Origin: Gemmata obscuriglobus
Lineage (GTDB): Bacteria; Planctomycetota; Planctomycetia; Gemmatales; Gemmataceae
DNA length: 32,000 bases
Reading direction: 5' to 3'
Assembly: GCF_008065095.1 (NCBI RefSeq)
Contig: NZ_CP042911.1
Span: 480,001-512,000, forward strand
In this document: positions 1 to 32,000 of the stretch, piece by piece
Position numbering within the stretch: the first letter of the stretch is position 1
Layout: every line of letters starts with the position of its first letter
Program-made: the position numbers and the translations under genes
Notes under the pieces: model-generated
Database searches by the model: none
What the model was told of the DNA's origin: nothing
What the model saw: only the letters and a program-made list of their open reading frames with translations

Positions 1-291
1 GGCAAGCGAGACCCGAACGGGCTCCACGGCGTGATCTGGCCGCGGCTCGGCGGTGCCCCGTACACGCGACCGGACGACAAGCCGCTGGCGCTCGCCGCGT
101 ATGAGTCCGGCGACGCCGCGGGCAGCCCGCACCGGTGCTACGTTCAGCCGCTGGCGGTCGGCGACCCGCTCCCGGACATGCCCCTGTTCCTGCGGCCGGA
201 CGAGTACGTTTACGCGCCGCTCGAGCGCGCGTACCAAGCGGCTTACGCCGACGTGCTCCCGCAAGACCGTGCGAAGCTGGAACCGCGGTGA
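1..291 (+). CDS. hypothetical protein, C-terminal part of a gene that starts upstream of the window
   Basis: Frame 1 is open from base 1 to the TGA at 289-291. Track ORF 31..291 is its tail. Amino-acid composition is ordinary and no domain was recognised. Confidence 0.45.
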   Translation, partial: GKRDPNGLHGVIWPRLGGAPYTRPDDKPLALAAYESGDAAGSPHRCYVQPLAVGDPLPDMPLFLRPDEYVYAPLERAYQAAYADVLPQDRAKLEPR

Positions 292-478
292 CGGAACGGT
301 CCGCAACTTCGCCCCACCTCCCGAACGTCGCCGGTACGGGAACCGCTTTCGCCTTCGGAGCGTTCCCGGCGGGCGCCTTGTCCGGGCGACCGACGTTCTC
401 GCAACGTCTTCATTTCAGCCGGGTGCCGTGAGACTACAGCGGGAAAAGAGCCTTCCTGGCTCGGGCCGGCCCACCTCA

Positions 479-507
479 TTGACAGGTACCTTGCGTGACA
501 TTATAGT
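479..507 (+). promoter_or_regulatory. sigma70-like promoter of padR: TTGACA, 17-nt spacer, TATAGT
   Basis: TTGACA at 479-484, a 17-nt spacer, then TATAGT at 502-507. The ATG of the PadR gene begins 7 nt after the -10 box, which implies a leaderless or near-leaderless mRNA. Confidence 0.4.
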
Positions 508-513
508 GACCGC

Positions 514-864
514 ATGGACGCGGGCTTTCTGGCCAACTGGACCACGCAAATGCGCAAGGGGCTGCTGGAACTGTGCGTTCTGGCCACCCTCAAAGGCGAC
601 CGGGTGTACGGGTACGACATCGTCAAGCGGCTGTCCGCGGTGGACGGGCTCGTGATCGGCGAGGGGACCATTTACCCGATCCTGAGCCGGTTCAAGAAGG
701 AAGGGCTGGTGGACGCGACGCTGGCCGAGTCGCCCGAGGGGCCGGCGCGCAAGTACTACCGGCTCACCGCCCGCGGCCAGGAGATGCTCGCCCGGATGCT
801 GGCGGCGTGGGCCGAGGTCCGAACCGGTATCGACACGGTGACCGCAACGGAGCCATTGCCATGA
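514..864 (+). CDS. PadR family transcriptional regulator
   Basis: The 116-aa protein carries the typical PadR winged-helix signature (LELCVLATL...YGYDIVKRL....GTIYPILSRFKKEGLV.....RKYYRLTARG). Confidence 0.9.
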   Translation: MDAGFLANWTTQMRKGLLELCVLATLKGDRVYGYDIVKRLSAVDGLVIGEGTIYPILSRFKKEGLVDATLAESPEGPARKYYRLTARGQEMLARMLAAWAEVRTGIDTVTATEPLP

Positions 865-1862
865 CCTTGACGCCGGCCGATCTGGACCTGTCGCCGCCCG
901 CCGCGGCGCGGCTGGAAGAGTACCTCGGGCAGGTGCGCGGGGCGCTGGCCGGGGCGCCGGACGTGAGCGCCGGCGACATCGAGTCCGACCTCCGCGAGCA
1001 CGTCGCGAACGAACTGAGCGCGGCCCCGAAGCCGGTCGCGCTCGCGGCGCTGAGCGCGGTCCTCGAACAACTCGGCCCGCCGGCGCAATGGGGCGCGGCC
1101 CCGGACCCGGCGGCGTTCCACGGGGTCCGGCACCTGCTCCGCGAGCACCTCCGGGGGGCGCGAACCGCCGCCGCGGCGGGCGCCCGGCGGGTCCGGCTCA
1201 CGCTGTGGAGCGGGCCGGAGGACTGGCGCCTCGCGTACCTGTCGTTCGGGGTGCTCGCGGTCGGGCTGGTCACGATGGTCGTGTTCCCGCTGGCGCTGCT
1301 CCTGAGTTACCTGCTCTCGCGCGCCGGGATCGCGCACGCCCGCGAGCGCGGCATCGACCTCGGCGCCGGGCGGAAGTGGCTGCTGTACCCGCCGGTGGTG
1401 CTGGTGAGCGCGACGCTGCTGCTCGCGGCGGTGATGTGGCCGGTCGCCCTCGGGCTGGTGGCCGGCGCGCAGGTCGAACAGGCGCAGTGGCGACTCGCCC
1501 AGTCTTACGAGCCCCACGCGCTCCCGTCGCTGGAGGAGTTGCGGGCACCGCCCTCGGACCGCTGGCTCACGAGCGCGTCGCGGCAACAGAAGGAGGACCG
1601 CAAGTTACTGATGATGATACCCGTCGCGCCGGACCTGGCACAAATCGCGGCGGGGCTGTTCGCCGGGGCCGGTGCTGCCGCGTTCTGGTGGATGGTCCTG
1701 GGCGCGGCGGGCGCGAACTTCCCGGGCGCGGTGCGGGCGACGTTCTTCCCGCTGTGCAACCGGTTCGAGCCCCATCACGGGACCTGGCTCGCGGTCGTGT
1801 GCTTCCTGCTCCTGCTCCCCTGGCTCGCCGCGGCGCGCGAGTTCGTCGCGGCGCTGCTGTGA
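861..1862 (+). CDS. PadR-associated multi-pass membrane protein (DUF1700-like N-terminal helical domain)
   Basis: ATG at 861 overlaps the padR stop (ATGA). The N-terminus (LEEYLGQVRGAL...DIESDLREHVANEL) resembles the DUF1700-type sensor partners of PadR and is followed by several hydrophobic helices. The longer track ORF from 573 overlaps padR out of frame and was trimmed. Confidence 0.7.
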   Translation: MTLTPADLDLSPPAAARLEEYLGQVRGALAGAPDVSAGDIESDLREHVANELSAAPKPVALAALSAVLEQLGPPAQWGAAPDPAAFHGVRHLLREHLRGARTAAAAGARRVRLTLWSGPEDWRLAYLSFGVLAVGLVTMVVFPLALLLSYLLSRAGIAHARERGIDLGAGRKWLLYPPVVLVSATLLLAAVMWPVALGLVAGAQVEQAQWRLAQSYEPHALPSLEELRAPPSDRWLTSASRQQKEDRKLLMMIPVAPDLAQIAAGLFAGAGAAAFWWMVLGAAGANFPGAVRATFFPLCNRFEPHHGTWLAVVCFLLLLPWLAAAREFVAALL

Positions 1863-2139
1863 GCGGCCCCGATCCCGGAGACCAAATCACGCGGCTCAAT
1901 GTCGAGAGCCTGATTCACGGTCCGGCTGGTGGTGCCGGTGCCACAAAGACAAAACTCAAAACGGACACCAACAGCCGGCTTGTGTATGAGAGCCCGCGCC
2001 AACCCGTCCGCGTTCACCCGCACGTCCCGCCCGAGGTGCGGCGGGCGCTCGCCGAAGGAACCACGGCCACGTCCCCGGCATCCGTGGAGGCGCTTGTGAC
2101 CGTCACACCGGCCGCCGATGGCGTTATTGCGCGGCCCTG

Positions 2140-2454
2140 TTGGGTGGCAAGAGGGGGATCGAGAGGCGGAGCGGGGAACCGGTACCGCGAGTTCCTGGCG
2201 GGGCGGCTGTGGAACAGTTGGTGCACTTGGCCGCGTATCCGGCCCCGCACCCGACGCATCTGCATCACGCCGACCGACTGGGGCAAGGGCGAAGCATCGG
2301 CAGCGGGTGCGTCGAAGGGGCCATCAAGCACGTCGTGAACCGGCGGCTCAAGCGCACCGGGGCTCGGTGGAAGGCCGCGCACGTCGGACCGCTGGTCGAA
2401 CTCGGGGGCCTCGTCGAAACGCCCGAATGGAAGGACCTTTGGACCGCCGCGTAG
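2140..2454 (+). pseudogene. C-terminal remnant of an ISKra4-like transposase
   Basis: The tail ...GRSIGSGCVEGAIKHVVNRRLKRTGARWKAAHVGPLVELGGLVETPEWKDLW matches the conserved C-terminus of ISKra4-family transposases (IGSG.VE...K.V...R.K..GM.W). No N-terminal or catalytic part and no inverted repeats are present. Confidence 0.5.
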
Positions 2455-2593
2455 GAAATCGCGTGCCTCAACCGATGTGCCAACATCCACAGACACACCC
2501 TCCCGCGCGTCGCGGTTGACACGGCTTCCGCAGAAGTGGTAGAACCCCCCGTCTGTTGCACCGAAGGACCGACCCCGAACGCAGGAAGCGCTC

Positions 2594-3601
2594 ATGTCGC
2601 AGGTGCTCATCGCACCGCCCGAACCCCGCGTCGCCCGCCCGGCCGTGCCGGACGTGTCGGTGTGCATCGCCAACTGGAATTGCGTCGAACTGCTCCGGCG
2701 CTGCCTTCAGTCGCTGTTCGAACAGGACCAGGGCGCCCGGTTCGAGGTGATTATTGCCGACAACGCGTCCACCGACGGGGCGGCCGACATGGTCGTCGCC
2801 GAGTTCCCGGACGTGGTCCTCATTCGGAACGCCGAGAACTACGGCTTCGCGCGCGCCAGCAACCAGGCCGCCGCGGTCGCGACCGGCCGGTTCCTGTTCT
2901 TCCTGAACAACGACACCCTCGTCCCCGAGCGCACGCTCCGGCGGTTCCTGGACCTCGCGGAGGCGAACCCCGGGGCGGGCATGTTCGGCCCGCGGCTGCG
3001 CGGCGCCGACGGCGAGGTCCAGATCTCGTACCGGCGCCGCCCCACGCTCGCCGCGCTGCTGCACCGGATCACGCTGTTGCGCTGGACCGGGCTGTTCCGC
3101 CGCGCGTACTACGAGTACCGCCGCGACACGTTCGACCCGATGACCGCGCGCGAGGTCGAGGTGCTGATGGGGGCCGCGGTGTTCCTGTCCCGCACGGTGT
3201 TCGACCGGGTCGGGCGGTGGGACGAGGCCTACTGGTTCGGGGTCGAGGACATCGACCTGTCCACGCAGGTGAGCCGGTTCGGGCCGGTGCTGTACGCCGC
3301 GAGCGTGGAGGTCGTCCACTACGGGCGCGCGGCGGGCCGCACCAACATCAACTTCGCGGCCCCGAACGTGGCGATCGGCTACGTGCACTACTTCCGCAAG
3401 TGCGGCGCCGGCCCGCTCGCGCTCTTCGCGTACAAGGCCCTGGTGACCGTCGACGCCCCGCTTCAACTCACCCAGAAGCTCGTCGAGGCGGTCTGGCGGC
3501 GGGCGACCGGGCAGCGGGCGAAGGCGCACAACAGCTTGGTCGCGGCCCGCGGGCTGTGGGCGTTCCTGCGCCGCGAGCTGCTCCGTTTTTGGAAGGCGTG
3601 A
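2594..3601 (+). CDS. family 2 glycosyltransferase
   Basis: GT2 motifs are present: VSVCIANWNC...L.SL..Q, ADNASTDG, NYGFARASNQ, FLNNDT. Confidence 0.9.
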   Translation: MSQVLIAPPEPRVARPAVPDVSVCIANWNCVELLRRCLQSLFEQDQGARFEVIIADNASTDGAADMVVAEFPDVVLIRNAENYGFARASNQAAAVATGRFLFFLNNDTLVPERTLRRFLDLAEANPGAGMFGPRLRGADGEVQISYRRRPTLAALLHRITLLRWTGLFRRAYYEYRRDTFDPMTAREVEVLMGAAVFLSRTVFDRVGRWDEAYWFGVEDIDLSTQVSRFGPVLYAASVEVVHYGRAAGRTNINFAAPNVAIGYVHYFRKCGAGPLALFAYKALVTVDAPLQLTQKLVEAVWRRATGQRAKAHNSLVAARGLWAFLRRELLRFWKA

Positions 3602-3602
3602 C

Positions 3603-4454
3603 ATGCGTACCCGCGACCTGCTGCGGTTCGTCCCCGGGCTGTCGAAGCTCGCCCACGCGCTGACCGCCCGGGAGCGGGAGAACCGGTTACTCACCGAAGA
3701 GTGCTGGCGGCTCGCGGGCGAGAACCACCGGCTGAAGGCCCGCGCCGGCAACCGCCGCCCGGGCCACACCGAACCGGGCGCGGCGCCCCCGCTCCCGCCC
3801 GAGGTGCTGCGGCTGATGGTCGCGGGGACCGGCGACGCGGATTGGTTCCTCACCGCCGGGAAACTCGCCGCCGACGCGCTCGCGGCGCTGCTGGCGCGCA
3901 ACGGCGTGGCGCTTGGGGACTGCGAGGCGGTGCTCGACTTCGGGTGCGGGTGCGGGCGCGTGCTCCGGCACCTGACGCACCTGCCCGCGGCGCTGCACGG
4001 GTGCGACTCGAACCCGGTGGGCGTGGAGTGGTGCGCGGAGCACCTCCCGACCGCCCGGTTCGCGGTGAACGCGCTGGAATCGGCGCTCGACTACGACGCC
4101 GGCTCGTTCGATGTCGCCTACGCGTTCTCGGTGCTGACGCACCTGCCGCAGCCGCTTCAGTTCCACTGGATGCGCGAGCTGCGCCGCGTGCTGAAGCCGG
4201 GCGGGGTGCTGGTGCTCTCGCTGCACGGCGACGCGCTGGTCGGGAAGTTGAACCGGGCCGAACGCGCCGACTACCGGGCGGGGCGGCTGGTGGTGCGCTC
4301 CGGGGAACTGGCGGGAACGAACCACTGCGCCGTGTTCCACCCGCCGGCGTTCGTGCGCGGGGTGCTGGCCGACGGGTTCGAGGTGCTGGAACACGCCCGC
4401 GAGGGCGCGAAGGGGAACCCGCCGCAAGACGCGTGGGTGCTACGCCGGAAGTGA
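3603..4454 (+). CDS. class I SAM-dependent methyltransferase
   Basis: Motif I VLDFGCGCGRVL and post-I/II elements (LKPGGVLVLSLHG) are present. The ATG lies 1 nt after the GT2 stop, so the two genes are probably co-transcribed. Confidence 0.85.
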   Translation: MRTRDLLRFVPGLSKLAHALTARERENRLLTEECWRLAGENHRLKARAGNRRPGHTEPGAAPPLPPEVLRLMVAGTGDADWFLTAGKLAADALAALLARNGVALGDCEAVLDFGCGCGRVLRHLTHLPAALHGCDSNPVGVEWCAEHLPTARFAVNALESALDYDAGSFDVAYAFSVLTHLPQPLQFHWMRELRRVLKPGGVLVLSLHGDALVGKLNRAERADYRAGRLVVRSGELAGTNHCAVFHPPAFVRGVLADGFEVLEHAREGAKGNPPQDAWVLRRK

Positions 4455-4556
4455 CGGCCGGAAATCGGGCCGAGAGCGGTAAAGATGGGCGGCCGGCGGG
4501 CGTATAACTCGGTGCCCGGCCGCACCGGCCGGCTCACGACCCCCGGGGCGGTCCCG

Positions 4557-4826
4557 ATGGCGCCGTTACTGCGAATTCTCTGCACGCTCTTGCTCGGGCT
4601 GCTCCTGGCGGCCGCGCCGGCACCGGCGTTCGGCGGCGAGTCCGACGGTGCCGAGCCGCAAGAGGTGACCCGGCCGGACGCGCCGGCCGTTTCGGCGGCC
4701 GTGCGTCACGTCGCGCGGCCCCGTGCGATCGTCCCGCTCCCCCTCCTCACGGTACGGCCGCCGGCCGACCGATCCGATAACGAACCCGTCCGTACACACG
4801 CCCGCCACTGCGTCTGGCGCGAGTAG
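4557..4826 (+). CDS. small hypothetical secreted protein (weak call)
   Basis: An internal Met of track ORF 4485..4826 gives a signal-peptide-like N-terminus (MAPLLRILCTLLLGLLLAAAPAPAFG). There is no homology support. Confidence 0.3.
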   Translation: MAPLLRILCTLLLGLLLAAAPAPAFGGESDGAEPQEVTRPDAPAVSAAVRHVARPRAIVPLPLLTVRPPADRSDNEPVRTHARHCVWRE

Positions 4827-5123
4827 CGTTCGCCCCCACCCCCGCTCTATTCGTTATGACCCGAACTCTTACCCGCGCACCGCCGGCGCGTGTCGCGCTG
4901 GTGTGCGCCCCACACCAGGAACAATACCCATGCGCAAATACGACCGCCGCTACGTTAACCGAATGACGCGATCCGATGCCGCCCGGTCGCTCCTGCCGAA
5001 CCCGCTCACCCGGGTCGAGTTGCCGCCGGCGCCCCCACAAACGCGTGTGTCGGGCGTCACAGGGCCGCTCAACACGAGCCACCCGCCCGGCGCCGGTTCG
5101 ACCCCCGCTCGCTGAGCCCGGCG

Positions 5124-5951
5124 TCACGGGGCTCCTGCACCGGTCCCCGCCGGTTCGGGAGCCCCGCCGACCGTCGGGCCGCGCCCCGGAGCCGCGGCCC
5201 ACGCCGCGAGGTAAGCCCCCAACACCGGGGCTTCGGCGACTTTCGTGCTAAGAAGCGCCTTCGCGCCGGCGACCAGCGCGGCCTCTTGGTCGGAGGTGAT
5301 GTCGCCGGTCATCACGCGGGTGCGGAGGAACACGAAGTAGGTGTCGAGGGCGTCGCACAGGCACCGGTCGTTGATCTCGGCGATTCCGCCGGCCGGAACC
5401 GAGAACAGGCGCCCCGGCGTACCGATCAGCTTCGCCAGCACGTCGAGCCCGCCGGCCAGTTTGTACGCGCCGGAGTTGGTGAGCCAGTCCGACAGGTCGA
5501 TCGGCCCCCGGTACCGGTCGCGCGCGAGGTAGTAGTCGCGGGCCTGGATTCCGTACCGGAACGCCGCCAACTCCAACAGGGGCAAATCGAACGCCCGGCC
5601 GTTGAACGTGACGAGCCTGGCGTTGTAATGCGTCACCCCGAACCAGAACTGGTTCACGATCTCCCGCGGCCGGAAGTGCGGCGCGTCGAGACACTTGAAG
5701 TTGAGCAGGGTGAAATCCGGGGCCACCCGGAGCACGCACACCGCAACCGGCGCCTGGAAGCTCACCGGGATGGGTTCGTTCGCTTCCTGGGCGCGCCGGA
5801 GGGCGTCTTCGGGCGCGAGGTCTTCGCCGGGGTGCCGTACCGACGCGAGCAGTTTCCCGTCGGGCACGCTCGCCCCGGCTATCACCAGGAACGCCGTGCG
5901 CGTGCCTGCTTCCGGGACCGTCGGGCGCAGGTTGGTTTCGGCCAGCGTCAT
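5124..5951 (-). CDS. PolB-exonuclease-like protein (COG3298 / DNA_pol_B_exo2 family), probably catalytically inactive
   Basis: Family motifs are present: LVTFNGRAFDLPLLELAAFRYG, LDVLAKLIGTPGRL, CLCDALDTYFVFLRTRVMTGDIT. The start was set at ATG 5951 (MTLAE), preceded by GAGGTG. The ExoI DxE position reads IAGAS. Confidence 0.8.
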   Translation of the reverse strand: MTLAETNLRPTVPEAGTRTAFLVIAGASVPDGKLLASVRHPGEDLAPEDALRRAQEANEPIPVSFQAPVAVCVLRVAPDFTLLNFKCLDAPHFRPREIVNQFWFGVTHYNARLVTFNGRAFDLPLLELAAFRYGIQARDYYLARDRYRGPIDLSDWLTNSGAYKLAGGLDVLAKLIGTPGRLFSVPAGGIAEINDRCLCDALDTYFVFLRTRVMTGDITSDQEAALVAGAKALLSTKVAEAPVLGAYLAAWAAAPGRGPTVGGAPEPAGTGAGAP

Positions 5952-6032
5952 AATGGTCACACCTCGACAGCAGTTCACATTGTACTGTCGTCCGAATCGG
6001 CGGACCGGTCAACGCGCCGGGGTGTAAAGGGG

Positions 6033-6078
6033 GCCGGCACTTTCGGTACGCGCGGCGGCGCGTGCCGAAAGTGCCGGC
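6033..6078. repeat. 46-nt near-perfect palindrome (21-bp arms, 4-nt centre)
   Basis: GCCGGCACTTTCGGTACGCGC-GGCG-GCGCGTGCCGAAAGTGCCGGC, with a single T/G mismatch (6047/6064). It lies in the divergent intergenic region between the exonuclease-like gene and the GT9 gene. Confidence 0.85.
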
Positions 6079-6194
6079 GGTGCAAGCTATGCTGGTAGTG
6101 CGGGGCGGGATTCGGTCTTGCCCGCCACGCACCACGTGGGCACACTACCGCGCCCGTACCCCCTGAGCAGTGGCCGTTTAAGGAAAGGCCCGCC

Positions 6195-7259
6195 ATGACG
6201 CTGGACCAGATCAACGCGCGGCGGATCGCGATCATCAAACCCAGCGCACTGGGCGACATCGTTCACGCGCTTCCGGTTTTAACGGCCCTCCGCAGCCGGT
6301 TCCCGGCGGCGCGCATCACCTGGGTCGTGAACGCGAGTCTCGAGCCGCTCATCGCCGGCCACCCGGACCTGACCGACACGCTCCCGTTCGATCGGGGGGC
6401 GTTCAAGGGGCTCCGCGGCGGGCTCGCGGCCGCGTGGGGCTTCGCCGCGGAACTCCGCCGCCGGCAGTTCGACCTCGTTATCGACATGCAGGGGCTGTTC
6501 CGCAGCGGGCTGATGGCGCTGTCGAGCGGCGCCCCGCACCGGGTCGGGTTCCGCAACGCCCGCGAGGGCAGCCGGTACGCGTACACGCACAAGCTGGCCG
6601 CGCCCGCGCGCACGGAGGGGCACGCGGTCGATCGCATGTGGGCCGTCGCGGAGGCGTTCGGCGTCGGGCACCTGCCGAAAACGTTCCGCGTGCCGGTGCG
6701 GACGGACGAGCGGATAACGGCGCGGGCGGAACTGATGACGCTCCCGCGCCCGTGGGTGGCGGTCGCGGTGGGGGCGAAGTGGGTCACGAAGCGCTGGCCC
6801 CCCCCGCACTTCGCGGAACTGCTGAACCGGGCGCAGTCGCGTTTCGGCGGTTCCGCGGTTTTTGTGGGCGGGCACGAGGACACGCCGGCCGCGCGCGAGG
6901 TGATCGCCGGCCTGCGCGGCCCCGCGCTCGACCTCACCGGCCGGACCTCGCTCCCGCGCCTGTCGGCCGCGCTGTCATTGGCCGATGTGATGGTCGGCAA
7001 CGACACGGGGCCGCTGCACCTCGCGGCGGCGCTGGGCGTACCGTGCGTGGCGCCGTACCTCTGCACCAAGGTGGCGTCCCACGGGCCGTACACGCAAGCC
7101 GCCAACTGCGTCGAAACGGCGGTGGCGTGCGGCGGGAGCTACATCAAGAAGTGCCCGAACATGGTCTGCCTGCCGGACCTGACCGCGGACCGGCTGTGGC
7201 CCAAACTGGCAGAGGTTCTCGACACATGGCAGCACGCGCGCAGCTCCCGTTCCGCCTGA
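6195..7259 (+). CDS. family 9 glycosyltransferase (ADP-heptose:LPS heptosyltransferase-like)
   Basis: N-terminal RIAIIKPSALGDIVHALPVLTALR and C-terminal MVGNDTGPLHLAAALGVP are hallmark GT9 motifs. Confidence 0.9.
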   Translation: MTLDQINARRIAIIKPSALGDIVHALPVLTALRSRFPAARITWVVNASLEPLIAGHPDLTDTLPFDRGAFKGLRGGLAAAWGFAAELRRRQFDLVIDMQGLFRSGLMALSSGAPHRVGFRNAREGSRYAYTHKLAAPARTEGHAVDRMWAVAEAFGVGHLPKTFRVPVRTDERITARAELMTLPRPWVAVAVGAKWVTKRWPPPHFAELLNRAQSRFGGSAVFVGGHEDTPAAREVIAGLRGPALDLTGRTSLPRLSAALSLADVMVGNDTGPLHLAAALGVPCVAPYLCTKVASHGPYTQAANCVETAVACGGSYIKKCPNMVCLPDLTADRLWPKLAEVLDTWQHARSSRSA

Positions 7260-7822
7260 TCCTCGCGAGCGGCTCGTGGGGCCGCCGCTGGCTCATGGAG
7301 CAAGCCGGGTACCCGTTCGAGGTGAAGCCGTCCAACATCGACGAGCCCACGGAAGCCCGGCTGGGCGACTGCCGGCACTACGTCGGCGAACTCGCGTGGC
7401 TCAAGGCCGAAGCGGTCGCGCTGAAAGAACCCGACGGGCTCGTCATCGCCGCCGACACGGTGGGCTGGCTGAACGGGAAAGTCGTGGGCAAGCCCGAAGA
7501 CGAGGCGGACGCGCGGCGCATCATCAAATCCCTGTCGGGCACCGTTCACGAACTCTGGACCGGGGTGTGCTTGTGGCACCGCCCGTCGGACTTTCAGTTC
7601 TGCTGGCAGGAGCGCAGCCTCGTCCGCATGGCCCAGCTCTCGGACGCCGAAATCGACGCCTACCTGAAGACGCGCAAGTGGGAAGGGTGCAGCGGCGCGT
7701 ACTCGATCGAGTTCCCGCACGACCCTTACCTGACGATCGAAACCGGGAGCGCGAGCAACGTCGTCGGGCTCCCGATGGAGTCGCTGGAGAAGGCGCTGGG
7801 GTGGATGGCCAAAATGATGTGA
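7226..7822 (+). CDS. maf: Maf family nucleoside-triphosphate pyrophosphatase
   Basis: Motifs LILASGS...R..L, DTVV-like ADTVGWLNGKVVGKP, GAYSIE and SNVVGLP are present. ATG 7226 lies inside the tail of the GT9 gene, a 34-nt overlap. Confidence 0.9.
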   Translation: MAARAQLPFRLILASGSWGRRWLMEQAGYPFEVKPSNIDEPTEARLGDCRHYVGELAWLKAEAVALKEPDGLVIAADTVGWLNGKVVGKPEDEADARRIIKSLSGTVHELWTGVCLWHRPSDFQFCWQERSLVRMAQLSDAEIDAYLKTRKWEGCSGAYSIEFPHDPYLTIETGSASNVVGLPMESLEKALGWMAKMM

Positions 7823-7831
7823 GGTGCGCCC

Positions 7832-8425
7832 GTGGCCGGTCCGGAAAAACAGTTGCGTGACTTGTTCCGTCGTGTCTTCGGCCCGCCCGAACCTCCACCG
7901 CCGATGGCGGAACTGGTCGGCCGTCTCGATGCCTGGCTCGCACGAAATCGTGCCGACTATTACGCCCGCCTTCGCCCGGGTCTGTCTCATGCGGCGTGGC
8001 TCGACTTCGAATCTCAACTGGGTGTGAAGCTGCCGGACGCTTTTCGTGTGCTGTACCAGTGGCGAGACGGTCAGGGTGACACGTTCGACAGCTTTCACGG
8101 CAATCGACAATGGATGCCCGCGGAAGACATCGGGCGCGTCAAAACGCTGATGGACGGTATGATCGGATATGACTTCGAGCCGGGCTGGTGGGACCCGAAC
8201 TGGGTGCCGTTTTTGGAGAACGGGGCCGGGAGCTATCTGTGCGTGGATGTGGCCGGTCCGGAACCTGGGCGGTTGGTCGAGTTCTGGAACCGCGATCACG
8301 ATCGTCCCGAGATCGCCCCAAGTCTCGAGTGGTGGACGTACAAGTTCGTCACGTCTCTCGAACGTGATCGTTGGGAGCGCACAAAGGTTGGTTTCGAGTG
8401 CGTCGAGGCAAGAGACGGCGAATAG
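7832..8425 (+). CDS. SMI1/KNR4 (SUKH-1) family protein
   Basis: LPDAFRVLYQWRDGQ...., WVPFLENGAGSYLCVDV and LVEFWNRDHD are typical of SMI1_KNR4. The start is either GTG 7832 or ATG 7904. Confidence 0.8.
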   Translation: MAGPEKQLRDLFRRVFGPPEPPPPMAELVGRLDAWLARNRADYYARLRPGLSHAAWLDFESQLGVKLPDAFRVLYQWRDGQGDTFDSFHGNRQWMPAEDIGRVKTLMDGMIGYDFEPGWWDPNWVPFLENGAGSYLCVDVAGPEPGRLVEFWNRDHDRPEIAPSLEWWTYKFVTSLERDRWERTKVGFECVEARDGE

Positions 8426-8540
8426 TTAAACTCGAACCACTGTCGCGTTTGCCGAAGTACACCCACTGAGACCGGTATAGTGGACCCCGAAAACTGGACC
8501 GCCGGTTAAGCTATACCGGAGGCCCAGGAAAGGGGAACCC

Positions 8541-8828
8541 ATGGCGGGCAAGCGGAAGAGTCACTCGGCGGCGTTCAAGGCCCAGGTCGCGCTGGCGGCC
8601 CTCAAGGGCGACAAGACCATCAACGAACTGGCGAGTCAGCACGGCGTCCACCCGACCCTGATTCATGGGTGGAAGAAGCAGTTGCTCACCGGGGCCGAGG
8701 CCGTGTTCGCCTCGGGGGCGAAGGGCACCGGCCCCCCGGAAGACAAGACGACCGAGTTGTACGAGCAGATCGGCCGCCTCAAGGTGGAACTCGACTGGGT
8801 GAAAAAAAAATCGGCCGCCCTCGGCTGA
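8541..8828 (+). CDS. IS3 family transposase OrfA (HTH)
   Basis: MAGKRKSHSAAFKAQVALAALKGDKTINELASQHGVHPTLIHGWKKQL is the classic IS3 OrfA N-terminus. It ends just after the A9 tract at 8802-8810. Confidence 0.9.
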   Translation: MAGKRKSHSAAFKAQVALAALKGDKTINELASQHGVHPTLIHGWKKQLLTGAEAVFASGAKGTGPPEDKTTELYEQIGRLKVELDWVKKKSAALG

Positions 8829-9669
8829 GGCCAAGCGTGCCCGGATCGAGGCCGAGCACCCGGAGCTGAGCGTCCGGCGCCAGTGCGAGCTGATCGGATT
8901 GAACCGCTCGACGGTGTACTACGAGCCGACCCCGGAGAGCGCGGAGAACCTGACGCTGATGCGGTTGATCGACGAGCAGTACACGACGTGCCCGTTCTAC
9001 GGGAGCCGGCGCCTGGCCGCGTGGCTGGGCACCCAGGGCCACGAGGTGAACCGCAAGCGGGTGCAGCGGCTGTTGCGGATCATGGGGTTGGAGGCCCTGT
9101 ACCCCAAGCCCAAGCTGTCGGTCGGGTCCGGGCACAAGGTGTACCCGTACCTGTTGCGGGGCGTGGCCATCGACCGGGTCCATCAGGTGTGGAGCACGGA
9201 CATCACGTACATCCCGATGCCCACCGGGTTCATGTACCTGGCCGCAACGATGGACTGGTTCAGCCGGTACGTGGTGGCCTGGCGACTGTCCAACACGTTG
9301 GACGGGTCATTCTGCCAGGACATGCTGGAGGAGGCCTTGGGCCGGGGCAAGCCGGAGGTGTTCAACACGGACCAGGGAGTCCAGTTCACGGCCGCCGCGT
9401 GGGTCGGGCGATTGGAGCGGGCCGGGGTCGCGGTGAGCATGGACGGGCGGGGCCGGTGCCTGGACAACGTGTTCGTGGAGCGCCTGTGGCGGAGCGTCAA
9501 GTACGAGGACGTGTACCTCAAGGGTTACGAGTCGGTGCCGGCCCTGGAGAGTGGGCTCCGGGCGTACTTCGGGTTCTACAACACCGAGCGGTTACACCAG
9601 TCCCTGGACTACCGCACCCCGGCTCAGGTGTATGGCGTCGGAGCCACGAAGGCCCCGACGAAACAGTAG
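8803..9669 (+). CDS. IS3 family transposase OrfB (DDE integrase core), reachable only by recoding from OrfA
   Basis: The frame opens right after TGA 8800-8802. It contains HPELSVRRQCELIGLNRSTVYY, WSTDITYI, NTDQGVQFT, RGRCLDNVFVERLWRSVKYE and the DDE/rve signature. It lies in the +1 frame relative to orfA. Confidence 0.85.
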   Translation, partial: KKNRPPSAEAKRARIEAEHPELSVRRQCELIGLNRSTVYYEPTPESAENLTLMRLIDEQYTTCPFYGSRRLAAWLGTQGHEVNRKRVQRLLRIMGLEALYPKPKLSVGSGHKVYPYLLRGVAIDRVHQVWSTDITYIPMPTGFMYLAATMDWFSRYVVAWRLSNTLDGSFCQDMLEEALGRGKPEVFNTDQGVQFTAAAWVGRLERAGVAVSMDGRGRCLDNVFVERLWRSVKYEDVYLKGYESVPALESGLRAYFGFYNTERLHQSLDYRTPAQVYGVGATKAPTKQ

Positions 9670-9747
9670 CGAAGGATAGCAACTTTTTGGTCTAGACAAT
9701 GGGGTCCACTGTACGGTTCACGGCTCACAGACAGGCACGGCAAGTTG

Positions 9748-9757
9748 CTTCCATCAA
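9748..9757. repeat. left copy of the 10-bp target-site duplication CTTCCATCAA of the ISAs1 element
   Basis: An identical decamer directly abuts both inverted repeats (9748-9757 and 11066-11075). Confidence 0.85.
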
Positions 9758-11065
9758 CAGGGCAAACGCACTCAATCCCCTAGGAATCGCTGGATTCTAG
9801 CTAATTTTGAGGCGTGTGATCGAGCGGCCATCGCTCGCCTCCTGCGCATGTGCGGCCCCGCCTCCATATGATTCTGGCGCGCCCTCACCGCCTCGGAGTC
9901 TGCCGATGAGTGCCGCCCCCGGCCCACGCCCGTTAATCGAGTACCTGTCCCAGATCCCGGATCCGCGGGTCGAGTTGAAGTGCTTCCACGACTTGATTGA
10001 TGTACTCATGATCGTGACCTGTGGGACGATCGTCGGGGCCGATGACTTCGTGTCGATCGCCGAGTTCGCGCGGGCCAAGGAGTCCTGGTTCCGGGACCGG
10101 CTGGGGCTGACGCTGCGCAACGGGATTCCGTCCCACGACACCCTCAACCGGGTGTTCGCGCTGGTCCGCCCGGAGGCGTTCGGGCGGTGCTTCCGGGCGT
10201 GGGTCGCGGACGCCGCCGAGGGCCTCCGGGTGCCCCACATCCCGATCGACGGGAAGACCATGCGGGGGTCCAAGCGGGTCACCGGCACGGGGGCTCGCAA
10301 GGCCACACACATCGTCAGCGCATGGGCTCAGCAGTTGGGCCTCACGTTGGCCCAGGTGAAGACCGACGAGAAGTCCAACGAGATCACCGCGATCCCGGAA
10401 CTGCTGGAGCGGCTGGACCTCGCGGGGGCCCTGGTGAGCATCGACGCGATGGGCACCCAGAAGGACATCGCCCAGCAGATCGTGGCCGCCAAGGGGGACT
10501 ACCTGCTGGCGGTCAAGGACAACCAGCCGCGGCTGCTCGAGGACATCCAGCGGTTGGCCGAGGGGGCCCTAGAGGCGAGCTACGCGGGCCGCTCGACCGA
10601 CCTCAACGAAGGAACGGGCCACGGGCGCGAGGAGATGCGGTTCTGCTTCGTGATCGACGACCTGGAGTCGATCCGGGACCGGAATGTGTGGCCCCGGTTG
10701 CGGTCCGTCGTGGTGCTCGTCAGCAGCCGCACGGTCGCCGGTAGGACGAGCGACGAGGTGCGGTATTACATCAGCTCGCGGAAGGCATCGGCCAAGCGGT
10801 TCCAAACGTGGATCCGGGCTCATTGGTGCATCGAGAATTCATGCCATTGGGTGCTGGATGTCGCGTTCCGAGAAGACGACCACCGACTCCGTGAAGGGCA
10901 CGGCCCGCAGAATATGGCCCTCGTGCGCAAGATCGCCTTGGCGATGTTGAAGAAGGCAAACGCCAAATGTGGGATCAAGAACCGGCGACTCAAGGCCGGA
11001 TGGGATAATACCTACCTCGAACAGGTACTACTGAAAAATCCCGAGGATTGAGTGCGTTTGCCCTG
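9758..11065 (+). mobile_element. ISAs1-family insertion sequence (1308 bp) with perfect 21-bp terminal inverted repeats
   Basis: CAGGGCAAACGCACTCAATCC at 9758-9778 is the exact reverse complement of 11045-11065. The element is flanked by a 10-bp direct repeat and carries a single transposase gene. Confidence 0.9.
9906..11051 (+). CDS. ISAs1 family transposase (H-repeat-associated type)
   Basis: Motifs IPDPRVE.K..H.L.D.L......I.GA..F..I..F, IDGKT.RGS, SIDAMGTQKDIA..I....GDYLLAVKDNQP, RYYISS and HW.IEN..HWVLDV.F.ED are present. The start was set at ATG 9906; the track ORF begins at 9807. Confidence 0.9.
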   Translation: MSAAPGPRPLIEYLSQIPDPRVELKCFHDLIDVLMIVTCGTIVGADDFVSIAEFARAKESWFRDRLGLTLRNGIPSHDTLNRVFALVRPEAFGRCFRAWVADAAEGLRVPHIPIDGKTMRGSKRVTGTGARKATHIVSAWAQQLGLTLAQVKTDEKSNEITAIPELLERLDLAGALVSIDAMGTQKDIAQQIVAAKGDYLLAVKDNQPRLLEDIQRLAEGALEASYAGRSTDLNEGTGHGREEMRFCFVIDDLESIRDRNVWPRLRSVVVLVSSRTVAGRTSDEVRYYISSRKASAKRFQTWIRAHWCIENSCHWVLDVAFREDDHRLREGHGPQNMALVRKIALAMLKKANAKCGIKNRRLKAGWDNTYLEQVLLKNPED

Positions 11066-11075
11066 CTTCCATCAA
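11066..11075. repeat. right copy of the 10-bp target-site duplication CTTCCATCAA
   Basis: See the left copy at 9748-9757. Confidence 0.85.
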
Positions 11076-11095
11076 CCGTCAGCAATGGGTAAGCA

Positions 11096-11470
11096 ATGGC
11101 CGAGCGCATTCACCGCGACATGAAATGGACCGCCGAGGATCGCGCGCGGTACAAGGCCATTCGCGAGCAGTTTCAGAAAGAGCGTCCGACGCCCCAACAG
11201 CTCATCGAAAGTGGTGAGTACAACGGCCCCATTCCGCACGGGGTGTACCTGTCGCTCATGGCCGCACTGGTCGAACTCAAGAAGGCGCGGGAGGCGGCCG
11301 GGTTGAGCCTCGCAGATGTCGCCGAGCGGTCGGGTATCGACAAGGCCGCGCTCGGCCGGCTCGAAAACGGCGTCCACGATAACCCAACCGTTGATACGCT
11401 GGCCCGTTACGCTGCGGCAATTGGCAAGCGGCTGGTATGGTCGCTTCAAGATGTTGCACCAACAGTATGA
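11096..11470 (+). CDS. XRE-family helix-turn-helix protein (antitoxin-like)
   Basis: The C-terminal half, LKKAREAAGLSLADVAERSGIDKAALGRLENGVHDNPTVDTLARYAAAIG, is a canonical HTH_XRE. Confidence 0.8.
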   Translation: MAERIHRDMKWTAEDRARYKAIREQFQKERPTPQQLIESGEYNGPIPHGVYLSLMAALVELKKAREAAGLSLADVAERSGIDKAALGRLENGVHDNPTVDTLARYAAAIGKRLVWSLQDVAPTV

Positions 11471-11727
11471 GTCACCCGCGTCGTTGCGACCACGGCACGC
11501 CGCAAGCCGTCCCTGCTGATCGGCGGCGACTTTCTTGGAGGCGCCCTCAATACGAGGGTCTATTGTTTTCGACTCATTCGGCCCTGCGACGGGGGGACAG
11601 CACCACGCCGACTGGTCGCCGGCTGGACATTTGCTACCTCCCGACTGGCACTTCGCTGGGGCGTCGCTACCAACGAATCACACGATTCAGCGCCGGTGAT
11701 AGCCGCCAGAATCAACCCGGATTGGTC

Positions 11728-12174
11728 ATGACAAACGCGAATGACCCTTACGACCTGAACCGGTTCGTTGCGGCCCAGCAGGGCGGTGGCGGGCGGTCGG
11801 ATTACGCCACCGCGCTGGCCGAGGTCCGTGCCGGCGACAAGGTCACGCACTGGATGTGGTACGTCTTCCCACAGTTCGCCGGGCTGGGGTTCAGTGCGAT
11901 GTCCCAGCGGTACGCGATCAAGAGCCGTGCGGAGGCGGAAGCGTACCTCGCCCACCCCGTTCTCGGGCCGCGCCTCCTCGAATGCGCCGAGGCGGCGCTG
12001 GGTGTCGCGGGCAAATCGGCGCTCGACATCTTCGGCGGTCCCGACGACGCGAAGCTCAAATCGTGCGCGACGCTGTTCGCGCACATCTCGCCGGACGGCT
12101 CCGTGTTCCACCAACTCCTGGAGCGGTTCTTCGGCGGTGAGCGAGACGAGAAAACGCTCCGACTGCTCGGTTGA
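11728..12174 (+). CDS. DUF1810 family protein
   Basis: DPYDLNRFVAAQ....Y..AL.E...G.K..HWMWYVFPQ..GLG.S..S..YAI.S..EA.AYL.HP.LG.RL matches DUF1810. The start was set at ATG 11728 within track ORF 11437..12174. Confidence 0.85.
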   Translation: MTNANDPYDLNRFVAAQQGGGGRSDYATALAEVRAGDKVTHWMWYVFPQFAGLGFSAMSQRYAIKSRAEAEAYLAHPVLGPRLLECAEAALGVAGKSALDIFGGPDDAKLKSCATLFAHISPDGSVFHQLLERFFGGERDEKTLRLLG

Positions 12175-12291
12175 CCGTGCCATCGGCCGGGGGTATGGCC
12201 GCGTTCACGCAGCGGAGCGCAAACGCAGCACCCGAAACGGTCCGCTGAAAGTCGCCCACCGCCCACGTCCAGCGCCCTGCGAGGAACCACG

Positions 12292-12870
12292 GTGATGATT
12301 GGTGGATCGAGACCCATTCTGACGGCGTTGGTGGCGATTGCGGTCCTTCTATCGGGCTCGGGGTGCGACCGCGGGCCGCGCAACTTCGGCGTGGTGGAAC
12401 CCGGCGTGCTGTACCGCAGCGGACAACTCACCCCGTCGGCGTTCGAGCGGCTCCTGACCGACCACGGCATCAAAACGGTCGTGAGCCTGCGGCCGCTGCG
12501 CGACGAGGCCGAGAAGTCGGACGCGCACGAAGAAACCATCTGCCAGTCGCGCGGAATCAAGTTCGTGCGAATTCCGCCCCGCGAGACGGGCGCGGAACCG
12601 GGCGGCAGCCCGTTGGAACCGGTCGCGCGGGAGTTTTTGGCCGTGATGGCTGATCCGGCGAACCACCCGGTTTACGTCCACTGCACCGCGGGCCGCGATC
12701 GCACCGGGACGGTGTGCGCCGTTTACCGCGTGGATCACGACGGCTGGTCCCCGGAACAGGCGGTTGCGGAAATGCGGACCTTCGGGTTCGACCCGGACAA
12801 GGACGCGGCCGCCGGCGCCTACACCCGTTACATCCTCTCCTACCGCCGGCGGGCCGAACCGAGTCGCTGA
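12292..12870 (+). CDS. Cys-based protein tyrosine / dual-specificity phosphatase, probable lipoprotein
   Basis: The active-site P-loop HCTAGRDRTG (CX5R) is present. The N-terminal signal ends LLSGSGC, which looks like a lipobox. Confidence 0.85.
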   Translation: MMIGGSRPILTALVAIAVLLSGSGCDRGPRNFGVVEPGVLYRSGQLTPSAFERLLTDHGIKTVVSLRPLRDEAEKSDAHEETICQSRGIKFVRIPPRETGAEPGGSPLEPVAREFLAVMADPANHPVYVHCTAGRDRTGTVCAVYRVDHDGWSPEQAVAEMRTFGFDPDKDAAAGAYTRYILSYRRRAEPSR

Positions 12871-13033
12871 AAGCCGGATGTCATCCGGCCGCCGCGCCTC
12901 ACACAGTAAAACGCAGCCAGCTCCGAACACGATCCGCCGGGGCGGCGCCGGAACAAAATTCCGAAATCGTGGATAAGTTGCAGCACGTCTCGGAAAGGTA
13001 CCTCCAGAAGAGCGAGGTGCGGAGGGCCGACGT

Positions 13034-14701
13034 GTGAGAACGCGAAGCGGGCGCGGCGGCGTGCTGGACCCGATCGTGCGGGCCGCGCTTGCGGCCGTGC
13101 GGCTGGGCGAACTGTCCGACGGCGAACTGCTCGCCCGGTTCGTTGCGACCCGGGACGAGGAGGCGTTCGCCGAACTGGTGCGCCGGCTCGGGTCGACCGT
13201 ATACGGGGTGTGTCACCGCGTCCTCGGCACCCGCGCCGACGCCGAAGACGCCTTCCAGGTCACATTTCTGGTGCTGGCCCGCAAGGCCGACACGGTCCGA
13301 CCGCCCGGGCGGGTCGCGGCGTGGCTGCACGGGGTCGCCGTGCTGACCGCCCGCAAGGCCCGCGCCGGGCGGCTCCGGCGGTTCGCCCGCGAACGCGCGC
13401 TCGGCGACACGCCCGAGCCATCTGCCGTATACACGCCGCCGGAGCCGGACCTCGGTCGGGTGCTGGACGAGGAGATCCAGCGGCTCCCGGACAAGTACCG
13501 GGCGGCGGTGGTGCTGTGCGAGGTGCGCGGGCTGACCGTCGCCCAGACCGCGGCCGAACTCGGGCTGCCGGTCGGCACGGTGGCCAGCCGGTTGGCCCGC
13601 GGGCGCGCCCTGCTGGCTTCGCGGCTCACCCGCCGCGGGGTCGCCGGCGCCGCGGCCGTGGGCGCCGCGGGCGGGCTCGCGAGCACCGCGATGGCCGCAC
13701 CGGCCAAGCTCTTCGGGTCCGCAGTTTCGGTTGCGTTCTCCGGGTCACAATGCGCCCCGGCAGGCGCGCAACTGCTTCTCAACGAGGTACTACGAGCCAT
13801 GAGCCTGAGCAAACTTCGCGCGTTCGCGGTCGCGACGGTGCTGAGCGGCGCGGCCGCCCTTGGCGGCGCCGGCCTGCTCCCGTCGGGGGCCGCGCCGGCG
13901 CTTGCTGCGCCGGTTCCCAAAGCCGCCCCGGGCGCCGCCGACCCGCTCGACCGGGTCAAGGTCGACAACATCGCCGGGCTGCTCAAGGTCGAGGCGATCC
14001 GCAAGGACATCCAACTGACCGCCGAGCAGGCCAAGAAGGTGGACGAGCTGCGCGGCCGGCGCAAGCAGGCGGTTGTGCCGAACGTGATCCAGCAGGGGCC
14101 GGTCGGCGGTGTTGTGATTGGCCCGGCAATGCCCGCCCGCCCGGCAATTCCTGTCGGCCCGGCAATGCCCGTCGGCCCGGCAATTCCCGTCGGGGGTGGC
14201 ATCCAAGTCGTGGACGTGGCCGTCGGGTTCAGTGGTATGGAGTCGCCCAGCGACCCCGAGTTTTACAAGGCCGCCGCCGAGATTCTGAAGCCCGAACAGA
14301 TGCGCCGGCTGAAGCAGCTCTCGCTGCAAGCGAAGGGACCGGTCGTGCTGCTCGACCGCCGGGTGATTCGGGCGCTCGGGCTGTCCGCCGAGCAAGAAGA
14401 CAAGATCGAAGCCGTGGCGCCCCCGGACCGGAGCAAGAACGGCGGCACGCTGGCGGTTCGGATGGTGAACGGGCGCGTCGAGGATCCGGAGGCCGAGCGG
14501 GACGTGGCCGCGTGGGAGGCCGCCCTCAAGGTGCTCACCGCCGAGCAGCGTGCCAAGTGGGACGGCCTCGTCGGCAAAGTGCTCCCGGCGGCCGAGTTGC
14601 GAAAGGCCCAAATCGTGTCGCTGGAGGAAATCAAGAACCTGATGCCCAACCTGCCGAACGTACCGAACATCAACCCGATCCCGGTGCCCCCGCCGGGCTG
14701 A
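13034..14701 (+). CDS. ECF (sigma-70 family) RNA polymerase sigma factor fused to a TM segment and an extracytoplasmic LTXXQ-repeat domain
   Basis: Sigma2 (AFAELVRR....VYGVCHRVLG...DAEDAFQVTFLVLARKA) and sigma4 (RLPDKYRAAVVLCEVRGLTVAQTAAELGLPVGTVASRLARGRALL) regions are present. A hydrophobic helix follows (LRAFAVATVLSGAAALGGAGLL), then about 270 further residues. Confidence 0.85.
   Translation: MRTRSGRGGVLDPIVRAALAAVRLGELSDGELLARFVATRDEEAFAELVRRLGSTVYGVCHRVLGTRADAEDAFQVTFLVLARKADTVRPPGRVAAWLHGVAVLTARKARAGRLRRFARERALGDTPEPSAVYTPPEPDLGRVLDEEIQRLPDKYRAAVVLCEVRGLTVAQTAAELGLPVGTVASRLARGRALLASRLTRRGVAGAAAVGAAGGLASTAMAAPAKLFGSAVSVAFSGSQCAPAGAQLLLNEVLRAMSLSKLRAFAVATVLSGAAALGGAGLLPSGAAPALAAPVPKAAPGAADPLDRVKVDNIAGLLKVEAIRKDIQLTAEQAKKVDELRGRRKQAVVPNVIQQGPVGGVVIGPAMPARPAIPVGPAMPVGPAIPVGGGIQVVDVAVGFSGMESPSDPEFYKAAAEILKPEQMRRLKQLSLQAKGPVVLLDRRVIRALGLSAEQEDKIEAVAPPDRSKNGGTLAVRMVNGRVEDPEAERDVAAWEAALKVLTAEQRAKWDGLVGKVLPAAELRKAQIVSLEEIKNLMPNLPNVPNINPIPVPPPG
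14120..14191 (+). repeat. in-frame tandem repeat, 4 x 18 bp (GGCCCGGCAAT[G/T]CCCGTC), encoding GPA(M/I)PV hexapeptides
   Basis: Four consecutive 18-nt units at 14120-14137, 14138-14155, 14156-14173 and 14174-14191, all inside the ECF extension. Confidence 0.9.
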
Positions 14702-15107
14702 TCGCGGCCTCGGCCGAGCGCACCTGGTCGTGGCGGCCCCGCCCGGCCGAAAGCTCTCCAACAAGGTGCAGAAGGGCCGCGGGGTTGAACGGCTTCGACA
14801 GCACCGCGGCCGCGCCCGCCGCGTGCGCGGCCGCCGGGAACGCGCTGCCGCCCCGCGGCGGCTCACCGGTCATGGCGACCACCACCGCCTCCGGGTCCAG
14901 GGCGCGCAACTGCCGGATCGTTTCCAGCCCGTCCAGGACGGGCATGAACTGGTCGCACACGACGACCGCGGCGGCGCGCCGCGCGTACGCCTGGACCCCG
15001 GCCCGCCCGTTCGAAGCCTCGGACACCTCGTGCCCGGCCTCCTCGAACACCATGCGCAGCAGGAGTTGCACCTGCGGGTCGTCGTCGATCAGAAGAACGT
15101 GAGCCAC
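14670..15107 (-). CDS. stand-alone response regulator receiver (CheY-like)
   Basis: Motifs VLLIDDD, the phospho-acceptor context VVCDQFMPVLDG, AMTG and SKPF are present. The start is GTG 15107 (AAGGG 8 nt upstream) or GTG 15152. It lies downstream of and on the same strand as the hybrid kinase. Confidence 0.8.
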   Translation of the reverse strand: MAHVLLIDDDPQVQLLLRMVFEEAGHEVSEASNGRAGVQAYARRAAAVVVCDQFMPVLDGLETIRQLRALDPEAVVVAMTGEPPRGGSAFPAAAHAAGAAAVLSKPFNPAALLHLVGELSAGRGRHDQVRSAEAAISPAGAPGSG

Positions 15108-15211
15108 CGTCGCACCCTTCAACAATAAGCGTCCCGCGCGAGCGAGCCGCACGGTTTACAGCGAACACGCGCCACGCCCCAGGCACGGCGCGCACTGCTT
15201 GAGGGGGTATG

Positions 15212-18200
15212 TCAGCCGTCCAGCACCGCGCGCACCTTGCGGGCCAGCGCTTCGGCCGTGAACGGCTTCTGGAGGAACGCCACCTCGGCCGACCGCACCC
15301 CGTGCCGCACGACCGCGTCGTCGGTGTACCCCGACACGTACAGCACCCGGAGCCCGGGGCGCGACCACTGGAGCGCCTCGGCCAGTTGCCGCCCGCCCAT
15401 CCCCGGCATCACCACGTCGGTGATCAGCAGCGGGAGCGGCCCGCGGTGGGCCGCGGCCGTCTGGAGCGCTTCGCCCGCGCCGGGCGCTTCGAGCACCGTG
15501 TACCCGCGCTCGCGGAGCACCTCGCGGGCCAGCGCCCGGACCTCCGTGTCGTCTTCGACCAGCAGAACCGTTTCCGTGCCATCCGGAACGGCCGGCAGCG
15601 GCGTCGCGACCCCCGACGAACCCGGGCCGGCGCCGGCGGCGGGGAAGTACACCTGGAACGTGGTCCCGTGACCGATCACGGAGTCCACCTCGATGTGCCC
15701 GCCCGCCTGCTCGACCACGCCGTGAACCACCGCGAGCCCCAGCCCGGTGCCCCGGCCCGCCCCCTTGGTGGTGAAGAACGGCTCGAACAGCCGCGCCTTC
15801 ACCTCGTCGGACATCCCGCACCCGGTGTCGGTCACGGAGAGCAGGACGTACCGCGCCCCGTCGCGCTCGACGTTGCTGGTCTCGACGGTGAGCCGGCCGC
15901 CGGTGGGCATCGCGTCGCGCGCGTTCACCACCAGGTTCATCAGCACCTGTTCCGCCTGCCCGGGGTCGGCCACCACCTGCGCCAGCTCCGGGTCCGCCAC
16001 CGTCGTCAGCTCGATGTCCTCGCCGATCAGCCGGCGCAGCAGCCGCTCGGCCTCGGCCACCACCACGTTGAGCGACAGCGGGCGCGGCTGGATCACCTCC
16101 TGGCGGCTGAACGCGAGCAGTTGCCGGGTGAGCCCGGCCGCCCGCTCGCCGGCCTTGACGATCTCGCCGACCAGGGTCCGCTCCCGCCCGGTCAGGCGGT
16201 CGCCGAGCATCCCGCCGAACCCCAGGATCACGGTGAGCAGGTTGTTGAAGTCGTGCGCCACCCCGCCCGCCAGCCGCCCCACCGCTTCCATCTTCTGGGA
16301 CTGGAGGAGCTGGGCCTCCAACTGCTTGAGCGGGCTCACGTCGGTCTGGATCGCGACGAAGTGGGTCAGCGCGCCCGCCCCGTCGCGGACCGGGGCCACC
16401 GTCAGCGCGTTCCAGAACGGCTTGCCGTCCTTGCGGTAGTTGAGCAGCTCGACCAGCGCGGCCCGCCCGTCCCGCAGCGCCGCGCGGACGGCCGCCACCG
16501 CGCTCGGGTCGGTGCCCTTGCCCTGGAGGAACCGGCAGTTGCGGCCCAGCGCCTCGGCGGCGGGGTAGCCGGTCATCCGCTCGAACCCCGGGTTCACGTA
16601 CACCAGGGGGTGGTCCGGCCGGGTGGCGTCGGCGATCGCGACCCCCTGGGGGAACGCCGCCAGCGCCCGGTCGCGGAGCCGCATCTGCTCCTCCGCCCGC
16701 CGCCGCTCGACGAACTGGGCGATCAGGTCCGCGGCGCCGCCGAGGGCCTCGCGCGCCGGGGCGCCGAGCGCGGTCCGGGCGAACGTGGCCAGCACCCCGA
16801 CCAGCCGCCCCTCGACCAGCAGCGGGTACCCGGCGAACCCGACCAGCCCCGCACTCCGGACGCGCTCCGGCTCGCCCGTCAGGGGGTCGTCGGCGACCGC
16901 ATCGGTCCAGTACGGCTTCCGCTCCTCGGCGATGCGCCCGACCAGCAGCCGGCCGACCGGGATCCGGGCGTACAGGCCGTCGGTGGACGCGGTCAGCCCG
17001 GCGCTGGCCCGCAGCTCCAGCACCGTGCCCCCTTCGGGCAGAACCCACACGCGCACCAGCGCCGCGCCGAGCTCGTCGACCACGGCCGCGCAGCACGCCC
17101 GCAGCGCCTCCGGCTTGTCGCCCCCGCGGGCCACCGCCGCGGCCACCCCGGCCCGCATCGCCGCGGCCCGCTCGCGCTCGGCCCGGCGCGCCTCGGCCCG
17201 GTTCCGCTCGGTCACGTCCCGGTTCACGCTCAGCACGGCCGGGCGGCCGTCGAACTCCACCACCGACGCGTTCACCTCCAGCTCCATGCGCGCCCCGTCG
17301 CGGCGGAACTGGACCGTCTCGAACTGGTACACGTCGCGCCCGTCGGTCGCCGCGGCGACGTGCACGAGTCCCCCCGCGGGGTCCGCCGACAGGTCGGCGA
17401 GCGACCGGCCGACGAACTCCTCGCGGGGCAGGCCGTACGCCCGGCACGCCGCGGGGTTCACGTCGAGCACCCGCTCGCCGTCCGGGTCGAACACCAGCAC
17501 CGGGTCGTGCGCGTGCTCGAACAGGGTGCGGTAGTACCGCTCGGACCGGGCCACCGCCTCGGCCGCCCGGCGCGAATCGGTCACGTCCCGGACGATGCTG
17601 GTGAAGAACGTCTCCCCGCCGGCCTCCCACGCGGTCACCGTCAGCTCGGCCGGGAACTCGGTCCCGTCCCGCCGCTGCGCGTCCACCGCCACCACCTGTC
17701 CCACCACCGACGACGGCCGCCCGGGCCGGTACTCGGCCAGCCGCCCCGCGTGGGCCGCCCGGTACCGGGCGGGGATGATGCGGGTGATGTCCGAGCCCGT
17801 GGCGGCCTCGGCCGGGCACCCGAACACGCGCTCCGCGCCGCGGTTCCACCCGACCACGAGCCCGTGCCGGTCGGTGGTGATGATCGCGTCCGTCGCGGAC
17901 TCCACCACCGACCGCAGCCGCTCCTCGCTCGCCCGCAGCTCCAGCTCGGCCTGCTTCCGCGCGGTGATGTCGCGGGACGTGATGACGACCCCGTCCCCGA
18001 GCGGCACCACCTGGTGCTGGAGCCAGCACGACACGCCCTCCGGCGTCTGAAACGGGAACTCCTCTTCGAGCGGCTCCCGGGTGACCACCACGCGGGCGTA
18101 CCGGTCACAGAACCCGCCGGTGCGGTTGACGGGGAGCATCTCGCACAGCCGCTGCCCGACGGTCTCGGCGCGGGTCCGCGCCACGAGGTGTTCGCCGGCC

Positions 18201-18748
18201 GGGTTCACGTCGTCGAACGTGAAGTCCGTAATCAGCCCGTCGGGGTCGCGGACGGCGGTCAGGAAGAACATGGCGTCGAGGCTGCCGTTCATCGCCGCCC
18301 GGAACCGCTCCTCGCTGGCCCGCAGCTCGGCCTCGACCCGGCGCCGCTCGGCCACCTCGCGCTCCAGCTCCTCCGGGGAGCGCATCGCGAACGCCTTCGG
18401 GATCACCGGCAGCAGCGACAGCACGGTGGCCCACGACACCACGGCGGTGGCGAGCTTGACGAGCCCGGCCAGCCGGTACGCGGGCCACCAGAAGATGATC
18501 GCCTCGATCAGGTGCGTGGTGCCGCACAGGAGGATGAACGCGCTGAACAGCCAGAACAGGTTGCGGAACGGGACATCCTTGCGGCGCCGCGCGAACAGCA
18601 CCAGCGCGATCGGGATGGCCAGGTACGCGGACCACACGCCCAGGTCGGACAGGATGTGCAGCCAGCCCAGCGGCGCGTCCCAGTTCCCGCACCGCCACCG
18701 GGCCGGGAAGTCGGACGTGTCGAACAGGGAGAGCCAAAAGTGTTGCAT
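15212..18748 (-). CDS. hybrid sensor histidine kinase: ETR1-like membrane domain, 3 PAS, GAF, LOV, HisKA, HATPase_c, receiver
   Basis: The H-box is AHDFNNLL (His codon 16255-16253). N/G boxes are NLVVNARDAM, DTGCGM and GTGLGL. The receiver context is LLITDVVMPGMGG. The LOV motif is GRNCRFLQG. The N-terminal triple-helix domain carries LCGTTHL. The start was set at ATG 18748 (MQHFW); the track ORF starts at a TTG at 18787. Confidence 0.9.
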   Translation of the reverse strand: MQHFWLSLFDTSDFPARWRCGNWDAPLGWLHILSDLGVWSAYLAIPIALVLFARRRKDVPFRNLFWLFSAFILLCGTTHLIEAIIFWWPAYRLAGLVKLATAVVSWATVLSLLPVIPKAFAMRSPEELEREVAERRRVEAELRASEERFRAAMNGSLDAMFFLTAVRDPDGLITDFTFDDVNPAGEHLVARTRAETVGQRLCEMLPVNRTGGFCDRYARVVVTREPLEEEFPFQTPEGVSCWLQHQVVPLGDGVVITSRDITARKQAELELRASEERLRSVVESATDAIITTDRHGLVVGWNRGAERVFGCPAEAATGSDITRIIPARYRAAHAGRLAEYRPGRPSSVVGQVVAVDAQRRDGTEFPAELTVTAWEAGGETFFTSIVRDVTDSRRAAEAVARSERYYRTLFEHAHDPVLVFDPDGERVLDVNPAACRAYGLPREEFVGRSLADLSADPAGGLVHVAAATDGRDVYQFETVQFRRDGARMELEVNASVVEFDGRPAVLSVNRDVTERNRAEARRAERERAAAMRAGVAAAVARGGDKPEALRACCAAVVDELGAALVRVWVLPEGGTVLELRASAGLTASTDGLYARIPVGRLLVGRIAEERKPYWTDAVADDPLTGEPERVRSAGLVGFAGYPLLVEGRLVGVLATFARTALGAPAREALGGAADLIAQFVERRRAEEQMRLRDRALAAFPQGVAIADATRPDHPLVYVNPGFERMTGYPAAEALGRNCRFLQGKGTDPSAVAAVRAALRDGRAALVELLNYRKDGKPFWNALTVAPVRDGAGALTHFVAIQTDVSPLKQLEAQLLQSQKMEAVGRLAGGVAHDFNNLLTVILGFGGMLGDRLTGRERTLVGEIVKAGERAAGLTRQLLAFSRQEVIQPRPLSLNVVVAEAERLLRRLIGEDIELTTVADPELAQVVADPGQAEQVLMNLVVNARDAMPTGGRLTVETSNVERDGARYVLLSVTDTGCGMSDEVKARLFEPFFTTKGAGRGTGLGLAVVHGVVEQAGGHIEVDSVIGHGTTFQVYFPAAGAGPGSSGVATPLPAVPDGTETVLLVEDDTEVRALAREVLRERGYTVLEAPGAGEALQTAAAHRGPLPLLITDVVMPGMGGRQLAEALQWSRPGLRVLYVSGYTDDAVVRHGVRSAEVAFLQKPFTAEALARKVRAVLDG

Positions 18749-18916
18749 GGCGCGCGGTCTTGGGTCCAACACGTTGCCCGGCACCAACTCTATAACATGG
18801 CTGCGACAGGCAAAGCCGGTTGGCCGCTTTCCGTGCGCGGCGCCTCCGCTGTGGTTGAAATGTTGTTGCCAGGCGACAACGGGCCGGCGCGAGGGGCGCT
18901 ATTTTGAGGCGGGCCG

Positions 18917-20896
18917 TCAGCGGGCGCCGACGGCCCGGAAGTTCGCTCGCGCCTGATCGAACGCCGCGACCGCCCGGGCCAGGCCGGGCGCCAACTTCTC
19001 GACCGCCTGTCGGCAGGCCGGGGCGAGCGCCCCGAGTTCGCCGAGCCGGCGCTCCAGTTCGGCCAGGGCCTGCTGCTGGCGGGCGCGATATTTCACGACC
19101 AGCGCCTGTTGCTCGGCCGGAGACGTGGCGCCCCGCGGGTCGAACCGGAACGCCCGCAGCACCTCGTTCTTCCAGGCCATGACGTTGTTCGTCAGGGCGT
19201 CCCCGAACCCTTTGATCCCGCGCACCCGGTCCCACTCCACGTCGGCCGCCGTCACGACCCCGGCGGCGGCCAGGGTCTGTTTTCGCCCCGCCCCGATCTT
19301 CGGGATTTCGGCGTCCGCGAGCGGGTGGAGTTGGAGGTGCCGGCGGAGCGCCGCCGCTTCCGCGTGTGCGGCCAGTTGTCGCACCTCCCCTTGATACTGC
19401 GACGCCAGGGCGCGGCACTCGTCGACGAGGCGCCGGACGCGGCGGTCCCCGTCCGCGTGATCGCGCTGGTACGCGCGGACCCGCCGGCGCCACTTGTCTT
19501 CGAGGTCTGCGAGGTCGTCGCTCGCGTGCCGGTACGCCGCGCGGCGGCGGCGGTACTCCTGCCGCCACGGCGACCGCGCGACCAGCACCGCCAGCCACCC
19601 GCCGAACGCCAGCGCACCCAAAAGGGCGATGACGCACATGAACTCGCGGACCAGCCCCAGCGGCATCGCCAGCGCGCACAGTGCGGCCGCGCCGCCGACG
19701 ATCCGCGTCACGTTCCGGTGCTCGTCGAGCCCCTCCGGGAGCGGGTCCGGCGCGGGGGCGGCCGGCGGGGCGAACCGGGCGCGGTCGTAGCGGAACTCGG
19801 CCGGTTGGGTGCGGCCCAACCGCTCCAGCACGTCCCGCAACTTCTCCTCATCGACCTCGAAAGTGCCCGAAGTGCCGCCGGCGCCGAAGAAGTACTCCGG
19901 CCCGCCCCGGGCCGCCAGCCGGCACCACACGCACCCGCCAACGGCCCCGCGCCAGTACCGGTGCCCCGGGTCGGCCGCGCAGAGCACGGATTCCTGTTCG
20001 AGGGCCTGGAGCGCGGGCACCCACTCGGCGGCGCTGGGGCGCCCCCCGGCCTCGCTCCCGCGCTCGAACGCCCGGCAGAACAGGTTCCCGAGGTCGGGCG
20101 GGATGTCGGCGAAGGTCGGCGTGTGCGGCGGCGGCGCCATTCCCCAGGTGTGCGCCCGCGGCCCCTGGGCGAACTTGAACCCGGCGATCAGTTCCTCGAA
20201 CGACGGGTCGTCCGGCCCGGTGTACACCCCGGCGTAGGGGTGCCGGCCGACGAACAGGAGCTGATAAATCAGCACCGCCAGCCCGAACCGGTCGTGGTTC
20301 TCGGTCCGCACCAGCCCGCGCAGGTGCTGGCCCTGTAACTCCGGCGGGGTGTAGTGCGGGGTGCCCACGTCGCACAGGTACGACGCGCCGCCGGCGCGCA
20401 CCTGGAACGAGTCGCAATCGATCAGCCCGATGCGGGCGTCCGGCAGCACCAGCGCGTTGCTCTGGTTCACGTCGCACACCAGGCACCCGGCCTTGTGCAC
20501 CTCGTCGAACGCGGCCGCCAAGTTCCGCGCGGCGGCGACCTGAAAGGTCCAGCCGGCGCGCGGGAACGCCTTGAGCCGCATGACCGGGTTGTAGAGCTGC
20601 TGGACCGGGTGGCCGTTCGACACGCGCGGCATGACGAACCCGGCCGCGGCGCGGGTCCGCGCGTCGAACAGCACCGCGGTCGGCCACGCGGTCATTTGCT
20701 TGAGCGCCGGGCTGGCGAGCGCGACCATCGCGGCCAGCTTCTCGCCGCGCCGCGGGTCGCCCGGCTTGAGGTACACTTTCGCGACCTGGGCGGGGTCGTT
20801 GGGCAGGGCGAACACGGCCCCCTCGCCGCCCGACGCGAGGTGCGCGGCGAGCGGGAACGGGCGCCCCTGGGCGTCGATCAGTGCGGGTGGGGTCAT
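18917..20896 (-). CDS. yegI: membrane-anchored Ser/Thr protein kinase of the vWA-PP2C-kinase triad (YegI-like) with C-terminal helix-hairpin-helix motifs
   Basis: Kinase elements are GGEGAVF (G-loop), VAKVY (Lys), CDVNQSN (catalytic loop), IDCDSF (DFG equivalent) and GTPHYTPPE. A Cys cluster (C..H....CVWC) and two hydrophobic helices follow. HhH-like IPKIGAGRKQTLAAAGV and IKGFGDALTNNV lie near the C-terminus. The ATG overlaps the stop of the PP2C gene (ATGA). Confidence 0.85.
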   Translation of the reverse strand: MTPPALIDAQGRPFPLAAHLASGGEGAVFALPNDPAQVAKVYLKPGDPRRGEKLAAMVALASPALKQMTAWPTAVLFDARTRAAAGFVMPRVSNGHPVQQLYNPVMRLKAFPRAGWTFQVAAARNLAAAFDEVHKAGCLVCDVNQSNALVLPDARIGLIDCDSFQVRAGGASYLCDVGTPHYTPPELQGQHLRGLVRTENHDRFGLAVLIYQLLFVGRHPYAGVYTGPDDPSFEELIAGFKFAQGPRAHTWGMAPPPHTPTFADIPPDLGNLFCRAFERGSEAGGRPSAAEWVPALQALEQESVLCAADPGHRYWRGAVGGCVWCRLAARGGPEYFFGAGGTSGTFEVDEEKLRDVLERLGRTQPAEFRYDRARFAPPAAPAPDPLPEGLDEHRNVTRIVGGAAALCALAMPLGLVREFMCVIALLGALAFGGWLAVLVARSPWRQEYRRRRAAYRHASDDLADLEDKWRRRVRAYQRDHADGDRRVRRLVDECRALASQYQGEVRQLAAHAEAAALRRHLQLHPLADAEIPKIGAGRKQTLAAAGVVTAADVEWDRVRGIKGFGDALTNNVMAWKNEVLRAFRFDPRGATSPAEQQALVVKYRARQQQALAELERRLGELGALAPACRQAVEKLAPGLARAVAAFDQARANFRAVGAR

Positions 20897-21645
20897 GGGC
20901 GGCGGGCGGCTAGTACGAGCGTCTTGTCGTCGTCGGTGCGCTCGTTCACGCGGGCGGAGTTGAGGAACTGACGCAGCGGCTCGAACAGGGCTTCGGTGTC
21001 GGGCTCGGTCCGGAGCCGCCGGAACAGCGGTGTGAAGAACCCGGCGTGCGGGGCGCGGGCGGCGAAATCCAGTGCCAGGCGCTGGAGCCCGTCTGTCAGT
21101 GCGGCGAGTTCGGTCACCCGGTCGGCGACCACCTCGGTCCGGATCGCGCCGGCGAACCCGTCGTCGGTCAGGAAGTCGGTGGCGTTGGCGTACTCCGCCG
21201 GTTCGGGCCAGAACACGACGCGGTACCCGTCACCCGCCCCGCACACGATCGCCCCGTCGCCGAGTTGTGCGAACGCCGCGGTCTCCGGGCCGACCAGGGC
21301 CACGAGCGCCGTCGAGGCCAACTCGCGGGGCGGCACCTCCAGGGCGTCGGCCCGCGCCAGGACGGCCGAGCGGACGGCGGCGAACAGGTCGACGAGCGCC
21401 GCCGGCGCGCACAGGTCGGCGGGCACCGCCCGCGTCACGAGGCGCACGAACTCGTCGCACACCAGTTCGGCCCCGACATCGGACCGGGACGCGCTGCCCG
21501 CGCCGTCGGCCACGGCCACGAGCAGCCAGGCGCCGCCCGGACCGCAGTGGCAGACCCGGAACGCGTCCTGACAGGGAACGCTCCGGGCCGCGTGGGAGGT
21601 GCCGGGGGCGCTTTCGCCGAGGGTCCGCCAAATCGGGTCGGTCAC
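20893..21645 (-). CDS. yegK: PP2C-family Ser/Thr phosphatase of the triad (YegK/PphC-like)
   Basis: Motifs GTSH....PCQDA, VAVADGAGSAS, LGDGAIV, AEYANATDFLTD, LTDGLQRLAL, PHAGFFTPLF and VNERTDDDKTLVLA are present. The GTG start at 21645 overlaps the vWA stop (GTGA). The longer track ORF to 21936 runs out of frame through the vWA gene. Confidence 0.85.
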   Translation of the reverse strand: MTDPIWRTLGESAPGTSHAARSVPCQDAFRVCHCGPGGAWLLVAVADGAGSASRSDVGAELVCDEFVRLVTRAVPADLCAPAALVDLFAAVRSAVLARADALEVPPRELASTALVALVGPETAAFAQLGDGAIVCGAGDGYRVVFWPEPAEYANATDFLTDDGFAGAIRTEVVADRVTELAALTDGLQRLALDFAARAPHAGFFTPLFRRLRTEPDTEALFEPLRQFLNSARVNERTDDDKTLVLAARRP

Positions 21646-22391
21646 AGGCTGGCCCACCCGGCCGGCGGCGCCAGTTTGACCTGCTCCTCCTGGCCCGGGT
21701 TGGAGTGGGACACGCTCCGCTGCGACTGCGACAGCCAGAGGAACATCTCCTTGAAGCTGTACCCCTTGAGGTGCAACGGCTGGCGAACGGAGATCTGCTT
21801 CAGCCGGTCCATGTTCGCCCCCTCCACGCCCACGGCGAAGAACGCGAACTGCTTCTTTTCCTCCCCCTCGCGCACGCGGGCCGCCGCGGCCTCCCACGCG
21901 TCGGTGGGTTCGCCGTCGGTGATCAAGAAGATCCACGGGCGGTAGAAGTGGAGCCCGTTCTGCCGGTACTCGCGCTTGCGCTCGGTGACCGCGTCGATCG
22001 CCTTCAGGATCGCCGCGCCCATCGGCGTTTCGCCGTTCGCGGTCAGAACGGGCGGGGTGAACTGCGATGTCGTCACGAACGGGGTGACGGTCCGGACCGT
22101 GTCGCCGAACGTGACGACGGACACCTCGACGCGCTGGGCCGCGAGCGGGTCGTTCGTCACGTCCGCCTGGTACACGCGCAGGCCCTCGTTGACCAAATCG
22201 ATCCGGGTCGTGCCGCCGGAAACGACCCGGTACGTCTTCCCGTCAACCTGGGCGGTGCGTCCCAGGTCGCGGCCGGTGCCGCTCACCACTTCCGCCATCG
22301 ACCCGGAGGTGTCGATGAGCAGCACGCACGGGCACCGCGGTTCCGGGTTGGTCGCCAGGGCGACATCACTGAACGGGATTTGTTCGGCCAC
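21642..22391 (-). CDS. yegL: TerY/YegL-type von Willebrand factor A domain protein
   Basis: AEQIPFSDVALATNPEPRCPCVLLIDTSGSM (MIDAS DxSxS), TPMGAA, YRPWIFLITDGEPTD and FAFFAVGVEGANM are present. The start was set at GTG 22391, which matches the family N-terminus; the track ORF starts at GTG 22445. Confidence 0.85.
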   Translation of the reverse strand: MAEQIPFSDVALATNPEPRCPCVLLIDTSGSMAEVVSGTGRDLGRTAQVDGKTYRVVSGGTTRIDLVNEGLRVYQADVTNDPLAAQRVEVSVVTFGDTVRTVTPFVTTSQFTPPVLTANGETPMGAAILKAIDAVTERKREYRQNGLHFYRPWIFLITDGEPTDAWEAAAARVREGEEKKQFAFFAVGVEGANMDRLKQISVRQPLHLKGYSFKEMFLWLSQSQRSVSHSNPGQEEQVKLAPPAGWASL

Positions 22392-22872
22392 GAGCGACCC
22401 CCGAACGGCTTTGAGCGGCGTTCTGCCTCGGACGAGTATATTCACACCTCGCCGCGGCGGGCAGTCGCGGGCGGTCGGCGGCCCGTCACCGTTCTGCCGG
22501 CCGTCAGGGCCGGACCGACTTCACGGCGGCGTTGCCGAACCAGACGACTCGGTAGTTTTGGTCCAGGGGGTCGAGGCCGCACGCACGCTGCTGGGGGCAG
22601 CTAAGAATTCGCGCCGACGCACTCACACGCACGCCCATCACCCGCCTCGTATCGCCTCGACGCAACGGCGCGAATTAAGCCGCCGCGCGGGCGCCGTTCC
22701 AAGTGAAATGACGCCCGGTCGGATGCCAGATCCGGCCGGGCCGACGCCGCACGCTTGATCAAACTCAAAGGGGGTTGGCACCGAGATGCAGTTAATCAAC
22801 TGTGACGGCTCGGCCGACCGGCGAGGCGTGGACGTGGTCACTCCGAAGGCCCGGATCAGGGCAGCCGCCCGG

Positions 22873-23100
22873 TCACTCTTTCAGCTTCCAGACTTTCGCG
22901 GTCTTATCGGCCGAGCCAGTGACGGCGACAGCCGGGGGCCAGAACGGTCTCCACCAGCAGCCACGCGAGCCGTGGGAGCCGAGTGCAGGACCAGAGTGGT
23001 TGCAAGGGCCGAAAACCACTGGCACGACGAAGGCACCAGATGCGATGGTGACGCAGTCGCGTCCATCCCAAGCGAGGGTGCTGTGGTAACCCCATCGTCT
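22873..23100 (-). pseudogene. decayed WD40-repeat fragment
   Basis: The minus-strand translation ends ...AVTGSADKTAKVWKLKE, a WD40 blade signature. Upstream WD-like pieces are scattered over different frames. There is no intact start or N-terminal part. Confidence 0.35.
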
Positions 23101-23335
23101 GGACGAGTCGGCGCCTGTATACCTACCCTTACTCAGCCGCTCGAATACAGGAAGCCGCGCAAAGTACAGCCACAGCCGAGAATAAACCGCACGAAAACAT
23201 CGGCAACGAGACCACAACCCAAAAAACGCCGGTCAGGCCCAGCGCGTCAACCCGAAAACGGGTGAACCCGCCGGCACGATCGATACCACGAGTATCGCCG
23301 ACACGACCGATCGACAGCGCTCTCGTTCAAGACAG

Positions 23336-23370
23336 AAGGCCCGCATCTCCAAAAGGGTGTGGGCCTTTTC
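23336..23370 (+). terminator. orphan intrinsic-terminator-like hairpin (plus-strand polarity)
   Basis: AAGGCCCGCA-12 nt-TGTGGGCCTT followed by TTC. A G:U pair forms only in the plus-strand RNA (it becomes C:A on the minus strand). No convincing upstream plus-strand gene exists. Confidence 0.35.
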
Positions 23371-23390
23371 ACACGTTAGAATCGGACCTT

Positions 23391-23419
23391 TTGACCCCTC
23401 GGGTAACCTCCGATACTTT
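23391..23419 (+). promoter_or_regulatory. putative sigma70-like promoter of the channel-like gene: TTGACC, 17-nt spacer, TACTTT
   Basis: The hexamers and spacing were read directly from the sequence. The promoter lies 35 nt upstream of ATG 23455. Confidence 0.35.
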
Positions 23420-23454
23420 ACCCTGATCTTAGTACGTGCCACCTGGTAGTTCTC

Positions 23455-24543
23455 ATGAGCGTTATGCTTTGCAACTGGGCGTTTTGGAGAATTCCGGCGA
23501 TTGTCGCTTGGTTCTGTCTAGGCTTCGCTACCTGGCGGGTGTTCGCGCCCGACAGCGTCAATGTGCGATTCTTGTGGGTCGCACTCTACCCACTGTGCGT
23601 AGGCTGCGTGCACCTAATCAGTCAGAGGCTCGGCACCTTTCTGCTGTACTCAGCAAATCTGGTCTTCTTCCCAGTTCTGGCTACCGTCTGGTTGGTGCGT
23701 AAAATGCACTACCCAGCGATACTGCTTCATCGCGCGACACACTCCTACACCGCGCCAGTGTACCTAATGCTGGTAGCAATTTGCGTTATTGTGTTAACGA
23801 ATTTGGATAACTTAGATCTCATCCAGGGATTTTCCCTCCTGCTTGTGGCAATCAACTTTTTTCTTGTCGTTAGCGGGGTACGATGGGCGACAAATCCAGT
23901 AAAACCCGTTAACGCTCTTACTCAACTGTTCCATGAACTGTGCGTAACGGTCAGGCGAAAGGATCCGGCCAAACACACAGCCGACGAAGTCAAAAAAGAC
24001 CTGAACAACATTGTCTTGATATTTTCGTACCTCACCCCGATCCTAAGGCGGTTCGAGGCGCATGTCGTCTCCTCGATCTCATTCGGATTCATGCTTTACT
24101 TCTTGATGCTGTTCGGAGTTACAGTTGTGTCGTATGCGTCGATCTACTACGCACTCGCCGCAATTGGGGAAGAACAGTTAAAGGGACTTTCGCCGCACTT
24201 CTACGACTGTCTCCTCTACAGCGTGAGTGTCCTGACCACTTCACCGCTCGGCGGCATCGAGACAGTTTCACGGTTCGCTAAGACAATGTATTGCCTGGAG
24301 TTGCTGTCCACCGTGTCACTTGTCACGTTGTTTGTCTCAATTTTTTCGGTCGGGCTCAGCATGCAAGAGGGATCGATCAACGAAATCAAGGACCGACTCA
24401 CGGCTACCGGGGCACACATGATGAACGAACTTAACGCTTCGCAGGAGGCCGTTGCCTTGCTTACAGCCCCCCCCCCGCCGACAGGCCCCGACCTTCAGAA
24501 GCCCGAAAAGAAAGTGAAGTCTTCGAGTAAGCCCAAGCCTTAA
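23455..24543 (+). CDS. low-G+C orphan membrane protein with a C-terminal K-channel-like 2TM pore module and a degenerate selectivity filter
   Basis: The 362-aa protein has about 5 N-terminal hydrophobic helices and a charged linker. The linker is followed by TM, pore helix and filter-like FYDCLLYSVSVLTTSPLGGIE, then a final TM (compare channel consensus F.DA.Y.S..T.TTVGYGD). Single lines inside the gene count 35-50% G+C. Confidence 0.65.
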   Translation: MSVMLCNWAFWRIPAIVAWFCLGFATWRVFAPDSVNVRFLWVALYPLCVGCVHLISQRLGTFLLYSANLVFFPVLATVWLVRKMHYPAILLHRATHSYTAPVYLMLVAICVIVLTNLDNLDLIQGFSLLLVAINFFLVVSGVRWATNPVKPVNALTQLFHELCVTVRRKDPAKHTADEVKKDLNNIVLIFSYLTPILRRFEAHVVSSISFGFMLYFLMLFGVTVVSYASIYYALAAIGEEQLKGLSPHFYDCLLYSVSVLTTSPLGGIETVSRFAKTMYCLELLSTVSLVTLFVSIFSVGLSMQEGSINEIKDRLTATGAHMMNELNASQEAVALLTAPPPPTGPDLQKPEKKVKSSSKPKP

Positions 24544-24593
24544 CCCTGCCTGCTCGTACCAGACGTATACACCTCCCAGAACGCAGGGTTTTT
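24542..24593 (+). terminator. possible terminator of the channel-like gene
   Basis: AACCCTGC ... GCAGGGTT followed by TTTG. The loop is unusually long (33 nt), so this is a weak call. Confidence 0.3.
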
Positions 24594-24671
24594 GTCATCC
24601 TCCACACGGACGCGAGAGGGAATCACGATCCCCGACTCCGCTCGGACTCAAGCAAGTTACCCAAGACAGTT

Positions 24672-24775
24672 CGCCGTTACCGCTCGGTAAGGCCGGGGTT
24701 CAGAGGTAGCTCCCTGGCCTGAGCGCCAGGTAAAATATCGTCTCCGAACCCCGGCCTTACTGCGCGGTAACGGCG
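24672..24775. repeat. 104-nt composite palindrome (34-nt arms with 3 mismatches, with an inner hairpin in the spacer)
   Basis: Left arm CGCCGTTACCGCTCGGTAAGGCCGGGGTTCAGAG (24672-24705). The reverse complement of the right arm (24742-24775) is CGCCGTTACCGCGCAGTAAGGCCGGGGTTCGGAG. The spacer contains CCTGGC-CTGAGC-GCCAGG. Confidence 0.85.
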
Positions 24776-24791
24776 GGCTGTCAGGAACCCA

Positions 24792-25154
24792 CTACACGAG
24801 CCGTCCACCAGTCAACCGTATCACAAACCAATCGGGCGGCGCTTTTTCCCAAACCTCTTCCCCATACAGCATGTGTTTGCCCTGTGGAGTTGAATACAAG
24901 GTTGCTTCGACCATTGCGTGCTCTTCGTCCGGTCGTCCTCTGTTCCAAACGGCTCTGCCGGTGAAGCGGCTGCCCGAGTGTTGTTTGATCACGATCAGTG
25001 TCGTCCCGTCCCCATCGGGCCAGTCGATGACGATTTCGTCATCCCGAAATATCACCCTCGGAAGTGGCTCTCCGAAACCGGAGGGGCCGCGCCCCTTGTC
25101 CCACGTGCCTCGCGCATCGTAGTGGGTTACCGATTCCCACTCTTGTTCAGCCAC
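24792..25154 (-). CDS. small hypothetical protein (ORFan, about 120 aa)
   Basis: The start was set at GTG 25154, preceded by GAGGAG at a 6-nt spacing. Amino-acid composition is ordinary and G+C is reduced. No domain was recognised. The N-terminal part of track ORF 24792..25340 is Arg/Gly-rich shadow sequence. Confidence 0.5.
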   Translation of the reverse strand: MAEQEWESVTHYDARGTWDKGRGPSGFGEPLPRVIFRDDEIVIDWPDGDGTTLIVIKQHSGSRFTGRAVWNRGRPDEEHAMVEATLYSTPQGKHMLYGEEVWEKAPPDWFVIRLTGGRLV

Positions 25155-25195
25155 TGCGTTCTCCTCGTGTGCCCGAAAGGTCACGGAAAGAGTAC

Positions 25196-25500
25196 CTACT
25201 TCCCGATGGGGGCGAGCGCCTTGTCGGTGCGGATGAAGATCCGCCCGCCCGCGATCGCCGGGGTGCCCAGCGCCTCGCCCGGGAGGTCGTTGGTCGCCAG
25301 CCCCTCGAACCCGTCCGCCTTGGCGTCCGGCACCGCGCACGAGCCGGTCTCGTTCAGCACGTACACCTTCCCGTCGGCCGCCACCGGGGACGCCCCGCGC
25401 GCCGAGCTTGAACGCGCTCGCCCCGCCGGTGGGCAGGTACAGCGTGTCGCCGTCGGAGGTGCCGGTCGTCGTCGGTTGGAGTGATCGGCGGGAACTGAGG
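25196..25500 (-). pseudogene. frameshifted C-terminal fragment of a PQQ-like beta-propeller repeat protein
   Basis: The tail ...PVAADGKVYVLNETG......GTPAIAGGRIFIRTDKALAPIGK is a typical last blade. The preceding blade (SDGDTLYLPTGGASAFKLGARG) is in another frame, and the N-terminal bulk of the protein is absent. Confidence 0.5.
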
Positions 25501-25653
25501 GCCGTGTGGCATGGTCGGGGCTCCGGTTGCCGAACCGTAGCCCCCAGACCACACTGGCGCAGACCGGAAACGGATTGTCAACTCAGGACCGATGGCGTTT
25601 TGTCTTTCAAACGCCGTCGCTCCTGTTGATCCTGTCAGAAAGTGCTTTTCGTC

Positions 25654-26817
25654 TCACTTCGCGACGCTGAACTGGTACACCGTGGTCTGTTTGTAGGTGT
25701 CACCCGGCTTCAGCACCACGTCGGACTTGTCCTTCCATTCCGGCGTGTTGACCGAGTTGGGGAACTTCTGCGGCTCCATGCAGAACCCGTTGTACTGCTT
25801 GTACGCGACGCCCGCCTTGCCCTTGTTCGAGCCGTCGAGGAAGTTGCCGGTGTAGAACTGGAGCCCTGGCTCGGTGCTGAGCACCTCCAGCACGCGCCCG
25901 CTCTTCGGGTCCACCACCCGCGCCGCCAGTTCCGGCCGCTTCGTGGTCCCCTTGTCGAGCACGTAGTTCAGGTCGAAGCCCACCGGCTTCCCGCCGGCCT
26001 TTTCCAGGTCGGAACCGATCGTCTTGGCCTTCGTGAAGTCGAACGCGGTGCCCGCGACGGGCTCGATCTTACCCGTCGGGATGAGCGTGCCATCGGCCGG
26101 AGTGTAGTTCTTCGCGGCGATCTGCACCTCGTGCCCCTTGATGTCGCCCGCGTTGTGCCCGGCGAGGTTGAAGTAGCTGTGATGCGCCAGATTACAGATC
26201 GTCGTCTTGTTCGTAGTCGCGCGGTAATCGACTACGAGTTCGTTGTTGTCGGTCAGGGTGTAGGTGATCTCGACGGCCAGCGCCCCGGGGTAGCCCTCTT
26301 CGCCGTCCGGGCTGGTGCGCTTGAACGTCACGCTCGGGCCGGTGGCGGTGAGGGTCGCTTTGCCCTGCCACACCTTCTTGTCGAACCCCTCCTTGCCGCC
26401 GTGCAGGGTGTGCGGGTCGTTGTTCGCGAACAGCTTGTATTCCTTCCCCTCGAGCTGGAACTTCGCGTTGGCGATGCGGTTCGCGCACCGGCCGGCGTTG
26501 CTGCCGAAGTACGGGTGACCGCCGAGGTACCCTTCGAGCTTGTCGAACCCGAGCACCACGTCGGCGAACTTGCCGTCCTTGTCCGGGACGTGCAGCTCGG
26601 TGATGATCGCGCCGTAGTCGATGCACTTCAACACGAGGTTGTTTTTGTTGATGAGCGTGTACTGGGACACGCTGGTCGGCCCCTTCTTGCCGTCCTTGGG
26701 TGCCGGGAGGACGCCGTACTTGGTTTCCTCGAACGCGGGTCCGGTCTTGGCCGGCTGCGCGGTCGCGGCGGACGCGAGGCCGAGCGCGGCGAACAGGGCG
26801 GGGAGAGCGCGACGCAT
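25654..26817 (-). CDS. galM: aldose 1-epimerase (galactose mutarotase) with signal peptide
   Basis: Motifs GA.I.EL.VPD..G...DVVLGFD....Y....YFG...GR.ANRI....F...G..Y.L..N......LHGG..GF....W, EEGYPG, N..HH.YFNL and FC.EPQ..PNS are present. The start was set at ATG 26817 (MRRALPALFAALGLASA); the track ORF extends spuriously to 27354. Confidence 0.9.
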   Translation of the reverse strand: MRRALPALFAALGLASAATAQPAKTGPAFEETKYGVLPAPKDGKKGPTSVSQYTLINKNNLVLKCIDYGAIITELHVPDKDGKFADVVLGFDKLEGYLGGHPYFGSNAGRCANRIANAKFQLEGKEYKLFANNDPHTLHGGKEGFDKKVWQGKATLTATGPSVTFKRTSPDGEEGYPGALAVEITYTLTDNNELVVDYRATTNKTTICNLAHHSYFNLAGHNAGDIKGHEVQIAAKNYTPADGTLIPTGKIEPVAGTAFDFTKAKTIGSDLEKAGGKPVGFDLNYVLDKGTTKRPELAARVVDPKSGRVLEVLSTEPGLQFYTGNFLDGSNKGKAGVAYKQYNGFCMEPQKFPNSVNTPEWKDKSDVVLKPGDTYKQTTVYQFSVAK

Positions 26818-26949
26818 GACGTGTGGAACTCCTTGCGGAATCGGAACTGGCGACAATGTACCCCGGCCGGGCGTCGGGGGCCATTTTTTCGGCTGCCGTT
26901 TCGGACCGGACGGGCACTTACTGGGTGAGAGGCACACGGAGGCGGCGAA

Positions 26950-28686
26950 ATGGCCCGGTCGGACGGCGTGGTGCAATTCATCCGCGGGACCGCGTGTGCG
27001 GACACGCCGGACGCGGAACTGGTCGAGCGGTTCGTCGCGGGCCGCGACGAGCAGGCGTTCCGCGCGCTCGTCGCTCGGTACGGGCCGACGGTGTGGGCGG
27101 TGTGCCGCAAGGTGCTCCGCGACCACCACGCCGCCGAGGACGCGTTCCAAGCGACACTGGTCGTATTCGCGCGCCGGGCCGGCACGCTCCGCGCCGGCGC
27201 CGCAGTGGGCGGTTGGCTGCACGCGGTCGCGTACCGGGTAGCGGCCCGGCTCCGGGGCACACGCCGGGTCGAAGCCGGCGCGTCCGAACCGGTCGACGAG
27301 CGCCCCGGCGCTCTCGCCGACCTGACCGTGCGCGAGGCCGAGGCCGCGCTCCACGCGGAACTCGCGGCGCTGCCGGAGCGGTACCGCGCCCCGCTGGTTC
27401 TGTGCAGCCTCGAAGGGCTGTCACGTGACGAGGCGGCGGAGCGCCTGGGGTGGCCCGCGAACCGCGTCAAACACGGCCTCGAACGCGGCCGCGAGTTGCT
27501 CCGCTCGCGCCTCGCCCGGCGCGGGCTGGCGTTCGGCATACCGCTGCTGCTGAACCTGCTCGGTCAGAACGGTGGGGCGGTTCCGCCGGCGGAACTCGTT
27601 GGAGCGGCGATCGGTTACGCAACAGGCGCGGCACCACCCAGTGCGGTCGCGGCCCTCGTGAACGGAGTGACCCGAACGATGTGGATCGCCAAATGGAAAT
27701 TGCCCGTCGCGGCGTGTAGCGGGCTCGCCCTTGCGGTCGGCATACTCGCCGCCACCTTGCGCGACGGAAGTGCTCCGTCCGCAACCGTGAATCGCTCCCA
27801 AACGGTACCGGCGGATGCGCCCGAGAACACAGCACCGAAGCCCGAACCCGCGGCGACACAGGAAGAGCAGCCAAAACAGCCGTGGGATGTCGCGGCGCAT
27901 TTCCTCCAACTCAGCATTGATGGCAAGGTAGAAGAAGCACTGAAAGTCGGCGGTTATTCATCACTGACCGGCCTACAGCTTGCTGCTGCCGAAGAACGCG
28001 TACGTTCAGTTAAACGATCCGGATTAACACGAGCGCGGCTTGTGGCAATTCTGATGAACGACACGCGGGTGGCGGTTGTAACTGAGAGAACCAGGCTGAA
28101 TAACGCTGTGGGAGATGCGCCTGACGACGCACACGTGGCGGTTGTTATTCGACGCGAAAGAACGATCTTACCGTGGAAATCGATTGATTGGGGTTGCGAA
28201 AGCGAGAAAAATATTCTAAATTATGTCGATTCATTTATTCCTAAAAGACCCCCGGTGATATCGTGGGCAATAGGATTCGATGATGATCATACATTAAAAA
28301 TTGACACGCATTCGAGGGCACCGTGGGATGTGGCCAGTGAGTTCTTGGGGCTCGTGCTCGCCGGGAAGACCGCTGGCGCTTTGAAGCTCACCGTACCGAG
28401 GTCGATTTCTGAGAACAAGGTCGGAGACATCAAGGAACGCTGGGCGGGCCGCACGGCGGTGGTTGCGGTGCTGCTCAACGATAACCAGATCGACGTTGTG
28501 TACGAGAGGCGGGGTGTCAGGATTACGCGCACCGAGACAGTGTACGCGTGCCCCGTTGTCACGCTCGCGAAATTGGAGGACGGCGGCTGGCGGGTGAATG
28601 ACATCAACTGGCGCGACGGCGAGCAACTCGACGACCGAGTCAAACTGTACCTGAGCGGCCGGTACGATGCGCCCCCGAAGAAGTGA
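26950..28686 (+). CDS. ECF sigma factor fused to a TM segment and a duplicated extracytoplasmic domain
   Basis: Sigma2 (FRALVARYGPTVWAVCRKVLRDHHAAEDAFQATLVVFARRA) and sigma4 (LPERYRAPLVLCSLEGLSRDEAAERLGWPANRVKHGLERGRELL) regions are present. A TM helix follows (KLPVAACSGLALAVGILAATL), then two related modules of about 120 aa. Confidence 0.85.
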   Translation: MARSDGVVQFIRGTACADTPDAELVERFVAGRDEQAFRALVARYGPTVWAVCRKVLRDHHAAEDAFQATLVVFARRAGTLRAGAAVGGWLHAVAYRVAARLRGTRRVEAGASEPVDERPGALADLTVREAEAALHAELAALPERYRAPLVLCSLEGLSRDEAAERLGWPANRVKHGLERGRELLRSRLARRGLAFGIPLLLNLLGQNGGAVPPAELVGAAIGYATGAAPPSAVAALVNGVTRTMWIAKWKLPVAACSGLALAVGILAATLRDGSAPSATVNRSQTVPADAPENTAPKPEPAATQEEQPKQPWDVAAHFLQLSIDGKVEEALKVGGYSSLTGLQLAAAEERVRSVKRSGLTRARLVAILMNDTRVAVVTERTRLNNAVGDAPDDAHVAVVIRRERTILPWKSIDWGCESEKNILNYVDSFIPKRPPVISWAIGFDDDHTLKIDTHSRAPWDVASEFLGLVLAGKTAGALKLTVPRSISENKVGDIKERWAGRTAVVAVLLNDNQIDVVYERRGVRITRTETVYACPVVTLAKLEDGGWRVNDINWRDGEQLDDRVKLYLSGRYDAPPKK

Positions 28687-28713
28687 CGCCGACCGGCAGG
28701 CGCAGTGTATTCT

Positions 28714-28749
28714 GAAGGTGTCGGGCCGCTGCGGCGGGCCGACACCTTC
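28714..28749 (+). terminator. GC-rich hairpin after the ECF gene (no U tract)
   Basis: GAAGGTGTCGG-14 nt-CCGACACCTTC forms an 11-bp perfect stem starting 28 nt after the stop codon. Confidence 0.3.
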
Positions 28750-28769
28750 AACCGCTCCCGGAATCACTC

Positions 28770-30731
28770 ATGCCGTCCGATCTCCTCGACACGCCCGAAT
28801 CCGCCTACCAACTCGTTTCCACCGCCCCCGGGCCGAAAGGCGCGCTCCCGCTCACGGACGATCTGCTGCGCCACGCCCCGAGCGGCGACCTGTTCGGTTG
28901 GACCCAGAACGTCGGCATGGGCTGGAACCCGGCGCTGCTCGGCGGCAAAGAGTTCACCATCCTCAGCACCCACGGCGGGCTCCGCGCCGACGACGGCACC
29001 CCGATCGCGCTCGGGTTCCACTCGGGGCACTGGGAAGTCGGGCTCTTGGTGAAGGCCGCGGCGGAGGAGTTCGCGAAGCTGCGGTGCCTCCCCTTTGCCG
29101 GAGCGGTCACGGACCCGTGCGACGGGCGGACGCAGGGCACCACCGGGATGTTCGACAGCCTCCCGTACCGCAACGACTCCGCGCAGGTGATGCGGCGCCT
29201 GATGCGCAGCCACCCGACGCGGGCCGGCGTCATGGGCATCGCCACCTGCGACAAAGGTTTACCCGCGATGATGATGGCGCTGGCGGCGCAGCACCACCAC
29301 CCCACCATTCTCGTCCCCGGCGGGGTGATGCTGGCCGGGGAAGCCGGGCACGAAGACACGGGCAAGGTGCAGACCATCGGCGCGCGGTACGCTCACGGCG
29401 AGATCACGCTGGAGCAGGCCGCGGAGGCCGGGTGCCACGCCTGTGCCTCGCCGGGCGGCGGGTGCCAGTTCCTCGGCACCGCGGCCACGTCGCAAGTGGT
29501 CGCCGAAGCACTGGGCCTGACCCTGCCACACGCGGCCCTCGCACCCTCGGGGCAGCCGATCTGGCTGGACACGGCGCGGCGGTCGGCGCGGGCGCTCGTC
29601 GAGATGTCGAACCGCGGCATCCGCACCCCCGACATCCTGACGGAAGCGGCGTTCAAGAACGCGCTGGCGGTGTTCGCGGCGTTCGGCGGGAGCACGAACC
29701 TCCTCCTGCACACCCCGGCGGTCGCGTTCCACGCCGGGGTGCGGCGCCCCACCATTGACGACTGGACCTACTTCAACCGCAAGGTGCCGCGCCTCGTCGA
29801 CGCGCTCCCCAACGGCCCGATGAACCACCCGACGATGCGGGTGTTCCTCGCCGGGGGCGTTCCGGAAGTGATGCTCCACCTCCGCGCCCTCGGGCTCCTC
29901 GAACTGGACGCGCTGACCGTCAGTGGGGAACCGCTCGGCACCGTTCTCGACTGGTGGGCAACGTCCGAGCGCCGGACGCGCCTGCGCGAGCTGCTCCGGA
30001 CGCGCGACGGGGTCGATCCGGACACGGTCATCATGTCGCCCGAGCAGGCCCGGCAGCGCGGCCTGACGAGCACGATCACGTTCCCGCTCGGGAACCTCGC
30101 GCCGGACGGGTGCGTCATCAAGTCCACCGCCATCGACCCGTCGGTCGTGGATGCTGACGGCGTGTACCGCAAGGTCGGCCCGGCGAAGGTGTTCATCCGC
30201 GAGAAAGACGCGATCAAGGCCATCAAGGGCGAGGGCGACCGCAAGGTGGTGCCCGGCGACGTGCTGGTGCTGTGCTGCCGCGGGCCGCTGGGCAGCGGGA
30301 TGGAGGAGACGTATCAGGTCACGAGCGCGCTCAAATACCTGAAGTGGGGCAAGCAGGTCGCGGTCATCACCGACGCGCGGTTCAGCGGGGTCTCGACGGG
30401 CGCGTGCATCGGGCACGTCTCCCCGGAGGCGCTCGCGGGCGGCCCCATCGGCAAGCTGCGCGACGGCGACCTGATCCAGATCGTGATCGACCGCAACAAG
30501 CTTGAGGGAACGATCGATTTGGTCGGCAACGAGATCGGCAACTACGGGCCGCTGTGGGGCAGCGCGGAGCTGGCGGCGCGGTCCGCACGCCCGGACCTGG
30601 AGCCGGACCCGGCGCTGCCCGCAGACACGAGACTGTGGGCCGCACTCCAGCACGCGAGCGGCGGGGTGTGGGGCGGGTGCGTGTACGACCCGGGGCTGAT
30701 TGCCGTGAAGCTCGCTGGAGTAAAGGCGTGA
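28770..30731 (+). CDS. YjhG/YagF-family D-xylonate dehydratase (IlvD/Edd superfamily)
   Basis: There are long collinear matches to E. coli YjhG/YagF as recalled from memory. They include [119 protein letters not shown] and [18 protein letters not shown]. Confidence 0.9.
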
Positions 30732-31393
30732 CCGAGGAGATGTGGCGGACGTGGGGGCACCGCACTCACATGCGCCGCCAGTTACGGAACTGGCGGTTCT
30801 CTCCGCTCCGCTGGATCCGCTTCAACCTGGCGTGTATCGAGCGGGTCCGAGAGCTGATCGACGATGTGCGGTGCCACCGTTTCCTCCACCGGCTCGAACG
30901 CCTGAGCGGCCGAACCGCCCTCGCGGCGCTGCGGCTCGAACCGTCCGTCGAAGAATTCGGCGTCACCGCAGCCATTGGCGAGTTGTGGCGCCGGCGTGAC
31001 GACCCACTCCGGGGAGCCAAAATCGCTGCGGCTCGGGCCGTCTTGACCGCCAAGCTCCACACACTCGCGACCTCCGAAATGGTTGCCCTCGCGGTCGGTC
31101 GCTGGCGCTACGGCGAGTACGAAGAACGGCGCTCGCATTGCGCATTCCTGCGCGACATTTACGGCAATCCGTTCCGGCCGGTCACCTTCTCCACCGAGTG
31201 GCGCACCGGCACCACAACTGCGATCGCGCGCCAGATGTACGAGTCGCGCGACTTCGGCGCGATGCCGATTCTCGCCGACGCCATTCAAGACGCCGGGTGC
31301 GACTCCGACGACATCCTGGCCCACTGTCGTGACCCGCAGCAGGTCCACGTGCGCGGGTGCTGGGTTGTTGATCTCGTGCTCGGCAAGGAGTGA
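30728..31393 (+). CDS. hypothetical protein of a planctomycete-expanded family (C-terminal ...[40 protein letters not shown] module)
   Basis: GTG 30728 overlaps the dehydratase stop (GTGA). Alternative starts are ATG 30740 and ATG 30770. The upstream part of track ORF 30554..31393 overlaps the dehydratase out of frame. Confidence 0.65.
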
Positions 31394-31422
31394 AGGTACA
31401 CTGACGGTGAGGAGGAATTCGC

Positions 31423-32000
31423 ATGACCGCCATGCCGCCACCGGCCCCGTCGCGCCGGCCGTTTCGGTTCACCCGCGAACAGTACCTCGAACTGGGGCAG
31501 CTTGGTTATTTCGACGGAAAGCGTGTGGAACTCCTGTGCGGGGAGATCGTCGAGATGAGCCCGATAAACTGGCCGCACGCACTGTGCGTGAACCTCGTAG
31601 TTGCGGCCCTGAATCGGGCATTCCCACTTGGTTTTTGGGTCGCTTCGCAACAGCCGATTGCGATTCCCGGCACAAAACCCGCTTCACAGCCCCAACCTGA
31701 TGCAATGGTCATCGCGGGCTCTCCGCGCGACTACACCGACCACCCCACCACCGCGGCACTACTCGTTGAGGTCTCCGACACGACGCTGTCCGAAGACCTG
31801 AGTACCAAAGCCGAGTTGTACGCGACCGCTAACGTGCCCGAGTACTGGGTGCTCGACATCCCGAACCGCCAGTTGCACGTCTACCGCGATCCGCAGCCGC
31901 TCCCGACCGGTCTGGGCGCCACGGCGTACCGCGCGCACCTGGTCCTCGCGCCCGCCGACACCGTTCAGCCGCTGGCCGCGCCCCGTGCGGTCGTTCGCGT
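31423..32000 (+). CDS. Uma2 family (DUF820) restriction-endonuclease-fold protein, 3' end outside the window
   Basis: ATG 31423 is preceded by GGAGGA at a 6-nt spacing. Motifs FTREQYLELGQLGYF.....VELL.GEIVEMSP....H, PD..V, LLVEVSD.TL..D...K..LYA...VPEYWVLD and L.VYRDP are present. The frame stays open to the window edge, so it is absent from the ORF track. Confidence 0.85.
   Translation, partial: MTAMPPPAPSRRPFRFTREQYLELGQLGYFDGKRVELLCGEIVEMSPINWPHALCVNLVVAALNRAFPLGFWVASQQPIAIPGTKPASQPQPDAMVIAGSPRDYTDHPTTAALLVEVSDTTLSEDLSTKAELYATANVPEYWVLDIPNRQLHVYRDPQPLPTGLGATAYRAHLVLAPADTVQPLAAPRAVVR

What the first reader, a model, noticed from the sequence alone, without database searches (positions are those of the whole stretch)
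14670..18748. One kinase combining putative ethylene, heme/gas and blue-light inputs with a GAF domain, feeding a dedicated receiver
The architecture is ethylene-binding domain, PAS, FixL-like PAS, PAS, GAF, LOV, HisKA, HATPase and REC, followed by a separate CheY-like gene. The only functionally characterised bacterial ethylene receptor I know of (SynEtr1) also couples the ethylene-binding domain to a photosensor, in that case a cyanobacteriochrome. An ethylene-binding domain with a LOV domain would be an independent reinvention of ethylene-plus-light integration in a non-photosynthetic lineage. The stand-alone receiver has no output domain, which suggests a phosphorelay or a motility/biofilm-type output.
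Basis: inference. Interest (0 to 1): 0.75.

Follow-up and report, generated by a model that had tools for sequence, protein, structure and literature searches.

The report
Ethylene-plus-blue-light sensor kinase in Gemmata
A single membrane kinase of the non-photosynthetic bacterium Gemmata obscuriglobus carries both an intact plant-type ethylene-binding domain and a canonical blue-light (LOV) domain, and relatives share the pairing, so it is a testable candidate for combined gas and light sensing.

Summary
Window 15212-18748 (-) encodes a 1178-aa hybrid histidine kinase, with a 145-aa stand-alone receiver 104 nt downstream (14670-15107).

It is exactly Gemmata obscuriglobus WP_010042468.1, annotated only as "Blue-light-activated protein / PAS domain S-box protein".

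- **Ethylene-binding domain:** Pfam ETR1_N matches at 126 bits. Every residue needed for copper and ethylene binding in Arabidopsis ETR1 is present.
- **LOV domain:** canonical (GRNCRFLQG, Cys738), 149 bits to a solved LOV structure. It sits a fixed 29 residues before the phospho-accepting His832.
- **"FixL-like" PAS:** its best matches are FixL haem domains and it keeps the proximal His. It lacks the three residues I recall as FixL's distal and propionate contacts, so haem or gas sensing is only a possibility.
- **Family:** this is not a one-off. About 14 clusters in Planctomycetota share an intact ethylene-binding domain, a variable PAS/GAF middle, then LOV-kinase-receiver.
- **Receiver pairing:** conserved only within G. 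obscuriglobus and G. algarum.

The closest characterised systems are AzoEtr1 with its single-domain regulator, and SynEtr1, which combines an ethylene-binding domain with a bilin photosensor. I found no paper describing an ethylene-binding domain fused to LOV. I rate it a new variant of a known kind. All function is inferred.

The parts
15212..18748 (-). Multi-sensor hybrid histidine kinase gene, 1178 aa, with its stop codon at 15212-14. It equals G. obscuriglobus WP_010042468.1.
   Evidence: ORF; exact look-up in the protein collection; 95% identical ortholog P0121 in G. algarum.
18374..18748 (-). Ethylene-binding domain (aa 1-125): three transmembrane helices carrying Asp35, Tyr42, Ile45, Pro46, Ile72, Cys75, His79 and Lys98. 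A conserved Cys20 lies before helix 1.
   Evidence: Pfam ETR1_N 126 bits over aa 27-121. 36% identity to the AtETR1 N-terminus, with D25/Y32/I35/P36/I62/C65/H69/K91 all aligned to identical residues. These columns are 96-100% conserved in 113 homologs. Three hydrophobic peaks at about aa 43, 75 and 105.
17939..18343 (-). PAS 1 (aa 136-270, PAS_4 type), ligand unknown. It is reached from transmembrane helix 3 through a charged linker that I take to be helical.
   Evidence: Pfam PAS_4; no sequence relative among solved structures.
17549..17932 (-). FixL-like PAS 2 (aa 273-400) with the putative proximal haem ligand His333. The FixL distal Arg and the propionate-binding residues are not conserved.
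   Evidence: Best PDB matches are BjFixL and RmFixL haem domains, 78 bits, E 6e-21, in a gapless alignment. By my count of the printed alignment the His column holds His in about 61 of the 66 related database PAS domains, but the query has Glu, Ser and Val at the positions I recall as Bj Arg206, His214 and Arg220.
17189..17548 (-). PAS 3 (aa 401-520), ligand unknown.
   Evidence: Pfam PAS_8/PAS_9/PAS.
16694..17128 (-). GAF domain (aa 541-685), ligand unknown. It is not of the bilin-binding type.
   Evidence: Pfam GAF_2 E 8.5e-11. No match to any solved GAF, cyanobacteriochrome or phytochrome sequence at E<=0.01.
16319..16663 (-). LOV domain (aa 696-810) with the adduct-forming Cys738 in GRNCRFLQG. 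In the printed PDB alignments it also keeps the Asn, Asn and Gln positions (LLNYRKDG, FWN, IQTD) that I recognise as flavin contacts.
   Evidence: PDB 9vf7 LOV 149.7 bits and phototropin LOV1 127 bits. NCBIfam YtvA family 152 bits and blue-light histidine kinase 141 bits, both below the equivalog cut-offs.
15629..16303 (-). Coiled-coil linker, DHp and catalytic domains (aa 816-1040): H-box AHDFNN (His832), N-box, G1, F-box and G2 are all present.
   Evidence: Pfam HisKA and HATPase_c; motif positions. The spacing from the LOV 'DVS' motif to His is 29 residues and is the same in 15 of 17 related LOV kinases.
15215..15574 (-). Fused receiver (aa 1059-1178): Asp1066/Asp1067, phospho-acceptor Asp1111, Ser1139 and Lys1161.
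   Evidence: Pfam Response_reg E 5e-17; motifs.
15108..15211 (-). 104-nt spacer between the kinase and the receiver gene. No terminator-like site was detected in it.
   Evidence: Coordinates; scan. The spacer is 49 nt in G. algarum.
14670..15107 (-). Stand-alone single-domain response regulator (145 aa, WP_050790294.1): Asp8-10, acceptor Asp52, and the Thr (AMTG) and Lys (SKPF) motifs. It has no output domain and a non-conserved Ala/Gly/Pro-rich tail.
   Evidence: Pfam Response_reg only. No NCBIfam equivalog is reached; the best is CpdR-like at 57 bits against a cut-off of 180. 83% identical to the G. algarum neighbour; identity.

Best explanation
This is a membrane-anchored, probably dimeric, multi-input hybrid histidine kinase of Gemmata obscuriglobus. 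It places two independent small-signal sensors on one kinase.

**Shown by sequence**
- The N-terminal three-helix domain has the complete Cu(I)/ethylene-binding residue set of plant ETR1: Asp35, Cys75 and His79, plus Tyr42, Ile45, Pro46, Ile72 and the coupling residue Lys98.
- A canonical LOV domain (Cys738) lies directly before the DHp helix, at a fixed 29-residue spacing from His832.
- The kinase core and both receivers keep all catalytic residues.

**Inferred**
- Ethylene binding at the membrane changes the packing of transmembrane helix 3.
- That change travels down a chain of charged, probably helical linkers through PAS1, the His333 PAS (possibly haem-bound), PAS3 and GAF.
- It is combined at the LOV-to-DHp coiled coil with the blue-light-driven FMN-Cys738 adduct. 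Together these set the autophosphorylation level of His832.
- Phosphate then goes to the fused receiver (Asp1111) and/or the adjacent single-domain regulator (Asp52). That regulator acts by protein-protein contact or as a phosphate sink. A motility or surface-attachment output is plausible by analogy with AzoEtr1 and SynEtr1.
- The ecological logic is that ethylene in water comes from phototrophs and from sunlight acting on dissolved organic matter. A heterotroph living near algae would therefore gain from reading ethylene and light together.
For: - **Architecture and scores:**
- **Ethylene-binding residues:** (alignment to AtETR1; 96-100% column conservation in 113 homologs), PMC10266040 (roles of Asp25, Cys65, His69 and Lys91) and PMC6586836 (I35, P36 and I62 essential).
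- **Ethylene binding by bacterial domains with this residue set has been shown:** for AzoEtr1, where D35A and C75A variants (the same residue numbers) were constructed for testing (PMC11819568), and for SynEtr1 (PMC6682694).
- **LOV motif:** intact.
- **Recurrence:** about 14 90%-identity clusters in Gemmatales and Pirellulales have an intact ethylene-binding domain, a variable middle of 171-687 aa, then LOV-kinase-receiver.
- **LOV-to-His spacing:** 29 residues in 15 of 17. That is BjFixL's 36 minus one heptad. The FixL numbering is from my own knowledge; its DLTEHQQT segment is seen.
- **Receiver:** co-directional, with no terminator detected between the genes, and conserved in G. algarum.
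- **Ecology:** G. algarum came from algal mats (PMC10817699), and ethylene forms photochemically in water (PMC6682694).
Against: - No biochemical or genetic data exist for this protein.
- Ethylene binding has been tested in only a few ethylene-binding domains, none from Planctomycetota.
- The GAF, PAS1 and PAS3 ligands are unknown.
- The haem PAS lacks the residues I recall as FixL Arg206, His214 and Arg220.
- The stand-alone receiver is not conserved next to most homologs.
- No Hpt gene is in the window, so the route of phosphotransfer is open.
- Some relatives have lost the Cu-ligand Cys (L017 ORF, P0391) or the LOV Cys (P0128). The pairing is therefore not under universal constraint.
- The set of homologs I sampled is biased towards proteins resembling the query.
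Confidence: 0.6

Rival explanations
1. The protein is essentially a blue-light LOV histidine kinase. The ETR1_N domain serves only as a membrane anchor and dimerisation module, or it senses something other than ethylene, such as copper status, redox state or another small unsaturated or gaseous ligand.
For: - Public annotation already calls it "Blue-light-activated protein".
- The LOV-kinase-receiver half resembles stand-alone LOV hybrid kinases: NCBIfam PRK13557 at 483 bits over aa 717-1191, and P0146 has no ethylene-binding domain.
- Relatives with a Cys-to-Ser change at the copper site (L017 ORF, P0391) or with both ligands lost (P0388) still keep the fold.
- No ethylene-binding domain has a solved structure in the PDB copy searched.
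Against: - All eight residues tied to copper and ethylene binding and to signal coupling in ETR1 are identical here. They are 96-100% conserved in 113 homologs, which argues for selection on the ligand site rather than on a mere anchor.
- Two bacterial domains with the same residue set bind ethylene (PMC11819568, PMC6682694).
Confidence: 0.25
2. The adjacent single-domain receiver is not the output. It is a phosphate sink or an unrelated neighbour, and the real output runs from the fused receiver through an unlinked Hpt protein to a distant regulator, as in a classical phosphorelay.
For: - The kinase is a hybrid with an intact fused receiver.
- Most homologs of this type lack a co-directional stand-alone receiver.
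- The spacer is 104 nt, not a translationally coupled overlap as in AzoEtr1 (PMC11819568).
- From my own knowledge, the single-domain LovR of Caulobacter acts as a phosphate sink for LovK.
Against: - No Hpt gene is in the 32-kb window.
- The receiver is conserved, at 83% identity, directly downstream in G. algarum while the genes beyond it differ.
- Single-domain receivers also lie next to P0128 and P0129.
- AzoEtr1 has the same pairing (PMC11819568).
Confidence: 0.4
3. The LOV and His333 PAS domains act mainly as redox or oxygen sensors in the dark (flavin and haem redox state). The protein would then report cellular or environmental redox rather than light.
For: - From my own knowledge, flavin reduction modulates the Caulobacter LovK kinase.
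- The His333 PAS is related to oxygen-sensing FixL.
- The host is a heterotroph with no known light behaviour. No paper was found that mentions Gemmata obscuriglobus together with ethylene, blue light or a LOV domain.
Against: - The adduct-forming Cys is kept in 13 of 14 clusters with an intact ethylene-binding domain.
- From my own knowledge, other non-phototrophs use LOV kinases as true light sensors.
- The FixL residues that I recall binding oxygen are absent.
Confidence: 0.12

Closest known systems
AzoEtr1 / AzoRR-etr1 of Azospirillum brasilense (PMC11819568)
   Same: An N-terminal three-helix ethylene-binding domain with the same key residues, even the same numbering (D35, C75), followed by PAS and a histidine kinase. 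A downstream gene encodes a receiver of about 135-145 aa with no output domain.
   Different: AzoEtr1 is 525 aa with one PAS, no LOV, no GAF and no fused receiver. Its regulator gene overlaps the kinase stop codon, whereas here the gap is 104 nt. It comes from a different phylum and is a plant-root associate.
SynEtr1 (UirS/PixA, slr1212) of Synechocystis PCC 6803 (PMC6682694)
   Same: [quoted passage not shown]
   Different: Its photosensor is a bilin-binding GAF (cyanobacteriochrome), not a flavin LOV. It has no fused receiver and its host is a phototroph. The GAF here shows no similarity to solved cyanobacteriochromes.
Plant ETR1 (Arabidopsis)
   Same: The ethylene-binding domain is 36% identical with all binding residues conserved. 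The overall order is ethylene-binding domain, GAF, histidine kinase, receiver.
   Different: Four PAS-fold domains, including LOV, are inserted here. From my own knowledge, ETR1 forms a disulfide-linked dimer through Cys4 and Cys6, whereas here there is a single conserved Cys20. Also from my own knowledge, plant signalling goes through CTR1/EIN2 rather than phosphotransfer.
Bacterial LOV histidine kinases (NCBIfam PRK13557 type; Brucella LOV-HK; Caulobacter LovK/LovR; the engineered YF1)
   Same: A LOV core joined by a coiled coil to the DHp His. The PRK13557 model matches aa 717-1191 at 483 bits. The LOV-to-His spacing is in the same heptad register as FixL/YF1, at 29 against 36 residues (the FixL/YF1 figure and the named examples are from my own knowledge). 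A single-domain receiver is the neighbour, as with LovR.
   Different: As far as I know, those proteins are soluble and have LOV as their main or only sensor. The score is below the PRK13557 cut-off of 631. Here LOV is the last of six sensor modules behind a membrane gas-binding domain.
FixL haem PAS (Bradyrhizobium, Sinorhizobium)
   Same: It is the best structural-database match for PAS2 (E 6e-21), in a gapless alignment with the proximal His conserved.
   Different: The residues I recall as Arg206, His214 and Arg220 are Glu, Ser and Val here. Haem binding is unproven.

Membership tests
ETR1-type ethylene-binding domain (Pfam PF25487 ETR1_N) | Full-length match to the family profile above the curated cut-off | tested here: met
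   126.3 bits against a cut-off of 27; profile positions 2-96 of 97.
ETR1-type ethylene-binding domain (Pfam PF25487 ETR1_N) | Three N-terminal transmembrane helices | tested here: met
   Three hydropathy peaks centred at about aa 43, 75 and 105, and none elsewhere except a marginal one at aa 560.
ETR1-type ethylene-binding domain (Pfam PF25487 ETR1_N) | Cu(I) ligands Cys65 and His69 on helix 2, plus Asp25 on helix 1 | tested here: met
   Cys75, His79 and Asp35 align to them. Their roles are described in PMC10266040.
ETR1-type ethylene-binding domain (Pfam PF25487 ETR1_N) | Other residues essential for ethylene binding (Tyr32, Ile35, Pro36, Ile62) and the coupling residue Lys91 | tested here: met
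   Tyr42, Ile45, Pro46, Ile72 and Lys98 are identical. I35, P36 and I62 are stated to be essential in PMC6586836. Tyr32 is from my own knowledge of Wang et al. 2006.
ETR1-type ethylene-binding domain (Pfam PF25487 ETR1_N) | Saturable, copper-dependent ethylene binding | not testable with these tools
   Needs a 14C-ethylene binding assay.
LOV photosensor | PAS fold with a GXNCRFLQG motif containing the adduct-forming Cys | tested here: met
   GRNCRFLQG with Cys738; 149.7 bits to the LOV structure 9vf7.
LOV photosensor | Flavin-contacting Arg, Gln, Asn, Asn and Gln positions | tested here: met
   These positions are identical in the printed alignments to 9vf7 and phototropin LOV1 (NCRFLQ, LLNYRKDG, FWN, IQTD). 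Which residues contact flavin is from my own knowledge.
LOV photosensor | Blue-light photocycle (450 nm to 390 nm adduct) | not testable with these tools
   Needs spectroscopy of the purified domain.
FixL-type haem/oxygen-sensing PAS | Sequence similarity to the FixL haem domain and a proximal His on the F-helix | tested here: met
   78 bits, E 6e-21. His333 aligns with the proximal His.
FixL-type haem/oxygen-sensing PAS | Distal Arg220 and propionate contacts Arg206 and His214 (BjFixL numbering, from my own knowledge) | tested here: not met
   These positions are Val, Glu and Ser in the gapless alignment. I therefore do not file it as a FixL-type oxygen sensor.
FixL-type haem/oxygen-sensing PAS | Haem binding | not testable with these tools
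   Needs Soret and pyridine-haemochrome measurements, with an H333A control.
SynEtr1-type receptor (ethylene-binding domain plus cyanobacteriochrome) | A bilin-binding GAF (cyanobacteriochrome) photosensor | tested here: not met
   The GAF matches only the generic GAF_2 and GAF models and no solved GAF, cyanobacteriochrome or phytochrome sequence. The protein may work like SynEtr1 but is not a member of that type.
Hybrid histidine kinase (HisKA class) | H-box His; N, G1, F and G2 boxes; receiver DD, D, S/T and K residues | tested here: met
   His832; motifs at aa 938, 974, 988 and 1000; Asp1066/1067, Asp1111, Ser1139 and Lys1161.
NCBIfam PRK13557 LOV-type hybrid kinase / CckA equivalogs | Score above the curated cut-off | tested here: not met
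   PRK13557 scores 483 against 631. The CckA models score 385 and 332 against 1000.
Single-domain (CheY-like) response regulator | A receiver domain with catalytic Asp, Thr and Lys residues and no output domain | tested here: met
   Only Response_reg is found over aa 4-115 of 145 (aa 19-130 of the 160-aa ORF that was scanned). Asp8-10, Asp52, and the AMTG and SKPF motifs are present. No chemotaxis CheY equivalog cut-off is reached.

The most novel reading that the evidence does not exclude
Pairing an ethylene-binding domain with a photosensor is a convergent, selected design: bilin-based in cyanobacteria and flavin-based in Planctomycetota. The reason would be that environmental ethylene is largely a product of light, from phototroph metabolism and from photochemistry of dissolved organics. 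The Gemmata family would then be a coincidence detector for ethylene and blue light, and perhaps also redox state through His333. It would control surface attachment or swarmer behaviour near algae, and would be a natural gas-plus-light two-input kinase.
Probability: 0.3. Interest if true: 0.75.

Novelty: new variant of a known kind. Interest (0 to 1): 0.55.

Why it matters
Ethylene perception outside plants has been demonstrated in very few microbes, and the ecological meaning of bacterial ethylene receptors remains unanswered (PMC6682694).

A conserved planctomycete family joins an intact ethylene-binding site to a canonical LOV domain. It offers a second, evolutionarily independent case of ethylene-plus-light integration, in a non-phototroph that can be cultured. 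From my own knowledge, genetic tools for G. obscuriglobus have been published.

This makes the idea that ethylene serves as a proxy for light or for nearby phototrophs directly testable. It also shows that generic labels such as "PAS domain S-box protein" or "Blue-light-activated protein" can hide a gas-sensing module. Finally, it provides a natural scaffold in which a gas and light act on one kinase output.

Tried and rejected
1. **Database search with the ethylene-binding domain alone.** It returned only 117-254-aa proteins, which looked like stand-alone domains. One example on a 719-kb contig (P0030) proved to be a kinase gene split into four ORFs, most simply by frameshift errors in the assembly. 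I did not treat these as a separate class.
2. **The L017 ORF.** I first took it as an independent fusion of an ethylene-binding domain with LOV. Its copper-ligand Cys is Ser, as in P0391, and P0388 has lost both ligands. These count only as degenerate relatives.
3. **My first LOV pattern (N[CA]RF[LM]Q).** It missed NCRLLQ and NCRILQ variants (P0123, P0124, P0398) and the Cys-to-Ser variant P0128. I corrected the count by profile matching.
4. **PDB sequence searches.** The ethylene-binding domain, GAF and PAS1 found nothing.
5. **Promoter and terminator scan of 14300-19200.** Uninformative: no promoters, and one weak terminator-like site outside the spacer.
6. **Neighbour-joining tree of 113 ethylene-binding domains.** The domain is too short to resolve how many times LOV was gained, so I draw no conclusion from it.
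7. **Look-ups that failed.** The P0136 look-up failed. Lacey & Binder 2016, Wang et al. 2006 and Glantz et al. 2016 are not held. Carlew et al. 2019/2020 (Small Methods) has no PMC id in the reference list and I did not look it up. The claim that this fusion is unreported therefore rests only on full-text searches of the held library.
8. **Structure prediction.** Not run. No ethylene-binding-domain structure exists to compare against, and the tool returns no coordinates for measuring site geometry.
9. **Upstream VWA / PP2C / kinase-like genes.** I considered that they might belong to the system. The same trio was not seen in the gene tables of the other kinases of this type, so I treat them as neighbours only.

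Full report
**1. Observation**

The finding's coordinates are exact. On the minus strand, an ORF runs from an ATG at 18748 to a stop at 15212-15214 and encodes 1178 aa. An in-frame TTG at 18787 is an alternative start. A second ORF follows 104 nt downstream. It runs from a GTG at 15107 to a stop at 14670-14672 and encodes 145 aa. Its start aligns with the ATG of the ortholog.

The region is about 72-77% G+C, and third-codon-position G+C is 0.96 in the kinase frame. Both figures fit a real high-GC gene.

**2. Identity**

An exact-sequence look-up shows the kinase is Gemmata obscuriglobus WP_010042468.1 (also AWM40965.1 and QEG25718.1). Its public names are "Blue-light-activated protein", "PAS domain S-box protein" and "histidine kinase". 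The small gene is WP_050790294.1, named "Chemotaxis protein CheY" or "response regulator".

Orthologs with 95% identity exist in Gemmata algarum JC673 and JC717. Strain JC673 was isolated from algal mats (PMC10817699).

**3. Domain-by-domain check**

Pfam finds ETR1_N, four PAS regions, GAF_2, HisKA, HATPase_c and Response_reg. The small protein has Response_reg only.

*Ethylene-binding domain (aa 1-125).*
- ETR1_N scores 126 bits against a cut-off of 27 and covers the full profile.
- The domain aligns with the Arabidopsis ETR1 N-terminus at 36% identity. Its numbering agrees with the known alleles C65Y, A102T, A31V and I62F.
- Asp25, Tyr32, Ile35, Pro36, Ile62, Cys65, His69 and Lys91 of ETR1 all align to identical residues: Asp35, Tyr42, Ile45, Pro46, Ile72, Cys75, His79 and Lys98.
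- Published work assigns Cys65, His69 and Asp25 to Cu(I) and ethylene binding, and Lys91 to signal coupling (PMC10266040). Ile35, Pro36 and Ile62 are listed as essential (PMC6586836).
- In 113 homologous domains these columns are 96-100% conserved. A Cys at position 20, before helix 1, is conserved in 112 of 113.
- Hydropathy gives three membrane segments.
- No solved structure of this domain type was found.

*LOV domain (aa 696-810).*
- It scores 149.7 bits (E 3.8e-43) to the LOV structure 9vf7 and 127 bits to phototropin LOV1.
- It has GRNCRFLQG (Cys738). It is identical to those structures at the Asn, Asn and Gln positions that I recognise as flavin contacts.

*PAS2 (aa 273-400).*
- Its best solved relatives are all FixL haem domains (E 6e-21, gapless alignment). 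His333 lies on the proximal His.
- By my count of the printed alignment, that column holds His in about 61 of the 66 related PAS domains retrieved from the databases (the two FixL references in the same alignment also have it).
- The query has Glu, Ser and Val where, from memory of BjFixL, Arg206, His214 and Arg220 lie.
- I therefore regard haem binding as possible, at about 40-50%, and a FixL-like oxygen mechanism as unlikely.

*Other sensor domains.* PAS1, PAS3 and the GAF have no informative relatives. The GAF shows no similarity to bilin-binding GAFs.

*Kinase core and receivers.* The kinase core (His832; N, G1, F and G2 boxes), the fused receiver (Asp1066/1067, Asp1111, Ser1139, Lys1161) and the stand-alone receiver (Asp8-10, Asp52, Thr, Lys) are all catalytically complete.

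**4. Comparative evidence**

The ethylene-binding domain family is large. A search with the domain against the 50%-identity representative library gave 8056 matches at E<=0.001 and 913 at E<=1e-30.

About 14 clusters at 90% identity combine an intact copper motif (CGxxH) with a strong LOV match:
- the query cluster;
- P0123 and P0124;
- P0127 (Urbifossiella);
- P0128 and P0129;
- P0130;
- P0132 to P0135;
- P0136 (Gemmata palustris);
- P0383;
- P0398 (a Pirellulales metagenome-assembled genome).

Thirteen of them keep the LOV Cys, as NCRFLQ, NCRLLQ or NCRILQ. P0128 has NSRFLQ.

The ethylene-binding domain is always N-terminal. In all but P0128, which has an extra PAS before the kinase, LOV sits immediately before the kinase and receiver. 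The segment between them varies in steps of roughly one domain: 171-174, 279-290, 433, 553-571 and 666-687 residues. The family therefore has constant ends and a variable PAS/GAF cassette. Among the intact members only P0128 and P0136 have a longer middle than G. obscuriglobus. G. obscuriglobus and G. algarum are the only ones with the His-PAS and GAF together.

The distance from the LOV C-terminal D(V/I)(T/S) motif to the phospho-accepting His is exactly 29 residues in 15 of 17 related LOV kinases, with or without an ethylene-binding domain. From my knowledge of BjFixL (Asp255 to His291), that is FixL's 36 minus one heptad. This fits a continuous coiled coil like the one exploited in the engineered YF1.

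Degenerate relatives also exist. The L017 ORF and P0391 have Ser in place of the copper-ligand Cys, and P0388 has lost both ligands.

The sample is biased towards proteins similar to the query, so these counts are not frequencies.

**5. Genomic context**

In G. algarum the order is VWA, PP2C, kinase-like protein, this kinase, receiver. The genes after the receiver differ from those in the window. The kinase-receiver pair is thus kept while the downstream side changes, but these are close relatives.

Next to more distant kinases of this type, the neighbours are:

| Homolog | Neighbouring signalling genes |
|---|---|
| P0123 | a convergent PAS kinase, no receiver |
| P0127 | an upstream PAS kinase |
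| P0129 | a divergent STAS plus single receiver |
| P0128 | a convergent single receiver |
| P0132 | a divergent NarL-type regulator plus CheA/CheW |

No Hpt gene lies in the window. No terminator-like site lies between kinase and receiver. The receiver is a plausible partner, but not a proven one.

**6. Mechanism**

*Shown.* Two complete and independent sensor sites are present, a Cu/ethylene site in the membrane and an FMN-Cys LOV site. They lie on one polypeptide with one kinase core. The modules are joined by the usual D(I/V)T-type charged linkers, which I take to be helical.

*Inferred.*
- Ligand-induced rearrangement of transmembrane helix 3, coupled through Asp35 and Lys98, is passed down the linker spine.
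- It is combined at the LOV-DHp coiled coil with the light-induced adduct, and together they set His832 autophosphorylation.
- Phosphate then goes to Asp1111 and/or to Asp52 of the stand-alone receiver.
- Because the linker is in the FixL/YF1 register, I weakly predict that light lowers kinase activity.
- From my knowledge of Lacey & Binder 2016, which is not held in the library, ethylene inhibits signalling by the plant receptors and by SynEtr1. If the same holds here, both cues would push the kinase in the same direction.
- The output is unknown. By analogy with AzoEtr1 (biofilm formation and root colonisation) and SynEtr1 (phototaxis and biofilm formation), a surface-attachment or motility output is the best guess.

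**7. Comparison with known systems**

The protein may work like SynEtr1, which senses both ethylene and light, but it is not of that type because it has no cyanobacteriochrome. In gene organisation it is closest to AzoEtr1 and its 135-aa regulator with no output domain (PMC11819568). Its C-terminal half resembles LOV hybrid kinases of the PRK13557 type but scores below the cut-off.

**8. Novelty**

Full-text searches found no paper that describes an ethylene-binding domain fused to LOV, or ethylene sensing in Planctomycetota or Gemmata. Key reviews and surveys (Carlew et al. 2019/2020, Lacey & Binder 2016, Glantz et al. 2016) could not be read, so prior mention cannot be excluded.

The protein and its Pfam domains are already in public databases. 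What is new is recognising the combination and its recurrence. I rate it a new variant of a known kind, with interest 0.55.

**9. Limits**

No function was tested. The ETR1 sequence and the FixL numbering are from memory. The ETR1 numbering is consistent with known alleles, and the FixL segment visible in the alignment matches what I recalled. The homolog sample is biased and small relative to the family.

Noticed in passing
window 18917-22445 (-): Three genes lie directly upstream on the same strand: a VWA protein, a PP2C phosphatase (PP2C_2, E 2e-46) and a 659-aa protein with a weak protein-kinase match. The last two overlap by 4 nt. The trio is conserved in the same order in G. algarum. PADLOC gives only weak PD-T4-6 kinase matches. 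It looks like a separate VWA / PP2C / kinase module of unknown role.
   Followed up: partly
window 22786-25400: This stretch has about 54-55% G+C against a background of about 70%. Its ORFs (22786-23265, 23455-24543, 24792-25340) have no Pfam match. It may be a horizontally acquired island.
   Followed up: partly
window 8481-11051 (+): Two insertion-sequence transposases lie side by side. One is an IS3-type pair, with HTH_Tnp_1 at 8481-8828 overlapping an rve integrase at 8803-9669, which suggests a programmed frameshift. The other is a DDE_Tnp_1 transposase at 9801-11051.
   Followed up: no
window 13034-14701 (+): An ECF-type sigma factor (regions 2 and 4) carries an extension of about 350 aa that is rich in Ala and Pro. 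The gene converges on the stand-alone receiver gene and overlaps its 3' end by 32 nt. In G. algarum the gene at this position is different.
   Followed up: partly
window 18689-18691 (Cys20 of the kinase): A single Cys in the segment before transmembrane helix 1 (RWRCGNW) is conserved in 112 of 113 bacterial ethylene-binding domains sampled. It may correspond to the disulfide-forming Cys4 and Cys6 of plant ETR1.
   Followed up: partly
L017 8889-11411; proteins P0391, P0388, P0128: Some relatives of this family have lost a key residue. L017 and P0391 have Ser for the copper-ligand Cys. P0388 has lost both the Cys and the His. P0128 has Ser for the LOV Cys and an extra PAS between LOV and the kinase.
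   Followed up: partly
L025 4001-6476: Many database proteins that appear to be ETR1_N alone (130-250 aa), even on contigs of several hundred kb, seem to be fragments. In L025 the kinase is split into four consecutive ORFs (ethylene-binding domain, PAS, PAS plus kinase, receiver), most simply explained by frameshift errors in the assembly.
   Followed up: yes
window 11437-12870 (+): A DUF1810 protein and a dual-specificity or tyrosine phosphatase-like protein (PTP-NADK and Y_phosphatase2 matches) lie between the insertion sequences and the sigma factor.
   Followed up: no

Follow-up and report, generated by a model that had tools for sequence, protein, structure and literature searches.

Putative ethylene receptors have already been reported in bacteria of many different kinds, and beyond plants the perception of ethylene has been shown in no more than two bacteria and one fungus. 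In plants, ethylene signalling runs mainly via CTR1 and not through a phosphorelay. The full list of the seven ethylene-binding residues of Arabidopsis ETR1 (AtETR1) is reportedly given by Wang et al. in 2006. Seven residues are necessary for AtETR1 to bind ethylene (PMC6682694), and the roles of C65, D25, H69, and K91 have been stated (PMC11819568). The earlier note on this DNA named the cyanobacterial protein SynEtr1 as the case in which ethylene binding by a bacterial protein had been shown. That statement holds, and AzoEtr1 of Azospirillum brasilense, published in 2025, now has to be set beside it. Both proteins have been assayed for binding with 14C-ethylene as constructs of residues 1-130. 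AzoEtr1 does bind the labelled gas, and mutants of it, D35A and C75A, were made to serve as controls without binding (PMC11819568).

The window analysed here is a stretch of 32,000 nucleotides of Gemmata obscuriglobus DNA, to which all positions below refer. On its minus strand lies the gene of a hybrid sensor histidine kinase (15212..18748), 1,178 amino acids long when read from the ATG at 18748, a start taken from the list of ORFs and from the starts of homologues. The full ORF covers 15212-18787 on the minus strand, with mechanical extension reaching a TTG at 18787, and the third-position GC of the kinase ORF is 0.96. The ATG is the likely start because the closest homologues and the orthologue from Gemmata algarum JC673, a strain of a species isolated from algal mats, begin at the aligned residue. 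The G. algarum orthologue is also 1,178 amino acids long, with 95% identity. The numbering Cys75 and His79 adopted in the earlier note is thus right for the homologue-supported ATG and wrong for the upstream TTG. From the N terminus, the domains are arranged as the membrane domain, three PAS domains, a GAF domain, a LOV domain, HisKA, HATPase_c, and a receiver, and the gene product is, as read from these predicted domains, a hybrid two-component histidine kinase.

The N-terminal membrane domain matches the Pfam family ETR1_N (PF25487) over residues 27-121 (18386..18670, minus strand) with an E-value of 5.6e-37 and a score of 126.3 bits, where the gathering score is 27 bits, and the match covers profile positions 2-96 of 97. 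The domain is predicted to comprise three transmembrane helices, and the interval proposed earlier for it (18374-18670, which corresponds to residues 27-125) coincides with this Pfam envelope. The domain peptide ILSDLGVWSAYLAIPIALVLFARRRKDVPFRNLFWLFSAFILLCGTTHLIEAI and the helix-3 segment TAVVSWATVLSLLPVIP quoted in that proposal are found exactly in the minus-strand translation. The AtETR1 sequence used in that proposal proved to be correct, and the full-length reference that we used is identical to UniRef P49333 and NP_176808.3. BLASTP with composition-based statistics aligns the domain with AtETR1 at 36% identity over 112 residues (E = 2e-17). The gapless alignment that had been claimed runs through helices 1 and 2, and a single 3-residue indel falls in the loop ahead of helix 3. 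In a profile-profile comparison (hhalign), the query profile was built from 56 sequences closely related to the window domain, most of them metagenomic, and it matched a profile of 96 plant domains with a probability of 99.0 and an E-value of 4e-18. Pairwise and HMM alignments, which had been suggested as a check, are significant with Pfam ETR1_N, with AtETR1, and with the 96 plant domains.

The closest characterized relative in these comparisons was reached by tblastn of plasmid records, which returned a homologue from A. brasilense Sp7 with 42% identity in the domain. The published Azoetr1 cloning primer matches the start of the Sp7 ORF exactly, confirming that this is the AzoEtr1 locus. Every comparison made at the level of sequence, including that with the ethylene-binding AzoEtr1, supports the reading of the domain as ETR1-type, and confirms by homology that the N-terminal membrane domain of the kinase is truly related to the domain with which plant ETR1 binds ethylene.

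The residues reported as essential for ethylene binding in AtETR1 are found in the Gemmata kinase in the same register. In a MAFFT alignment of 272 sequences, the columns of ETR1 D25, Y32, I35, P36, I62, C65, H69, and K91 are occupied by Asp35, Tyr42, Ile45, Pro46, Ile72, Cys75, His79, and Lys98, respectively, and each of the eight is kept in at least 268 of the 272 sequences. The earlier statement that all seven binding residues are conserved agrees with this alignment as well as with BLASTP and hhalign. On helix 1, the codon of Asp35 (GAC, 18644..18646, minus strand), which is equivalent to D25 of ETR1 and D35 of AzoEtr1, is followed by the Tyr42-Pro46 segment (18611..18625, minus strand), in which Tyr42, Ile45, and Pro46 correspond to ETR1 Y32, I35, and P36. 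The Ile72 codon (ETR1 I62) lies at 18533..18535 (minus strand). The predicted Cu(I) ligands are Cys75 (ETR1 C65; TGC, 18524..18526, minus strand) and His79 (ETR1 H69; CAC, 18512..18514, minus strand), whose codons were placed correctly by the first reading; each ligand is present in 271 of the 272 sequences. Lys98 (18455..18457, minus strand), which is the helix-3 partner of the Asp residue and the equivalent of ETR1 K91 and AzoEtr1 K98, is a Lys in 268 of 272. Biased transmembrane composition can inflate similarity scores, and the resemblance to ETR1 might accordingly be suspected of being a chance likeness between hydrophobic helices. This is excluded by the Pfam and BLASTP E-values (5.6e-37 and 2e-17), the 99% hhalign probability, and the residue register; the polar and ligand residues fall in exact register, and we give chance virtually no weight. 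The conservation of the seven residues predicts, without proving, that the Gemmata domain binds ethylene.

Ahead of helix 1, residues 9-23 form a conserved segment, FDTSDFPARWRCGNW, with a nearly invariant Cys20 (18689..18691, minus strand; Cys in 262 of 272 sequences and in AzoEtr1). The segment is common to AzoEtr1 and is absent at that position in plant ETR1. It presumably lies outside the cytoplasm, and its role may be in dimerisation or in the handling of metal. Cyanobacterial receptors have one N-terminal Cys (PMC6682694), and it is on this account that a role of Cys20 in dimerisation is suggested.

The hydropathy profile has three peaks, centred near residues 43, 75, and 106, and elsewhere in the protein the threshold is exceeded only once, by an isolated scanning window around residue 561, within the GAF region. 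The AlphaFold2 model, built with a 56-sequence alignment, places helices at residues 25-55, 62-84, and 91-121 with a pLDDT of 91, followed by a further helix at residues 125-136, which is predicted to be cytoplasmic. The loop joining helix 1 to helix 2 carries RRRK, which suggests an N-out/C-in orientation, as in ETR1. A sequence search of the PDB with the membrane domain gave no match even at an E-value of 10, and a Foldseek search of the AlphaFold2 model against the PDB gave non-specific helical matches only, all with an E-value of 1.9 or worse; thus, no solved structure in the PDB resembles the ethylene-binding domain by sequence or by fold.

The cytoplasmic part of the kinase, which is likewise encoded on the minus strand, begins with three PAS domains at about residues 174-266, 276-389, and 405-520 (Pfam PAS_4, PAS, and PAS_8); the interval 17381..18229 given for them stops at the last Pfam match, at residue 456. 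The GAF domain follows at residues 546-681 (16706..17113; Pfam GAF_2, E = 8.5e-11). The transmitter (15638..16279; Pfam) consists of HisKA, with His832 of the H-box encoded at 16253-16255, and HATPase_c. The motifs HDFNN, NLVVNARDA, DTGCGM, and GTGLGL were located, and the H-box and the N, G1, and G2 boxes are intact. The C-terminal receiver (15233..15568; Pfam Response_reg, E = 4.9e-17) has Asp1111 (codon 15416-15418) as its acceptor. About 60 nt downstream of the kinase, on the same strand, is a gene for a stand-alone receiver, i.e., a single-domain response regulator (14670..15152, minus strand; Pfam Response_reg, E = 2.6e-20), whose start codon is uncertain. A receiver gene is found likewise in G. 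algarum JC673 and beside AzoEtr1, and the stand-alone receiver is likely the partner of the kinase. The DNA identity of this receiver gene to that of JC673 is only 83.8%, whereas the kinase region reaches 95.8%.

The last PAS domain (residues 702-805; 16334..16645, minus strand) has the motif GRNCRFLQG, in which Cys738 (codon 16535-16537) is the adduct-forming residue. A phmmer search of the PDB with this region gave 159 matches, the best 60 of which are all LOV domains (E = 1.3e-43 to 1e-26), among them those of phototropin, YtvA, aureochrome, and LOV histidine kinases. The Asn, Asn, and Gln residues that contact the flavin in LOV domains can be read from LNYRKDGKPFWN and IQTDV. The NCBIfam models YtvA_fam and BluLightHisKinLov also match the region, at sub-threshold scores. 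Judged by its motif and its matches, the domain is a canonical LOV blue-light domain. Like the Brucella LOV-HK, the Erythrobacter EL346, and the LOV of a Chloroflexus multi-sensor hybrid kinase, it joins an NCRFLQ LOV core directly to the phospho-accepting helix. The solved fragments among the best 60 of the 159 matches are LOV domains or soluble LOV kinases, however, and none of them matches the Gemmata membrane domain.

The combination of the two sensors recurs in other proteins. With a relaxed LOV pattern and a full-length search, nine other protein clusters were found to pair an ETR1-type membrane domain with a LOV motif, and a stricter pattern found none among the 143 nearest relatives of the domain. 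Three of the nine clusters are named as Gemmataceae (G. algarum, G. palustris G18, and an Urbifossiella genome). The ten kinases with both domains range in total length from 795 to 1,254 amino acids, and the PAS array between the membrane domain and LOV is variable among them. In nine of the ten, the Cys of the LOV domain and the phospho-accepting His are spaced by 94 residues, and in the tenth by 93. This fixed spacing marks LOV as the kinase-proximal sensor, and with LOV held at that distance from His832, it is probable that the kinase combines blue-light and ethylene inputs, in the way that SynEtr1 combines ethylene with the input of its bilin photosensor.

A comparison of the two Gemmata orthologues bears on how much the membrane domain contributes to this. 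Between the window and G. algarum JC673, the DNA identity is 95.8% over 7.3 kb. Over the 125 codons of the ethylene-binding domain, the orthologues differ by 1 non-synonymous and 4 synonymous changes; for the LOV domain the respective counts are 3 and 5, and for the 140 codons of the GAF domain they are 16 and 15. The membrane and LOV domains are thus the best-conserved sensor modules of the protein. The long sensor array of three PAS domains, GAF, and LOV between the membrane domain and the kinase means that the membrane domain may add little to kinase control; it might be merely an anchor and dimerisation module, with the cytoplasmic PAS, GAF, and LOV domains doing the signalling. The five intervening sensor domains and the position of LOV, nearest to the kinase at a fixed spacing, fit such a role. 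A passive anchor would not be expected to keep eight residues nearly invariant over 272 sequences, however, or to differ less between the two Gemmata orthologues than any other part of the protein, and we consider this explanation very unlikely. The reading that we prefer, and regard as highly probable, is that the protein is a membrane-anchored hybrid histidine kinase whose first ~125 residues form an ETR1-type ethylene-binding domain, with signalling assigned by homology.

Several described receptors resemble parts of this architecture. AzoEtr1 is the nearest in the membrane domain; its D35, C75, H79, and K98 bear the same numbers as in the Gemmata kinase, it has the N-terminal Cys as well, and its gene is directly followed downstream by one for a response regulator. 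On the other hand, AzoEtr1 is 525 amino acids long and has one PAS-like region, without GAF, LOV, or receiver domains. Its host is a plant-root alphaproteobacterium, and its binding and phenotypes have been demonstrated, whereas for the Gemmata kinase ethylene binding is a prediction. The plant receptors, including Arabidopsis ETR1, have the same three-helix domain with the seven binding residues and K91, and GAF, histidine kinase, and receiver domains are also present in them. ETR1 differs in that its identity to the domain is 36% and it has a C4/C6 pair where the Gemmata kinase has one N-terminal Cys; the Gemmata kinase has three PAS domains and LOV inserted, and its kinase motifs are canonical and intact. 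GeiEtr2 of Geitlerinema PCC 7105 (PMC6682694) is also a multi-sensor protein, with the order ethylene-binding domain, PAS/PAC, GAF, kinase, and receiver; it is cyanobacterial, and a LOV domain is not among its reported domains.

In overall plan, compared by architecture, the Gemmata kinase is similar to SynEtr1 (Slr1212, UirS, PixA) of Synechocystis PCC 6803, which combines an ethylene-binding domain, a photosensor, and a histidine kinase with phosphotransfer to a response regulator. The photosensor of SynEtr1 is a bilin-binding cyanobacteriochrome GAF domain, whereas the Gemmata kinase has a LOV domain predicted to use flavin, in a planctomycete host that is not phototrophic. By this analogy, the domain pairing suggests a dual ethylene/light sensor. 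Whether the protein is a true dual-input receptor, for ethylene through the Cu(I) membrane domain and for blue light through LOV, in a non-phototrophic planctomycete from algal mats, is a question on which we find the case evenly balanced. A literature search for the ethylene-binding domain together with LOV returned nothing relevant, and no description of the fusion was found in the searchable literature.

The ethylene-binding domain itself is widespread. A HMMER scan of 1.84 billion representative proteins gave 8,153 clusters (at 50% identity) with E ≤ 0.001 and 5,863 with E ≤ 1e-10. A pattern-based genome scan, which is biased to close relatives of the window domain, found 19 loci with the domain. 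The planctomycete loci are from Gemmata, other Gemmataceae, Pirellulales, Blastopirellula marina, Rhodopirellula baltica, Gimesia, and Phycisphaeraceae, and the others are from Polyangiaceae, Vicinamibacterales, and one cyanobacterium. The Gemmata domain is therefore a member of a large, already recognised bacterial family, two members of which have been experimentally validated. That no planctomycete receptor has been studied, as the earlier note supposed, agrees with our searches of the accessible literature, in which ethylene receptor or ethylene-binding domain combined with planctomycete names returned nothing relevant; some subscription papers may list planctomycete homologues. Because only two bacterial members have been tested in a family of more than 8,000 clusters, the ETR1 fold and Cu(I) might serve here for a signal other than ethylene, such as a different small ligand (unsaturated or a pi-acceptor) or the state of copper or redox. 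In favour of such a signal, Gemmata is not known to associate with plants, and algal mats are the source of its relatives. Every ethylene-binding residue of ETR1 is kept, however, and both tested bacterial homologues with the same residue set bind ethylene; a signal other than ethylene is accordingly unlikely, in our estimate, if less so than a purely anchoring role.

With ethylene taken as the ligand, the preferred reading can be put as a sequence of steps. The three-helix transmembrane unit would presumably be dimeric, by homology, and its Cu(I) would be coordinated by Cys75 and His79 of helix 2, again by homology, with Asp35 of helix 1 and Lys98 of helix 3 positioning the copper site. Ethylene would bind to the copper, and the resulting change would pass via helix 3 and the helix at residues 125-136 into the three PAS domains, GAF, and LOV. 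These sensors would jointly set the autophosphorylation of His832, from which the phosphoryl group would move to Asp1111 of the internal receiver and/or to the stand-alone receiver ~60 nt downstream. The sequence evidence establishes to which family the domain belongs, that its key residues and the catalytic motifs are kept, what topology is predicted, and that the architecture recurs; that the kinase binds Cu(I) and ethylene, in which direction it is regulated, with which partners it exchanges phosphoryl groups, and what its physiological output is are matters that we infer. A copper-delivery gene was not seen within the window.

Immediately upstream of the kinase and on the same strand (18917-22445, minus strand) are three genes, for a vWA protein, a PP2C phosphatase, and a weakly protein-kinase-like protein. 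The PP2C ORF overlaps both flanking ORFs, and the three genes therefore seem to form a single module that has no relation to the ethylene domain. The 95.8% match to JC673 stops at about 22516 of the window and about 2233 of the JC673 sequence, inside the compared locus. On the other side, an ECF-type sigma factor with regions 2 and 4 and a long Pro/Ala/Val-rich C-terminal extension (13034-14701, plus strand) is convergent with the stand-alone receiver gene, and the 3' ends overlap by ~30 nt. Two insertion-sequence elements lie at 8481-11051 (plus strand); the first is an IS3-like pair of an HTH transposase ORF and an rve integrase ORF, and the second encodes a DDE_Tnp_1 transposase.

In its current annotation, the orthologue of the kinase is described only as 'PAS domain S-box protein', and the likely ligands of the kinase are invisible there. 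If the Gemmata protein is an ethylene receptor, it would extend ethylene perception to a phylum without a studied example. The LOV fusion is the most interesting lead of the analysis, and its recurrence provides a concrete hypothesis, namely, that one kinase reads ethylene and light together. If so, the pairing of ethylene with light known from the cyanobacterial SynEtr1 would have been reached a second time, independently. Planctomycetes often live on algae and in phototrophic mats, and ethylene might, on the dual-input reading, serve them as a cue for sunlit, phototroph-rich surfaces.

What the first reader, a model, noticed from the sequence alone, without database searches (positions are those of the whole stretch)
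18917..22391. Tightly coupled vWA / PP2C / membrane Ser-Thr-kinase triad (TerY-P, yegL-yegK-yegI type) of unknown function
Three minus-strand genes are joined by 4-nt start/stop overlaps, GTGA at 21642-21645 and ATGA at 20893-20896. The vWA protein has an intact MIDAS motif (DTSGS) and the TerY/YegL N-terminus. The PP2C protein is collinear with E. coli YegK/PphC as recalled from memory. The kinase is the atypical YegI type: it keeps a catalytic D..N and a DCD in place of DFG. It also has a Cys cluster, two TM helices, a coiled region and two C-terminal helix-hairpin-helix motifs, which suggests nucleic-acid contact. The triad was defined by comparative genomics (the TerY-P triad of Anantharaman, Iyer and Aravind). 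Its signal, its substrates and any role in stress or phage conflict remain unestablished.
Basis: partly seen in the sequence, partly recalled or inferred. Interest (0 to 1): 0.7.

Follow-up and report, generated by a model that had tools for sequence, protein, structure and literature searches.

The report
YegL–PphC–YegI-type vWA/phosphatase/kinase operon
This is a real, tightly coupled three-gene operon in a Gemmata genome: a metal-binding vWA protein, a PP2C phosphatase and a membrane-anchored Ser/Thr kinase, a clear counterpart of the partly characterised E. coli yegL-pphC-yegI genes, so it is an ordinary new member of a large known family whose cellular role is still unproven.

Summary
Three minus-strand genes (vWA 21642-22391, PP2C 20893-21645, kinase 18917-20896) are joined by GTGA and ATGA overlaps. 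They are collinear homologues of E. coli YegL (53% identity), PphC/YegK (39%) and YegI (34% over the full length).

All catalytic and metal-binding residues are conserved. An AlphaFold model (pLDDT 88) gives this order: kinase domain, CHCC zinc module, tight TM hairpin, roughly 10-12 nm antiparallel coiled coil, and a double helix-hairpin-helix head. The gene order vWA-PP2C-kinase is kept in at least 74 of 80 loci from many bacterial phyla and Methanoregula archaea. No fourth gene is conserved. The kinase family has about 3,200 representatives at 50% identity and occurs on 52 plasmids.

The E. coli enzymes are already characterised biochemically. This locus does not match the PADLOC TerY-P models, and its neighbourhood is not a defence island.

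Verdict: new member of a known kind, modest interest. Two small new points: a Gemmatales-only 27-residue insert beside the MIDAS site, and an invariant Ser-rich vWA tail as a candidate phospho-acceptor.

The parts
21642..22391 (-). vWA/MIDAS protein, YegL (TerY-type), 249 aa, cytoplasmic
   Evidence: Pfam VWA 1.5e-11 and VWA_2 2.8e-7. 53% identity to E. coli YegL, E=1e-82, end to end. MIDAS residues D27, S29, S31, T122 and D159 are invariant in 71/71 homologues; the N-terminal NPEPRCPC signature is conserved.
22212..22292 (-). 27-residue insert (residues 34-60) immediately after the MIDAS DxSxS loop, specific to Gemmatales
   Evidence: Present in all 9 Gemmatales sequences in the alignment (the window plus 8 loci) and absent from the other 62, and from E. 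coli YegL. The conserved pattern G-x-T-x-Q-x-DG-x-x-Y/F-x-x-V-S-GG suggests a beta-hairpin. Function unknown.
21642..21735 (-). Conserved Ser-rich C-terminal tail of the vWA protein (W219-L-S221-x-S223-x4-S228-x-S230-x-P232 ... P243-x-G245-W246)
   Evidence: S221, S223, S228 and S230 are each conserved in 70/71 homologues. That these are phospho-acceptor sites is my inference, not tested.
21642..21645 (-). GTGA stop/start overlap between vWA and PP2C
   Evidence: Read directly from the sequence. E. coli yegL and pphC also overlap by 4 nt (coordinates).
20893..21645 (-). PP2C-type Ser/Thr phosphatase, PphC/YegK orthologue, 250 aa
   Evidence: Pfam PP2C_2 9.2e-47, covering profile positions 2-206 of 209. 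39% identity to PphC, E=1e-50. Metal-binding Asp residues D27, D47 (PphC D46), D130, D185, D239 and D240 are conserved in 71-72 of 72 homologues.
20893..20896 (-). ATGA stop/start overlap between PP2C and kinase
   Evidence: Read directly from the sequence. The same ATGA overlap is reported for pphC-yegI in E. coli B and O157 strains (bioRxiv 10.1101/819920).
19997..20896 (-). Atypical Hanks-type Ser/Thr kinase domain (residues 1-300) of the YegI-type kinase
   Evidence: Pfam Pkinase 1.5e-5, below the cut-off. Foldseek hits to PknA, PknB, Aurora and CaMKII at E about 1e-7, TM about 0.65-0.72. GGEG, K40, D142, D160, D162 and S163 are conserved in 83/83, C161 in 80/83 and N147 in 72/83. 34% identity to YegI over the full length, E=7e-99.
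19910..19990 (-). CHCC zinc-binding module (C306, H312, C322, C325)
   Evidence: All four ligands are invariant in 83/83. The model shows a beta-hairpin 303-315 followed by helix 323-329. Metal binding is inferred.
19577..19711 (-). Transmembrane helical hairpin (residues about 396-440) with a 3-residue loop
   Evidence: This is the only region with a Kyte-Doolittle 19-residue mean above 1.4. It is followed by the strongly basic RSPWRQEYRRRR. The model has helices 390-415 and 418-440. E. coli YegI is experimentally two-pass with both ends cytoplasmic (bioRxiv 10.1101/819920).
19331..19570 (-). Outgoing arm of the antiparallel coiled-coil stalk (helix 443-522, about 12 nm)
   Evidence: AlphaFold models with pLDDT 88 (full length) and 96.7 (C-terminal part). 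Foldseek's best global matches are SMC and SH3BP5 coiled coils.
19154..19312 (-). Double helix-hairpin-helix-like head (residues 529-581: IPKIGAGRKQTL... and IKGFGDALT...)
   Evidence: Local Foldseek match to the RadA N-terminal domain (1t4g, 2f1i): 64 columns, rmsd 2.8 A, prob 0.99, E 0.39. The hairpin glycines are mostly kept across the family (G563 67/83, G565 58/83, G535 51/83) and W575 almost always (81/83). JGI, NCBI and UniRef name homologues as HhH proteins. No Pfam HhH model hits.
18926..19120 (-). Returning arm of the coiled-coil stalk (helices 593-634 and 636-657)
   Evidence: AlphaFold models.
22392..22516 (-). 5' leader / presumed promoter region of the operon
   Evidence: Nucleotide similarity to Gemmata algarum JC673 (95.8%) runs from 15211 to 22516 and stops there. 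No sigma-70-like promoter was found, so the role of this stretch is inferred only.

Best explanation
The locus is a self-contained, translationally coupled three-gene phosphorylation switch of the YegL-PphC-YegI type. This is the helix-hairpin-helix subtype of the TerY-P triad.

Shown for the E. coli orthologues and inferred here from conserved residues: the kinase is an active, Mn2+-preferring Ser/Thr kinase that autophosphorylates its activation segment in trans, and the PP2C removes those phosphates and resets it.

Inferred from the model: the kinase sits on the cytoplasmic face of the membrane, held by a tight TM hairpin with no outside sensor domain. Its C-terminal antiparallel coiled coil holds a small double-HhH head roughly 10-12 nm from the membrane. 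That head most likely contacts DNA, so the input signal would be cytoplasmic and nucleic-acid related rather than extracellular.

My inference, untested: the cytoplasmic vWA protein is the third partner. It could be the phosphorylation-controlled adaptor or output, with its invariant Ser-rich tail as substrate and its MIDAS metal site binding an acidic or phosphorylated ligand.

The most likely cellular role is conflict or DNA-stress surveillance (foreign DNA or phage) rather than metabolism. I put about 0.95 on the identity and enzyme chemistry, about 0.5 on DNA contact by the head, and about 0.3-0.35 on a defence role.
For: Gene structure and overlaps. Family hits. Collinear similarity to YegL, PphC and YegI. 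Catalytic, MIDAS, PP2C and zinc ligands invariant across about 70-83 homologues. High-confidence models, the kinase fold and the local RadA-HhH match. The vWA-PP2C-kinase order is kept in at least 74 of 80 loci from Planctomycetota, Pseudomonadota, Acidobacteriota, Armatimonadota, Synergistota and Methanoregula archaea, with no conserved fourth gene. The family is large and mobile: 3,210 representatives at E<=1e-30 and 52 plasmid records.

Literature. YegI is active, prefers Mn2+, requires K39, D141 and the DSD motif, is two-pass with both termini inside, and shows second-order kinetics (bioRxiv 10.1101/819920). PphC dephosphorylates YegI (bioRxiv 10.1101/303594). Overproduced YegL or YegI raises endogenous DNA damage in E. 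coli (bioRxiv 10.1101/354589). TerY-P triads with an OB fold or zinc ribbon in the same C-terminal position are anti-phage or are embedded in restriction systems (PMC11090510; PMC7699616; bioRxiv 10.1101/2022.08.12.503731).
Against: No Pfam HhH model recognises the head, and the structural match has a non-significant E-value (0.39). DNA binding has never been shown for any YegI. PADLOC's TerY-P-related models barely touch the vWA protein (E=0.003) and miss the PP2C and kinase. The window neighbourhood has no PADLOC hits. Neighbours in 31 diverse loci are mostly housekeeping genes, with only a few defence or mobile genes. No substrate other than the kinase itself is known, and no inducing condition is known in E. 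coli (PMC13232886). Two of the three YegI autophosphorylation serines (S153, S160) are Ala and Cys here, so regulatory detail may differ.
Confidence: 0.8

Rival explanations
1. It is a stand-alone anti-phage defence system equivalent to the experimentally validated TerY-P system. Phage infection activates the kinase, and phosphorylation of host or phage proteins blocks replication without killing the cell.
For: It has the same three-domain composition as TerY-P, which protects against T7-like phages and Autographiviridae with most cells surviving (PMC7699616; bioRxiv 10.1101/2022.08.12.503731). The kinase domain gives weak hits to the PD-T4-6 defence kinase (E=2.8e-7). The family is patchy, crosses the bacteria/archaea boundary and occurs on plasmids. 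A few loci sit next to SoFic, type I R-M, MADS or integrase genes. The flank upstream of the operon is a low-GC segment absent from the nearest relative.
Against: It does not meet the PADLOC TerY-P models. The validated systems carry an OB fold, not a TM hairpin, coiled coil and HhH head (PMC11090510). There is no defence-island context in the window or in most loci. E. coli K-12 carries yegL-pphC-yegI in its chromosome, and I found no report of a phage phenotype.
Confidence: 0.3
2. It is a metal or oxidative-stress (tellurite-type) sensing switch, as first proposed for TerY-P triads. The MIDAS site reports metal status and the kinase/phosphatase pair transmits it.
For: This is the original hypothesis, as summarised in PMC11090510. 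All three proteins depend on divalent metal: the MIDAS site, the Mn2+-dependent PP2C and the Mn2+-preferring kinase (bioRxiv 10.1101/819920 and 10.1101/303594). An invariant CHCC site could be redox or metal sensitive.
Against: None of the roughly 20 window ORFs scanned against Pfam is a ter gene (TerB/C/D/Z), and none appears among the families listed for neighbours of 31 other loci. This model gives no role to the conserved coiled-coil/HhH part. No metal phenotype has been reported for yegLKI in the papers I could read.
Confidence: 0.15
3. The triad works together with the downstream hybrid histidine kinase (15212-18787) and response regulator (14670-15152) as one larger signalling unit specific to this Gemmata lineage.
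For: The genes lie on the same strand with a gap of only about 130-170 nt and no terminator-like site between them. The block of response regulator, histidine kinase and triad is the only part of this region that is syntenic with G. algarum JC673.
Against: The linkage is absent from other Gemmataceae and from all other loci. Histidine-kinase-like neighbours occur at scattered positions and on both strands. Such sensor kinases are very abundant in planctomycete genomes, so adjacency is expected by chance (my own knowledge).
Confidence: 0.1

Closest known systems
E. coli YegL - PphC (YegK) - YegI
   Same: All three proteins are collinear, at 53%, 39% and 34% identity. The gene order and 4-nt overlaps are the same (bioRxiv 10.1101/819920). 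The kinase has a V-x-D-V-N-Q catalytic loop in place of HRD, a D-x-D-S motif in place of DFG, a CHCC site, a two-helix membrane hairpin and a C-terminal coiled coil with an HhH-like head. The PP2C keeps PphC's D46 equivalent.
   Different: This kinase keeps the canonical catalytic-loop Asn (N147) where YegI has Ser, and has DCD rather than DSD. In my sample DCD is the majority form (80/83), though one of the three search patterns favoured it. Two of YegI's three autophosphorylated serines are not conserved. The vWA protein carries a 27-residue Gemmatales-specific insert. There is no yegJ or yegD neighbour.
TerY-P anti-phage system (Gao et al. 2020; P. aeruginosa variant of Costa et al.)
   Same: The same triad of TerY-like vWA, PP2C phosphatase and Ser/Thr kinase forms a compact cassette (PMC11090510; PMC7699616).
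   Different: The validated kinases end in an OB fold. This one has a TM hairpin, coiled coil and HhH head. PADLOC models do not recognise the PP2C or the kinase and only graze the vWA protein (E=0.003). No phage phenotype is known for the YegI subtype.
TerY-P triads embedded in type II / III-A CoCoNuT (McrBC-related) systems
   Same: A triad whose kinase is followed by a zinc ribbon (PMC11090510). This kinase also has an invariant zinc module right after the catalytic domain.
   Different: No McrBC/CnuB, CnuC, CnuH or HEPN genes appear among the window ORFs scanned or among the families listed for neighbours of 31 other loci. Here the zinc module is followed by membrane, coiled-coil and HhH parts.
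Hanks-type bacterial kinase / PP2C pairs such as PknB-PstP and PrkC-PrpC
   Same: A kinase fold (Foldseek match to PknA/PknB) with an adjacent PP2C that dephosphorylates the kinase.
   Different: There is no extracellular PASTA or other sensor domain. The catalytic motifs are atypical, there is an obligatory vWA partner, and the C-terminal module is cytoplasmic.

Membership tests
YegL-PphC-YegI operon family (COG4245 / PP2C_2 / COG4248 type) | Full-length collinear similarity of each of the three proteins to the E. coli prototypes | tested here: met
   BLASTP E=1e-82, 1e-50 and 7e-99, each covering essentially the whole protein.
YegL-PphC-YegI operon family (COG4245 / PP2C_2 / COG4248 type) | Gene order vWA - PP2C - kinase on one strand with minimal or negative spacers | tested here: met
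   GTGA and ATGA overlaps. The same order is found in at least 74 of 80 genome loci; most of the rest are cut off by the contig end.
YegL-PphC-YegI operon family (COG4245 / PP2C_2 / COG4248 type) | Atypical kinase motifs: catalytic Lys and Asp kept, D-x-D-S in place of DFG | tested here: met
   K40, D142, D160, D162 and S163 are 83/83 in the family alignment, and the window has DCD. The E. coli equivalents are essential (bioRxiv 10.1101/819920).
YegL-PphC-YegI operon family (COG4245 / PP2C_2 / COG4248 type) | Two-pass inner-membrane topology with both termini cytoplasmic | tested here: met
   In silico only: a single hydrophobic hairpin at 396-440 with a basic stretch after it and two modelled helices. 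The topology was shown experimentally only for E. coli YegI.
YegL-PphC-YegI operon family (COG4245 / PP2C_2 / COG4248 type) | C-terminal helix-hairpin-helix DNA-binding module | tested here: inconclusive
   No Pfam HhH hit at E<=10. Support comes from a local structural match to the RadA HhH domain with prob 0.99 but E=0.39, partly conserved G-x-G hairpins and source names.
TerY-P triad (comparative-genomics definition) | TerY-type vWA with an intact MIDAS site, plus a PP2C, plus a Ser/Thr kinase in one neighbourhood | tested here: met
   The definition is taken from PMC11090510. The original paper (Anantharaman et al. 2012) was not available.
TerY-P triad (comparative-genomics definition) | Linkage to ter genes (TerB/C/D/Z) or to DNA restriction/processing genes | tested here: not met
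   No such families among the roughly 20 window ORFs scanned. Only sporadic R-M genes appear in other loci. This linkage is frequent in the class, not obligatory.
TerY-P anti-phage defence system (as modelled in PADLOC-DB v2) | Significant match of the component proteins to the defence-system HMMs | tested here: not met
   vWA against the TerY model gives E=0.0033 over 50 residues only. The PP2C has no hit. The kinase hits only PD-T4-6 models. E. coli YegL, PphC and YegI behave the same way.
TerY-P anti-phage defence system (as modelled in PADLOC-DB v2) | Kinase with a C-terminal OB fold | tested here: not met
   The modelled C-terminus is a TM hairpin, coiled coil and HhH head. The OB-fold description is from PMC11090510.
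TerY-P anti-phage defence system (as modelled in PADLOC-DB v2) | Protection against phage on expression | not testable with these tools
   This needs plaque assays.

The most novel reading that the evidence does not exclude
The YegI-type kinase is a membrane-tethered sensor of cytoplasmic DNA. A coiled-coil stalk of set length holds a double-HhH head about 10-12 nm below the membrane. Contact with incoming or abnormal DNA (phage, plasmid or damaged chromosome) drives trans-autophosphorylation. The signal passes to the vWA partner through its invariant Ser-rich tail and MIDAS site. That would make this a defence or surveillance mechanism distinct from the validated OB-fold TerY-P systems, with a Gemmatales-specific insert beside the MIDAS site altering partner choice.
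Probability: 0.2. Interest if true: 0.6.

Novelty: new member of a known kind. Interest (0 to 1): 0.3.

Why it matters
The enzymes of the yegL-pphC-yegI family are characterised, but its signal, substrates and cellular role are unknown, even though the family is very large (thousands of 50%-identity clusters across bacteria and archaea). This Gemmata copy adds no new principle.

The comparison does sharpen some testable ideas:
- The cassette is self-sufficient, with no conserved fourth gene.
- The kinase has no external sensor. It has a stalk with a likely nucleic-acid-binding head, and the stalk varies in length between lineages.
- The vWA partner has four invariant serines in its tail that could be the missing substrate.

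If the defence reading holds, it would extend the validated TerY-P systems to a much larger, membrane-anchored subtype that current defence-finding models do not detect.

Tried and rejected
- Pfam HhH detection on the isolated C-terminal fragments at E<=10 found nothing.
- PADLOC on the three proteins, and on the E. coli prototypes as a control, gave no TerY-P-level match.
- NCBIfam gave only sub-threshold hits, to lanthionine-synthetase kinase domains and Stp1.
- PDB sequence searches found no solved relative of the vWA or PP2C proteins. The kinase found only distant eukaryotic kinases.
- Foldseek on the C-terminal model was dominated by generic coiled coils. Only a local RadA match was informative.
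- The search for a conserved fourth gene used all-against-all clustering of ORFs from 80 loci. It found only generic sensor kinases, ABC transporters and TypA-like GTPases at scattered positions.
- The defence-island test on 124 neighbours from 31 loci showed a few defence or mobile genes and no pattern. Without matched controls it is not a statistic.
- The promoter/terminator scan found no promoter, and terminator-like sites were at the shuffle expectation.
- Rfam and tRNA scans of the whole window found nothing.
- The 44-aa ORF that the Logan assemblies call upstream of the vWA gene (window 22504-22638) was noted but not analysed further.
- The original TerY-P paper and Gao et al. 2020 could not be read. 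Their content is cited through PMC11090510 and PMC7699616.
- Coupling to the downstream histidine kinase was considered and ranked low, because it is confined to the closest relative.

Full report
**Observation**

The ORF table and direct reading of the junctions confirm three minus-strand genes at the stated coordinates:
- vWA protein, 21642-22391, GTG start, 249 aa
- PP2C phosphatase, 20893-21645, GTG start, 250 aa
- kinase, 18917-20896, ATG start, 659 aa

The overlaps are GTGA at 21642-21645 and ATGA at 20893-20896. The start codons are supported by homology, since alignments to the E. coli proteins begin at residues 1, 6 and 2. The window is about 70% G+C and full of long shadow ORFs. The three genes have the high third-position G+C expected of real genes.

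**Family assignment**

Pfam gives VWA (E=1.5e-11) and VWA_2 for the first protein and PP2C_2 (E=9e-47, nearly full profile) for the second. For the third it gives Pkinase at E=1.5e-5, which is below Pfam's cut-off.

I fetched the E. coli K-12 yegI-yegL region and compared directly. YegL is 53% identical (E=1e-82), PphC/YegK 39% (E=1e-50), and YegI 34% over all 659 residues including the C-terminal half (E=7e-99). The closest database relative of the kinase is from Gemmata sp. JC717 (97%), and G. algarum JC673 matches at 97%. Many homologues are named [quoted passage not shown] by JGI.

**Anatomy of the kinase**

An AlphaFold model built on 47 homologues has mean pLDDT 88.4. It shows, in order:
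- a kinase domain, residues 1-300
- a beta-hairpin plus helix carrying C306, H312, C322 and C325
- a linker
- two helices at 390-415 and 418-440
- an 80-residue helix at 443-522
- a small helical segment at 529-581
- returning helices at 593-657

Foldseek places the N-terminal domain with PknA, PknB and eukaryotic kinases (E about 1e-7, TM about 0.65-0.72).

In an alignment of 83 family members, GGEG, K40, D142, D160, D162, S163 and the four zinc ligands are invariant. C161 is present in 80 and N147 in 72. One of the three search patterns contained DCD, so that count is biased. The hydrophobic hairpin at 396-440 is the only hydrophobic stretch in the protein and is followed by RSPWRQEYRRRR. 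This fits the experimentally determined topology of E. coli YegI, with both termini cytoplasmic (bioRxiv 10.1101/819920).

A separate model of residues 441-659 has pLDDT 96.7. Its global structural neighbours are antiparallel coiled coils such as SMC and SH3BP5. The segment between the long helices matches the N-terminal HhH domain of RadA locally (1t4g, 2f1i: 64 columns, rmsd 2.8 A, prob 0.99, E=0.39). No Pfam HhH model detects it. I therefore treat the double HhH as probable, not proven.

Longer family members (795-950 aa; Zavarzinella and others) keep every module but have extra predicted helical, charge-rich sequence before and after the membrane hairpin. The stalk length is therefore variable.

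**The other two proteins**

MIDAS residues D27, S29, S31, T122 and D159 are invariant in 71 of 71 vWA homologues, as is most of the N-terminal NPEPRCPC signature. Two points were not in the finding.
- All nine Gemmatales sequences in the alignment (the window plus eight loci) carry a conserved 27-residue insert directly after the DxSxS loop. The other 62 sequences and E. coli lack it.
- The C-terminal tail has four serines (S221, S223, S228, S230), each conserved in 70 of 71 sequences.

The PP2C keeps all metal-binding aspartates, including the equivalent of PphC D46, whose mutation abolishes activity (bioRxiv 10.1101/303594).

**Conservation and context**

A pattern scan of one genome per species returned at least 583 loci, of which 80 were fetched. 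The vWA and PP2C genes lie immediately upstream of the kinase, in the same order, in at least 74 of these. Most exceptions are contigs cut at the end. The hosts span Planctomycetota, Pseudomonadota, Acidobacteriota, Armatimonadota, Synergistota and Methanoregula archaea.

Clustering of all flanking ORFs found no fourth conserved gene. The 124 nearest neighbours from 31 diverse loci fall into 174 Pfam families, with none in more than four proteins. A few are defence or mobility genes: SoFic in three, one type I R-M locus, one PD-T4-6 kinase, MADS components and two integrases. There is no consistent island.

The kinase family has 3,210 representatives at 50% identity with E<=1e-30. It occurs on 52 plasmid records, 22 of them conjugative. 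Phage records give only three weak hits.

In the window itself the neighbours are:
- a hybrid histidine kinase and a response regulator downstream
- a low-GC orphan segment upstream
- two IS elements
- glycosyltransferases, ECF-type sigma factors, an aldose epimerase and a dehydratase

None of the ten neighbouring ORFs I tested hits PADLOC. Compared with G. algarum JC673, only 14752-22516 is syntenic, and the upstream low-GC segment is absent there.

**What is already known**

YegI is an active kinase that prefers Mn2+. [quoted passage not shown] PphC is a Mn2+-dependent PP2C that dephosphorylates YegI (bioRxiv 10.1101/303594). Neither gene is detectably expressed under laboratory conditions (PMC13232886). 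Overproduction of YegL or YegI raises endogenous DNA damage in E. coli (bioRxiv 10.1101/354589).

The TerY-P triad was proposed as a metal-sensing phosphorylation switch. Versions with an OB-fold kinase are stand-alone anti-phage systems, and versions with a zinc-ribbon kinase are embedded in CoCoNuT restriction systems (PMC11090510; PMC7699616). A P. aeruginosa TerY-P protects against Autographiviridae with most cells surviving (bioRxiv 10.1101/2022.08.12.503731). PADLOC models do not recognise either this locus or the E. coli prototype.

**Mechanism**

Shown by homology to characterised enzymes: a kinase/phosphatase pair in which the PP2C reverses kinase autophosphorylation.

Inferred from the model: the kinase is anchored to the inner face of the membrane, has no external sensor, and probably pairs through its coiled coil. 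It presents a small probable nucleic-acid-binding head about 10-12 nm from the membrane. The input is therefore likely cytoplasmic and DNA related.

My inference, untested: the vWA protein is the regulated partner, with its Ser-rich tail as substrate and its MIDAS site binding an acidic or phosphorylated ligand.

A conflict or DNA-surveillance role is the best guess (about 0.3-0.35). Metal or oxidative stress sensing (about 0.15) and lineage-specific coupling to the adjacent histidine kinase (about 0.1) come next.

**Verdict**

The finding is real and correctly interpreted. It is a new member of a large, named and partly characterised family, not a new kind of system. Interest is modest (0.3). 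The small additions are the Gemmatales-specific insert, the invariant serine tail, the stalk-and-head picture of the kinase, and the absence of any conserved fourth gene.

Noticed in passing
window 15212-18787 (-) and 14670-15152 (-): Immediately downstream of the triad is a 1,191-aa hybrid histidine kinase. It has an ethylene-receptor-like N-terminal membrane domain (ETR1_N, E=5.6e-37), several PAS domains, a GAF domain, HisKA/HATPase and a receiver domain. A stand-alone response regulator follows it. The block is syntenic with G. algarum JC673.
   Followed up: partly
window 22517-25194, especially 23000-25000: A low-GC segment (54-55% against about 70% elsewhere) lies directly upstream of the operon. 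It is absent from G. algarum JC673. It holds a 362-aa multi-helix membrane ORF (23455-24543, +) and a 182-aa ORF (24792-25340, -), neither with any Pfam or PADLOC hit. It is probably horizontally acquired DNA of unknown function.
   Followed up: partly
window 8803-9669 (+) and 9801-11051 (+): Two insertion-sequence transposase genes sit in a lower-GC stretch (62-66%). One has rve integrase core and HTH_21 domains; the other has DDE_Tnp_1 and DDE_Tnp_1_assoc domains.
   Followed up: no
window 22212-22292 (-): A 27-residue insert directly after the MIDAS DxSxS loop of the vWA protein. It is conserved in all nine Gemmatales sequences in the alignment (the window plus eight loci) and absent from the other 62 sequences and from E. 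coli YegL.
   Followed up: partly
loci L008, L010, L012, L013; proteins P0076, P0098: Some Gemmatales (Zavarzinella, Limnoglobus, Fimbriiglobus) have 790-950-aa versions of the kinase. These carry extra charge-rich helical sequence on both sides of the membrane hairpin but the same HhH-like head, so the stalk length varies.
   Followed up: partly
window 12977-14701 (+) and 26950-28686 (+): Two ECF-type sigma-factor genes (Sigma70_r2 and r4_2) with long C-terminal extensions of about 350-400 residues that match no family.
   Followed up: no
window 5124-6008 (-) and 12175-12870 (+): A predicted PolB-related 3'-5' exonuclease (DNA_pol_B_exo2, E=7e-32) and a dual-specificity/tyrosine phosphatase-like protein (PTP-NADK / Y_phosphatase2, E about 1e-15). 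Neither hits PADLOC.
   Followed up: no
locus L001 (E. coli K-12 NC_000913 2143000-2160000): In E. coli K-12 the yegL-pphC pair lies next to the sibA/ibsA and sibB/ibsB toxin-antitoxin loci. yegJ interrupts the operon on the opposite strand. A 2026 paper reports that YegJ binds RNase E and induces yegD (PMC13232886).
   Followed up: no
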